Origin: Bacillus pumilus
Lineage (GTDB): Bacteria > Bacillota > Bacilli > Bacillales > Bacillaceae
Assembly (NCBI RefSeq): GCF_009937765.1
Contig: NZ_CP047089.1
Location: 516,272-556,271 of the forward strand
DNA: 40,000 nucleotides
Direction of reading: 5' to 3'
Shown here: piece after piece, positions 1 through 40,000 of the stretch
Position numbering within the stretch: the stretch's first letter is position 1
How the letters are laid out: the number at the start of each line of letters is the position of its first letter
Translations under genes and position numbers: made by a program
Notes under the pieces: generated by a model
The model's input: only the letters and a program-made list of their open reading frames with translations
The model's database searches: none
What the model was told of the DNA's origin: nothing

Positions 1-147
1 GTCAGGCTGCACATATCCACTTGCCAAACTGCCAAGTCCCCCGCATTGCGAAACAGCGGCTACCAGCTGCGGTGTCACGGCTCCTCCTGCCATTGGTGCT
101 TGGATGATCCCATATTTGATTTGCAGTAATTTCGTGATATCCCCCAT
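1..147 (-). CDS. Nitronate monooxygenase (2-nitropropane dioxygenase) family protein; only the N-terminal 49 codons are present because the gene runs off the left edge
   Basis: Truncated, so not in the ORF track. Reverse-strand translation from ATG at 147 gives MGDITKLLQIKYGIIQAPMAGGAVTPQLVAAVSQCGGLGSLASGYVQPD. The IIQAPMAGG...GGLG pattern is typical of the NMO family N-terminus. An SD-like GAGGTGGGGG lies just upstream. Confidence 0.6.
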   Translation of the reverse strand, partial: MGDITKLLQIKYGIIQAPMAGGAVTPQLVAAVSQCGGLGSLASGYVQPD

Positions 148-163
148 TTATTTCCCCCACCTC

Positions 164-565
164 TTACTCGTTTGATGACACCTGTATATAAAAATGGCGA
201 TGTCTCGGCCCGTCAAATTCACAGAAATAAATTCCCTGCCATGTGCCAAGGACAAGATCACCATGATGGATGAGAACATGCTGCGAGGCACCCATATAGC
301 TCGCTTTCATATGGGCGGCTGTATTTCCTTCCATATGGCGGTCCTTCGGATGTTCCCACGGAAAGACTTCGTCAAGCCTCCGGAGCATATCTCGTTTCAC
401 ATCTGGGTCCGCATTTTCATTAATGGTTATCCCTGCTGTCGTATGGGGACAGTAAACGATGACGCTTCCGTTTTGACTACCTGTTTCCTTGACATATTGA
501 TGAACCTCGCTGGTCACGTCGATCATCTCATCGCGTCTATTTGTTTGAATATTGATTTTTTTCAT
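164..565 (-). CDS. yugU: YjbQ/UPF0047 family protein (secondary thiamine-phosphate synthase-like), YugU-like
   Basis: ORF 164..586. I place the start at the internal ATG at 565 because AAGGAG sits 8 nt upstream. The sequence [21 protein letters not shown]...[15 protein letters not shown] is the conserved YjbQ core. Synteny with yugS/yugP/yugO supports the call. Confidence 0.8.
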
Positions 566-668
566 ATGAGCGGCTCCTTTTTTCATTTCTATAAACCATA
601 CCCTTTTTATGTGAAGTCAATCACTGTTGATAAGTAGACGGCATTATCTCACCTAAAGTTTACCAAGT

Positions 669-696
669 AAAAAAACCTCGTCAAGAGTTACGAGGT
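669..696 (-). terminator. Rho-independent terminator after yugS (bidirectional shape)
   Basis: Stem ACCTCGT (675-681) pairs with ACGAGGT (689-695), with an A-run on one side and a T-run on the other. Confidence 0.7.
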
Positions 697-698
697 TT

Positions 699-1991
699 TT
701 AGGAAAAGTGGATCTTTTTGATTTCAATGGTCCGAATATGATGGTCTTCCGCATCTATGATGGTAAATTCACAGCCTTCTGCTTCAATCGTATCGCCAAT
801 TTCAATATCAAATTTATGTGTCATCATCCAGCCAGCAATTGTATCAACATCATCATTATCTATCGCTAAATCCAATAAATCATTTACTTCATCAATCAAG
901 GCTTTTCCATCCATGACATAGTGGAAGTCACCTTTTTTGACGATATGAGGTGTTTCATCCTGATCATATTCATCACGAATTTCGCCCACGATTTCCTCTA
1001 AGATGTCCTCTACTGTGACAAGCCCGGCTGTTCCTCCATATTCGTCTACGAGCACGGACATATGAATTCGTTCCTTTTGCATCAAAATGAGCAATTCTTG
1101 AACAGGTGTACTTTCAATCACCCGAATGACTGGACGCATTAAGTCTTCAATCGTCACATCTTGATTGAGGAAACTCGCCTTAAACACATCTTTGCTATTG
1201 ATGACACCAATCACATGATCTTTATCTTCTTTTATGACGGGGTAACGTGTGTATCTTTCGTTTAGCATATAATGCGTCACATCATCAAGTGTCTGTTCAA
1301 TCTCTATCGCTGAAATTTCTGTACGAGGGATCATAATCTCTCTCGCCACTCGGTTATCAAATTCAAAAATTTTATTCACATACTTGTACTCAGATTGGTT
1401 AATCTCGCCCTTCTCATAGCTTTCAGATAAAATAAGGCGCAATTCTTCCTCACTGATCGCCACTTCATGTTCTTTAACAGAATGAAAACCGAATAATTTC
1501 ACAATGCCTCGTGCCGCCCCATTTAATGCTTTAATAAACGGGTACATGACTCTATAGAAAAAGATGAGTGGCTTTGCTGTCACAAGGCTGACTGCTTCTG
1601 CCTTTTGAATGGCAATCGTTTTAGGCGCTAGTTCTCCCACAACGACATGTAAAAACGTAATGATCACAAATGCGATGATAAACGATAGGATGTCGGTTAA
1701 TGCGGAATGAAGCCCCAACTCCTCAAACAGCGGATGCAGAAAATGCTCGACCGTCGGCTCGCCCAGCCACCCTAAGCCTAAAGCCGTGATGGTAATGCCG
1801 AGCTGACACGCAGATAAATATTCGTCGAGATTTGATATGAGCTTTTGTACGTGAATGGCTCTCTTATCACCGCTTTCAATCAGCTGATTGATTTTAGAGC
1901 CTCTAATTTTCACAATCGCAAATTCAGTGACAACAAAAAATGCTGTCGCAGCAATGAGTAATATGACTAAAAATACGTTTAAAATATACAA
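699..1991 (-). CDS. yugS: CNNM/DUF21 membrane domain + CBS pair + CorC/HlyC C-terminal domain protein (hemolysin-C-like transporter family), YugS-like
   Basis: 430 aa. The hydrophobic N-terminus carries TEFAIVKIR (DUF21), followed by CBS-pair-like repeats and the C-terminal transporter-associated domain. Size and neighbours match B. subtilis yugS. The start codon is TTG. Confidence 0.8.
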   Translation of the reverse strand: MYILNVFLVILLIAATAFFVVTEFAIVKIRGSKINQLIESGDKRAIHVQKLISNLDEYLSACQLGITITALGLGWLGEPTVEHFLHPLFEELGLHSALTDILSFIIAFVIITFLHVVVGELAPKTIAIQKAEAVSLVTAKPLIFFYRVMYPFIKALNGAARGIVKLFGFHSVKEHEVAISEEELRLILSESYEKGEINQSEYKYVNKIFEFDNRVAREIMIPRTEISAIEIEQTLDDVTHYMLNERYTRYPVIKEDKDHVIGVINSKDVFKASFLNQDVTIEDLMRPVIRVIESTPVQELLILMQKERIHMSVLVDEYGGTAGLVTVEDILEEIVGEIRDEYDQDETPHIVKKGDFHYVMDGKALIDEVNDLLDLAIDNDDVDTIAGWMMTHKFDIEIGDTIEAEGCEFTIIDAEDHHIRTIEIKKIHFS

Positions 1992-2019
1992 AAAAACCCT
2001 TACCTAACAACGGTAAGGG
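1991..2019 (-). terminator. Hairpin plus T-run after yugP
   Basis: CCCTTACC (1997-2004) pairs with GGTAAGGG (2012-2019). On the minus strand it is followed by a T-run that overlaps the yugS TTG start. Confidence 0.5.
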
Positions 2020-2039
2020 CTCACCTCCTCTGGCATCAA

Positions 2040-2723
2040 TTAATCATTACGGCCATTTAGGAAGATCATTACAAAACGGAGCAATTCAAACAAGGAGACA
2101 AGGGCAGCTGCGACGTACGTAAGAGCTGCCGCATTTAACACCTTGTTCACGCCTCTTTCTTCACTGCTTCTAATGATTCCTTCTGAAACAATGATATCTT
2201 TCGCACGAGAACTTGCATTAAACTCGACAGGCAATGTCACAAGCTGAAAGAACACAGCCGCTGAGAACAAAATGATCCCAAGCCCGATTAAGTTAAGGCT
2301 GCCAAGTAAGATTCCACCAAGGAAAAGAAGCGGGGCAACACCAGATGCAAAGTTCACGACAGGAAAGATCTTATGTCTCAAGACAAGCGCACCATAGGAC
2401 TCCTGATGCTGCAAGGCATGTCCAACCTCGTGTGATGCGACTGAAATGGCCGAAATGGAATGGCCGTAGTACACAGGTTCAGATAAGCGAACCACACGCT
2501 GCGTCGGGTCGTAATGATCAGTCAAAGTTCCTCTTACCGGTTCAACAGGCACGTCGTATAACCCGTTGCGATCTAAAATATGTCGAGCGGTTTCCGCACC
2601 TGTTTTCATACTAGATGCTTCAACCTTTGAATACTTTTCAAAATTATTCTTTACTTTAAATTGTGCCCAAAATGATAATCCCAATGCGGCAAAAGTTAAA
2701 AAATAAAAAAACAGCATGCTCAT
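2040..2723 (-). CDS. yugP: Membrane zinc metallopeptidase (YugP family)
   Basis: 227 aa with an HEVGHALQ (HExxH) motif between TM segments. Size and synteny match YugP. Confidence 0.8.
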   Translation of the reverse strand: MSMLFFYFLTFAALGLSFWAQFKVKNNFEKYSKVEASSMKTGAETARHILDRNGLYDVPVEPVRGTLTDHYDPTQRVVRLSEPVYYGHSISAISVASHEVGHALQHQESYGALVLRHKIFPVVNFASGVAPLLFLGGILLGSLNLIGLGIILFSAAVFFQLVTLPVEFNASSRAKDIIVSEGIIRSSEERGVNKVLNAAALTYVAAALVSLFELLRFVMIFLNGRND

Positions 2724-2795
2724 CAGCTTCCTTTTTATTTTATATATTTATTTACAATTTTAATGACTTTTATGTAAGGTGTACAGAAAAAAGCA

Positions 2796-3026
2796 CTAGG
2801 TCTTTTTAAGTGGGATCACCGTGCCAATGAAAAAGAAGAATACACCTAAGCATGCTGTATAAAAGGTGACCGTTCCGTATAAATCTTGAAAAAAGTGCAG
2901 CCATGAAAAATCATTCATAAAATGATTCACCGCATTTAAGTCAAACACAAGTAAGATCACCGCTGATGATAAAAAATGAGCACCGATAAAAAGAAGTACG
3001 GTCTTTTGAACGAACGACATTCGCAT
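2796..3026 (-). CDS. Small hydrophobic membrane protein, function unknown
   Basis: 76 aa with two or three predicted TM helices. AAGGAGGG lies directly upstream, so the true start may be the second Met at 3020. No family recognised. Confidence 0.4.
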   Translation of the reverse strand: MRMSFVQKTVLLFIGAHFLSSAVILLVFDLNAVNHFMNDFSWLHFFQDLYGTVTFYTACLGVFFFFIGTVIPLKKT

Positions 3027-3137
3027 TCCCTCCTTCTTCTCTCTTATTTTAAGATATGGGAACTACATGACGAAGATGAAAAAATGTTCCTCAATCGGGC
3101 ATACTGACAATAGCAGTCTCCTGAAAGGAAGAGTCCG

Positions 3138-3932
3138 ATGAAATCAAACCGTATCTTTATCGCTTGGCTAAGGTGGCCACTTTATCTTCGAATTGTCGTC
3201 ATCATTTGTTTCTTACTTCTTTTTTTCGGACAATTAATCGTTTTTCTCGAACCGAAGCAGTATCATACAATCTTTGATGGAATCTGGTGGGCAGTCATTA
3301 CAGTATCTACAGTGGGCTATGGTGATTTTGTGCCGCAAACCATGCCAGGACAAGTCGCGGGTATGGCTCTAATTTTTATCGGCGCAAGCTTTGTCACAGC
3401 TTATTTTGCTACGCTTGCCGCCGCTGTGTTCAGCAAGCAGCACCATTATGTAGAAGGAAAGGTTGCTTTTAAGGGGAAGGGACATCTCATCATTATCGGC
3501 TGGAATGAGAAAACGAACAAACTGCTTCAGTCATTTCAAATGATTGACCCAGCTATGCCGATTGTGCTGATTGATGACTCCTTGAAGGAAGGACCTCTTC
3601 TAGAGAATGTTCATTTTATTAAAGGACACGGCACCGAGGATGGCACACTTCGCAAAGCCAATATTTCAGGTGCAGATGCACTGATGATTACCGCAGATCA
3701 GCACGAGAATGAAGTGACAGCTGATATGCAGAGTGTTTTAACATTACTTGCAGCAAAAGGATTAAATCCCTCGCTCTACTGTTTAATTGAAATCTTAACA
3801 GATCGATATGTGAAAAATGCCGAGCGTGCTGGCGCCAATCAAGTCATTCATACCTCTGATGCAGTCAATCATTTAATGGTCGAGCATTTTCTTTTAAAGG
3901 AGGATGACATAAAAAGTCGTAGAAAACGTTAG
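3138..3932 (+). CDS. yugO: Potassium channel with TrkA-N/RCK domain (YugO-like)
   Basis: 264 aa. It has the K+ selectivity filter TVSTVGYGD, followed by an RCK-type Rossmann region (HLIIIGWNEKT...). Confidence 0.85.
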   Translation: MKSNRIFIAWLRWPLYLRIVVIICFLLLFFGQLIVFLEPKQYHTIFDGIWWAVITVSTVGYGDFVPQTMPGQVAGMALIFIGASFVTAYFATLAAAVFSKQHHYVEGKVAFKGKGHLIIIGWNEKTNKLLQSFQMIDPAMPIVLIDDSLKEGPLLENVHFIKGHGTEDGTLRKANISGADALMITADQHENEVTADMQSVLTLLAAKGLNPSLYCLIEILTDRYVKNAERAGANQVIHTSDAVNHLMVEHFLLKEDDIKSRRKR

Positions 3933-4013
3933 TATGGAATAACCTGTTCTAATAAGGTTTCGCTTATTGTGTTAATGGTTTAGAAAAGCGTAGAACGAGG
4001 TCGCCAATTTTTG

Positions 4014-4046
4014 TTCGTCCCTAATTCGTCCCCAATCCGTCCCCAT
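4014..4046. repeat. Three tandem copies of an 11-bp unit (TTCGTCCCTAA / TTCGTCCCCAA / TCCGTCCCCAT)
   Basis: Read directly from the sequence. It lies between the yugO stop and the terminator hairpin. Confidence 0.8.
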
Positions 4047-4080
4047 AAAAAAACAGACCATGCAGGGTCTGTTTTAATTT
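4047..4080. terminator. Bidirectional rho-independent terminator
   Basis: ACAGACC (4053-4059) pairs with GGTCTGT (4066-4072), with A7 upstream and TTTAATTTT downstream. Confidence 0.7.
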
Positions 4081-4412
4081 TACCTATACGTTTTCTGAAG
4101 TTGTATAACGTTCGATCATAGTCGTGTTTCGATCGATTTTTTGTATCAATGTCGTGTTTTGATCAGTCGAGATACTGTACACTCCTGCTACTGTAATCAC
4201 CGTAAGAGCAATTGATAACCAATACCATAGTATCCTACTCAATAAATTCTTTAAAACAACTAATACCCTTAGAAGACCTCAATAAAGAACTTTAGTGGAC
4301 TAATCAAACACACTTCTATTGTTACAATCCTGATCCTTACATTTCAACATTAACTGAAGAACCTAATTTATTAAATAAATCAATATTGTAAAGTAATTTG
4401 TGTAAACCATTC

Positions 4413-4459
4413 TGACCCTAAATCTTTCCCAGTTTCACTAGGTATAATTTAGGGTCATA
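4413..4459. other. 11-bp perfect inverted repeat with a 25-nt spacer, just downstream of the collagen-like gene
   Basis: TGACCCTAAAT (4413-4423) pairs with ATTTAGGGTCA (4449-4459). There is no flanking T-run, so this is not a canonical terminator. Confidence 0.6.
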
Positions 4460-4496
4460 TTGTTTCTCCGATCAATCTATTAAGATTTCCAGAAAT

Positions 4497-6155
<1,659 letters not shown>

Positions 6156-6281
6156 TCAAGTTCATACTATGTAAATCATCTAAGTTTGGAACATTCCTTA
6201 GCATAAATGAATAAAAAGGCTAAGGATTTAGGAGTCAGTCACTATTTACTTAGACCTTTATTAGTTTTCAGAGTAGGGATA

Positions 6282-6309
6282 GTTGGGAATTAAATGAATG
6301 ATTCCCAAC
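6282..6309. other. 9-bp inverted repeat GTTGGGAAT-N10-ATTCCCAAC upstream of the collagen-like gene; possible operator
   Basis: Seen directly. There is no adjacent T-run on either strand. Confidence 0.4.
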
Positions 6310-6329
6310 CACAAGAAAAATAAGACAAA

Positions 6330-6374
6330 GACACAAAAAAGAAAAGACCTCCCCATAGGAGAAGGTTCTTTTCC
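6330..6374 (-). terminator. Rho-independent terminator (minus-strand orientation)
   Basis: GAAAAGA(A)CCT imperfect stem (6341-6350 with 6362-6373), followed on the minus strand by TTTTCTTTTTTG. Confidence 0.55.
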
Positions 6375-6523
6375 AAATGAAGTTAAGTCATCAAAAGTGT
6401 AAACATGTGGTCTGCATACTATATGTAAGTGAATTGGAAAAGTGTTTATTTATAAATTTGAGTTATTACCACTTGGAGATTCGGTAAAATATTAAAGATT
6501 AATTCCCTCTAATCCTTGTGGGA

Positions 6524-6580
6524 TAAAAAAGACCTCCAATATAGGGGACTGACCCCATAAAGTGAGGTCTTTTTTTATTT
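6524..6580 (-). terminator. Terminator after the endolysin gene (compound hairpin, bidirectional shape)
   Basis: GACCTC (6531-6536) pairs with GAGGTC (6564-6569), with an inner GGGG/CCCC hairpin, flanked by A6 and T7 runs. Confidence 0.65.
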
Positions 6581-6582
6581 AC

Positions 6583-7404
6583 TTATTTCAATGCTTTTTG
6601 AAGAGCTGCTTTAGTCTTTGGACCATAGATGCCGTCAGCAATAAGACCGTGCATGAGCTGGAACCGCTTGACCGCATTCACAGTTTTGGGTCCATAATAG
6701 CCGTCAATCCCGTTGTTTTTAGCTCCCTTTTCAGGATAGAAATAGACAGCAGCCAGCGCCTCCTGTAATGCTTTTACTCCCGCTCCCTTTGTCAAAGGCT
6801 TGGTCACTTTAATGATGCCAGATGGTAAGTTAAATGACTTTTTAGCAGGCTTGGAAGCTGTTTTTTTGGATGAAGTATTTTTGACAGGTGTCGCTTTCAC
6901 AGGCTTTGCTGTTGCCTTTTTACCTGTATGAGCGGTTGCAATACCCGCTTTGAAGCTGTCCCATCGATTAAGCAGCTTTCGAGGACAATTCTTGCCGCTC
7001 CATCTCTTATGAGGCACAACGTTTGCCAATGGAATGCCTTTCTCTGTCATAAGCTTCCGAATGAGCCATTGAGCATTTTCAACCGCTTTTTCAAAATTAC
7101 CGTCTGCGTTTTCACAAATCTCAATTCCAATTGACTTCATGTTTCCGGTTCCTCGTCCATCTCCTGCATGCCAGCCATTTTCGTTTAAAGGCAAATGCTG
7201 ATAAATGACTTTATCATCAACTGTAAAGTGCCAGCTTACACCTGTACTAGATCGTTTCACAAACGATGCGTGACTTGTTGCGTTTGCCCCTTTTGCTGTG
7301 TTAGCTGTGTTATGAACCGTAATATATAACGGCTTCATTCTATTTCCTGGTCTGTTGCGGTTACTCTTTGGAATAAAATCTTTAATGATTTTTACCACGT
7401 TCAT
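6583..7404 (-). CDS. Endolysin: N-acetylmuramoyl-L-alanine amidase (Amidase_2/PGRP fold) with a C-terminal PG_binding_1 repeat; CwlA/XlyA-like
   Basis: 273 aa with ITVHNTAN...WHFTVDD...AWHAGDG...IGIEICEN...HKRWSGKNCP amidase motifs. The C-terminal YFYPEKGAKNNGIDGYYGPKT...DGIYGPKTKAAL resembles the skin-element CwlA tail as I recall it. Confidence 0.9.
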   Translation of the reverse strand: MNVVKIIKDFIPKSNRNRPGNRMKPLYITVHNTANTAKGANATSHASFVKRSSTGVSWHFTVDDKVIYQHLPLNENGWHAGDGRGTGNMKSIGIEICENADGNFEKAVENAQWLIRKLMTEKGIPLANVVPHKRWSGKNCPRKLLNRWDSFKAGIATAHTGKKATAKPVKATPVKNTSSKKTASKPAKKSFNLPSGIIKVTKPLTKGAGVKALQEALAAVYFYPEKGAKNNGIDGYYGPKTVNAVKRFQLMHGLIADGIYGPKTKAALQKALK

Positions 7405-7459
7405 CGTCTCCTTAAATTTTGATTTTGATAATTAAAAAATGCCGCCTAATGGCAACCGT

Positions 7460-7723
7460 TTATTTTGAAAGTCCTTTTTGTTTCAGAATTTCTTTCTGTT
7501 GTTTTCCTTTTTCGGTAACATAGTTATTTTTGAACCATGTGACAAGGGTTGTTGCGATTGTAAAGATCATTGAGAAAGCAAGATACAATGTTTCAGCTAA
7601 TGAAGTGACTTGATCCTCACTAATCGGCAAGATTGGCTTGCCAAATAGAATTAATGCTTGGTTGATTAGTGCCATAAAAAGAAGCACTGTACGGATCACA
7701 GTGCCTTTGTCGAAGTTTTTCAT
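7460..7723 (-). CDS. Phage holin, XhlB/SPP1-holin (Phage_holin_4_1) type
   Basis: 87 aa with [17 protein letters not shown]...[12 protein letters not shown], closely resembling PBSX XhlB. It has two TM segments. Confidence 0.85.
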
Positions 7724-7738
7724 AATTGTTTCCTCCTA

Positions 7739-7954
7739 TTATTTTAAATTCCGTTCAATTTTATCGAGCTTGTCGATCACGACATCATACTTTTCACTAA
7801 ACTTTGCTAACACATCATTTTGCGCTTCGATTTGTTCATTGAGCTTGTTTTCTCTTTCCTTTGTTGTGTTTAATACGTAAAACAGCACCCAACAAAAAAG
7901 AACCGCAAAGGGTCCTTGTGTCATCAAATATTGAGCCAAATCCATTTCCACCAT
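7739..7954 (-). CDS. BhlA/UviB-family holin-like membrane peptide
   Basis: The ORF is 7739..7960. I place the start at ATG 7954, 9 nt after GAGGGAG. MVEMDLAQYLMTQGPFAVLFCWVLFYV...KFSEKYDVVIDKLDKIE matches the BhlA pattern. Confidence 0.75.
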   Translation of the reverse strand: MVEMDLAQYLMTQGPFAVLFCWVLFYVLNTTKERENKLNEQIEAQNDVLAKFSEKYDVVIDKLDKIERNLK

Positions 7955-8002
7955 ACTCACCTACTCCCTCACTTTGTCCACCCCCTTAAAGAAGGCAAAA
8001 TA

Positions 8003-8020
8003 AAAAGCCTCTCTAGGCTT
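8003..8020 (-). terminator. Small hairpin plus T-run overlapping the XkdX stop
   Basis: AAGCCT-AGAG-AGGCTT followed by TTTTATTTTG on the minus strand. Confidence 0.45.
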
Positions 8021-8156
8021 CGTATTGTTCTCCTGTTATTTCCTGATAATCTTCTGTGTTAATCCAACCGATTTCTACATAAAAGGCAATGTCTTCAGGA
8101 CCATAACACTGCCAGTCCCAAAACTGCTTTATATCCGCCACTGTTGGATATATCAT
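8013..8156 (-). CDS. XkdX-family small phage protein (47 aa)
   Basis: Below the ORF-track size cutoff. Translation is MIYPTVADIKQFWDWQCYGPEDIAFYVEIGWINTEDYQEITGEQYEA. There is an ATGA start/stop overlap with the upstream gene, and the ...W.T.EDY..ITG ending is typical of XkdX. Confidence 0.7.
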   Translation of the reverse strand: MIYPTVADIKQFWDWQCYGPEDIAFYVEIGWINTEDYQEITGEQYEA

Positions 8157-8527
8157 GATTTTTCACCACCCTTCATCTCCTGGATCTCAGTCATGAGTTG
8201 AGCCAATTGTTTCGCCATTTGTGCTTCACGCAGTTTGGCTGCAGCTGCTTCTTTTGAAAGCTGACTCAATTGCTTTGTTAACACCGCATTTTGCTGTTTT
8301 AGTAAATCAATATCATACGGCGGTTGCTCTGTTTGTAAGCTATCAATGTACTCCTGGGTTGCTGATTCGCTCCATGTTTTGCTTACGGGATTATATTCTG
8401 CTATATATAACCCATCTTGGGGTTGAACATCCGTAAATCCCTCTGGAATATCAGCTTCATCAGGTATTTCTTTATCCCCACCAGGTATATACTTGAAATT
8501 TTCATCATAGGCGTATATTGGTTTCAT
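8153..8527 (-). CDS. XkdW-like tail-fibre-associated protein with a C-terminal coiled coil
   Basis: 124 aa. The call rests on its position between the fibre and XkdX genes and on the C-terminal heptad-rich LTKQLSQLSKE...LAQLMTEIQEMK. Confidence 0.5.
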   Translation of the reverse strand: MKPIYAYDENFKYIPGGDKEIPDEADIPEGFTDVQPQDGLYIAEYNPVSKTWSESATQEYIDSLQTEQPPYDIDLLKQQNAVLTKQLSQLSKEAAAAKLREAQMAKQLAQLMTEIQEMKGGEKS

Positions 8528-8531
8528 GAAA

Positions 8532-9662
8532 TCACTCCTTTGCTTTAAAGATGCAGTTAACAGTTATGAATTCATTATTGCTGGTTGTATCTTGTATGAT
8601 AAATCGACCATTCGTTGCAATATATTGACGACTAAACTGCGGCCCCTTATATCCTCCTGTACTAGATGCAATGCCTACATTATAAATAGGGAATGGCGGC
8701 TCACATCCTTCTGGCAACATAAAGGCATGCACATCCCCAATTGTTCCACCTGTGATGGCTCCAGTTACATGAACAAATCCCATCGCATCCTTTGCGACGC
8801 GAACCCGATAGTCATTATTGACCTCAGACTTATATGTTTTCCACCCGTTCCTGATCGTGGGGAACTTCCAGTCAAGTTTTGCATCTCCACTGGTTATAAC
8901 TCTCTCCCACCCTCTGAAACCTTGTGTATGAAACGTCCCGATCCAAGTTACATTATCAAACGATCTTGTTGCAGTAATCTTTTTGAGAACTTCACCGTTT
9001 GATATATGGGATGTATCTAAAACCTCAATGTAATAAAAACTCTGATCATTATCTACAGGAAGATTTAATAACTGTGCTCCCATATAAGGACCAGTCGGTA
9101 AGGTAAATATATCAGTACCGTTTGGCAGCCTTTTCACTTTACCATCGTCTGGTGTGAGTTTATAAAGTTGTCCGTTATTCCATTTAAGTCGTTCCGCAAT
9201 TGTCGGCAGCTGCGTCCAAGTGATAGATATATGGCCAGAATTATAGTAAAAGTAATAGGCATTGCCTGACGTGTCTATCGCAAAACCGGTTCCGATGTTG
9301 TTTTGACCAACAGTTTGAATCCCTCGTAACGCAGCTTTGTTAGGTGCTGGAGAATCTTCTACACCCGATGGAGCATAAAATGTACAAGTTCCTTTGTCTT
9401 TAATCGCATCAAATATTCTTCCGTCAGTTGGAACCGCAATTAACTGTTTTCCATCATCAGCTGTGATCTTATATAGCTGCGATTCATTCCATTTCTTCTT
9501 CTCCGCTGAAGATGCATGCGATTTAGTATCACCTGTGTGATTTGCAAGTTGATCAAGTAGACCAAAATCATTTTCAAGCAACACTTTAACCATGGCATTG
9601 AACAGATCCGCATGAGCCTTGTCACTTGTTTCAAACACTTTAGGAGATTTAATATCCATCAA
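8532..9662 (-). CDS. Tail fibre / receptor-binding protein (XkdV position)
   Basis: 376 aa at the distal end of the tail module. It has an internal duplication (KKKWNESQLYKITADDGK / RLKWNNGQLYKLTPDDGK). Confidence 0.6.
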   Translation of the reverse strand: MMDIKSPKVFETSDKAHADLFNAMVKVLLENDFGLLDQLANHTGDTKSHASSAEKKKWNESQLYKITADDGKQLIAVPTDGRIFDAIKDKGTCTFYAPSGVEDSPAPNKAALRGIQTVGQNNIGTGFAIDTSGNAYYFYYNSGHISITWTQLPTIAERLKWNNGQLYKLTPDDGKVKRLPNGTDIFTLPTGPYMGAQLLNLPVDNDQSFYYIEVLDTSHISNGEVLKKITATRSFDNVTWIGTFHTQGFRGWERVITSGDAKLDWKFPTIRNGWKTYKSEVNNDYRVRVAKDAMGFVHVTGAITGGTIGDVHAFMLPEGCEPPFPIYNVGIASSTGGYKGPQFSRQYIATNGRFIIQDTTSNNEFITVNCIFKAKE

Positions 9663-9676
9663 TGAGCACTCCTTTC

Positions 9677-10060
9677 TTAGTAAATATCATCAATCTCAAA
9701 GATGAATTCAATGTCACCATCTTTTTGCTTGTCTGTCATGGTGCGGATCGCCGTAAACTTTCCATCTTCATCAACAAGAGCCAATTCATTAATGACTTCC
9801 CCAGCAAGCTCCCCTTCAGCGATCGTGCAGGTGTAGCGGATTTTTGCTGGTTCCATGAATTCATATGAATCAATTTCTTTTTGAACAAGCTCACTCTTCA
9901 ATGCTTGCTCAGTTCCATCCAGGGAAATCGGTTTCCCATCCTTCGTCCCACCCTTTCCGAAAGCCATCTTGACCACTTTCGTAAGCCTTGTTCCCTCCGC
10001 TCTAGCCTTCGCCATTTGTTGCCGAGCATAAAGTGTTGTTACGGTTAATTGATCAGCCAT
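9677..10060 (-). CDS. Phage tail-collar fibre protein, N-terminal domain type (P2 gpH N-terminus-like)
   Basis: 127 aa. The pattern T..G..LA.A...G....MAFGKGG...P......L..E......EL.GE.INELALVDEDGK..AI resembles the tail-collar fibre domain. Confidence 0.6.
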   Translation of the reverse strand: MADQLTVTTLYARQQMAKARAEGTRLTKVVKMAFGKGGTKDGKPISLDGTEQALKSELVQKEIDSYEFMEPAKIRYTCTIAEGELAGEVINELALVDEDGKFTAIRTMTDKQKDGDIEFIFEIDDIY

Positions 10061-10072
10061 TATGATCCTCCT

Positions 10073-10996
10073 TTATAAATCTATTTGTTTGGACGTGGCA
10101 GCTAGATATTTTGAACCGTCTAGCGGTACTGATCCATCAAGCGTCCAATATTTCTGCTTAATGATTACACTTCCGCTTTGCTTATTTGATACATGAGCAG
10201 CCATGCGGAATGTTACTTTCCTTTTTTCTTTATTTACGTGTTTGAAACGAGATCGAAGTGTAAGAGCTGCTTGTTGATCCGTTTCGTTTCTGGTTCCTAT
10301 CATGACATATCTTGTACGTCCAAGAACTTTCATTTCTTTTTTGAGCTTCATGGCCAGTTTTAAAGATTGCCTGAAGCGCACTGGAATATCTGTTGAATTG
10401 CGCGATCCGCTCAAATAAAAAGTTCCATTCAGCAAAAACTCCCCATTAAGCAGGATCGGGATGTGATCAAAAAAGCCCACTCTGCTGCGCAGTGTGAGCC
10501 GGTTATGATAATCTTTGATTTCATGAACATCAGTATGATGAACGCTTGTGAATTTGTAAGCCAGGTGTGCAGGCTTTAAGTTTTTAAGCGTCTCCACAAT
10601 GTATCTGGTGTTCTGCAGGTCATCCAAATTAACACGAAGGGAGAAATGATAGCGGCCTGTCGTTAGACGAACCACCGCGCTAGGATTCTTCAGGAAGCGG
10701 TTGACTGCCCTCTCTAAAGAAGCATAAGTGATCGGTGGAATGTTAGACATGAGATTCAAAATACGTGCCCTTCGCAACTCAATAGAATCACCCGACTCAC
10801 GCTGCACCTTCAGCATTCTTTCCCATCGATCCAATCCCCATGTAGCTGTGATCGGAAAAAGCTGATCAGTCATATCAAAAATAGAATCGTCTAGCCTTTC
10901 CATTTCAGGGGCTTCGGATTTCATTAATTCATCAAATTCAGTGATCTCCGTTAGATAGGCAGGGAGATAAGACTTCATTTCATCAAGCTTGCTCAA
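10073..10996 (-). CDS. XkdU/YmfQ-like tail protein (DUF2313-type, P2 gpI-like)
   Basis: 307 aa. The N-terminus LPAYL.E..EF.ELMK.E..E...L......DQLF...ATWGLDRWERML is typical, and the gene follows baseplate J. Confidence 0.65.
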   Translation of the reverse strand: MSKLDEMKSYLPAYLTEITEFDELMKSEAPEMERLDDSIFDMTDQLFPITATWGLDRWERMLKVQRESGDSIELRRARILNLMSNIPPITYASLERAVNRFLKNPSAVVRLTTGRYHFSLRVNLDDLQNTRYIVETLKNLKPAHLAYKFTSVHHTDVHEIKDYHNRLTLRSRVGFFDHIPILLNGEFLLNGTFYLSGSRNSTDIPVRFRQSLKLAMKLKKEMKVLGRTRYVMIGTRNETDQQAALTLRSRFKHVNKEKRKVTFRMAAHVSNKQSGSVIIKQKYWTLDGSVPLDGSKYLAATSKQIDL

Positions 10997-12029
10997 TGAC
11001 GTTCACCTGCCCTAGACGCGGGATTTCAATGTCTTGGAGGGGCAAGTTTTTGGCTTCGCCGTTTATCAAGACATCCGCATAATCAGAGACACTATCCGCA
11101 TGATATAAAATGTCATTAATCGCTGACATTCTTATCACGTTCTCCTCGAAAGCAAGTGATTTTAGGAGAGCCTTGATCTTCTCTTCAATTTCTTGTTGAG
11201 CATCTTCAAGTGAATAGTCCATTTTAAGCTCCACCGATACGGACACCTCAACATCTTTCCACTTAGCACTCTCGATGGTGGCAGTAGCCCCGATTGGTGC
11301 TTGACCTTCCCCTTCACCGGGAACCGGATCAATGTACTCTTGTACCTTATTGACAAGCAGATCCGTCGCAACGTCAAAATTCCCATCTGTGATGACAACT
11401 TTCACTGTGCCTTCCCCATTCCAAAGCGGGAACACCTTTGCCCTGCCAACTCCTTCTACTTCCTCAGCCCACTTTTTATAATGAGCTTTGTTGGCACTGA
11501 CAGCCTCCCGCCTTGCCCTCATCAAGTAACGTTCATACAGTGCTTCATCGTCTTCTTCCTCTTGCCCTGGTATCTTCAATTCTTCAAAGATGACAGCCTC
11601 TAGCCCCGGTATATTATCGAGCGATAGGAGTGGCAGCTCTGCAAAATTCCCATTGCCTACAGCACCAGTTGTTTCACACTTCAGCGTGCCGTCAGATTGA
11701 TATTGAAAGTACAGATTGTCGATATAGAATCTTGATCCTGTTGGTATTCTGATACCTTCAGGTGAGACTTCAACTGACCATACAGCACTTGTGGCCGCTT
11801 TACGAGTGATCCCCACTTCAGCAGCTCGTCTATCTAAAAATTCTCCCTGTGCTGTATCTGCAAAGACAAGTTCGAATACCTGATCTAGCCATATATAAGA
11901 TTGAGCAAGTTCCGCAGCTGCAGGAGCCAACGCATTCCATATCACGCTGTTTTCACGTTTATCAATATCATCGGGTATACGTTCCAACATGCGTTCCATG
12001 ATGGCTTCATACGATTGTTCCTCAAACAT
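10983..12029 (-). CDS. Baseplate J-like protein (XkdT-like)
   Basis: 348 aa. The call rests on size, position and overall similarity to the Baseplate_J family pattern. Confidence 0.7.
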
Positions 12030-12447
12030 CTCCGATCACCTCCTCGATCTCCAAGGTCCCTTCATCCGTCACCACGTTAAAGAGCACTTTAAAGGTTGCC
12101 CCTTCTTTATTGATCTCAAAATCTTGCACACTTTCGATTCTTTCATCCACCAAAAGAGCCTCTTCAATGAGCCGCGGGATTTCCATCTCTTTGTATTCGT
12201 CCGTTGATTCTTCATCAGACACAGCTTCCTGCACTTCGCATCCTACGTCATGGCTATAAACAGCATGCGAATATCGTTCCGTTCGCAAAGCCATATAGAC
12301 AAATTGGCGAATGGCATCGAGACCATTAATCTTTTCATTGGTTAGACGGCCAGTTTCAAAGTCGATGCGGTAGGTGGTCGAAGGTTCAATAATATCCTCT
12401 GCATCCTCGTCCAAATCCTCAATTTCTTCTTCAGGTGAAAGAGCCAT
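12022..12447 (-). CDS. XkdS-like baseplate protein (gp25/DUF2634-like)
   Basis: 141 aa, acidic, in the conserved position. Confidence 0.55.
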
Positions 12448-12728
12448 TATGAACCACCTCCTACTACTTTATCTAAGATGTAAAACGTTTGGCCGCCTGT
12501 CATCGCAAGGACCATGACACTATCGCCTTCTTCTAGCTCATCATCTTCCCCCTCATCTAAGCGGGCTGGCCAGATAAGAAGTTCTTCAGGAATGATGAGT
12601 TTATCATTCTCATTGAGTCGAACACTAAGAGGGGAAACAGACACCACATCACCAAGTATCAAGTCAGTTGGTGATTGTGCATCCACAGCATCGACGGCCA
12701 ATCGCTTGATTGCATCGCTTAGTTTCAT
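12447..12728 (-). CDS. XkdR-like protein (DUF2577-type)
   Basis: 93 aa. [38 protein letters not shown] is the typical N-terminus of this family. Confidence 0.6.
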
Positions 12729-13840
12729 GACTGATTCCCCGTTGGAATTGTGTTCTTTTCAACGACATCGATCGTCATGGTGTGTTTGGTTCCTTTAAAT
12801 TCATGGCTGTCTTGATCGATCCAATACGTTTTCTTGATGCCGATATCCGGAATGATGATGCGTACTGGCATACCACTTTGTAATCCAGGAATACCTAGAG
12901 CTTGAATGCTTTTCAGCTCTTTTTTTACGCCCTTTTTCTGTGAGAGCCGAACATCAGCCCTCTTTTGCAGCTGTGCTTGGTTGATCTCCCCCGACACTCT
13001 TTCAACGTGCTGCAGGATGCCATATTTTCTTCTTGCAGCACTATCATTCGCCACAGCCAGCATTTCAATTTCTTTCTTTTGCGTGACCATCTTTGGCTTC
13101 TTTGGCTTTGTTGGTTTGGTAGGTTTGGTCGTTTTCTTATCTTTTTCTTTATCTTTGTCAGTAGTCTTAGATTTCTTTTTTTCCTTCTTCAGCACCTTAA
13201 TTTTTTCCACGTGTGTTGCTCTCACCTTCACACGTGTGGCCGTTTCCTCAATCGAGGTGCTGTACTGATAATCAATAAGATTCACGCCTGATTCAATGAC
13301 CCAAACTTCCGACGGATCAGGCCATGCTCTCAGCCCCATCTTGCCTTTAGCAGAATAGATTTGATAGTTACGTCCTGTTTGTTTCTTTGTTTCCCTTAGA
13401 GCCTGCAAGATGATGTCATATAGGCTTGTATCGTTTTTGAATACAAGTGATTTTATGACATGACCGGTATTGGCGATGGAGGTCATCGGGATCTGAAAAT
13501 CTTGACCAAGCCGCTTCATTATCTGATCAGCTCTCTTATTTGCAAAGACATATACATCCTGGTTCTTCACCAGATACTGAAGCATGTCATAAGCAGTAAA
13601 AGTGAGCTTTTCATCTTTGGGTGTTCTTGCAAACACCGTTCCTCGAAAGAGTTCTTTTCTTTTCCACTTGAAAAGAACCGTGTCACCCTCTTTGATGCTG
13701 TAATACTTTTGACTTCCTTGTTTTGTCACGATCGTTGCTTGTATTGAGCGGGGGGCCTGATACCTTTGCCCCCGAAGTGTCACACTCTCTGTCACAAGCT
13801 CATACATGGTGCCGCTTCTGATGGCAAAAAGCTCAATCAA
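12725..13840 (-). CDS. XkdQ-like tail/baseplate hub protein (late control D-like) with a Lys-rich low-complexity insert
   Basis: The ORF is 12725..13891. I place the start at TTG 13840, 6 nt after GGGGGG, which removes the overlap with the upstream gene. The insert is KKEKKKSKTTDKDKEKDKKTTKPTKPTKPKKPK. Confidence 0.6.
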   Translation of the reverse strand: MIELFAIRSGTMYELVTESVTLRGQRYQAPRSIQATIVTKQGSQKYYSIKEGDTVLFKWKRKELFRGTVFARTPKDEKLTFTAYDMLQYLVKNQDVYVFANKRADQIMKRLGQDFQIPMTSIANTGHVIKSLVFKNDTSLYDIILQALRETKKQTGRNYQIYSAKGKMGLRAWPDPSEVWVIESGVNLIDYQYSTSIEETATRVKVRATHVEKIKVLKKEKKKSKTTDKDKEKDKKTTKPTKPTKPKKPKMVTQKKEIEMLAVANDSAARRKYGILQHVERVSGEINQAQLQKRADVRLSQKKGVKKELKSIQALGIPGLQSGMPVRIIIPDIGIKKTYWIDQDSHEFKGTKHTMTIDVVEKNTIPTGNQS

Positions 13841-13851
13841 TGTCAGCCCCC

Positions 13852-14514
13852 CTATTGTGGTATTTTTAATTTTTGACCAGGGAAAATCCAATGCCCTGGT
13901 TGTCTAATATTGCGTCTACTTCGTTTGATCATCGCGGCTTTATTCGCATTCCAAATGCGGCGCCACTTTGTGCTATCACCATAGAAACGACCAGAAATAT
14001 CCCACAAGGTATCGCCCTTTTTAACAGTGTACACTTTTGGTGCGCCTTTTGAGCTTCGTTTTTTGCTGCTCTTTTTGGCTTTCCGTTTAATTTTTCTAGG
14101 TGATGCGGTTTTGTATTCTTTCAGCTGCAGCGTGAATTCTCGATCACCAATATCATAAGTACCTTCGCTATGGTTAAAACTCTCTATGCTGCATTGCATA
14201 TTGATTTTGGTTCCAGTAACGATAAAGCGTACAGGCTTCTTTGAACGCATCATTCGTTCTATTTTCGCTATCGCATTCTCTGGTGATGGAATGCTTTTAT
14301 ATTCAGCGATCGGTGTATACTTCTTCGGAAAAAAGGCTGTAAATGAAATTTGGCGAGCCCCTGGTACATCCAAGAATGTGAGCTCGCCAAATTTAGATAC
14401 TTTAATAGATTCATTTTGTACGTTATTGTTCAGTTCAAGTTTTTCAGGAAGAACAGGGAATCGTAGTTTGTCCTTCCCTTGCGAAATCCACAATTGATAT
14501 TTTGATTTAGCCAT
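13852..14514 (-). CDS. XkdP-like LysM-domain tail protein
   Basis: 220 aa with a C-terminal LysM motif, [30 protein letters not shown]...PGQKLKIP. Confidence 0.75.
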
Positions 14515-17500
14515 CGATCACGACTCCCTTCGTTCCTGTGTTGATTTCTACTTCTAGTTCTTCAGCTATTGATCGTTTGATCTTATCAACAAGTGAATCT
14601 TCATCTTGTCCATTATGGAAGTGCTGATCACCGTTAAAATTGATAATGACTTGTTTTGATCCACCAGAAGCAGACGGTGCATTCGTTGTGCCAGCTGTTA
14701 CTGTTTGCACCTGCCCTTGTGAAAGTTCAGATGATGCAGAGTTGGCCGGATCGTATACGTCCATTCCTAAAGCCTGTGCAGCTTGCGCCAACAAGTAACG
14801 GCCACGTATGCCTCGTTCTTCAGGAATAATCCATTCACGCTTGTTTCCTTCACCGATTCTAGCAACCTGCTCTTGCGTGATTAGACCACCGTTTGCATAC
14901 CCCTTATATGGTCCACCGTTTCTCATACTTCTTAATCCAGGCGTGTTAAAGACTGTCCCATATCTGCCCTTAATGTAGTTAATTGCTGCTACGGCATTAT
15001 GAATTGGGTTCCAGATGTCATTCATGCCTTTGCCTTTATTAGAATTAAACGTCGGTCCAATGGTTTGCATTAAACCTTTAGACGGTGTTCCCTTTTTGGC
15101 GTTGGAATCCCATAAGTTGATTGCTCTCGGATTTCCATTTGATTCATGCTGCGCGATGGTCATCAAACCAGGTAGCCAGCTCATCGATGTGCCAGTTGCC
15201 ATTAGAGCAGCCATGAGCCATTGCTGAACACTAAGACCTGAAGCCCCCATACCACTGAATGCACCGATTAATGAACCAGCCTGATTTTCAGCAAACTTTT
15301 TCACATCAACTGAATCGAGTCCTTTGACGACACCGATCGATGCAAATTTTCCAAGACTCATCATGACGCGTGAAGGGGAATGAATGTCTAGCTCTTCGCG
15401 GAAGGCTTGCTCCACTTTCTTGGCCATGTCCTTGGCTGCTTGTGTCACTTCGCTTCCTTTGGAACGCATGCCGCTGTTAAATGCGTCAACCAGTCCAGCT
15501 CCCCATGTAGGAGACTCTTGACGAGCGGATAAGAAAGGTTGTCTTACATTTTGATCTAAGAACTGACCTGTGCCAGTTGGTGTCATGTTTTGACCTGAGG
15601 CAAATCCAGTGACAGTTTGTGCTCCGTAGAGCGGTGTTGATGCCTGAATTTGAGTAAATGGTTGTTTGATATTAGCTTGTTTCCACTGTTCAAGTGAAAC
15701 GACTTTGCTATTTAATCCTTTTTCAAATTCAGTGCTAAACTGTTCCCCGTATTTAGAAGCGTTGCCGGTCTCACCAATTGATACCGATCCACTTGTAGAA
15801 GTGGAAACTGATGCAGCTGCAGCCGGTCTCATAGGAGAAGATGAACCAGCTTGGGAAGTAGGTGAAGCGCCGTTTGGCACTACCGACATTCCGAGGTGTG
15901 ATGCAGCCTGAGCAAGAAGCATTTTTCCTCTGCCTTTGTTGTTTTCAGTTGGGATGACAAACTCTTTTCCTGCTTCTCCGATCCACGAAATTGTTGGCTT
16001 TGTAATATATCCACCGGTGGCGTTGTTATCTGGAATAGGAATTTGTTTGACACCTGTTTTTTCTTCACCTTTTCCAATAAAGAAATCAACAACCTTCCCA
16101 CTAACTTCTTTAATTTTACCGACTACTTTTCCTATAACGCCAAAGATGCCATCCCATGTCTTTTTTAAAGTTGTTGCAAAGTCTTGCAACGGGGAAAACA
16201 CATATTTTTCAAACCATGAACTCGCAACTTTCCAGATACCCTTGATCGTTCTCCATGCTTCATCGAATTTTGTTGACACAAAGGAGATTGCTGGCTCTGC
16301 ATACTTTTTGTATGGCTGCCATACGTACTCATCAAACCAACCGGCAAGCACCACCCATGATGTTTTAATCCGGTTCCAGGTACTGTTAAATTGGTTCCAG
16401 ATAAACATGATGGCTGGCAAAGCATATGTTTTAAATGGCTGCCAGACGTTTTCATCAAACCAAGTTGATAGGGTTACCCAAGTCTCCTGAATCCAATTCC
16501 ACGTATTTTTAAACAACACCCACACAATCATGATCGCTGGAAGTGCGTATAGTTTAAATGGCTCCCATACGTTTTCATTAAACCAAGCAGAAAATGCACT
16601 CCAAGTCTCCTGAATCCAATTCCATGTATCATCAAGTTTGTTCCATATCACTCCGACGGCCTCTACTGCATATTGACCAAATGGCTCCCATACATTTTCA
16701 TTGAACCAAGTTGATGCTGCTCCCCAGATGGCACTAATCAATTCCCATCCCACAACAAAAACACCAACTACAAAGTTGATGATCGGTACTGCAAAGTTAT
16801 AAATCGGCAGCCACACGTTATTATTGAACCATGAAGAAAGCTGACCCCATTTCTCTGTGATCCAGTTCCATGTATCACTGAAGAATGTCGTAATAGGGTT
16901 TAAAACATTATCATTAAACCAACCGGAAAAAGTGCTCCATGTTTCTTTAATCCATTGGACTGCATTCTCTGCACCTTTGACAAGCTCATCCCATTTCTTC
17001 TTGATGGTCCCGTCATCAAACATTTTGCCAATCCAGTTACCGAGATCGCCACCAAAGATGCTGCCTAATACTCCACCGATCGCTGTTCCAATTCCAGGCG
17101 CGATCAATGTACCAAGTGCAGCTCCACCGATACCACCGCCCAGATTACCAGCAAACCCACCGATCTTTTCACCTTTGTTGTCATTGTTCATGCCGATTAA
17201 TTCGGTGGCTGCAATAAGAGTGCCGAGAATAGGAATACGTTTTCCGATGCTCTTTGCACCTTTACCGATACTCCCCAATAATCCACCACCGCCACGCCCT
17301 TGGTTTGGTGTGGTTGGTCTTACTGGCTCACCTCTATTGATCCAAGGTTGACGATATTCAGGTGGTCTTGGGTTCCTTGGTGGTCTTGTTCCTCCAATTC
17401 CGCCAATTATACCGCCGCTTGTTCCTGGTCCTAATCCTCCGTTTAAACCTTTGCCCCATTTGAAGAGTGCAAATGCTCCTGAAAGAATGGATTTAAGCGG

Positions 17501-19471
17501 CTTTAATAACGTGGCCACTTTTCCAAGGAATGCGAGCGCAAATGCATTGGCAATCAAAGCACCAGCAATTGAGCCTTCTCCTGTGAGAGCATTCAAGTTG
17601 ATCTCACCGATCTTCTTGGTGATACGAATACCTAATTGCGCTGGATCAAGAGCTTCTAAAAAGGATTCAATGAAAATACGCCCTGCTTTGGCTCCTGCAT
17701 CAGTGAAACTGTCCTCGGATGATTTGTCATCAATACCAAGTAGACCGTTGATCACACCGTTTATGATGCCACCGTAAGTCTTCCCGACATTCTCGGCCAT
17801 TTTGAAAAGACCAGGCTTTCCTGTCTTTTCCCACCATTGGCCAAAAACATCTTTCGTATTATCAAGGACGAGCTTCCACCGAGTTTCAAAGTCCATTTTC
17901 CTGTATTTTTCTAGCTGTTCAAAATGTTTCTTCAGCTTAGGGTTGTCCTTAAACTTGACCTTCAGTTCCTGTGTCTGTTTTTTGGTTAACTTCTCACCAG
18001 GAAACAAGATTTTGAACTGATCACCAATAAATCCGAAAACACTCTTTGTCGGATCAAGGAAGCTGTTAGCAAATTTCTTACCCGCCTTTTCAGCTTTGTT
18101 TGATAGATCGGTCAGCACGAAGGAATATTCTCCACGCCATGTTCTGAACGCTTCGAGAGCGGGTTGGAACGCAGCTGCAAGTCCTTTACCCCAAGGCATA
18201 AGAATGCTGTTATTAATGAATGATTTGACACCGAGGAATAAGTTGGCCAAGTTATCGGACATTTTGATCATCATGTCATTGTATTTGCCAAACTCTTTTG
18301 TTACTTCTGGCCAAGTTTTATTTATGTCCTTGCCGCTCTTTGCAAGTTTTTCGAGCTTACCCCTGGCATCACCAGAGATCGCCCCCATTTCTTGAAGAGC
18401 AGCCGTTGCGTCACCGATAGGACGCCCCGATTTAATGCCGTCATATAAACGCCCCATCCATAGCGCAACTTCGGAAAACGGTCGTTGAACACCTGCAGCA
18501 ACATCCCCGACTAGCTTCATTCCTTCAGTCGTAGAAAGGGCATTGCCCGTAAATACTTGGAGGACGCGAGATGACTCGAAAATCTCATCACGAGTAAATG
18601 GCGTTTGACCAGCAAAAGCTGTCAGCTCGTCCAGACGTGCATCTGCTTTCCCTCTGCTGCCTAAGAGAGTTTCAAAAGCCGTGGTCATGTTCTGACGATC
18701 TGCAACCATTTTGAGCGGTACAACAATACCGCCTGTTGCACCGGCACCGACTCCAAGCAAACCAAGTGTACTGGTGACAGCAGACACGATCCCTCTCAAT
18801 GGCTTTGTGATTAGGTCAAGGACCTTGATTGTGGTTGTGTAAGTCCGTCCCAAATGGGTATTTGCAAATGAGACAGCTCCACGTACTGGAGCGGTGAAAC
18901 GGTCGATCGCATTGATCGCCACCCTGTATTCAGTCCCTAACGTGTTCCGTGTATAAGACGCTATACGGCTGACTGTTCGTCGAACCATATCAACGGCTCT
19001 AATGGTATAGCTGTATCCCCGGCCAAGCTGACGCGCTGCATATGAAGCAATACGTCTGATCCCTGCGGTTGCACGATCATGGACCGTTATGGCAAACCGT
19101 TCTACTTTGCCAAACTTCCGATCGATGTAACGACGCAACCGAACAAGACCTGGTGTTGCCTGATCTTTAATGCGCATCAGCACACTATGAGTACGCGGCA
19201 TCTTGCGTTGTAAGAAGCCATTGAACTTTCGTAGTGCTTTTGTGGCCAGATCATTTACTTCAATCGTCAGCTGATAAGTTCGAGCAAGATCACGCAAAAC
19301 AAACCGCTGCACACGTCTTAATGCAATCGTGGCATTGTCTCTTACTCTCAATGTGATTGGCCGCTCTGATCTACGGCGCAATCTATCAAGTCGTTCCATA
19401 TCTCCTCTAATCAAACGCAATTTACGCGTGATCCGGTCTTGTAAATCAAACCGAGCAGTCAAATGAGCCAT
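14507..19471 (-). CDS. Tail tape-measure protein with a C-terminal lytic transglycosylase (SLT) domain
   Basis: 1654 aa. It has tape-measure-type Gly-rich TM-like segments and about 40-aa W-rich tandem repeats (TWNWIQETW...[10 protein letters not shown]) at about 16150-16950. The SLT motif is AQHESNGNP...[11 protein letters not shown]. Confidence 0.9.
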
Positions 19472-19474
19472 GTC

Positions 19475-20100
19475 TTATCCCCCTTTCTTTGCTTCTTTTT
19501 CAAGAACCTCTAGTTTGTGCCTGATAAGTCCAAATAGGAATGCTTTGAATTGCCTTGGCGCTTCATAGACCTCTAAGAGTTCAGACGGGGAGTAATGAAG
19601 CTCATGCATGCAGTAATACAGATACACAGCCTCTTTATTCCCGTCCTTTATTAGTTTTTTGCTGCTTCTTCTAAATCTTCAATTTCATCTTCAAAACCGT
19701 TGACCTCAATGGCTTTGTTTAACCAGTTCGCATATTCACCGCCGACAGATAGGACACGCTTTGCCACTTCGACTGGATCTTGGGTGCCATATGCCTCACG
19801 CAGTTCTTTTGATTTGAAATCAGGGTAAATGGTTGATTCAACCGCAATACGTGCATAGAAGCGTTGAGAATCCAAGTCTTTCACACGTCCACGACCTTTA
19901 ACATTTTTGAAAGTCGTGTTTTCTTTCTCTAGTTCATCGATACGCTCTGTTGTGATCGCTTTGAATACGAATGGAATCACTTTACCTTCTTTATCAACGA
20001 AACGTTTTGAGATAATGGATTTGACCTCTTCCGCTTCTGTTGTTTGTCCTGGCATAAAGAATGAAAGATCATATACGTTGTTTGTTTGTTTTTCGCTCAT
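19475..20100 (-). CDS. Predicted -1 frameshift-extended tail assembly chaperone (G/GT-type fusion product)
   Basis: The zero frame ends ...EEAAKN* at 19651. Slipping at A AAA AAC opens a 59-codon frame (LIKDGNKEAVYLYYCMHELHYSPSELLEVYEAPRQFKAFLFGLIRHKLEVLEKEAKKGG*) that ends 3 nt before the tape-measure ATG. Confidence 0.6.
19651..20100 (-). CDS. Tail assembly chaperone (XkdN-like), zero-frame product
   Basis: The ORF is 19651..20238. I place the start at ATG 20100 (AAGGGAG upstream). The longer N-terminal extension would run through a terminator and the toxin promoter. The gene sits between tube and tape measure. Confidence 0.7.
   Translation of the reverse strand: MSEKQTNNVYDLSFFMPGQTTEAEEVKSIISKRFVDKEGKVIPFVFKAITTERIDELEKENTTFKNVKGRGRVKDLDSQRFYARIAVESTIYPDFKSKELREAYGTQDPVEVAKRVLSVGGEYANWLNKAIEVNGFEDEIEDLEEAAKN
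19654..19660 (-). other. Slippery heptamer A AAA AAC (programmed -1 ribosomal frameshift site)
   Basis: The plus strand reads gtttttt. On the minus strand it is in frame as GC-A AAA AAC TAA. Confidence 0.6.
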
Positions 20101-20134
20101 GTTTAAAAACTCCCTTTGATTTGTTTTTTTGAAT

Positions 20135-20167
20135 ACAAAAAAGCACATCCATTTTTTGAATGTGCTT
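20135..20167 (-). terminator. Rho-independent terminator (minus strand) between the TA module and the chaperone gene
   Basis: AAGCACAT (20141-20148) pairs with ATGTGCTT (20160-20167), followed on the minus strand by TTTTTTGTATTC. Confidence 0.55.
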
Positions 20168-20180
20168 TCCAATCTTTTCA

Positions 20181-20188
20181 TGTATAAT
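20181..20188 (+). promoter_or_regulatory. Candidate -10 element (TG-TATAAT) for the toxin mRNA
   Basis: A perfect TATAAT at 20183-20188 is preceded by TG. No good -35 lies at 17 bp: TTGAAT sits 21 bp upstream. Confidence 0.4.
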
Positions 20189-20228
20189 ATAAATCGTACA
20201 TATGAACGGCTTACAAGGGCGGTCTGGC

Positions 20229-20253
20229 TCATCCCCATATAGAAAGGGGGTGA
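20229..20253 (+). promoter_or_regulatory. 5'-UTR hairpin sequestering the toxin Shine-Dalgarno sequence
   Basis: UCAUCCCC (20229-20236) pairs with GGGGGUGA (20246-20253, the SD itself), including one U-G wobble. Confidence 0.5.
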
Positions 20254-20258
20254 TGCTT

Positions 20259-20366
20259 ATGTCAACTTATGAAGCGATTAGTTTAATGATTGCTTTTGGG
20301 ATTTATACCCTAAGCATTTTGACTTTAGTCGTGGGATTGTTGACACTATTTAAAAAGAAAAAATAG
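20259..20366 (+). CDS. Type I toxin: 35-aa holin-like membrane peptide (TxpA/BsrG 'Hol-Tox'-like)
   Basis: Not in the ORF track (<60 aa). Translation is MSTYEAISLMIAFGIYTLSILTLVVGLLTLFKKKK. The SD AAAGGGGGTGA is strong. The gene lies on the opposite strand to the whole prophage. The MSTYE... N-terminus plus one TM helix and a KKKK tail are as in TxpA-type toxins. Confidence 0.7.
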   Translation: MSTYEAISLMIAFGIYTLSILTLVVGLLTLFKKKK

Positions 20367-20405
20367 ACCTCCCTTGACCTCTACAAAAGTAAAAGGGTAA
20401 GTCTA
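20352..20405 (-). terminator. Rho-independent terminator for the antisense RNA
   Basis: On the minus strand UAGACUU-A-CCCUU pairs with AAGGGAGGUCUA (12 bp, one bulge; plus-strand 20364-20375 with 20393-20405), followed by UUUUUUCUUUUU. That U-run is the complement of the toxin's Lys codons. Confidence 0.55.
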
Positions 20406-20545
20406 TCCTTCAAAAGCATCTAGAGATAAGCCAGCCCTCTTAAAGGGCCTCATTGTACATTGCCAGGATGTTTGCGCATCCTGGCTTCTTTTTATTCTAC
20501 GCCAGTTGCAAGTTAGATATACCAACCGCAACAAATAATTATATA
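20355..20545 (-). ncRNA. Candidate antitoxin sRNA (RatA/SR4-like), about 190 nt, antisense to the toxin 3' end, 3'-UTR and terminator
   Basis: It is bounded by the TTGATT-17-TATACT promoter and the minus-strand terminator. It contains no ORF. Confidence 0.5.
20462..20495 (+). terminator. Rho-independent terminator of the toxin mRNA
   Basis: GCCAGGATG (20462-20470) pairs with CATCCTGGC (20477-20485), followed by TTCTTTTTATT. Confidence 0.75.
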
Positions 20546-20549
20546 TTTA

Positions 20550-20578
20550 AGTATATAATTCTACTGTTAATAAATCAA
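20550..20578 (-). promoter_or_regulatory. Sigma-A-type promoter on the minus strand (TTGATT-17 nt-TATACT)
   Basis: The -35 is at 20578-20573 and the -10 at 20555-20550, with an exact 17-nt spacer. It lies immediately downstream of the tube gene stop. Confidence 0.55.
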
Positions 20579-20585
20579 ATACGAA

Positions 20586-21029
20586 TTAAAAACTATCCTT
20601 CAGCTTTTCAGGAAGATCAAAGTCCTCAAACGTGAAAGGAACCTCTTCTTCTAGCGCTTCTGAATCCACATCAAGCCCCGCGATCTTTGCAGAATCGAAG
20701 TTCACATCAAACAATGTGACACGCTCTGTGCCTCGGCCGGATGATTTGTCATCCAGTACAGCTTGAATCGTAAAGTACGGATCTTGTCCCTTCTTCACGT
20801 AATTTAACATCAACTGAACGAAACGTGATGTAACCTTATAGAAAGTCGCTGTGCCAGTACCATTTGCACCGGTTGTCTTGTGCCCTGTCATACGACGGCC
20901 CATAACGTTAACTTCTGATTTATTCTTCTCCACGTTTGCCTCAAACGTTTTGATGAACGCCATTTCCTCGCCATCGAGGAAAAGACGTCCTTCCTTACCT
21001 GAAATGGTATTCTGCGCTTTAAAAGCCAT
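20586..21029 (-). CDS. Tail tube protein (XkdM-like)
   Basis: 147 aa. MAFKAQNTISGKEGRLFLDGEEMAFIKTFEANVEKNKSEVNVMG...TGTATFYKVTSRF matches the XkdM-type core tail protein pattern. Confidence 0.85.
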   Translation of the reverse strand: MAFKAQNTISGKEGRLFLDGEEMAFIKTFEANVEKNKSEVNVMGRRMTGHKTTGANGTGTATFYKVTSRFVQLMLNYVKKGQDPYFTIQAVLDDKSSGRGTERVTLFDVNFDSAKIAGLDVDSEALEEEVPFTFEDFDLPEKLKDSF

Positions 21030-21030
21030 C

Positions 21031-22377
21031 TTATTTCACCTCTACATTGAAATAGAATTTTTCAGCTGCATCAACAGGTTGAACAGCTAGATCAATCAAG
21101 AAACCGTCACGATCTTCATTAAGAGCAATTACGATATCTGTTTCAGAATCAAAGCCTGTAATGCCGCTTCCATCTTGGAGTTGCGTGAGATATTGCGTGA
21201 TGAGTGTTTTCACCAGCTGCAACCCATCATCAGATGCCGGAATGTCATTGCCATTTGCTTTGCGTAACTTAATCAGATCCTTCAATTCACGTGTGAGATC
21301 ATTGTTGATCGCATCGAGCACACGAATGATCTTGTTTTTACCGAATGTCTTGTTTTTCTCGGTTGTATAACTTGTCAGAGAGTTGATGTCCTTCTCAACG
21401 CTTACTGTGCGATCACGCGCATCAAACGTAAACAAGAATTCGCCTTGTGATAAGCGGTATTCCACTTGATCATTATCAAGGCGTTCTAACGTATCCACAG
21501 CCCCTTCATATTCCACAAAGGTTAATGACTGATTGAAGTTTGCGCCTGCAGATGCACCGGCAACCCATGCAGTTGCTTTGGCTGGGGTGATCTCTGTGCC
21601 ATCTTCTAGCACGACACCGCTTGTGACATTGATAATTCCTTCATGATCAGCTGCGTAGTTAGCCACAACGCCTTGCACCTTACGCCCTTGATCATCACGC
21701 AACCGCTTAATGAAAGCCACAAATGTCGCTTTTAACTGCTCGCTAGTGTTATTAGGCAGCGCTATTACGTCAAAGTATTCTGTTTCAGCTTCTTCTAAAA
21801 AAGCTGTATAGTCTGCGACACTTGGCACGCCGTTTTTCCCACCGCTTAGTGTTACGCCAGCGGTGATTGTCACTTCACCTTCACCAGAGAACGAAACATA
21901 TTTGTTTTGCTTCAGCTCTTTGACATCAGTGACAACCTGCTTATCAACAATGTCTGTACCAACGTAAGTCACCACATCACGCTTGGAGCTATCCAATACG
22001 TTTTCAGTGACTTGGATCGTGACCTCATTACCTTTCTGTCCGCCATAATTGGCAAGCACATTGAAATTCTCGCTGATCTGAGCCTTTGCAGGTTCGCCTT
22101 CATTCAGGCGATAAAGCAAGACTGTTTGTGCTTTTTTCTTCGCTTCTCGGAAAAGAAGCAGTGATTTGTCATCGATGTTTAATCCGACTTTTTTATTTAA
22201 GTCCTCCATGCCAGAGATAGAGATGAACGTCTTAGGCTCTCCCCAACTCATTGTGATTGGGAGTGCAACGGTGCCGCGATCACCTAACGTGATACGCTGC
22301 TGTGCTGTGGTTTTGAAATTGAAGTAGATACCAGGGCGTTTCTTTTCTGTGCCTGGTGTAAAAGTACCTCCATTCAT
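21031..22377 (-). CDS. Contractile tail sheath protein (XkdK-like)
   Basis: 448 aa. The N-terminus GTFTPGTEKKRPGIYFNF is typical of sheath proteins, and the gene is directly upstream of tube. Confidence 0.85.
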   Translation of the reverse strand: MNGGTFTPGTEKKRPGIYFNFKTTAQQRITLGDRGTVALPITMSWGEPKTFISISGMEDLNKKVGLNIDDKSLLLFREAKKKAQTVLLYRLNEGEPAKAQISENFNVLANYGGQKGNEVTIQVTENVLDSSKRDVVTYVGTDIVDKQVVTDVKELKQNKYVSFSGEGEVTITAGVTLSGGKNGVPSVADYTAFLEEAETEYFDVIALPNNTSEQLKATFVAFIKRLRDDQGRKVQGVVANYAADHEGIINVTSGVVLEDGTEITPAKATAWVAGASAGANFNQSLTFVEYEGAVDTLERLDNDQVEYRLSQGEFLFTFDARDRTVSVEKDINSLTSYTTEKNKTFGKNKIIRVLDAINNDLTRELKDLIKLRKANGNDIPASDDGLQLVKTLITQYLTQLQDGSGITGFDSETDIVIALNEDRDGFLIDLAVQPVDAAEKFYFNVEVK

Positions 22378-22379
22378 GC

Positions 22380-22604
22380 TTAAACCTCCTTAGACAAAAA
22401 AGCATCAATCTGCTTCTTTGCTTCTGTTTTTGTAATTGGTTGATCTTTGATATAAAAAAGAGCACCTTCAAGGATTTCAGGCTTTACGCCAAATACTTCC
22501 TTGCTGTGCTCTTTCAAGGCTTCAAATGAAAATGCTGCTTCTTTAGGAAGAACCGGAGCGGCTTTCTCTTCTTTCACCTGTGATTCATTTTTATTCTTGG
22601 CCAC
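22380..22604 (-). CDS. Small phage protein, function unknown
   Basis: 74 aa, tightly packed between the tail-completion and sheath genes. Confidence 0.5.
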   Translation of the reverse strand: MAKNKNESQVKEEKAAPVLPKEAAFSFEALKEHSKEVFGVKPEILEGALFYIKDQPITKTEAKKQIDAFLSKEV

Positions 22605-23046
22605 TTTTTATCACCCCATCTGAAAAATTTATGTCATCAAGGCTTGGCTGCGCGTCTCGGTTGTACCAATAGGCACTATCCCATGAGAGGATGATCGTTG
22701 CCACACCTTGATCAGCAATCCTTGTTTCAGCCCTCTTAATGCGGACATAATCATCAAGTGGTTCACCTTCTTCACTGACCATCTGAATGATATTCCGATC
22801 CGCTGATAAGGCATCAACGATGGTTTCTGCCGCATCATGAGCCTGCCCCGAATCCTTGTGAAACACTTTAATATGCAGCGTGTATGTTTTGAGGAACGTT
22901 GTAACAGTATCGTTTTTTGTGTTTGTCCATGCTGCTGGAAAGTACATTGAAGGGACCTGAAACTGTTCAGGAATCTCTTTTTCATATACTTTCACCGGAA
23001 ACTGCTTGTAACAATAATGCATGATGGAGCCGACTTCTTGATTCAT
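22591..23046 (-). CDS. Tail completion/terminator-type protein (XkdJ position)
   Basis: The ORF is 22591..23160. I place the start at ATG 23046, 4 nt after the upstream stop. The call is positional. Confidence 0.5.
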   Translation of the reverse strand: MNQEVGSIMHYCYKQFPVKVYEKEIPEQFQVPSMYFPAAWTNTKNDTVTTFLKTYTLHIKVFHKDSGQAHDAAETIVDALSADRNIIQMVSEEGEPLDDYVRIKRAETRIADQGVATIILSWDSAYWYNRDAQPSLDDINFSDGVIKSGQE

Positions 23047-23050
23047 TCCA

Positions 23051-23557
23051 TCACCGCCCAAATTGTTGATCAATCCATTGCTGCAGCTTGCGGTCCAATG
23101 ATTGTTCAAACATCTGTTCAAAGATGGATAATGCATTATCCCAATAGCCGCTGCCCTCAACCCATTGAAATTTCAAGAGCATCCCTGTTTCGGCATTTGG
23201 GTCATATTCAAAACGATCACCAACCCATCTGCCAGGAACCCAACGTCTGTCCTGATTCTTGGAGGGATCAATGGTAAAGTGACCATCGTTTGTGTACGAT
23301 GCGTATTCTAAGTTGGTCCCTACATCTAGGGTGAGACCGCCACTGCTCATTGAAAAGACGTTTTCTTGGTCTCCCTTTTGGAATGAGTTAAGCAAACGCC
23401 GAGCATCCACTGTTTTTGTACGGATAACTTCATCTTGAACGATGTCTAGGAACTCATAACCCATCGCTTCCAACCATTCTTCATATTCAGCTTGCAAGCC
23501 GCCATTAACAGCTGCATTCAAATCCTCTATGAACTGATCAAGACCATCAATCCTCAT
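23051..23557 (-). CDS. HK97 gp10-family phage protein (XkdI position)
   Basis: 168 aa. MRIDGLDQFIEDLN...GGLTLDVGTNLEYASYTNDGH matches the gp10-family pattern. Confidence 0.65.
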   Translation of the reverse strand: MRIDGLDQFIEDLNAAVNGGLQAEYEEWLEAMGYEFLDIVQDEVIRTKTVDARRLLNSFQKGDQENVFSMSSGGLTLDVGTNLEYASYTNDGHFTIDPSKNQDRRWVPGRWVGDRFEYDPNAETGMLLKFQWVEGSGYWDNALSIFEQMFEQSLDRKLQQWIDQQFGR

Positions 23558-23910
23558 AGGCTTTCACTCCTCATCGCTACCACCTCAATATGATGGTTTT
23601 TGATCCGTCTGGGCTTTTGGAGTTTCAATGTCACACCTTCCCATACCACTTTATCGTTCAGGCGGACATCGGCGGTAATAGGAAAATGAACAAGGTACGA
23701 TTGATGAATGGTTGCGTTTGGCTCCTGCTGTGTGATGTTTTGATTTCTCTCTGTGAAGTAACATGCTTGATCAACTTGATCAGGCTCATCAGGATATGAA
23801 AAGACAGGCTGCGCATCTTGAACAGGTATTCCATAGCGATCTTTTGACAGCTGCTCATTCTTTAAGTGGAAAATATCGCATCGATCCGTTAGCAATGATT
23901 GATAGCTCAT
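23554..23910 (-). CDS. Head-closure / head-tail adaptor protein (YqbH position)
   Basis: 118 aa, with overlapping stop/start codons on both sides. The call is positional. Confidence 0.5.
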   Translation of the reverse strand: MSYQSLLTDRCDIFHLKNEQLSKDRYGIPVQDAQPVFSYPDEPDQVDQACYFTERNQNITQQEPNATIHQSYLVHFPITADVRLNDKVVWEGVTLKLQKPRRIKNHHIEVVAMRSESL

Positions 23911-24299
23911 AACGATCTCAACCTCATTCTTACACTTGCCGGATCTTCCGGTGGATCAATTGGCTCAATGAAATCTATCAACAGGTTATACACATCTGGT
24001 TTTGATATGGCGTTACCATCTGCCAGTGTATAAGAGTAGTCGCCAATCTTTTCTGACTTGTACCCTTTGATGATTGATTCATCTCCGTTGATCAGCGCAA
24101 AGAACTGCGCCATTTTAATCAATGCGATTCTTGCTTTTTCAGGAAGCGGCTGATATTTTTCACTTGTGAAATCATGACCTACGATCTTAAATACCTCAGC
24201 TTCAGCCTCAATGATGTCACTTTCCAATAATTCATCTGAGCGGTTTTTTACGCTCTCGAATACGGTATACGCCCTAACTTCTTCAGGAGAGATCAGCAT
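23907..24299 (-). CDS. Head-tail connector protein (gp6-like / YqbG position)
   Basis: 130 aa, assigned by its position after the capsid module. Confidence 0.5.
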   Translation of the reverse strand: MLISPEEVRAYTVFESVKNRSDELLESDIIEAEAEVFKIVGHDFTSEKYQPLPEKARIALIKMAQFFALINGDESIIKGYKSEKIGDYSYTLADGNAISKPDVYNLLIDFIEPIDPPEDPASVRMRLRSL

Positions 24300-24304
24300 C
24301 AGCC

Positions 24305-24664
24305 TTACTCTCCTGCTTTTTCTTGTTGCTGTTGATGATCGAGGATGAAGGCAATTCTTTCACTCTTATCTTTGAGCTGAGACGGATCGCCGCCAAGATC
24401 AATAATAATGGCTTCTTGTTCAGTTTTGTTCATGCCCTTCAATTCAGTTTCAGAGTAGATTTTTGCTTCTTGTGCCGGTTCTTCTTCCTCTTTCATTATA
24501 TCATCAACAGGAGCTTTCACTTCTTTACAAATGAAAAACTCATTGCCATCGAGATATTGATAAACTTTTTTCTCAATATCCTTAACTTGGTTAACAAGAA
24601 AGACATGCCCCATCACAGCGTATGTCTTTCCCTTGATCAAAACCGCTGAATACATGTTGATCAC
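24305..24664 (-). CDS. Small head-associated protein (YqbF position) with a C-terminal HeH/SAP-like motif
   Basis: 119 aa, with [35 protein letters not shown] near the C-terminus. Confidence 0.45.
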
Positions 24665-25590
24665 TCCTTGACCTTGATGATCTTAGCAACAGCATCCTCT
24701 TCCTCGAATTTGCTGTCGAGCTTCGCAGTCAACACAATGATGAATTTACGTCTACGGATGTCCTTATCAACCTCGATACGAATATTGCGAGAGAAGCCAA
24801 GGATAATGTTTTTCGGATGAGTCAATAAGATGTCCGAAACATCTGTGCCGTCCTCTCCCATTTCATATGGCTGCATGTTTGCAATACCTTTGACCGGAAC
24901 ACCGAATGCAGAAGAAAGCCCACCTTGTACAGCCGCATCCCCTAGATTCGTTTGACGATCCGCTACTTTGTCTTTCCATTCAACTTCTTGCCCTGGGGAC
25001 GTATAGAAGCGGAATTCTTGTGGAATACGCAAATATTTAGATGGAACAGCTTTGTATCCCTGTTTAAACACTTGGCGTGTAAGTGGTTCGCCAGCTACAT
25101 CTACGATATGGGATTCCGCTTGTTTACGGATACCATCTAGCTGAGCGAGGTAAGCATCAGATGACGCTGTATTACCATTAAGGATCAATTCTTCAATATC
25201 AACGGCTGCACGCTCAGCGAGCATTTGCATGATAGTATTTTGTAAATTGTCACCCTCAATATTGTTCTCCAACGTATCATATGTGATATTTACTTCAGCG
25301 ATGACTTCTTTTGCAGTTAGCTGAACAGTGCTTGTTGTTGGTGCAACTCGATCTTTTGCATCAAGCGCTTTGCCTTCTTCTCCTGCACGCAAGATACGTT
25401 GACCAAAACCGATTTTTTCAATCTTTTGCGAATCGCTTTCCATTGGAATGACACGTGCATCTTGCAGCAGGGTTGGTGTGTTTTGCACCATACGAATAAA
25501 TGTAGATGCTTGCGTCGGATTCATGAGACCGCCTGTCTTTAATGTACCAAGCGTCACTTCCGCTTTGTTAATTACATCTTTATTTCTCAC
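24661..25590 (-). CDS. Major capsid protein (XkdG-like)
   Basis: The ORF is 24661..25629. I place the start at GTG 25590, after AGGAGG, which avoids overlap with the upstream gene. About 309 aa, downstream of protease/scaffold. Confidence 0.75.
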
Positions 25591-25612
25591 GTTAGTTCCT
25601 CCTTTTCTCGGC

Positions 25613-26764
25613 TTAAAGCAAGCCATCAAATACAGATTTTTGTAAGTCTTGTTGTTGATCTCCTACACCATTACCTTGCGGACGTGCTTTTTCCAGTGCT
25701 TCGACTCGTTCAACAACTGGAGCCAATGCCTTTTCTACAGCTGCGGCCATTTCTTTTGCGACCTCTTCATCAATTTGTTTTTCTTGCGGATCAGGTTGCT
25801 TCTCGCCTTCTCCTTTTTCAAGGTCATCCAGACGCTTTACAACCGGTGCAATTGTTTCCTCTAGCATCTTTTGCAGATCTTCTTTTTTCACTTCTTCTTC
25901 CTCCTTCTCTTCCGCTTGACTTAGCAAGTTGTCAATAGCGGCTCTTGCATTTTTTAGCTCATTCAGGTTAGCAGCTGAAAACTTTTTACCTGCTTTTGCG
26001 ACTTCTTCAGGTGGATCAGTCTGGATTCCCGCTAAGTCATCAGTAAGCAAAATCTCTTGTGTGATTTCCACAAAATCTTGCAGTGCTGACCTAACCTTGT
26101 CAGGATCAGTCTCCAAGTCTTCATCGTCGTAAGAATCCCATTTATACAAAACGGAATTCAGCGCCTCTTGTGCCGCCCAAAACTCACGACGCATGCGGCC
26201 TTTGTCGTATCGGTTCTTTACTTCTCCTTTTGATAAAAAGAAGTTTTTGAGCAAAGAAAAAAGCCCCTTCTCTTCAGAAGCTGGCTCACGCTCTTGTTTT
26301 CCTATGTCTGCTGTACCGGCCATAGAATATCCGGTGATCTCGCCCTTTTGAATCTGTTCCCAGATTTCATCAGATGCTTTTGTCACAAGGACCCACGAGC
26401 CTTTCTTGATAATCTCTTCGCCCATTTCAAAGTCGGAAGGAGCGATATAAGATTCAACGACTTCCCCGACACCGCCCTCAAAATCGTGCTGCTTGTCGAT
26501 CTCACGTGCATCCTTCAGGAACCCATGAGCGGCTTTTTCGATTTCTTCTGGTGTCATGTAATCCCCATGTGCATCGGCAACGTTTGGTTCGTATACAATA
26601 CCGTACACAAGACGCTGTGCATCATCAGCTTTGGCAATGACTTTGATTTGTTTTTCAAAGTCATTTTCTTTTTCTGACTTCATAAAAAAGAACTGCTTTT
26701 GATTAGCAGCCTTGTCCACGTATGAAACGTGTGTGATCTTCGCATTAATCAATTCGCGTGGCAA
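25613..26764 (-). CDS. XkdF-like prohead serine protease fused to an acidic scaffold-like C-terminal region
   Basis: [22 protein letters not shown]...[29 protein letters not shown]...ITGYSMAG is the XkdF pattern. The C-terminal half is E/K-rich coiled coil. The start is probably TTG 26764, 8 nt after AAGGAGG. Confidence 0.75.
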
Positions 26765-26765
26765 T

Positions 26766-27683
26766 TCATTCACCTCCTTTCAAAACAGATTCCCTGATAG
26801 CTTCTTTTTCCTCAGCTGACAGTCCTAGAATAACAGGATCAACCACAGGTCCAACCGCACAATGGCAGTTAACCCGCTCTTTTGGCGTGAGTTGTGTATC
26901 TCTCGGAAACATACATCGCTCTCCGCTGCCTGGTATCTCGAATTCCTCATCGAGAGGAATGATCGTTCCATCCAGCTGCACATGACTATCCCTCGACTGA
27001 TTCTTTTTCCCTCCGCTGTGCTTCCACTTCTTCCCCGTTACAGCTGGAGATTGTACATATGATTCATGTTGAGCAACAGAAGAAGCGGTCAACACTTCAG
27101 TTATAGCTGTTACACGTGCTCGTTTCCGGCTGAATTCAGGAAGGTCTTTCAGCTCCAGTTCAATCTCTTGGATAGAGCGGCCTTCTTTTATTCCTTCCTT
27201 CAACGTTTGCTCAATGGCCGTATGAGTATTCAGCTTCATCAGCTGCGCCAATTCCTGTGACCATGATTCAATCCACTGTTCAGTTTTCTCAGAAAGCACC
27301 TTGAAAGGAATATCTGCATCGATGGAATGCATGATCTTCTCAGCCAGCTGCGTGACAGTCAGTGTTAGAAAAACAGCCGTTTCTTTTCCGAACAACTCCG
27401 CAAATTCATCTGAAGTGAATAGATCATTATTAAAAAACGCTAGAATTGATTCTAACGTCTCTGAATCATCCTTGGATATAAAACCATTCAGTGCGTTCAA
27501 AAACGTCCTGCGTTGCAATCTGAACAATCTAGCGATGGTTTTCTCATAATCCTCCACCAAAGAAGGTATATCCTCCAGTTCAGGGAAATCAGCCACCGCC
27601 GCTTTGAGTTCCTCGACTTCATCCGATTCCGCTTTTTGCACAAAGGTATTGATGTTTTTTATCAGCTGATCAATCTTACTCAT
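26766..27683 (-). CDS. Head morphogenesis protein (SPP1 gp7 / Mu F-like)
   Basis: 305 aa, directly after portal, with the C-terminal ...FPRDTQLTPKERVNCHCAVGPV typical of the family. Confidence 0.7.
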   Translation of the reverse strand: MSKIDQLIKNINTFVQKAESDEVEELKAAVADFPELEDIPSLVEDYEKTIARLFRLQRRTFLNALNGFISKDDSETLESILAFFNNDLFTSDEFAELFGKETAVFLTLTVTQLAEKIMHSIDADIPFKVLSEKTEQWIESWSQELAQLMKLNTHTAIEQTLKEGIKEGRSIQEIELELKDLPEFSRKRARVTAITEVLTASSVAQHESYVQSPAVTGKKWKHSGGKKNQSRDSHVQLDGTIIPLDEEFEIPGSGERCMFPRDTQLTPKERVNCHCAVGPVVDPVILGLSAEEKEAIRESVLKGGE

Positions 27684-29209
27684 TTGCGGATCTCCTCTAG
27701 TTCATCCCTAAGGTCTTTTAAGAGATGGATCAAATCTTCCTGGGAACCCGCAGACTTCTGAAAAACCGTATCAAGCAAGCTAGTTGATGCCTTTGGCTTC
27801 GCTTCAATTGGTCGGTGGTATTCTTCCTCTGGCCATTCTTCTAATGTTTTTCCTAGAATACGGCCAGCCAGATCACGCAGGTCATTCGGTGAAACCGCTC
27901 CTGCCTGAATAAACGGTGTAAGAACCTTTGCAATTTCGAGCGGATCACGAAAGTCAGGACCATTTAATATTAGTCGCACATGCCAGAGATCGAGATCAGG
28001 AAGAAATAGCGTATTGAGCTTGCCAGTGATGATCATTCTTTCTGGCTGAAATACCTGCTCTTCAGTTGTCTTCCGAGCGGTGTCAGCTGTGGCCTTGTTA
28101 TAATCCTGTGATTCGCCTGTGTAGATCGGCGGCAGACGGAATGAAGAACGTATCTTGTTTCTCGTCTTCTCATCGTATTCCAAAAAGAGTGCATCCTCCT
28201 GAAGAATCTCGGCCAGTGATTTTATTTCAACTTTCACAGGTGCAGGGTCTTCATCATTGCTTACTTCGTCCTTTTTCTTTTTAGGAATCCCTTCGACTTC
28301 AAGCAAAAGGAATTTATGTGCATTGTCTGAACCCTCGATGCCATTCATGTACTCTTGCAGCTGTTCATATGATGCTTCAGATAGCATTCCATTCTCTACA
28401 GTAATTGCAGCCGGCACATGACGACCTTGTTTAAAGTACAGATAGTTCAGCTCTTCAGCTTTACGCGCACCGTACATATTGACGATGTTACCAATCCAAC
28501 GAGGAACACCATATGTACCGCTGCCAATCTTAAAGTGGATGACTTCGCTTGCTACAAGTTCAGGGGGAGTTTTTTCGCTATATTCTCCCGTAGCAGCGTT
28601 CATTGTTCTTGGATCTCCGTACTCTTTGAAGAATACTTTTTTAGTGTTTATCTGCTGAACATACTTTCTGAACCGCTTCATTCTTTTGAGGGATTTGACT
28701 TGACCATGATCTGTATATTTAAAGTCGATCTCGACAGGATCGCCTATCTTACATATTCGCATGTGTTGAGCATCTAAATATTCAATCCCTGCTGGTTGCC
28801 CTGTGCCATTACGTAACACTTCAAGAAAGCCATTCCCTGTCCGCTCCCGATCTTCTATCACATATCCTAGAACCACTTCGGCTGCTTCATCATAGTTCAT
28901 GTATCGCACAAGCTCCTCAAGCCTCGTCCATTCTTTTTCAGCAGCGCCTTTCTTTCCTTCTGGTGCATCCTCAGCGTTGAAATCAAAGACATATTCAATT
29001 CCTAAGCCGAAACCTAGAATGTTGGTTTTATACGCATCGATGCATTGCTGAAGAATGGTAGAATACTCAGCTATTTGTTTAAGCTCTGTGATATTGTACG
29101 GCGGCTCGATAACGTCATCAGCCTCATAATTAAAGCCATCGTCATGAATTTGTTTGGTAGTTTGAGAGATGTCTGCTTTAAACACAGTTGCTTTCACATG
29201 TTTTGTCAT
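27680..29209 (-). CDS. Portal protein (PBSX XkdE-type)
   Basis: 509 aa. It has ATGA-type overlaps with TerL and the gp7-like gene, and size and order match the portal. Confidence 0.8.
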
Positions 29210-30519
29210 AGCCTTCTCATCGACCTCCTTTCTCTGTTTGGACGGACACGCTCTTTAGGCTGCTCTTTCAGATCGGTGACTTCATAGTCATCTAACGCAT
29301 ACCAGATGGCTGAAAAAGTATGTGGGTCAATCTGAAACTCGTCCTCTATGATATTGCCACGCTTGTCTGTCTTGTACGTGAGCGGCTGAAGCTCATAGAT
29401 CGTGTTTTTGCATGAGTCGGAACAAATGATCTTCTTAAACCGCTTGATCTTCTTGGTATACTGCAAGCGTGATCCCTGAAACTTATGAGCCGGGACCATG
29501 TTGTATCCCATCTTGCGGAAATATGCGATTGTCTTTTGTTCGTTGTCTGCCTTTATCAGCTCTTTTGTTTCAATGAACTCTTTCAAGTCCTCAACTGTGA
29601 CATCATCAGTTTTACCGCGATCGTAATACTCCCAATAGATATATAGATACTTCTTCTCGTGATCGACAGCCAACCTAACCACAGCGTTATATGAATCAAC
29701 GAAACCAAAGTCCATGCCCGCTCTAAGCAAAGGACGATTGATATTTGAGATGGCCAGCATCACATCTTCATGCGGCTGCACCTCGAATTGTGGCAGAACA
29801 CGAATTCCGTTTATGCCAAAATGACCTTTTCGGGCAATTCGATAAAGGTCGGGATCGTATTCCTTTAGTTCGTCCAGCTGCTTGATATAGCTCACAGGTA
29901 GAAATAGGTTATCTTCTGCCGTCGAGTGGTGATAGTACGTATCGTTGATAGCGATCGTTCGCTCTTTGTATAACCTTTCATCGTCCAGGATAAATCGGTT
30001 ATTTTGATCGTCCTTAAAGAAATGTCTGTACGTCCAATTATCCTGACCGACAGGGTTCGTTGATAGGATCATGTGTAAATCCATAGTCGGGTGACGCAAA
30101 CGACCAAGCAGCTCCTTGAATCCCTCATACTTCACTTCTGAACATTCTTCAATCCATATGATCGAGATGTTGTTGATCGACTTCAGCTTGGCGGGCTTGT
30201 CCAACCCTTTGAAAATGATCCGGCTCCCGTTATGGAATTTAAGCATGAGCGGTGATGTCCGGCATTGAATGACATGATCGAGGCCAAGATCATTCACGAT
30301 CTCTTCAAATAAAGAAAACGTGGAATCTCTGTGCGTATCATAGACTTCACGAATAACCAGGGCTGTTCTCTTTTCATCTAGCAACTTTAAGATGAGCTTC
30401 AGGGCAATATGATAGCTTTTAGATGAACCGTAACCACCCACTAGGAACTGAAACTTCAGTTCCCAGTCAAAGAGAAAATCTTCAAAGTGTGGATTGACTT
30501 CCTTCTCCATCAGTTGCAT
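29206..30519 (-). CDS. Terminase large subunit (PBSX XtmB-type)
   Basis: 437 aa with a Walker A-like VGGYGSSKS and a Walker B-like IIWIEE. Confidence 0.85.
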
Positions 30520-31403
30520 CAGCCATCACCTTTTTTCTTTGCTCTCTTTATAGTAATTTGAACCGAATCATCGACAGGTCGAGCGGTGATTCGCTCCAGC
30601 TCTGCCTCTCTCGTTCGGTTTGCAAGATCAAGGCCACGCAGCCTCAATTCATGCTCTGACATAGTTTTCATAATGTCGTGTTTCTGCCTAATGGCTTTAA
30701 GACGCTTGTCTGTTACTCGCGTCAATGCTTCCTCTATTTCAAGGATGCGGTCAATCACAGGTAATTGAGTTTCTTCCACCTCAGTGACTACAAGACGCTC
30801 ATTGATAATCGGAACGTATTTGACAACACCATTCTCACTTGTGGATGGTGCAACGTCTTTTGTCTTCCTAAGTTGCTGAAGAACACGTCGCTGATTATCG
30901 GTTAAACCATTTTCATACTTCATGATCCTGTGCATCATGCGCCGCTCTCGAATACTAAGCTCTCGTATGGTCAATTCAATTTGATAGAGCGGATCGGTCT
31001 CGATCTGCTCAAAGAGTTCCTTTTCTGTGTCGTCCATGTAATCGAACATAATTGATTCAAATTCACCTGTTCGCACAGAATTTCTGTTTCCTTTTGGAGC
31101 ACCACCAGTATTCCCTTTAGCGTTTTGGTTACCAGGTGGAGCTTTACCGCCTTTATTCCCTTTGGCATTTTTACTGCCTTTTGGAGCACCAGGGCGTTTA
31201 GTAACGTTACCATTGGTTTTCTCTTTTGGTTTAGTAACGTTACCATTCAATTTCTCATCCCAAAAGTCTTGGTTCTTCCATTTGCGGATAAGCGTTTGAG
31301 AACACTCTAATTCTTCAGCAATGTCTTTCAGTAAGCGGGTTCCATTGCTTTTCTTCCACAACTGGAATGCCTGATCTCTTTTGGGATTTCGCGGTCTAGC
31401 CAT
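30519..31403 (-). CDS. Terminase small subunit (XtmA/YqaS-type) with an N-terminal HTH and Gly/Asn/Lys-rich repeats
   Basis: 294 aa with [19 protein letters not shown] as the HTH. The repeats are [54 protein letters not shown]. The gene overlaps TerL by 1 nt (TGATG). Confidence 0.7.
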
Positions 31404-31449
31404 TACATATCACCCACCTCCGAGCTATTGAATTAAGTTTGAGTTGTTT

Positions 31450-31698
31450 TTAAATTTCATCGTTTTTCAGCAGGTACATTTCTAGCTCAATGAGTTTTTT
31501 CAGATCTTCCACAGTAGTCAATTTTATGTTTCCTGCTTTAAAATCTCTGACCCATTGAGAGATTCCAGCTTGAGCGATTTTACGATAATTTTCTTTTGAT
31601 TTATCAATACCTTCAGCCTGTTCAGCTTGAAGAATCATAAGCATTTCCGTCTTTTCTTCGTCAGAAAGGGAACGTTTGTTTGTATTCCCTGTTGTCAT
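31450..31698 (-). CDS. Small phage protein preceding terS, function unknown
   Basis: 82 aa with SD GGAGGACAGGGAG. Confidence 0.5.
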   Translation of the reverse strand: MTTGNTNKRSLSDEEKTEMLMILQAEQAEGIDKSKENYRKIAQAGISQWVRDFKAGNIKLTTVEDLKKLIELEMYLLKNDEI

Positions 31699-31699
31699 T

Positions 31700-31787
31700 C
31701 TCCCTGTCCTCCATTACAATAGTGGATGAGAGCGTGATATTTTCCCACAAACGCGGCCGCGTCTTGATCACGCTCTTAGGCAGGGAG
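31700..31787 (-). promoter_or_regulatory. Nested inverted repeats in the leader of the packaging operon
   Basis: Three levels are seen directly. The outer pair is CTCCCTG (31700-31706, overlapping the SD) with CAGGGAG (31781-31787). The middle pair is AGAGCGTGAT (31729-31738) with ATCACGCTCT (31767-31776). The centre is the palindrome ACGCGGCCGCGT (31751-31762, containing a NotI site). Confidence 0.6.
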
Positions 31788-31809
31788 TTTCTTTCTTTGC
31801 CTTTGAAGG

Positions 31810-31837
31810 GAGGGTGTTGTCAGCACCCTCTTTTTTT
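31810..31837 (+). terminator. Hairpin GAGGGTG-N7-CACCCTC with a T-run only in the plus-strand orientation, overlapping the MTase stop codon
   Basis: Stems lie at 31810-31816 and 31824-31830, with T7 at 31831-31837. In the minus-strand sense there is no U-run after the stem. Confidence 0.45.
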
Positions 31838-32864
31838 ATTTAAACCATTGCAAATGTATCTGTTCTGCGATCCGTTTCATCATCACTGGCGGTACGCTCA
31901 TCCCGCAGACATACTGCACTGAAGCGTCCATAAAGTCATAATCCAGTGGGAAAGATTGCATCAGGATAATATCCCTTTCAGAGATATAATAAGGCTCATC
32001 ATATCTAATAAAGACAGAACCGCTTGCTAGTGTTGGCGGAACTAAACTGTTTTTAACTAATACTGTATTAAAATTCCGCTCTTTACCTTCTGTTCGTTTA
32101 GTGATGTCTCCAATGTTGCCATCGGACGGACGCCGCTTAATCCATCTTTTATATGTTTTACTTGATTCATTTAGCCTTGATCCATGTCCACTTCTAAACT
32201 CTCCATATGTGACCGGTGGTTCATTGAAAGCCAATTTCAACGGTGGCAGATTCAGGTCCTTTCTACGGCCAATAAAAAAGACCCGCTCTCTTCTTTGCGG
32301 GACTCCCATTGTGGCCGCGTTCAGCAAGAACAGCTGAACTTCATACCCGATTTCTTTTGCTCGCTCAATGACAAGTTTCACATACCCCTTTGCTTTTCCT
32401 TTGATCATGCCGCTTACGTTCTCGGCTACAAAGGTTTTGGGCTGCAAACGTTCTACAGCATCCAGGTAATGAAAGAACAGATCATCTAGTTTTTGGACAG
32501 CTTGTCCCTCTCTGAACGCTTTTTCTTTTCCCCAATCCTCTTCTCTTTTTCCGGCCGTTGAAAACACGCTGCATGGCGGCGATCCATCGAACACATCAAG
32601 ATTCTTTAGTTCTTCAGGAAGATCGGAGAGTGGGATCTGGTTAAACTCTCGAATGTCCATGAAATAAGGGTATTTCGGCTTGTGATTCTTTTTATAGATT
32701 TTCATCATTTGCGGATCGATCTCACAGTTTCCCAGCAATTCAAACCCTGCTAATTTGTAGCCCATTGAGGAGCCACCACCGCACGAGAATGTACTGAACA
32801 CTTTCAACCCATTGGAAGGGATGTTTTTAAGATCACTCAATTTCCATCTATAGTTCATGTTCAT
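31836..32864 (-). CDS. DNA (cytosine-5)-methyltransferase
   Basis: 342 aa with motif I FSTFSCGGGSSMG, motif IV GSPPCSVFS, motif VI FVAENV, motif VIII GVPQRRERVFFIG and motif X GMSVPP. Confidence 0.9.
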   Translation of the reverse strand: MNMNYRWKLSDLKNIPSNGLKVFSTFSCGGGSSMGYKLAGFELLGNCEIDPQMMKIYKKNHKPKYPYFMDIREFNQIPLSDLPEELKNLDVFDGSPPCSVFSTAGKREEDWGKEKAFREGQAVQKLDDLFFHYLDAVERLQPKTFVAENVSGMIKGKAKGYVKLVIERAKEIGYEVQLFLLNAATMGVPQRRERVFFIGRRKDLNLPPLKLAFNEPPVTYGEFRSGHGSRLNESSKTYKRWIKRRPSDGNIGDITKRTEGKERNFNTVLVKNSLVPPTLASGSVFIRYDEPYYISERDIILMQSFPLDYDFMDASVQYVCGMSVPPVMMKRIAEQIHLQWFK

Positions 32865-32872
32865 GCTGCCAC

Positions 32873-33391
32873 CTACTCATTAAAAGAGAATCCGCACTTA
32901 GGACATGTATGCTCAAATTGGTCATCTCCATATTCATCAAGATCGATCTCATGACTCTCAGATACTGCTCCACCTTGACCTGTATGTTCCAAATCATTCA
33001 GAACATCCTCTAATTCTGCGTCACTGAATCCAGTTAGGCTTAGATCATATCCAGATCCCTCTAAATCCTTCAGCAGTTCAGTAAGTTTATACTCATCCCA
33101 TTCACCGTCTATCTTATTCAATGCGATATTCAGTGCTTTTTCATCTTGTTCATTAAGCGATACAACTGATACAGGAATATCATTTGGATTTTCCTCCATC
33201 AATACTTTGAAACGTTGGTGACCTCCTACAAGGTGACCTGTCCGTTCATTCCATACTAAGGGATCAATGTATCCAAATTTTTTTATTGAGTTTTTCAGAG
33301 AGTCGTATTCTGGATCTCCTGGCTGCAGATCGATGCGGGGGTTATATGGTGATGGGTTAATTTTATGTACGGGAATTGTTTTGATATTCAT
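32873..33391 (-). CDS. ParB N-terminal (ParB/Srx-like nuclease) domain protein with a C-terminal zinc-ribbon motif
   Basis: 172 aa with IPVHKINPSPYNPR...LVGGHQRFKVL (ParB-like box) and a C-terminal CPKCGFSF. Confidence 0.75.
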   Translation of the reverse strand: MNIKTIPVHKINPSPYNPRIDLQPGDPEYDSLKNSIKKFGYIDPLVWNERTGHLVGGHQRFKVLMEENPNDIPVSVVSLNEQDEKALNIALNKIDGEWDEYKLTELLKDLEGSGYDLSLTGFSDAELEDVLNDLEHTGQGGAVSESHEIDLDEYGDDQFEHTCPKCGFSFNE

Positions 33392-33408
33392 CGCTGTTTC
33401 CTCCTACT

Positions 33409-33441
33409 AAAAACAAATGATGCCGCCCAGGAGGCGGCATC
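33409..33441 (-). terminator. Rho-independent terminator after the 114-aa cargo gene
   Basis: GATGCCGCC (33419-33427) pairs with GGCGGCATC (33433-33441), followed on the minus strand by ATTTGTTTTT. Confidence 0.75.
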
Positions 33442-33447
33442 AGCTGC

Positions 33448-33792
33448 TTACTTGATGTAAAATTCGTTTGTGTAGAATGTACCGACTGTTGCAACATGAT
33501 TGCCCTTTTTGTCGTAACGTTCCACATCAACTTTAAAGCGATAAGTGCCTTTTTTGTTACCTAGTGATTCCTTAATATCGAATTCATCGTACTGTTTCTC
33601 TGCTGGGTTCAGCGGGTTAGGTGAATTCGTTTTAATCGTAACCCATTTCCCCGCAACTTTTCGTTGAGGAATAAGGTTTGGCCCACAAAGGTAATCATTG
33701 TGATTCTGAACCGCAACAACCACAACCTTGTCCTTTCCTAAAATGTGATTCGCTTTTTTTGGATTAGCAGATACACCAAATTTTGATGCCAT
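33448..33792 (-). CDS. Hypothetical 114-aa protein (cargo), no family recognised
   Basis: The ORF is 33448..33801. I place the start at the third ATG (33792), 9 nt after AAGGGAG. The gene has its own terminator. Confidence 0.55.
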   Translation of the reverse strand: MASKFGVSANPKKANHILGKDKVVVVAVQNHNDYLCGPNLIPQRKVAGKWVTIKTNSPNPLNPAEKQYDEFDIKESLGNKKGTYRFKVDVERYDKKGNHVATVGTFYTNEFYIK

Positions 33793-33882
33793 GCTCATCA
33801 TCTCCCTTTTTATATTTTTGCGCTCCTATCCCTCACCAAAGCACGTGCAGCCATACACCCAAAAAGATGACTATTCCCATAA

Positions 33883-33903
33883 CAAAAACGCCCCAGAGGG
33901 ACG
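33883..33903 (-). terminator. Rho-independent terminator after the CotD-like gene
   Basis: On the minus strand CGUCCC-UCU-GGGGCG is followed by UUUUUGUU. Confidence 0.6.
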
Positions 33904-33928
33904 CTCAATATAAAAGTAAGATTCAATT

Positions 33929-34219
33929 TTATCTATTCACACGACGACAACAAGGATTTTTCAAGTCACTTCCACAATCGTACTCTTCAACACAGCACTC
34001 ATTCTCATACGATTCTGTCACTGGATAAAAATTCTCAATTTTTTTGATGTGTTTATTCACATTTGTAATATGAGTTGGATGAATTCGTCTGATTGTATTC
34101 TCACTAGTTGTTTTTTTGACGATATGACGTGTTGGTGAAACAATTGTTTCGTCCTTACAATTACAATGCTTTCTCCTACGAGAACCAAAGAAAAAATCGT
34201 CCATTCTGTTGCGGCTCAT
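33929..34219 (-). CDS. CotD-family (inner spore coat protein D-like) small Cys-rich protein
   Basis: 96 aa. The core IHPTHITNVNKHI...NFYP matches the CotD signature (V/I)HPTH..NVN...H..P. The C-terminus is Cys-rich: ECCVEEYDCGSDLKNPCCRRVNR. Confidence 0.6.
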   Translation of the reverse strand: MSRNRMDDFFFGSRRRKHCNCKDETIVSPTRHIVKKTTSENTIRRIHPTHITNVNKHIKKIENFYPVTESYENECCVEEYDCGSDLKNPCCRRVNR

Positions 34220-34253
34220 ATCAACACCCTTTCAACAGTTTTGACTTTCATCA

Positions 34254-34280
34254 CAGCATATGAAAAAATAGTCAGATTGT
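34254..34280 (-). promoter_or_regulatory. Sigma-K-like promoter candidate (AC-16 nt-CATATGCTG) upstream of the CotD-like gene
   Basis: The minus strand reads ggACaatctgactattttttCATAtgcTG, against the consensus AC-16/17-CATAnnnTA (one mismatch). It lies about 35 nt upstream of the ATG. Confidence 0.3.
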
Positions 34281-34327
34281 CCTCCACAAGTATCATTAAT
34301 AATGGAAAATTCCACTTATTAACCATG

Positions 34328-34507
34328 TTATTTTCTTCGGACCCGGCCGCCTTGTCGTTGATACGTTTCGCGTCTCGTTCCCATGATTTCTTCCCAATCT
34401 CGTGTCGTTATTGGATCAGCATCGTTCTCCTTCTTTCTATTAGAACCAGGAGCAATGCTTTTAAATTGCTTTAATGTCTCTTTAGAAACAGAATCCCTGA
34501 TCTTCAT
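34328..34507 (-). CDS. Hypothetical basic 59-aa protein (cargo)
   Basis: The ORF is 34328..34537. I place the start at ATG 34507, 8 nt after AAGGAG. Translation is MKIRDSVSKETLKQFKSIAPGSNRKKENDADPITTRDWEEIMGTRRETYQRQGGRVRRK. No family recognised. Confidence 0.5.
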   Translation of the reverse strand: MKIRDSVSKETLKQFKSIAPGSNRKKENDADPITTRDWEEIMGTRRETYQRQGGRVRRK

Positions 34508-34762
34508 TTCACTCGCTCCTTGCCGAATAAGCACCACCTTACGCTATTCGCTTAAATAGATTTTGATTTTGTAATGATGACTACACTCCGAGAGGATGCC
34601 AAGTACAGTCAATCATCAATTAAAATGAAAAACTGTCCTCGATACGGCCGCCGCAGACCAGCTGCTATCCAGGCTCAGAATGTCCCTCTCGTATGGCCAC
34701 ATTCCTCAACACCTTTGTTCCGTATCCAGATACGCCATTGATAAGGGAAAGACGCGTCTCCC

Positions 34763-34818
34763 AATAAAAAAGCGGACACCAATCAAGGCACTTAAAGTGC
34801 TCAATGATCAGCGTCCGC
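34763..34818 (-). terminator. Long branched hairpin plus U6 (minus strand) inside the ORF-poor spacer
   Basis: GCGGACAC (34772-34779) pairs with GCGTCCGC (34811-34818) as the outer stem, with a GCACT/AGTGC apical stem. A6 at 34766-34771 gives a U-run in the minus-strand sense. Confidence 0.5.
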
Positions 34819-34887
34819 AGGTTCTTCCTTCTGGACAAAATATTCACGTTCATTTGCTTGTCTCTATCATACGATGATCCGCTCAGG

Positions 34888-34950
34888 AAAAAAGGTCCCC
34901 TTTTTATCCCCCTTTTTGTCGGCTTTTCCTCGGTTTTTTGTCGGCTTTTT
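34888..34950. repeat. Phased A/T-tracts (predicted intrinsically curved DNA), including a 2x direct repeat TGTCGGCTTTTYCTCGG
   Basis: T-tracts start at 34901, 34913, 34924, 34934 and 34946 (spacing 10-12 bp), plus A6 at 34888-34893. Confidence 0.7.
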
Positions 34951-34963
34951 CTCGGCAATGCAA

Positions 34964-34993
34964 ATAAAAAAAGTGCCCATAAACATGGACACT
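34964..34993 (-). terminator. Rho-independent terminator after the immunity gene
   Basis: AGTGCCCAT (34972-34980) pairs with ATGGACACT (34985-34993), with one G-U pair, followed on the minus strand by U7. Confidence 0.75.
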
Positions 34994-34999
34994 TTAATT

Positions 35000-35488
35000 C
35001 TATAATTCCCAAAACGCTTCGCCTTCAGAATCAATATACTTCCGAAGGAAATTTTCAAAATCTACATCAAGGAGTCTATATTCTAAACCATCTTCAAATA
35101 GATAAAGGTTGGGATTTTCCTTATTTAGTATCAAGTAGCACCCTTCAAAAAGAGCGGCAATAGCTGTTCCATCAACCTGATCAAAAAAATCATTAGACAA
35201 CTCGGATTCGATTTCTTCTAAACTGAAAACGTGTAATCCTCCACCCACCTTTTGCCCAAAAACTATGTCTTCAAATATTCTTGCGCCATTATGTAGACAT
35301 AAAAACTCTTTGAGATCGTTAGGTAATGCATGATGTTTCTTTTCAAAACATTTTAGATTTTCTTTATCAGCTGGGGCATTGAAGGTACAGCACTTTTCAT
35401 AGACTTCGCCGTCTACCGAGTATTTGATGATGTTTTTATCATCTAATTGATTTTCAAGCTCTTCTAATATCTGCACGATCCTACTCAA
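35000..35488 (-). CDS. SMI1/KNR4 (SUKH-1) family immunity-type protein
   Basis: 162 aa, starting 12 nt after the toxin stop. It has the SUKH pattern ...HHALPNDLKEFLCLHNGARIFE... and an acidic C-terminal half. Confidence 0.7.
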   Translation of the reverse strand: MSRIVQILEELENQLDDKNIIKYSVDGEVYEKCCTFNAPADKENLKCFEKKHHALPNDLKEFLCLHNGARIFEDIVFGQKVGGGLHVFSLEEIESELSNDFFDQVDGTAIAALFEGCYLILNKENPNLYLFEDGLEYRLLDVDFENFLRKYIDSEGEAFWEL

Positions 35489-35499
35489 TCTTTCACCTT

Positions 35500-36468
35500 C
35501 TATCTATATCCTCTCCACCAAGGGGAAACCTCTTGTTGATGCAACGTTCTTGTGAGTACATATAAATTACCCATTTTATTATCTCCACCATATTCTAAAG
35601 GAATAACATGGTGTATGTCTGAGCCAGACCAATCCCATTTAGGATCGCCGTATTTACCAATATACCACCTGATATATTTATTACGGATATCCTTATCTCT
35701 CTTAACTCTATCTTCAGGCTTATACCATTTCATATTTGCTTTTGTTGGTGCTGGCAATGATTTACCACTATGACTATTATGAATTTGCGGATATTCATAA
35801 GCATTTTTATTAACTAGATATGTTTCTGTTGTACTTTGTTTAGTACCTGGGGCACTTCCGACCCAACCGGCTGTTAGTAAATCGGATTTGTACACAAATT
35901 TCGTTTTCACCATTTTATACGTTTTAGATGCTGTAGCACCAACTTTTATCTGAGAACCCGTAAATTCTTTTGTATAAGTTGAAATTGCGTTATATTTCCC
36001 CGCATAATCATCTCCTACAAATAGAGTGCTACCTACAATTACAATAACCGGCTTCGCTTTGCCAATAATACTACGAATTGTAGAACTATGAGTAATTGAC
36101 TTTTTCGATTGATCTAACTTAAACAATGTATCAATGACGATTGTATTAGCGACTTTGGTATTTGCGTCTGGAGTCTTTTTAGTACTCTTATTCTTGGTGG
36201 ATGGTTGAAGCACTACGGTGTCACCCTGTGGCATATTTCTTTGAGGTGGATCATGAGGTTGGTTTCTAAATTGTTGTCTTGCCTGGTCAATTATATCAGA
36301 TTTACTCTGTATTTCTTTTGCATGTCCATTTTCGTCAACTTCTAGTACATGTGTCTCTTTGTATGTTGTGATACCATCCTTTGATTGACTAGCTTCAGCA
36401 TCACTTGTCCATAACCATGCTGCCAACAGAAAAACCATAAAGAAAATCGAATAAGCAAATTTTTTCAT
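35500..36468 (-). CDS. Secreted protein with a C-terminal colicin-E9/E7-type H-N-H DNase motif (polymorphic-toxin-like)
   Basis: 322 aa. The Sec signal is MKKFAYSIFFMVFLLAAWLWTSDAEA|S. The C-terminus DIHHVIPLEYGGDNKMGNLYVLTRTLHQQ aligns with colicin E9 [32 protein letters not shown]: HH-xx-P, GG, N at +6, T at +5 and H at +9. I recognise no domain in the central region. Confidence 0.7.
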   Translation of the reverse strand: MKKFAYSIFFMVFLLAAWLWTSDAEASQSKDGITTYKETHVLEVDENGHAKEIQSKSDIIDQARQQFRNQPHDPPQRNMPQGDTVVLQPSTKNKSTKKTPDANTKVANTIVIDTLFKLDQSKKSITHSSTIRSIIGKAKPVIVIVGSTLFVGDDYAGKYNAISTYTKEFTGSQIKVGATASKTYKMVKTKFVYKSDLLTAGWVGSAPGTKQSTTETYLVNKNAYEYPQIHNSHSGKSLPAPTKANMKWYKPEDRVKRDKDIRNKYIRWYIGKYGDPKWDWSGSDIHHVIPLEYGGDNKMGNLYVLTRTLHQQEVSPWWRGYR

Positions 36469-36557
36469 ACCGATACTCCTTTTCCAAATTATTTACAACA
36501 AACCCAATATACAATATATGTATCTATTTATAAATGATCCTAAAATACCATATGTAC

Positions 36558-36590
36558 AAAAAACAGCACTCATATGATTCCGAGTGCTGT
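36558..36590 (-). terminator. Rho-independent terminator overlapping the ArpU stop codon
   Basis: ACAGCACTC (36563-36571) pairs with GAGTGCTGT (36582-36590), followed on the minus strand by TTTTTTG. Confidence 0.7.
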
Positions 36591-36953
36591 TGAAAGATTA
36601 AACGTCGCTTGCTTCTTCAATTTGTAATACCGGTCTTTCTTCAGACCCAGTTCTTCACACACCTCCAAATCCTTCACCACACGCGGTGTCAGGTATTTCA
36701 TCCGGATGATGTCTTGCTCAATTTCATCCAGGCTGTTTTCTAGCGCTCTTTCTATTTGCCGGACCTTCAGTTCATTTAAAACTTCCTGGTTCCTGAGAGA
36801 AGGAAAAAGCCCTGTTGCACCGTTTGCCTCCTGTTCCTTTCTGTTTTCTTCAAGAACCTTCAGTGCCCTATAGACCTTCAGCTCCTTGATCAGAGCATTC
36901 CGAACGTGTTTCTCATCGATCTCTGGCAGTAAGGATAATTGTTCAGCTCCCAT
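36570..36953 (-). CDS. ArpU-family phage late transcriptional regulator (sigma region-4-like C-terminus)
   Basis: 127 aa. The call rests on its position between the early and packaging genes and on the C-terminal HTH-like IIRMKYLTPRVVKDLEVCEELGLKKDRYYKLKKQATFNLSTALG. Confidence 0.6.
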   Translation of the reverse strand: MGAEQLSLLPEIDEKHVRNALIKELKVYRALKVLEENRKEQEANGATGLFPSLRNQEVLNELKVRQIERALENSLDEIEQDIIRMKYLTPRVVKDLEVCEELGLKKDRYYKLKKQATFNLSTALGII

Positions 36954-36970
36954 TTTCTCAACCTCCTATA

Positions 36971-37016
36971 AACAATGAAAGACATAGACCAGGGCAATTT
37001 TGCGCCGATCTATGTC
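36971..37016 (-). terminator. Hairpin plus T-rich tract upstream of the ArpU gene
   Basis: GACATAGA (36981-36988) pairs with TCTATGTC (37009-37016) across a 20-nt loop, followed on the minus strand by TTTCATTGTTTAT. Confidence 0.45.
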
Positions 37017-37028
37017 GTATAATTTTAT

Positions 37029-37391
37029 TCAGTTATTCGCAACCTGCATTGAAGAAGGATACAAAGCAGCTTCAACCTTTGCTAATATCCCTTTTTCGAT
37101 TTTATTTAAATAATGCCCGTTCATTTCAGTAAAAAGAATGTTGTCCTTGATGGCTGCTAGTTCTGATCTATCAAACAATAGTTCTTCTATTAAAATCCAC
37201 TCACCCATTTTTATAAATGCAACAATACAGTCAGCTTGATAAACATGTGATTCTACATCAATGTTATTTGTAATATCATACAAGTCTGTGTTTTCCCTTT
37301 TTGATGCAGTAAAGATCATATCAAGCAAACTTTCATTTCCTTCTTTGATTATTTTCTTTGATAATTTAAAACGAAACTGTTCTTTAAGCAT
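37029..37391 (-). CDS. Hypothetical 120-aa early protein
   Basis: The ORF has a GGGGGG-type SD. No family recognised. Confidence 0.5.
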   Translation of the reverse strand: MLKEQFRFKLSKKIIKEGNESLLDMIFTASKRENTDLYDITNNIDVESHVYQADCIVAFIKMGEWILIEELLFDRSELAAIKDNILFTEMNGHYLNKIEKGILAKVEAALYPSSMQVANN

Positions 37392-37418
37392 TCTACTCCC
37401 CCCTTATTATTGCGCGAT

Positions 37419-37763
37419 CTACAATAGATCAGGATATAGATCAGGATTTTGATAGATATTTCCGATGACCTCAAAAGTCTTCCCACAAAACAGATAATCA
37501 CGAAGTGGATGAGGTCGTTGGTCTCCTAAGTAACCAATTACGCAAAAACATCCATCATCAAAGACAACTTGTGCTGAGTTCTTTTGGTCATCAACTACGA
37601 TATCCCCCTCATAAATCTCAACGCCGTTTTTATCCTTCAATCCGGTGTACTGCATATAATCACCATGTTTATCAGCGAAAATTTCATTGATATCACCATC
37701 AAATGTGGGTTCCATCATCCCAATTCTACTTCCATACCAACCTCTAAACTTGATTTCTCTCAT
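37419..37763 (-). CDS. YopX-family phage protein
   Basis: The ORF is 37419..37814. I place the start at ATG 37763, after AGGAGGAGACAGA. MREIKFRGW...YTGLKDKNGVEIYEGDIV is the YopX signature. Confidence 0.8.
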   Translation of the reverse strand: MREIKFRGWYGSRIGMMEPTFDGDINEIFADKHGDYMQYTGLKDKNGVEIYEGDIVVDDQKNSAQVVFDDGCFCVIGYLGDQRPHPLRDYLFCGKTFEVIGNIYQNPDLYPDLL

Positions 37764-37791
37764 TCTGTCTCCTCCTAAGCCGCTAGGCTGT

Positions 37792-38778
37792 TTATAGGTG
37801 ATGCAACAGTTCAATTTGCACGCCGTTTAAGCGTTTGTTTGCAATCTTTATATATTCAGGATTCAATTCAATTCCGATAAAATTTCTACTATGCTTTATT
37901 GCCGCTATACCTGTTGTTCCTGATCCCATGAATGGATCCAATACAATGCCATCTACGGGGCAGCCAGCTAATACACACGGCTCTATCAGCTCCACTGGAT
38001 ATGTTGCAAAGTGAGCGTCTTTGGTTGGCTTGGTTGCAACGGTCCAGACTGAACGCTTATTCCGCTTATTTCTGATAGCTCTAAAAGACAGATCACCATA
38101 CTTTCCTTTGAATGAGCCGCGGGGCTTGTCCTCTCTCCGCCCTAGTTGTTCCAATCCGAATGCGCCTCGTGATCCTCTTGGTGGATCCGGAAACAGTTTG
38201 TAAGCAGCTTCTTCTTTAATTGCTTCATGATCGTAATAATACTTTTGTGATTTTGAGAGAAGAAAAATATATTCGTGTGAGGATGTCGGTCTATCCCTCA
38301 CACTCTCCGGCATGGCATTTGGTTTGTTCCAAACAATGTCTTTTCTCAGGTACCAGCCATCTTCTTGGAGAGCGAAAGCAACGCGCCACGGCAAGCCTAT
38401 TAAATCTTTTGATTTTAATCCGGTTACTTTGTTTGAAAGATTTATAACACCGCTTCTTTGACCAACAGACTGTTTATGTTCAATACCTGGATGCGCTTGG
38501 CCGTTCGCAATTCTTCCACGACCGCTTCCAGCATAAGCGTCTCCTAGATTCAGCCAGACAGTGCCATCATCCTTTAAAACTCTCTTAATCTCTCTGAATA
38601 AAGAAACGATTTTTTGAATGTATTCTTGAACGGTTTCTTCTAAACCGATTTGCTCAGTCATTCCGTAATCTCTTAACCCCCAATAAGGCGGGCTAGTGAT
38701 CACGGTTTGAATTGTATCCGGCGGCAGCGACTGAACAACCTTTATGCAATCGCCTTGAATGATTTGATTCAGGTCCAT
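37792..38778 (-). CDS. DNA methyltransferase, N4/N6 (beta-class, SPPY) family
   Basis: 328 aa with motif IV TSPPYWGLRDYG near the N-terminus and the AdoMet motif VLDPFMGSGTTGIAA near the C-terminus. Confidence 0.85.
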   Translation of the reverse strand: MDLNQIIQGDCIKVVQSLPPDTIQTVITSPPYWGLRDYGMTEQIGLEETVQEYIQKIVSLFREIKRVLKDDGTVWLNLGDAYAGSGRGRIANGQAHPGIEHKQSVGQRSGVINLSNKVTGLKSKDLIGLPWRVAFALQEDGWYLRKDIVWNKPNAMPESVRDRPTSSHEYIFLLSKSQKYYYDHEAIKEEAAYKLFPDPPRGSRGAFGLEQLGRREDKPRGSFKGKYGDLSFRAIRNKRNKRSVWTVATKPTKDAHFATYPVELIEPCVLAGCPVDGIVLDPFMGSGTTGIAAIKHSRNFIGIELNPEYIKIANKRLNGVQIELLHHL

Positions 38779-38798
38779 GCGGCACCTCCTTCCAGCTG

Positions 38799-40000
38799 TT
38801 AGTTTGCTTTGCTATAATATTTGTTCATGTGTACAGGTACACATAGTTCAGGTAAATTCGCTCTCACCAACTGCTCCGCAAATTGCGGTGGAACACTATT
38901 CCCCACCCTGCGTATTTGGTCCGATTTATTACCGATGTTAAATGTATATCCAGGCGGGAATCCCTGCCCTGCAAATAGTTCGTTCGGTTGCAACATACGT
39001 AATCCGATGTCAGCAATTCTCTGACCATTTGTGCAAACAGTTGTTAATGCAAATCGGTCTTTGGTTGTAATGGTATGCAATGGCTCATCTAATCGTTGGC
39101 CTACTCCTTGGCCGTAATACTTAGTCAAATAGGCAACGGTGACTAGTCCGAATCTATTGCCGCCAGCTGTGATTGTGTGTAATGGACGATCAAGCGAAAG
39201 ACCTCTTACATCCTTTTCTGATTGCTCTGTGTAATAGCTAATCAAGAAAGCGGCTTTGCTCTTATCCGGCACCATTACAGGACTTGGATTATTTACAATG
39301 AATTTCTCAATACCTCTCTCAATTCTTTTCAACGTATTTTCGACTAACGGCCGTTTCCTGCTGAATATACTAGGGACCCCTATGGACCAATCTATAATTT
39401 CGTAAGAAGATCGCCACGGCTTGAGCTTTCCCGTTTGAACAAGAAGGCTTTTAGGATCTGCATGTGTTGGCTTCGGCCATACGATTTCTTTTCCATCACA
39501 CCTAGCAACCATGAAAAACCTCTTTCGTATGGTTGGCGCTCCATAGTCACAAGCCGTTAACTCTCTGAACTGCACTTCATATCCAAGTGATTCCAGCGTT
39601 TTGACGAATGATTGAAATGTCTGTCCCTTTTGTTCCTTGATCGGTTTACCTTCTTTAGAGATAGGCCCCCAATCTTTGAATTCCTCAACGTTCTCGAGCA
39701 TGATGACGCGTGGCTTAACTGCTATCGCCCATCTGACAGCAATCCACGCAAGCCCTCTGATACCCTGTTTTACAGGCTTGCCGCCTTTTGCCTTTGAATG
39801 GTGTGTACAGTCAGGAGAAAACCATGCTAGACCGACTTTCCGCCCCTTAACAGCTTCTTTCGGATCAACATTCCACACAGATTCACAATAATGCTCCGTG
39901 TCAGGATGATTTACCTCATGCATTGCAATGGCAGCAGGATCATGATTGATGGCTATATCAACTGATAACCCTGTCGCAAGCTCGATTCCTGTACTCGCTC
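38799..40000 (-). CDS. DNA (cytosine-5)-methyltransferase; the N-terminus lies beyond the right edge
   Basis: The frame stays open upstream of the ORF-track Met: ...ASTGIELATGLSVDIAINHDPAAIAMHEVNHP is the tail of motif I (GGGGASTG). FSPDCTHHSKAKGG (motif IV variant), MLENVEEF (VI) and GNSVPP (X) are also present. Confidence 0.85.
   Translation of the reverse strand, partial: ASTGIELATGLSVDIAINHDPAAIAMHEVNHPDTEHYCESVWNVDPKEAVKGRKVGLAWFSPDCTHHSKAKGGKPVKQGIRGLAWIAVRWAIAVKPRVIMLENVEEFKDWGPISKEGKPIKEQKGQTFQSFVKTLESLGYEVQFRELTACDYGAPTIRKRFFMVARCDGKEIVWPKPTHADPKSLLVQTGKLKPWRSSYEIIDWSIGVPSIFSRKRPLVENTLKRIERGIEKFIVNNPSPVMVPDKSKAAFLISYYTEQSEKDVRGLSLDRPLHTITAGGNRFGLVTVAYLTKYYGQGVGQRLDEPLHTITTKDRFALTTVCTNGQRIADIGLRMLQPNELFAGQGFPPGYTFNIGNKSDQIRRVGNSVPPQFAEQLVRANLPELCVPVHMNKYYSKAN

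Follow-up and report, generated by a model that had tools for sequence, protein, structure and literature searches.

A probable Hol_Tox-family type I toxin–antitoxin cassette with a predicted antisense RNA between the tail tube and chaperone genes of a skin/PBSX-like prophage of Bacillus pumilus

Introduction

A gap between two tail genes in a prophage of Bacillus pumilus raises a question that is easily stated: does the DNA lying there encode a toxin together with an antisense RNA that would silence it, or are its short open reading frame (ORF) and its hairpins better explained in some other way? The gap was analyzed within a window, by which we mean the whole stretch of 40,000 nucleotides taken from contig NZ_CP047089.1 (positions 516,272 to 556,271 of the forward strand; assembly GCF_009937765.1), and coordinates given below are those of the window unless stated otherwise. 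A preliminary description, made from the letters of the sequence, had placed an unannotated TxpA/RatA-like type I toxin–antitoxin module here, inside the tail operon.

The mechanism of two such systems, bsrG/SR4 (PMC3834814) and txpA/RatA (PMC3531473), has been established experimentally, and a TxpA-family toxin was already counted in B. pumilus SAFR-032 by Fozo et al. in 2010 (PMC2887945). In this report we analyze the peptide, the two RNAs and the relatives of the locus, and conclude with a probability of roughly 0.85 that the gap holds a type I toxin–antitoxin cassette of the Hol_Tox family (TxpA/BsrG/BsrE/BsrH), seated in the tube/chaperone slot of a skin/PBSX-like prophage, whose antisense RNA is predicted.

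Results

The gap and its flanking genes

The two genes that border the gap were identified by their Pfam matches:

19651-20100, minus strand: XkdN-like tail assembly chaperone gene, flanking (Pfam Phage_TAC_5, E 6e-39; start MSEKQ at 20100)
20586-21029, minus strand: tail tube protein gene, flanking (Pfam DUF2001, phage tail tube protein, E 8e-53)

The tube protein is 99% identical to its counterpart in Bacillus safensis FO-36b. The gap itself measures 485 bp, and every element listed in the preliminary description is present in it. The toxin gene had also been called the only plus-strand gene of the prophage. This stands for ORFs of at least 110 aa, as all non-shadow ORFs of that size in the prophage part of the window lie on the minus strand; the plus-strand ORF at 3138-3932 is a host K+-channel gene.

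The peptide belongs to the Hol_Tox family

The coding part of the cassette is a single short ORF, which does encode the 35-residue peptide quoted beforehand:

20259-20366, plus strand: toxin ORF of 35 aa (codons 20259-20363, stop codon 20364-20366) with one hydrophobic segment and a KKKK tail (Pfam Hol_Tox)

When the peptide is compared with the profile of the holin-like toxin family (Pfam PF16935, Hol_Tox) it reaches 52 bits (cut-off 23.3; E 6.4e-14), and the alignment runs over its full length, with residues 1-35 placed on profile positions 1-34 of 34. The features by which type I toxins are recognized can be read directly from the sequence, namely a small hydrophobic peptide, a charged C-terminus and a ribosome-binding site. 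The product is a single-pass membrane peptide with the long hydrophobic segment of the lytic TxpA/BsrG group. The gene is less novel than the word unannotated implied: an exact cluster look-up found the identical 35-aa peptide in NCBI nr on 15 contigs, in a cluster that includes a member named 'putative holin-like toxin' and whose variants differ conservatively only. A tblastn search of phage records with the peptide returned only weak matches (E 0.1-0.8), to Brevibacillus and Listeria phages and to PBP180, and these are uninformative.

The toxin mRNA is of the BsrG type

The following plus-strand elements surround the ORF:

20183-20188, plus strand: -10 box TATAAT of the toxin promoter (GTAnAAT invariant in 26 aligned cassettes)
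20197-20494, plus strand: toxin mRNA of the BsrG type, about 298 nt (Rfam RF01412)
20226-20257, plus strand: 5'-UTR hairpin burying the Shine-Dalgarno (SD) sequence (from folding; base pairs conserved in 26 cassettes)
20462-20495, plus strand: intrinsic terminator of the toxin mRNA, a 10-bp stem (20462-20485) followed by a U-tract (dG -18, z -5.4)

The Rfam family RF01412 (BsrG) matches positions 20197-20484 of the plus strand with 111.6 bits, where the gathering score is 55 (E 3.6e-27), and the covariance-model alignment, on the same strand as the ORF, is complete (model positions 1-259 of 259). The mRNA folds considerably better than shuffled sequences (z -6.2), and its consensus structure is kept in relatives. 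Transcription is predicted to start at about 20196-20197, and the Rfam match begins at 20197; no recognisable -35 element precedes the TATAAT box at 20183-20188. The SD sequence, AGAAAGGGGGUGAU at 20241-20254, is very strong, and its G-run ends 8 nt before the ATG. Folding bore out the proposal that it is buried in an 8-bp hairpin at 20229-20253, the inner 8 bp being 20229-20236 paired with 20246-20253 (dG -16.2 kcal/mol, z -3.1).

At the other end of the transcript, the clean terminator proposed at 20462-20495 was recovered by both a terminator scan and folding, and it shows compensatory changes in relatives. The 3'-UTR that it delimits is about 127 nt long, and not about 100 nt as had been estimated. 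The toxin stop codon (TAG, 20364-20366) lies within the 5' arm of a further hairpin at 20363-20406.

An antisense RNA is predicted on the minus strand

The same 3' region, read on the opposite strand, yields the elements expected of an antitoxin RNA:

20550-20578, minus strand (read 20578-20550): predicted antisense promoter TTGATT-17-TATACT (promoter scan; start predicted at about 20543)
20352-20543, minus strand: predicted antitoxin RNA, four stem-loops in about 180-190 nt (fold z -4.5; analogy to SR4)
20505-20532, minus strand: predicted SL1, the 5' stem-loop of the antisense RNA, which lies beyond the overlap with the toxin mRNA (fold dG -11.6)
20352-20406, minus strand: predicted antisense terminator, the equivalent of SL4 of SR4, with a hairpin at 20406-20363 followed by UUUUUUCUUUUU at 20363-20352 (fold dG -20)

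The antisense RNA is a prediction, as are its ends and its own promoter, and it draws on analogy with known systems. An RNA with these ends would overlap the 3' end of the toxin mRNA by about 140 nt. Its fold, with four stem-loops, is far better than that of shuffled sequences (z -4.5), and the complement of the toxin terminator (20462-20495) would form its SL2. Such a layout fits what has been reported elsewhere: SR4 is 180-183 nt long and comprises SL1-SL4 (PMC3834814; 2019 review), and four stem-loops have been described for SR4, SR5 and as-bsrH (PMC3834814, PMC2965217).

The proposed minus-strand terminator at about 20352-20405 was confirmed by folding as a hairpin and U-tract at 20406-20352; a simple terminator scan had missed it because of its long loop. 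The U-tract is the complement of the toxin Lys codons, and the plus-strand form of the 20352-20406 hairpin corresponds to SL3 of the toxin mRNA. A minus-strand hairpin followed by a T-run over the toxin Lys codons and stop codon is found in all 22 of the distinct relatives checked, among which the hairpin energies show no consistent antisense-over-sense bias. At the 5' end, 21 of 27 distinct cassettes have a hairpin in the position of SL1, ahead of the complement of the toxin terminator, and its sequence differs from one to the next.

The promoter-like site TTGATT-17-TATACT is indeed present at 20578-20550, where its -35 box begins 7 nt past the tube stop codon, yet it does not reach significance alone: it matches 9 of 12 positions, the scan finds 2 sites against 4.2 in shuffles, and the shuffle test gives p ~0.17. 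Its support lies in the relatives: in 15 of 17 distinct cassette-bearing tail-gene loci a sigma-A-like site, in many cases with an extended -10, occupies a comparable place and gives predicted RNAs of 182-235 nt. The same scan predicts 184 nt for an 18th locus, in an SPbeta-like phage, and about 182 nt for the window. In the closest relative for the promoter segment (L049) the -35 box TTGATT is kept at 6 of 6 positions, and the -10 box is TATAAT, while the spacer has diverged and matches at only 7 of 17 positions.

Another site, TTTACA-16-TAAAAT beside the toxin terminator, appeared in the first scan and was recurrent; it was rejected as the main antisense promoter since it overlaps the conserved SL1 and since the equivalent position in the SPbeta-like locus lies inside SR4. 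Searches of the minus strand against Rfam returned no curated family, either in the window (E up to 10) or in the skin locus (E up to 0.01), and no B. pumilus transcripts of the cassette locus were found in the literature.

Comparison with the cassettes of the skin element

In B. subtilis 168, Irnov et al. (2010) placed bsrH at 2678729-2678961, between yqdB and yqbM (PMC2965217), and Hol_Tox matches in one genome of our set (G040) have coordinates that coincide with this position. The corresponding region (L086) has an XkdN-like chaperone gene at 846-1295 and a tube gene at 2343-2786, both on the minus strand and in the coordinates of that region, and between these flanks two plus-strand toxin genes stand in tandem, encoding the 59-aa TxpA and the 29-aa BsrH. 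The bsrH/as-bsrH pair abuts the tube gene and txpA/ratA lies on the chaperone side. The preliminary placement of txpA/ratA beside the tube homologue in the skin element was thus essentially right, with txpA and bsrH sharing that interval. The window cassette occupies the same interval and strand as txpA, in the tube-proximal slot that bsrH holds.

The architecture had been likened to both txpA/ratA and bsrG/SR4, and this held in part. By type the RNA belongs with bsrG and bsrH, not with txpA: the BsrG model gives 129 bits for bsrH, 111.6 bits for the window and 37.7 bits (below the gathering score) for txpA. The specific likeness to txpA/ratA was not borne out, given a peptide of 35 aa and the lack of RatA-specific similarity. 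When the window is aligned with the skin element, positions 20050-20189, which comprise the 5' end of the chaperone gene, a hairpin at 20137-20169 and the -10 box, match the sequence preceding txpA with 80.6% identity over 144 nt, and positions 20214-20449, in the body of the mRNA, are 69% identical to bsrH. Alignment with txpA/ratA thus succeeds for the upstream hairpin and the -10 region; the RatA-specific region has no similar sequence in the window, and the antisense promoter region and SL1 of the window cannot be aligned with those of the skin cassettes. Judged by these alignments the cassette has a mosaic build when set against the skin element, its promoter and hairpin being txpA-like and the body of its mRNA bsrH-like.

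The peptide tells a similar story. It is identical to the TxpA N-terminus at 17 of 35 positions, sharing MSTYE and an LLTL motif, but it lacks the hydrophilic C-terminal tail of the 59-aa TxpA. With BsrG it shares 13 of 35 residues and with BsrH 14 of 27, its hydrophobic segment being 7 residues longer than that of BsrH. In sum, a long hydrophobic segment typical of the TxpA/BsrG group is carried on a bsrH-like RNA scaffold. The very strong SD of the window has parallels in TxpA and YonT (PMC3531473).

The anatomy of the cassette matches that of bsrG/SR4, where the SD likewise lies in a hairpin (20229-20253 in the window), the stop codon sits in the 5' arm of a hairpin that mirrors the antitoxin terminator (20363-20406), and a convergent antisense RNA of about 180 nt has four stem-loops; for the window such an RNA, with an overlap of about 140 nt, is predicted. 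In bsrG mRNA the stop codon is in the 5' part of SL3, whose loop makes the first contact with the SR4 terminator loop, and the SD helix has 4 bp in the free mRNA and 8 bp once SR4 is bound, the longer form blocking translation (PMC3834814). The window differs from free bsrG in that an 8-bp SD helix is predicted for the free mRNA. Loop–loop and duplex interactions in the window would follow by analogy with this system.

Distribution of the cassette among tail loci

The wider occurrence of the cassette was assessed in 79 loci encoding relatives of the tube protein, 45 of them from Bacillus and 34 from other genera. Of the Bacillus loci, 27 have a Hol_Tox ORF in the tube/chaperone gap, in every case encoded opposite to the tail genes; the loci from other genera have none. 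Gap length follows the presence of the cassette, at about 50-100 bp without one and about 410-660 bp with one. Two loci have gaps of about 1.2 kb; one of these (L020) carries two cassettes in tandem, and in the other (L032) a single toxin was found. A cassette is present at every one of the 23 loci in which the tube protein shares at least 95% identity with the query, and among the PBSX-type loci of the 90% class it is present in only four. Hol_Tox genes as such occur in 43 of 49 genomes of the genus.

The source genome contains a second BsrG-type RNA at 3.57 Mb (G000:C1:3574766-3575026, 151.9 bits), which belongs to a cassette of another element, likewise between a tube gene and an XkdN-like gene, and encodes a 27-aa peptide of the BsrE/BsrH type. 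A cassette is also found at the same junction in PBP180, a published defective phage of B. pumilus, whose annotation shows it as the hypothetical ORF18 and ORF19, spurious ORFs on the wrong strand. Both cassettes resemble that of the window in slot, orientation and mRNA type, and their DNA is approximately 76-78% identical to it over the part from promoter to terminator. They differ from it in their 27-aa BsrE/BsrH-type peptides, and the part past the toxin terminator, which includes the antisense promoter, is unrelated to that of the window. By these comparisons the tube/chaperone junction of skin-like elements is a conserved site of Hol_Tox cassettes across the subtilis and pumilus groups of Bacillus, in which different peptide types have been exchanged on one shared RNA scaffold.

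Hairpins between the tube and chaperone genes

One further element lies on the chaperone side of the cassette:

20137-20169, minus strand: hairpin and U-tract, a second minus-strand terminator or attenuator, GCACAUUC...GGAUGUGC followed by UUUUUUG (dG -16.2, z -5.1)

This hairpin is situated just upstream of the chaperone SD, overlaps the place where the -35 element of the toxin promoter would be expected, and has its homologue in the sequence preceding txpA in the skin element. Between it and the chaperone SD there is no room for a promoter. As no terminator separates the tube stop codon from the antisense region, late transcripts must run through the antitoxin sequence, and they meet two hairpin/U-tract sites before the chaperone gene. 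A cassette-free element of the PBSX type has a terminator-like hairpin directly after its tube gene. An attenuator at the tube/chaperone junction may therefore be the ancestral state, and the cassette would sit on the tube side of it. Tails are assembled by PBSX-like particles of B. pumilus (PMC8347963, which leaves the cassette unannotated), so the cassette is not expected to prevent tails from being made in such elements.

Discussion

The peptide and its mRNA belong to well-defined families, their folds stand out against shuffled sequences, and the position of the cassette between the tube and chaperone genes is conserved. On this basis a mode of action can be proposed by analogy with bsrG/SR4 and txpA/RatA, from which duplex pairing, RNase III cleavage and refolding are taken. 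A convergent antisense RNA of about 180-190 nt would be transcribed from its own sigma-A-type promoter just past the tube stop codon and would end at the hairpin and U-tract over the last toxin codons. Contact would be made between the loop of its terminator and the complementary loop of the stop-codon hairpin in the mRNA, and a duplex of about 140 bp would then spread over the toxin 3'-UTR and be cleaved by RNase III. The 5' region of the toxin mRNA would refold into a tighter SD hairpin, so that duplex cleavage and SD tightening would both keep the toxin off. Were the element or its antisense RNA lost, toxin would be made and the membrane damaged, and in this way the cassette would serve to maintain the prophage.

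How far do other explanations account for the same observations? That the ORF and the hairpins came together by chance in an AT-rich spacer has in its favor only the weak promoter statistics, and retains a vanishingly small probability; the Rfam and Pfam scores (E 3.6e-27 and 6.4e-14) refute it, decisively excluding a chance arrangement for the toxin side, and the cassette has been kept across many species. Another alternative concerns the antitoxin, which might exist only as a 3' extension of the sheath/tube mRNA ending at the two minus-strand terminators, with no small RNA made from its own promoter; the hairpins would then act chiefly to attenuate transcription and so to balance tube protein against chaperone and tape-measure protein. 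The lack of a terminator from the tube stop codon (20586) to the antisense region, a promoter that is not significant alone, and the terminator found directly after the tube gene in cassette-free PBSX-type elements would all be expected in that case. We nevertheless regard it as very unlikely, given that the late operon is silent in the lysogen, which would leave a toxin gene with a conserved -10 box unopposed. The bsrG/SR4 and bsrE/SR5 systems, of SPbeta and P6 respectively, lie outside tail operons and have antitoxins with promoters of their own, and sites resembling promoters are found at a suitable distance in 15 of the 17 distinct tail-gene loci and in the SPbeta-like phage locus.

The remaining alternative accepts the cassette but doubts its effect, treating it as an inherited and conserved remnant that causes no addiction, its small membrane peptide having no appreciable toxicity at native levels and some other role or none. 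Known relatives lend this some substance: BsrE, and probably BsrH, are toxic on overexpression only, the role of chromosomal type I systems has been described as largely unknown (both 2019 review), and TxpA shows no toxicity in E. coli (PMC2887945). Against this, the ORF is intact and retains a very strong SD and a conserved -10 box, the identical peptide recurs on 15 contigs with only conservative differences among the variants of its cluster, and the hydrophobic segment is long, as in the lytic TxpA/BsrG group. Taken together, we consider a remnant of this kind highly improbable and prefer a Hol_Tox-family toxin that is held in check by an antisense RNA.

The slot that the cassette occupies could also be functional rather than passive. 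As the antitoxin sequence directly follows the tube gene and reads in its direction, all late sheath/tube transcripts would end in a complete antitoxin and would then meet two attenuators ahead of the chaperone and tape-measure genes. The cassette could in this way couple toxin silencing to prophage induction and also set the stoichiometry of the tail proteins; pairing with the toxin mRNA and head-on transcription could in turn modulate the output of the late operon. From the mosaic build it may further be supposed that tandem cassettes recombine and so give rise to new toxin/antitoxin specificities. We think this proposal as a whole unlikely to be correct, and the regulatory coupling of cassette and operon is speculation.

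The kind of cassette described here is well known and its site was already known from the skin element, and the understanding of such systems is unchanged by it. The main value of the finding is one of annotation, as size-filtered gene calling misses both the toxin gene and its predicted RNA partner, and some published prophage annotations, such as that of PBP180, place spurious wrong-strand ORFs over the cassette. A 2019 review gave txpA/bsrG-like systems as present in only a few Bacillus species, and this example from the pumilus group, with its long transmembrane segment, modestly extends that range.

A mosaic cassette and its tandem relatives

When the cassette in the window is aligned with the B. 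subtilis 168-like skin element (locus L086), in which txpA and bsrH lie in tandem, its two parts match different modules. The upstream hairpin and -10 region (window 20050-20189) are txpA-like, with 80.6% identity to L086 1245-1388, and the mRNA body (window 20214-20449) is bsrH-like, with 69% identity to L086 1962-2177. By these alignments the cassette is a mosaic of a txpA-like upstream part and a bsrH-like mRNA body, an arrangement that fits recombination or deletion between tandem cassettes like those of the skin element. Such a pair of Hol_Tox cassettes, resembling txpA plus bsrH of the skin element, was found within the 1163-bp gap between the tube and chaperone genes of B. swezeyi (L020). 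The B. rugosus gap (L032) is similar in size at 1245 bp; a single toxin ORF was found there, and no second.

The genome of the window itself carries a further cassette within a second PBSX/skin-like element, flanked on one side by a tube gene and on the other by an XkdN-like chaperone gene; the peptide of this cassette is 27 aa long and of the BsrE/BsrH type:

G000:C1:3574766-3575026 (about 1500-1760 of locus L001), second BsrG-type cassette, 151.9 bits on the BsrG model

A B. mojavensis PBSX-type element (L035) lacks the cassette, yet the interval that separates its tube and chaperone genes holds a hairpin immediately behind the tube gene, which suggests that this junction had an ancestral attenuator:

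L035 1963-1987, terminator-like hairpin, 11-bp stem plus T-run

Toxin start codon and annotation

A second in-frame ATG lies two codons upstream of the toxin start at 20259 (window 20253-20261; product MLM-STYE...), where it overlaps the SD sequence, and it is used as the start in some public records (the 37-aa cluster members P0002 and P0005). Because the MST start is conserved in all homologues, sequence comparison favours 20259. The toxin is absent from the published annotation of PBP180, a defective phage of B. pumilus (KC847113.1), and the following entry across the cassette is probably a mis-annotation:

L084 1470-1909, tail-gene strand, ORF18 and ORF19, hypothetical, spanning the cassette

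Antisense RNA 5' end and toxin swapping

Just 5' of the stem-loop SL1 in the predicted antisense RNA lies a short AT-rich motif, TATATAATTATTT (window 20533-20546, minus strand), which is likewise placed in the predicted antisense RNAs of L049, the closest relative for the antisense promoter segment, and of an SPbeta-like phage (L085). In the skin element it is inverted, near the RatA promoter region (L086 1793-1806). The motif may serve as an alternative -10 box, or its recurrence may be due to chance in DNA that is AT-rich.

The bsrG/SR4 locus of this SPbeta-like phage, Bacillus phage SPbetaL8 (L085 1224-1337), encodes a BsrE/BsrH-type peptide in place of BsrG. Here one toxin has been swapped for another while the RNA scaffold is conserved, a phenomenon mentioned in a 2019 review.

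Follow-up and report, generated by a model that had tools for sequence, protein, structure and literature searches.

A prophage-borne CotD-family gene with a predicted mother-cell promoter in the Bacillus pumilus group

A prophage in a Bacillus pumilus-group genome carries a working gene of the CotD (PF11122) family, which lies at 33929–34219 on the minus strand of the 40,000-nt stretch of DNA analyzed here (the window). Taken together, its membership of the CotD family, its place among the cargo of a prophage and its conserved sporulation-type promoter indicate that the phage probably adds a protein to the spore coat. We put the probability of the whole chain, from late mother-cell transcription in a sporulating lysogen to deposition of the protein in the coat, at about 0.58; within this chain we infer the sigma factor used, the timing of expression, the localization to the coat and the spore phenotype. 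The gene joins kinds that are already known, namely phage morons, phage-borne sporulation genes and the CotD family, and does not represent a new kind of system.

The open reading frame starts with ATG and encodes a protein of 96 amino acids with seven cysteines and a pI of about 9. The initial annotation had assigned it to the CotD family, and the profile check bears this out: the protein matches PF11122 (Spore-coat_CotD) with an E-value of 5.4e-20 and 72.1 bits against a cut-off of 22, with residues 24–88 aligned to model positions 1–65 of 90, and it scores 71.3 bits in the genome-wide profile search. The CotD core motifs and the Cys-rich tail described earlier are present, as IHPTHITNVNKH...FYP and a C-terminal NPCCRRVNR; pairwise alignment recovers the family signature of HPTH..NV, F/Y-Y/F-P and a Cys-containing C-terminus, and the invariant columns of the alignment are P48, T49, H50, Y65, P66, D81, C82, G83 and C91. 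No family in NCBIfam or in PHROGs matches the protein. An AlphaFold2 model built from a 20-sequence alignment has a pLDDT of 42.5 and no confident fold, and a profile search of the PDB returned insignificant matches only and no solved relative; the fold thus argues neither way.

The signals for expression flank the gene closely. A ribosome-binding site (GAAAGGGTG / AAAGGGTG) at 34225–34233 on the minus strand lies 5–6 nt 5' of the ATG and is conserved in the alignment of upstream regions. The terminator that the gene had been credited with was located by a terminator scan at 33886–33906 on the same strand, as a hairpin with a 9-bp stem, a 3-nt loop and a T-run, with a folding energy of -14.8 kcal/mol (z = -2.5).

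The host genome (3.77 Mb) contains four PF11122 loci by profile search: the window gene; a canonical His-rich CotD at G000:C1 ~2,357,495 (~2.357 Mb); a copy beside glnA at ~1.680 Mb, which encodes 94 amino acids and is ~92% identical to the window protein; and a copy linked to araE at G000:C1 ~3,214,772 (~3.215 Mb), which encodes 95 amino acids and is ~65% identical to it. The window protein and the canonical CotD belong to the same Pfam family and have in common (I/V)HPTH..NV, (F/Y)(Y/F)P and a C-terminal CG..PCC, with 32% identity end to end that includes DCG...PCC (BLASTP). In composition, however, they differ markedly. Histidine accounts for 17 of the 78 residues of the canonical protein and for only five residues of the window protein, while lysine and arginine together number 19 in the window protein and two in the canonical one; the window protein is accordingly basic (pI ~9.1), whereas the canonical CotD is nearly neutral (7.3). 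The window protein also has an N-terminal MSRNRMDDFFFGSRRR segment that the canonical protein lacks, and its gene lies in a prophage, with the canonical cotD elsewhere in the genome. We considered whether the window protein could be the CotD orthologue and rejected this, since it is His-poor and basic, falls in a separate clade on a long branch and sits at another locus.

On this sequence evidence the window protein belongs to a distinct basic, Asn/Thr/Lys-rich paralogous subfamily, for which a coat role is predicted. This subfamily has relatives in B. halotolerans, B. mojavensis, Priestia, Neobacillus and Rossellomorea, annotated there as 'CotD family spore coat protein'. The CotD family as a whole is small, with 47 representatives at 50% clustering, and its members are otherwise confined to spore formers. 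The araE-linked paralogue carries the same annotation as these relatives; it is a member of the same subfamily at 65–72% identity, is similar in length and motifs, and has a sigma-K-type promoter. It is flanked by a GNAT gene and an araE-like transporter gene, and its orthologues adjoin araE in nearly all of the pumilus-group genomes examined, so that its chromosomal position is fixed while the window copy is mobile and prophage-borne. The paralogue has four cysteines; the genome's two mobile-lineage copies have six to seven, and other copies of the mobile clade four to six. This sets apart a CotD-like subfamily, lumped with CotD in current annotation, whose chromosomal member beside araE is conserved.

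The location of the gene in a prophage, as first described, is upheld by phage genes on both sides, by a gene set that extends from integrase to amidase and by 15-bp att-like repeats. Within the window the prophage occupies 4021–40000 on the minus strand (PHROG and Pfam), a span that covers its att-side end, the genes for lysis, tail, head and packaging, and some of the early region. The element continues for ~16.7 kb past the window end, to a total of ~52.7 kb; its insertion site lies between yugN and a yugO-like K+ channel gene. The minus strand of the window reads as a phage genome from DNA methyltransferases and a late transcriptional activator (36570–36953) through to the amidase. Between the activator and the packaging genes lie a toxin/SUKH immunity pair (35000–36468), a small upstream ORF (34328–34537; phrog_20406, E 4e-18) with a likely start at ATG 34507 that gives a 59-residue product (p59), the CotD-like gene, and a small downstream ORF (33448–33801; phrog_17102, E 2.6e-54) that encodes the 117-residue p117 and is followed by a terminator at 33442–33418 in the terminator scan, all on the minus strand. 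These are succeeded by a ParB-N-domain gene, a C5 methyltransferase gene, TerS, TerL, portal, head genes, tail sheath, a 1654-residue tape measure, baseplate genes and the amidase; the tail is contractile. Past the window end are genes for DnaB, an SbcC-like ATPase, a CI-like repressor, an ImmA-type peptidase and a tyrosine integrase, beyond which the host chromosome resumes with yugN and pgi.

The sequence TAATTCGTCCCCAAT occurs as a direct repeat of 15 bp, at window 4021–4035 and at G000:C1 ~572,964–572,978 (L045 16693–16707), where the right copy overlaps the integrase stop codon. About 5e-4 such matches would be expected by chance between the two junction stretches, and the repeats are likely to be the attL/attR cores. 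From its gene content, the element looks like an apparently complete temperate prophage. The label 'PBSX/skin-like', which the initial annotation had used, is therefore inexact: the tail, packaging and virion genes do resemble the PBSX type, but PBSX and skin are of the defective type, whereas this prophage has an integrase, a CI-like repressor, ImmA, DnaB, an SbcC-like ATPase and flanking repeats.

Two features of the prophage are recorded here as observations in their own right. It contains three DNA methyltransferase genes on the minus strand (31836–32864, 37792–38778 and 38799–39923; two C5 and one N4/N6), and no nuclease partner for them was seen. A stretch of 0.46 kb between the terminator of the SUKH gene and the p59 ORF (34538–34998) has no credible ORF; it is 89% conserved in the remnant beside glnA described below and is present in related prophages, and an Rfam scan of 33000–36000 returned nothing credible.

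The CotD-like gene lies between the late activator and the terminase, at the junction of the regulatory and packaging modules. Its distribution was checked, as had been proposed, and the gene occupies the same spot in two related prophages, with its chromosomal relative beside araE. In the prophages of Bacillus sp. 28A-2 and B. pumilus 36R the gene order matches that of the window prophage, as late activator, (toxin pair), p69, CotD-like gene, p117, ParB-like gene, methyltransferase and terminase. The copy in 28A-2 is intact and 84% identical. In the syntenic prophage of 36R (L012 ~10069) a deletion of one nucleotide (GGAC-AAAC) shifts the reading frame, which reflects either an error in a draft assembly or a real loss; another copy in 36R has lost both promoter elements. 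These decayed copies imply that the gene is dispensable and count against a mother-cell coat role.

A second copy in the same genome extends this picture. A block of 1.56 kb (window 33448–35008), which covers p117, the CotD-like gene, p59 and the spacer, is duplicated at 89% identity by blastn at G000:C1 ~1,679,516–1,681,022 (L006 9517–11023), where its neighbors are an integrase fragment, glnA and glnR; we take this setting to identify it as a prophage remnant. The remnant has a frameshifted p117 but retains intact the CotD-like gene together with its promoter and terminator, the latter with the same sequence as in the window.

In a maximum-likelihood tree the sequences fall into three groups. 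The window copy, the glnA remnant and the copies of 36R, 28A-2 and B. stratosphericus make up a mobile clade, the araE-linked chromosomal copies form a second, and the third is a subtilis-group clade that includes phage SPR. Among prophage copies dS is ~0.4–0.5, and dN/dS within the mobile clade is 0.12–0.21 (for example, dN 0.065 and dS 0.52). Between the mobile and chromosomal clades dS exceeds 2 and is saturated. We rejected a recent capture from the host's chromosomal paralogue on account of this distance and of the separate clade. The saturated dS together with the low dN/dS points to a long-standing phage-associated lineage under purifying selection.

Phage morons (PMC3594210) are add-on genes that bring a promoter and a terminator of their own. 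The CotD-like gene is of host type and lies inside a prophage between modules, with a predicted promoter and a supported terminator, and its GC content of 35.4% deviates from the 42.8% of the prophage. By its sequence it is a probable moron on a temperate prophage. It resembles known phage morons and phage-borne sporulation genes in layout and in its expected expression from the prophage, which here would fall within a developmental program of the host. It differs from them in that the cargo is a structural coat-type protein with a predicted mother-cell promoter.

The putative promoter consists of a -35 element, GGACAAT (34276–34282, minus strand), with the AC at 34280–34279, and a -10 element, CATATGCTG (34254–34262, minus strand), of the CATAnnnTA type with G as its last base, which ends 34 nt before the ATG. 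The AC and the -10 element are separated by 16 nt, and the sequence departs from the sigma-K consensus at one position, the final G. The initial annotation had described this same motif, and it stands; by sequence, the AC at -35, the -10, their spacing and their distance to the start codon are all those of a sigma-K promoter. This geometry agrees with that of mapped sigma-K promoters of B. thuringiensis, which have the form CAC-N16-CATATGTTA with start sites 10–150 bp before the start codon (PMC4750369). The -35 and -10 blocks of sigma-K promoters are reported to be 14–16 nt apart, and cotD is listed among the sigma-K and SpoIIID targets (PMC517825).

When 28 upstream regions are compared, drawn from the lineages of the prophage, the araE-linked chromosomal copies, the halotolerans type and SPR, conservation is limited to the -35, the -10 as CATAnnnT, a TGTAAG-like box and the ribosome-binding site. 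The -35 appears as GGACAA in the phage and subtilis types and as TCAC in the chromosomal pumilus type; the CATA and T of the -10 are invariant or nearly so; the TGTAAG-like box lies just downstream of the -10 in the compared lineages; and the spacer of 15–16 nt differs freely. In SPR and the chromosomal copies CATAnnnTA is matched perfectly. Upstream of this genome's canonical cotD stands AC-17-CATACATTG and then TGTAAG, with the same final G as the window copy, so that the two genes have in common the layout AC-N16/17-CATAnnnTG with a TGTAAG-like box. Two details count against the sigma-K reading: the final G of the window copy in place of the consensus A, and the spacer of the araE-linked paralogue (-10 CATACGATA), which is 15 nt and not 16–17 nt as in the consensus, compared with 16 nt for the window gene.

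A relaxed form of the motif, AC-N16/17-CATANNNT, occurs at 1.1e-4 per nt on the same strand in the genome and would be expected ~0.004 times in an upstream window of 40 nt. The ~52.7-kb prophage contains three coding-strand matches, and only the one at the CotD-like gene stands directly before a gene. We therefore rejected the idea that the motif is a general promoter of the phage, as it precedes no other prophage gene. The strict motif, correctly placed before an ORF, has 25 matches in the genome, among them gerE, cotE, spoVIF, yppG, gerPA/F and yqfQ; since these include known mother-cell genes, the B. subtilis consensus carries over to this genome. The conservation across lineages, the layout of the canonical cotD, and the specificity of the motif both in the genome and within the prophage raise it above chance. 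The promoter architecture is of the mother-cell type and, judged by these elements, most likely that of sigma-K.

cotD is a classic target of sigma-K and SpoIIID. The GGACAA at -35 resembles the SpoIIID box, whose consensus we take to be WWRRACAR-Y, and offers a lead in this direction. Inspection by eye of the region upstream of the CotD-like gene gave no convincing match to a GerE box.

The gene is not confined to the window prophage, since a homologue is present in phage SPR (Spbetavirus), the only carrier among 50,697 phage records searched. The SPR gene, spr_144, is phage-borne, belongs to the same subfamily at 60% identity, and like the window gene has a sigma-K-type motif upstream (TAGGAC-N16-CATATACTA) and a hairpin downstream. 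The two phages are of unrelated lineages, SPR being a 131-kb SPbeta-like phage and the window element a ~52.7-kb contractile-tailed prophage. Their genes also differ in setting, as spr_144 lies in the replication region and is transcribed against its neighbors, whereas the window gene is co-oriented with its own, and in product length (106 amino acids for spr_144 and 96 for the window protein). Copies in SPR-like prophages are found in B. subtilis and B. tequilensis. A search of IMG/VR with the single protein returned nothing, and a search with the alignment returned three contigs only, all SPR-like. In the literature we found no report of a phage-borne CotD or of a coat-type moron for CotD; a survey of Paenibacillus larvae prophages records an annotation of CotE only. 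Sporulation-type sigma factors occur in Bacillus phages (PMC9429907).

We propose the following mechanism for the CotD-like gene. In a sporulating lysogen, mother-cell RNA polymerase, most likely with sigma-K, would start transcription ~25–28 nt upstream of the ATG from GGAC-N16-CATATGCTG; SpoIIID and/or GerE may modulate the gene, as they do cotD, and transcription would stop at the terminator at 33906–33886. The small, Cys-rich, basic protein would be laid into the coat beside the products of the host's chromosomal paralogue and of CotD, and the phage would thereby alter the composition of the spore that carries it.

The promoter could also be read differently, with mother-cell expression from sigma-E, or from sigma-E and sigma-K together, and a product that is deposited early in the coat or on the forespore surface. 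The -10 consensus of sigma-E is CATACAnT. The chromosomal paralogues have CATACGAT, which agrees with it at seven of eight positions, and the strict motif also picked up cotE, a gene that has sigma-E-dependent promoters (PMC517825). No lineage, however, has an ATA-type -35 at the right distance, which makes this reading the less likely one; all have the AC that is the sigma-K determinant, and cotD is itself among the listed targets of sigma-K and SpoIIID (PMC517825). We regard a role for sigma-E as unlikely. On another reading the gene would serve the lytic cycle in a role unrelated to spores, transcribed by read-through from p59 or from a phage promoter, and its likeness to sigma-K promoters would be incidental. 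The gene is oriented as all neighboring phage genes are, the terminator scan found no terminator between the p59 ORF and the gene, so that phage-driven read-through in lytic growth is possible, a weak sigma-A-like site lies at 34602–34574, and the position of the gene is conserved in three related prophages. Yet the same -35 and -10 are kept by chromosomal paralogues that have no phage neighbors, and also by the copy in SPR, where the gene runs opposite to its neighbors; the motif stands before no other gene of the prophage; and apart from this the family is a spore-coat one, found in spore formers only. A purely lytic function is quite unlikely on this evidence.

It may also be that the gene is transcribed in sporulation but is passenger DNA, a captured coat gene that is redundant with the araE-linked paralogue and brings neither a change to the spore nor a benefit. 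The presence of both a chromosomal paralogue and a canonical cotD in the genome is consistent with redundancy, as are the decayed copies, one frameshifted and one without a promoter, and the rarity of the homologue, found in one of the 50,697 phage records. Against this stand the dN/dS of 0.12–0.21 across prophage copies at dS ~0.4–0.5, the dS of more than 2 to the chromosomal clade, which excludes a recent capture, and the survival of an intact gene in a remnant whose neighbor p117 has decayed. We consider the passenger explanation improbable, and mother-cell expression of a coat protein from a sigma-K-type promoter is the reading that we prefer.

Spores are the vehicle in which temperate Bacillus phages outlast bad times. 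The known links between phages and sporulation are mostly regulatory, such as sigma factors encoded by phages and the elements by which sigK, spsM or gerE is interrupted; sspC lies within SPbeta. A structural coat-type gene with a predicted mother-cell promoter, found in two unrelated phage lineages and under purifying selection, suggests that what the spore is made of may be a further target of phage investment. A broader proposal, which we advance only tentatively and consider more doubtful than probable, is that at least two unrelated temperate Bacillus phage lineages, the contractile-tailed B. pumilus-group prophage and the SPbeta-like phage SPR, carry sigma-K-driven coat genes and remodel the spore coats of their lysogens, with measurable changes in resistance, germination or surface and hence in the survival of the prophage in the spore. 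If true, this would amount to lysogenic conversion of the dormant stage. The B. pumilus group is known for spores of unusual resistance, for instance in spacecraft clean rooms, and strain-specific prophage cargo is a candidate source of differences in spore properties between strains.

The searches also brought up a number of minor features. The last gene of the prophage, beyond the amidase gene, is on the minus strand (4497–6146) and encodes a 549-residue protein with collagen triple-helix repeats and a CBM_5_12 domain. It could be a second cargo gene, for a collagen-like protein of the surface or of a spore appendage, or else encode a tail fibre that has been displaced. We considered and rejected a sigma-K promoter immediately in front of this gene, as the CATAGTATG found there has no AC at the right spacing and lies too near the ribosome-binding site. 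Elsewhere in the prophage the sigma-K motif has just one more intergenic match on the coding strand, ACTTTTCCAATTCACTTACATATAGTA at 6417–6443 (minus strand); ~60 nt downstream of it, between the amidase gene and the collagen-like gene, is a terminator-like hairpin, and motif and hairpin may mark a small sporulation-specific transcript. On the chromosome, divergent from the araE-linked paralogue, the strict sigma-K motif precedes an ORF of 70 amino acids with no Pfam match (G000:C1:3215250–3215462, plus strand), which may be a small unannotated sporulation gene.

Follow-up and report, generated by a model that had tools for sequence, protein, structure and literature searches.

A gene pair carried by a prophage of Bacillus pumilus is, with a probability that we put at about two in three, a two-gene polymorphic-type toxin-immunity cassette, in which a predicted Sec-exported HNH DNase would kill non-immune neighbours and a SUKH-family protein would act as the antidote. 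The pair lies within the 40,000 nucleotides analysed here (the window) and consists of a 322-aa and a 162-aa ORF, both present as an earlier note on this DNA had described them. That note had read them as a toxin/immunity-type pair, and the profile searches and gene neighbourhoods presented below support a predicted exported HNH nuclease with a SUKH partner. Its presentation of the pair as an undescribed two-gene system was too strong, as systems of this kind were catalogued in 2011-2012 (PMC3113570, PMC3482391) and a similar architecture was reported in 2022 (PMC9424270). The pair would be an unnamed but rather commonplace example of the toxin-plus-immunity weapons of the polymorphic type that bacteria are known to direct against close relatives.

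The features of the cassette and its surroundings are collected in Table 1. As the stop codon of the 322-aa ORF ends at 35500 and the 162-aa ORF starts at 35488, the two are separated by a gap of 11 nt. Shine-Dalgarno-like sequences precede both, AAGGAG at 36476-36481 for the toxin ORF and AAGGTGA 5' of the TTG codon for the SUKH ORF. The proposal that the pair forms a unit of its own between flanking terminators agrees with the hairpins found on either side; seven terminator-like sites were observed in the region, compared to 3.4 ± 1.8 in shuffled sequences, and the upstream hairpin is kept in phi105, where it aligns to positions 2635-2666 of locus L008. Promoter-like sites were no commoner than in shuffles (18 vs 16.8), and the cassette promoter is therefore entered in the table as a possibility only. 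Rfam searches, applied to the whole window and to 34200-36700, found nothing within or beside the cassette. An exact-sequence look-up of the 322-aa protein returned a single 1.7-kb contig only.

Table 1. Features of the toxin-immunity cassette and its prophage surroundings (window positions).
Feature	Position	Strand	Details
Toxin gene	35500..36468	(-)	322 aa, ATG start; predicted exported HNH nuclease precursor
Predicted Sec signal peptide, residues 1-26	36391..36468	(-)	MKK, 17-residue hydrophobic core, predicted cleavage between AEA and S
N-region and linker, residues 27-106	36151..36390	(-)	AF2 full-length model
Predicted central Ig/FnIII-like seven-stranded beta-sandwich, residues ~107-214	35827..36150	(-)	AF2
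C-terminal toxin domain, residues ~215-322 (~108 aa)	35503..35826	(-)	profile and predicted fold
HNH core, residues 283-314	35527-35622	(-)	H286-H287, N301, H310
Immunity gene	35000..35488	(-)	162 aa, TTG start; SUKH (SMI1/KNR4), predicted cytoplasmic
Terminator-like hairpin, end of arpU unit, 5' of cassette	36562..36591	(-)	11-bp stem then T-run
Terminator-like hairpin closing cassette, just 3' of immunity gene	34970..34995	(-)	11-bp stem then T-run
Candidate sigma-A-type promoter (weak)	36506..36534	(-)	TTTATA, 17-nt spacer, TATATT; 9/12 matches
ArpU-family late-gene regulator, upstream neighbour (context only)	36570..36953	(-)	TIGR01637 E=2.5e-21; phrog_248 E=4.9e-26
Terminase small subunit	30519-31403		
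Terminase large subunit	29206-30519		
Insertion relative to phi105-like phages	34763..36558		~1.8 kb

The C-terminus of the toxin had been described as a colicin-type HNH end that aligns residue for residue with colicins E9 and E7. The HNH assignment and the shared H-H...N...H order stood, but the residue-for-residue likeness to the colicins was overstated. Taken alone, the 322-aa toxin falls below every Pfam gathering score: its match to PF01844 has E=0.05-0.1, or 13-14 bits against a gathering score of 21.4. A phmmer search of the PDB with the single protein likewise gave sub-threshold HNH matches only, so a family profile was needed for that comparison. With the profile, matches were obtained to Cas8f-HNH (E=3.4e-6), IscB (9e-4), the C-terminal domain of Serratia Rhs2 (8cm0; 1.6e-3), pyocin AP41 (0.01) and colicin E7 (0.08). 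PF01844 was matched by 35 of 36 family members, with a best value of 4.1e-7, and the dedicated Col-Pyo_DNase model (PF21431) touched two of 36 relatives, with a best E of 0.088, and did not match the 322-aa toxin. An alignment of 36 sequences placed N220, H287, G295 and N301 as invariant positions of the toxin domain, with H286 and H310 conserved in at least 90% of the sequences and Y226-P227 and W317 nearly invariant. AF2 modelled residues 251-310 with pLDDT of 72-85, and Foldseek aligned the HNH model with Cas8f-HNH at a probability of 1.0 and an rmsd of ~3 A over ~75 residues. Both the profile matches and the predicted beta-beta-alpha-metal fold identify the toxin C-terminus as an HNH nuclease domain with its catalytic residues intact; judged from its sequence matches, it is a generic HNH domain and not specifically a colicin-type one.

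This HNH subfamily is recognizable by a ~70-residue N-terminal extension (N220, YP226-227, P241) and a PWW..Y tail. We found no Pfam or NCBIfam model dedicated to it and no description of it in the literature searched. The 322-aa protein as a whole was without a match in Pfam, NCBIfam, PHROG or PADLOC, and its homologues bear only the name "HNH endonuclease signature motif containing protein". In a library of 1.8 billion proteins, 597 clusters at 50% identity match the toxin. In every one of the 131 relatives checked, the HNH toxin domain is placed within 0-14 aa of the C-terminus. The scaffolds that carry it include RHS, PT-HINT, DUF6443, S8-fn3, CBM96 and DNRLRE proteins as well as short signal-peptide proteins, RHS and PT-HINT being classical carriers of polymorphic toxins, and one distant relative (P0046) is an S8 peptidase with fn3 fused to the same domain. 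Swapping of C-terminal domains on the same scaffold, which had been suggested as a survey, was not seen among the relatives. Neither the full-length profile nor the central domain by itself, when used as a query, brought up another toxin domain on this N-terminal scaffold, the hits being HNH-ended proteins or fragments; the central-domain search was limited in sensitivity by its word index and yielded fragments and pseudogene pieces only. Polymorphism is therefore visible only when the family is viewed from its C-terminal domain.

The toxin precursor is ordered as predicted signal peptide, N-region, linker, Ig-like sandwich and HNH toxin domain. Its N-terminus (MKKFAYSIFFMVFLLAAWLWTSDAEA followed by SQ) has the n/h/c layout and AxA site of a predicted Sec leader and is without a lipobox, as read from the sequence, in agreement with the KK, hydrophobic core and AEA-S junction previously claimed. 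All six full-length homologues, together with the homologue in SPbetaL8, start with MKK or MFKK and a hydrophobic stretch. By a hydropathy heuristic, 69 of 148 relatives have a signal-like N-terminus, and many of those without one are fragments. Following the leader, the AF2 model has strands at residues 33-44 and a helix at 56-68 (residues 31-72, pLDDT 60-83), then a P/Q/N/K/T-rich linker at residues 73-106 that is predicted to be disordered (pLDDT <50).

The centre of the protein, which had been described as matching nothing recognizable, is confidently predicted to fold as an Ig/FnIII-like beta-sandwich. Modelled alone, residues 104-218 gave an all-beta structure without a helix, with pLDDT 85.7 and pTM 0.76. 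Foldseek comparison to the PDB returned generic sandwiches only (E>=1.2e-3, TM 0.4-0.6), among them the factor XIII barrel, the LacZ Ig-like domain, ApaG and the ARRDC3 N-lobe, and nothing beyond such generic likeness emerged from the PDB and BFVD together. The sandwich occurs in 55 of 148 relatives, each time N-terminal to the HNH domain, and is also joined to large surface proteins (P0022, with CBM96; P0037, DNRLRE). We propose that it may be a receptor-binding or entry module. The LXG domain (PF04740) was not matched by the 322-aa toxin in Pfam, as the earlier note had anticipated. A candidate dibasic processing site of the S8-PTS type, RVKR at residues 254-257, was rejected because it is not conserved, the family consensus being RVxW.

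The identity of the 162-aa ORF as a SUKH protein was confirmed by a match to SMI1_KNR4 (PF09346) with E=1.7e-10 and 42 bits, over the cutoff of 25.4, that spans model positions 1-124 of 125; it also matches phrog_36924 (E=2.6e-81). No signal peptide is visible on reading its sequence. The SUKH partners of this toxin form one subfamily that includes YokH of SPbeta, to which the window protein is 43.5% identical, and that is distinct from YokJ and YokK. YokH itself is an orphan member, since no remnant of a toxin gene accompanies yokH. Toxin and immunity divergence are correlated at r=0.86, a value calculated from pairs that are not independent of one another.

A SUKH gene adjoins the toxin gene in all intact relative loci examined, whether in prophages, on a megaplasmid or in chromosomal islands. 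It is placed directly 3' of the toxin gene in the window, L002-L006, L009-L018, L021 and L022, and is convergent with it in SPbetaL8. Besides sister prophages that are 91-93% identical, seven divergent loci have a homologous SUKH gene adjoining the toxin, and the pairing persists at 33-44% toxin identity in unrelated contexts. These are the B. thuringiensis megaplasmid pGR340, a Caldifermentibacillus island beside transposases, the Peribacillus chromosome and phage SPbetaL8. The pair, whose phage-borne nature had been remarked on earlier, is not specific to phages: B. thuringiensis megaplasmids and chromosomal islands of Caldifermentibacillus and Peribacillus carry it as well.

At four loci from four species (L011, L012, L013 and L014), an intact SUKH ORF adjoins a frameshifted or truncated toxin gene, although part of this decay could be explained by assembly error in draft genomes. 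Further toxin-gene fragments are the hypothetical proteins P0027 of B. safensis (155 aa) and P0023 (175 aa) and P0169 (137 aa) of Peribacillus simplex, and P0167 of P. butanolivorans (189 aa), which bears the name "HNH endonuclease". Intact SUKH genes beside decayed toxin genes, together with the orphan YokH, indicate that immunity is kept without the cell's own toxin, as would be expected if the toxin comes from outside. In SPbetaL8 the toxin homologue adjoins a YokI-like LXG-HNH toxin, and PF04740 matches were obtained for neighbouring toxins in L001 (1e-58) and L015 (3e-41).

The pair had been placed between the ArpU regulator and the packaging genes of a PBSX-like prophage, and the TIGR01637 match, the terminase genes and the identity to PBP180 all agree with that position. 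Five other ORFs lie between the terminase genes and the pair, and its neighbours (ArpU, a 69-aa ORF, a CotD-like ORF and others) include no peptidase. The PBSX-like background is supported by an XkdN-like tail chaperone and by a nucleotide identity of ~77% with PBP180, a defective phage of B. pumilus. Comparison to phi105 defined both junctions: window 34582-34762 corresponds to L008 2352-2535 and window 36559-36590 to L008 2635-2666. With both flanks aligned, ~1.8 kb in the window replaces ~100 nt in phi105. GC content is 35-36% in the insert and 40-45% in the flanks. Other cargo occurs here as well: L015 has an LXG-PT-TG toxin and Imm30 inserted right after the cassette-end hairpin, between window 34936 and 34944, and phage A9Y has an unrelated 201-aa ORF at the same site. 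The cassette is a moron, an autonomous insert, in a PBSX/PBP180-like defective prophage, at a site with varying cargo. The stretch of 180 nt that the window shares with phi105 (34582-34762) was considered as a structured RNA and as a small ORF; neither candidate was retained, with z = -1.1 and +0.3 for the former and no conserved frame for the latter.

We suggest the following mechanism. The 322-aa precursor would be exported via Sec and its leader cleaved after AEA, releasing a mature toxin made of a short N-region, a flexible linker, the Ig-like sandwich and the ~108-aa HNH (His-Me finger) domain, which presumably acts as a DNase. The toxin would then get into the cytoplasm of a sensitive neighbouring Bacillus and degrade its DNA, with receptor binding or entry most likely provided by the sandwich and N-region. 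The co-transcribed SUKH protein, which would stay in the cytoplasm, would bind and block the nuclease, as judged by the known role of its family and the conservation of the gene neighbourhood, and would shield the lysogen both from toxin awaiting export and from that of its siblings. The net result would be lysogenic conversion, in which prophage carriers kill or inhibit otherwise similar cells without the cognate immunity gene. No pathway is known by which a nuclease of ~30 kDa, once released by Sec, could be imported into Gram-positive cells. As a tentative extension, to which we would give rather low odds, the sandwich-HNH protein may act by itself as a diffusible DNase bacteriocin comparable to the colicins but for Gram-positive bacteria, its sandwich and N-region giving both receptor binding and import across the Bacillus envelope by an undescribed route, and the module may be a weapon of kin discrimination that moves between strains on prophages, megaplasmids and islands.

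The role as weapon or kin-discrimination locus had been listed beside that of a secreted nuclease for extracellular DNA, and we favour the former because the toxin domain is common to Rhs and PT-HINT toxins and because immunity outlasts the toxin. A housekeeping or scavenging enzyme of the second sort would serve biofilm remodelling or nutrition and never enter other cells, with SUKH as a cytoplasmic safety inhibitor, much as barstar is the safety inhibitor of barnase. The predicted Sec leader and the non-specific-looking HNH domain would suit such an enzyme, Pfam and Foldseek searches revealed neither delivery machinery nor a known translocation domain, and SPbeta also encodes an annotated exported nuclease, YokF. 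We nevertheless consider this role unlikely: the same C-terminal domain ends Rhs and PT-HINT toxins, which intoxicate other cells; a safety inhibitor would be purposeless where the toxin has decayed (L011-L014) or is absent (YokH), yet there the immunity gene is intact; and in both L015 and SPbetaL8 the cassette has an LXG toxin pair for company.

Less likely again is that the cassette serves the prophage, through addiction or stabilisation, abortive infection or superinfection exclusion, with the HNH protein attacking the DNA of incoming or competing phages under the restraint of SUKH. Phages often have defence morons at such sites, the cassette sits in a prophage beside a late regulator, and the SUKH protein has a weak PADLOC match to the defence-candidate model PDC-M40A (E=1.9e-4). 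The toxin, however, has no PADLOC match, and the pair is equally conserved where no phage is involved, at the megaplasmid and chromosomal-island loci. Its conserved, cleavable-looking Sec leader would moreover put the nuclease outside the cytoplasm, away from phage DNA, and for that reason an intracellular toxin-antitoxin or addiction module was rejected. Finally, the gene could encode an ordinary phage HNH endonuclease, for homing or terminase-associated packaging, with SUKH as a chance neighbour. Phi105-like phages do have an HNH endonuclease near cos and terminase (phi105 ORF19), and the predicted core of the toxin resembles phage HNH endonucleases in BFVD. Architecture and neighbourhood contradict this explanation, which we regard as effectively refuted: the predicted signal peptide and Ig-like domain and the 215-residue N-terminal extension are foreign to packaging and homing HNH proteins, the domain is common to Rhs toxins, loci outside phages keep the SUKH partner too, and the gene is missing from phi105-like genomes at this junction.

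If the weapon prediction is true, the prophage gives its B. pumilus-group host a secreted DNase together with the antidote and so changes which neighbours are tolerated. Exported nuclease toxins with SUKH immunity on mobile elements are a well-described category, and the advance would consequently be incremental. What the analysis does define is a sizeable unnamed family, ~600 clusters at 50% identity, with an HNH toxin domain and a dedicated SUKH immunity subfamily. For the uncharacterised SPbeta YokH, which belongs to that subfamily, this suggests a role that can be tested, that of an orphan immunity protein. Of most interest is the mechanism by which a Sec-released nuclease would cross a Gram-positive envelope, for which the conserved, predicted Ig-like domain is the obvious handle.

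Several known systems share parts of this design. MuF toxins are polymorphic-type toxins with immunity genes in temperate phages of Firmicutes (Jamet et al. 2017, PMC5576092); each is joined to a head-morphogenesis domain and is presumed to be carried along by the phage particle, whereas the 322-aa toxin has no MuF domain, has a predicted Sec leader and is encoded outside the structural module. Colicins E7 and E9 and pyocins S and AP41 have in common with the cassette a C-terminal HNH killing domain with the H-H...N...H order, a downstream immunity gene, and the idea of a toxin that diffuses and binds a receptor through a domain of its own. Profile similarity to them is marginal, and the cassette differs in having SUKH in place of four-helix Im immunity, no T and R domains, predicted Sec export in place of a lysis protein, and a Gram-positive target envelope. 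By family profile, the closest experimentally characterised toxin (E=1.6e-3) is the C-terminal domain of Serratia marcescens Rhs2, a T6SS DNase toxin shown experimentally, with RhsI2 as its dedicated immunity protein (PDB 8cm0; bioRxiv 10.1101/2025.10.28.685041). The two share an HH dyad on a beta-hairpin followed by P-L-E-x-GG-x-N, a likeness limited to ~55 residues. Unlike the cassette, Rhs2 belongs to a Gram-negative host, where an Rhs cage carries it and a T6SS delivers it, and its domain is described as an atypical HNH that recruits EF-Tu (bioRxiv 10.1101/2025.10.28.685041).

Nearer to the Bacillus setting are the LXG/T7SS pairs of B. subtilis prophages, YokI-YokJ of SPbeta and YqcG-YqcF of skin (Kobayashi 2021, as cited in PMC9424270). 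They too are prophage-borne nuclease toxins with SUKH-type immunity, but here a predicted Sec leader takes the place of T7SS targeting, LXG is absent, and the immunity protein is nearer YokH. The S8-PTS (Li, Tan and Zhang 2022, PMC9424270) combines a signal peptide, a beta-rich domain and a toxin in Gram-positive hosts that include Bacillus. Its architecture parallels ours in the predicted leader, the beta-rich putative receptor-binding domain, the C-terminal toxin (one of which in S8-PTS is HNH/XHH) and the adjoining immunity gene. The BetaH domain of S8-PTS is described as acidic, with a sheet of seven strands that wraps around a helix at the C-terminal end, and as having a dibasic cleavage site (PMC9424270); compared with that description, the centre of our toxin is predicted to be a helix-free Ig-like sandwich and not BetaH. 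No S8 peptidase gene adjoins the pair in the window, and the S8-PTS immunity families are mostly not SUKH (PMC9424270).

The best overall comparison is to the Sec-exported polymorphic toxins with lineage-specific post-signal domains, catalogued in 2011-2012 along with the SUKH-HNH linkage in Bacillus (PMC3113570, PMC3482391), a linkage that Zhang, Iyer and Aravind (2011, PMC3113570) noted in "various Bacillus species". The cassette departs from them in its HNH subfamily without a Pfam or NCBIfam model of its own and in that the searches brought up no alternative toxin domain on its scaffold. It follows the same plan of predicted signal peptide, lineage-specific domain, nuclease at the extreme C-terminus and downstream SUKH gene, and both have a toxin domain shared with Rhs and PT-HINT proteins, orphan immunity genes and decayed toxins.

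From its sequence, the prophage cassette is predicted to encode a polymorphic-type toxin together with its immunity protein. Both ORFs called by the earlier note are present on the minus strand, with coordinates exact, each with a Shine-Dalgarno-like sequence ahead of it and a spacing of 11 nt between them. The gene upstream encodes an ArpU-family regulator (TIGR01637, 2.5e-21), and the terminase subunits lie ~3.6 kb beyond the cassette. A sequence resembling a promoter stands ahead of the toxin gene, such sites occurring at a frequency no better than chance. The prophage is PBSX-like, as seen in its XkdN-type tail chaperone, and the defective B. pumilus phage PBP180 shares ~77% nucleotide identity with it across 40% of the structural region. 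The closest protein homologue of the toxin, from B. altitudinis, is 96% identical, and cassettes almost identical to this one are found in B. xiamenensis, Bacillus sp. 28A-2 and four prophage contigs of IMG/VR, with arpU directly before every one.

Features of the cassette, the prophage and its borders, in window positions
Feature	Position	Strand	Remark
Host genes	1-3932		CNNM/CorC transporter, Zn peptidase, K+ channel
Collagen-repeat protein	4497-6146	-	549 aa; collagen triple-helix repeats, weak CBM_5_12 match
Amidase/lysin gene	6583-7404		prophage gene
XkdN-like chaperone gene	19651-20238
BsrG family match (RF01412)	20197-20484	+	full-length, 111.6 bits, E=8e-26; inside tail module
ORF following BsrG match	20586-21029
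Methyltransferase-like	31836-32864	-	phrog_116
ParB-N protein	32873-33391	-
CotD-like ORF	33929-34219	-	96 aa; strong spore coat protein CotD match (PF11122, 5e-20), within prophage
180-nt element	34582-34762		82% identical to phi105-like phages; distal edge of insertion
Terminator-like hairpin	34995-34970	-	directly 3' of SUKH ORF
SUKH ORF	35000-35488	-	162 aa
Toxin ORF	35500-36468	-	322 aa
Terminator-like hairpin	36591-36562	-	directly 3' of arpU
YopX protein	37419-37814
Methyltransferase-like	37792-38778	-	putative, read from its sequence
C-5 cytosine methylase	38799-39923	-

The toxin begins with MKKFAYSIFFMVFLLAAWLWTSDAEA/SQ, the slash marking the predicted cleavage point. The n-region of this leader is basic, its hydrophobic core spans 17 residues, and it carries an AxA site; no lipobox was found in it. 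The MKK start and hydrophobic leader are kept in all full-length homologues. The whole 322-aa protein matched no curated family in Pfam, NCBIfam, PHROGs or PADLOC, and its last 67 residues alone gave HNH matches that were all sub-threshold. Searching 1.8 billion representatives with an HMM returned 597 clusters. A profile built from the ~108 C-terminal residues of 36 diverse members significantly matched the solved HNH nucleases Cas8f-HNH (3.4e-6) and IscB (9e-4) and the C-terminal domain of Serratia Rhs2 (8cm0, 1.6e-3), whereas matches to pyocin AP41 (0.01) and colicin E7 (0.08) were marginal. Pfam HNH (PF01844) was matched by 35 of the 36 members and Col-Pyo_DNase by 2, and the AF2 model of the toxin superposes on Cas8f-HNH with a Foldseek probability of 1.0. 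The C-terminal domain is therefore an HNH domain but not specifically a colicin-type one, so the colicin-type HNH end proposed in the earlier note holds as to HNH and is too specific as to colicin. Throughout the 36-member alignment H287 and N301 never vary, H286 and H310 do so only rarely, and the copy in the window looks catalytically intact. The centre of the protein, which had seemed to resemble nothing recognisable, is instead predicted to be a seven-stranded Ig/FnIII-like sandwich when residues ~107-214 are modelled alone (confident, pLDDT 85.7). Its structural neighbours are generic ones only. Residues 73-106 are predicted to be a disordered linker.

The downstream ORF, read earlier as SMI1/KNR4 (SUKH), is confirmed as such by PF09346 (42 bits against a cutoff of 25.4), and the absence of a leader suggests that its product should be cytoplasmic. 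A weak match to the PADLOC candidate defence model PDC-M40A (E=1.9e-4) probably reflects mere shared SUKH ancestry. The nearest named relative is YokH of SPbeta (43.5-44% identity), annotated merely as SMI1/KNR4 family, and a full-text literature search found no functional study of it. SUKH partners of the toxin homologues form a single subfamily, apart from YokJ and YokK, and their divergence correlates with that of the toxins (r=0.86 over 28 non-independent locus pairs, a descriptive value only). The yokH gene of SPbeta c2 (positions 3968-4525 of our locus L019) belongs to this same subfamily. In the equivalent region of SPbetaL8 a 333-aa homologue of the toxin is encoded convergently to a SUKH gene, alongside a YokI-like LXG-HNH toxin.

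The assignment to the polymorphic-toxin kind draws on a C-terminal module found on many scaffolds, a SUKH partner that is kept, and an immunity gene that outlasts its toxin. In each of 131 relatives the ~108-aa HNH module lies 14 residues or fewer from the C-terminus, and it ends not only RHS-repeat, PT-HINT, DUF6443, S8-fn3, CBM96 and DNRLRE proteins but also short proteins with a signal peptide. The SUKH partner is retained beside toxin homologues merely 33-44% identical to the window toxin, in settings as unrelated as an island flanked by transposases in Caldifermentibacillus, the chromosome of Peribacillus, B. thuringiensis megaplasmids and the phage SPbetaL8; this association was assessed in fetched loci, homologues from the representative library coming without genomic context. 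The megaplasmids carrying the pair are 340-408 kb in size (pGR340, positions 2959-4567 of locus L022; NZ_CP014853.1; CP020005.1), and the pGR340 toxin is 35% identical to that of the window. Searches with the full-length profile and the central domain turned up no case of the scaffold fused to another toxin domain, and the polymorphism is thus one-sided.

Two roles had been proposed in the earlier note, a weapon and a secreted eDNA nuclease with a cytoplasmic safety inhibitor, and the fate of the immunity gene bears on both. At four of six species-representative genome loci the toxin gene is frameshifted (L011, L013), is interrupted by an intron RT, its 5' half lost and a reverse-transcriptase-like ORF adjoining it (L012), or retains only its last ~110 codons (L014), although sequencing errors may account for part of the decay in draft assemblies. 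The SUKH ORF beside each, in Peribacillus, Cytobacillus and Shouchella, is intact (175-183 aa), and near yokH of SPbeta c2 we found no toxin gene or remnant at all. A safety catch would serve a cell's own nuclease, and its retention where that nuclease is decayed or absent speaks against the second role; immunity outlasting its own toxin argues for toxin that reaches cells from outside. We therefore favour the weapon reading. As a weapon, the toxin would be exported via Sec and its leader cleaved, leaving a mature protein with an Ig-like domain and an HNH domain, both assigned in silico, the latter a presumed DNase. It would then enter neighbouring Bacillus cells and degrade their DNA, while the SUKH protein, going by its family role and gene neighbourhood, would neutralise it in the cytoplasm of the lysogen. 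We give about one chance in five to the reading that the toxin delivers itself, as a colicin-like DNase bacteriocin for Gram-positive bacteria whose import route is as yet undescribed.

The cassette is a moron. Downstream of the arpU terminator, phi105, rho14, yong1 and related phages have a conserved non-coding element of 180 nt, no more than ~100 nt away; in the window these two landmarks (36559-36590 and 34582-34762) stand 1.8 kb apart with the cassette in between, and GC content is 35-36% inside the cassette against 40-45% outside. The 180-nt element has no conserved reading frame and no folding signal on either strand; we speculate that it may be a late-operon promoter or an ArpU target region. 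The insertion site is a cargo hotspot: the phi105-like phage vB_BteM-A9Y carries, at the same arpU-downstream site, an unrelated 201-aa ORF (positions 2037-2642 of locus L020) with no Pfam match. In the sister prophage contig IMGVR_UViG_2721755807_000002 (locus L015, positions 3823-5901), an insertion that falls right after the cassette terminator, between 34936 and 34944 in window coordinates, encodes a 531-aa LXG-PT-TG toxin and a 153-aa Imm30 protein, making a two-toxin island.

Several other features of the window were recorded. The segment 33881-34330, which holds the CotD-like ORF, is present in locus L010 and missing from the sister prophages L015, L016 and L018, and is thus a second small insert. 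In the match to BsrG, a known type I toxin-antitoxin RNA family, the first ~40 nt are antisense to the 5' end of the XkdN-like chaperone gene, and the remainder lies in the gap ahead of the next ORF. The collagen-repeat protein is encoded just past the amidase/lysin gene, at the apparent prophage end. Three DNA methyltransferase-like genes lie in the 31836-33391 and 37792-39923 regions (minus strand).

Catalogues from 2011-2012 (PMC3113570, PMC3482391) already list Sec-exported polymorphic toxins whose post-signal domains are lineage-specific, and also record the linkage of SUKH with HNH in Bacillus. MuF toxins (PMC5576092) and the prophage-borne LXG pairs YokI-YokJ and YqcG-YqcF are precedents for phage-carried weapons of this kind. 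The closest characterised relative of the HNH module is the Rhs2 C-terminal domain, an effector of proven DNase activity that has a dedicated immunity protein (bioRxiv 10.1101/2025.10.28.685041). S8-PTS (2022, PMC9424270) are built on the same plan, a toxin preceded by a signal peptide and a beta-rich domain, but have a BetaH domain and a linked S8 peptidase, neither of which was found with the window pair. Against these systems the novelty is modest, comprising an HNH toxin subfamily as yet unnamed and marked by its N-terminal extension and PWW..Y tail, its fixed pairing with an Ig-like domain, a SUKH subfamily dedicated to it with YokH among the members, and the carriage of the toxin-SUKH cassette as a moron in PBSX-like prophages.
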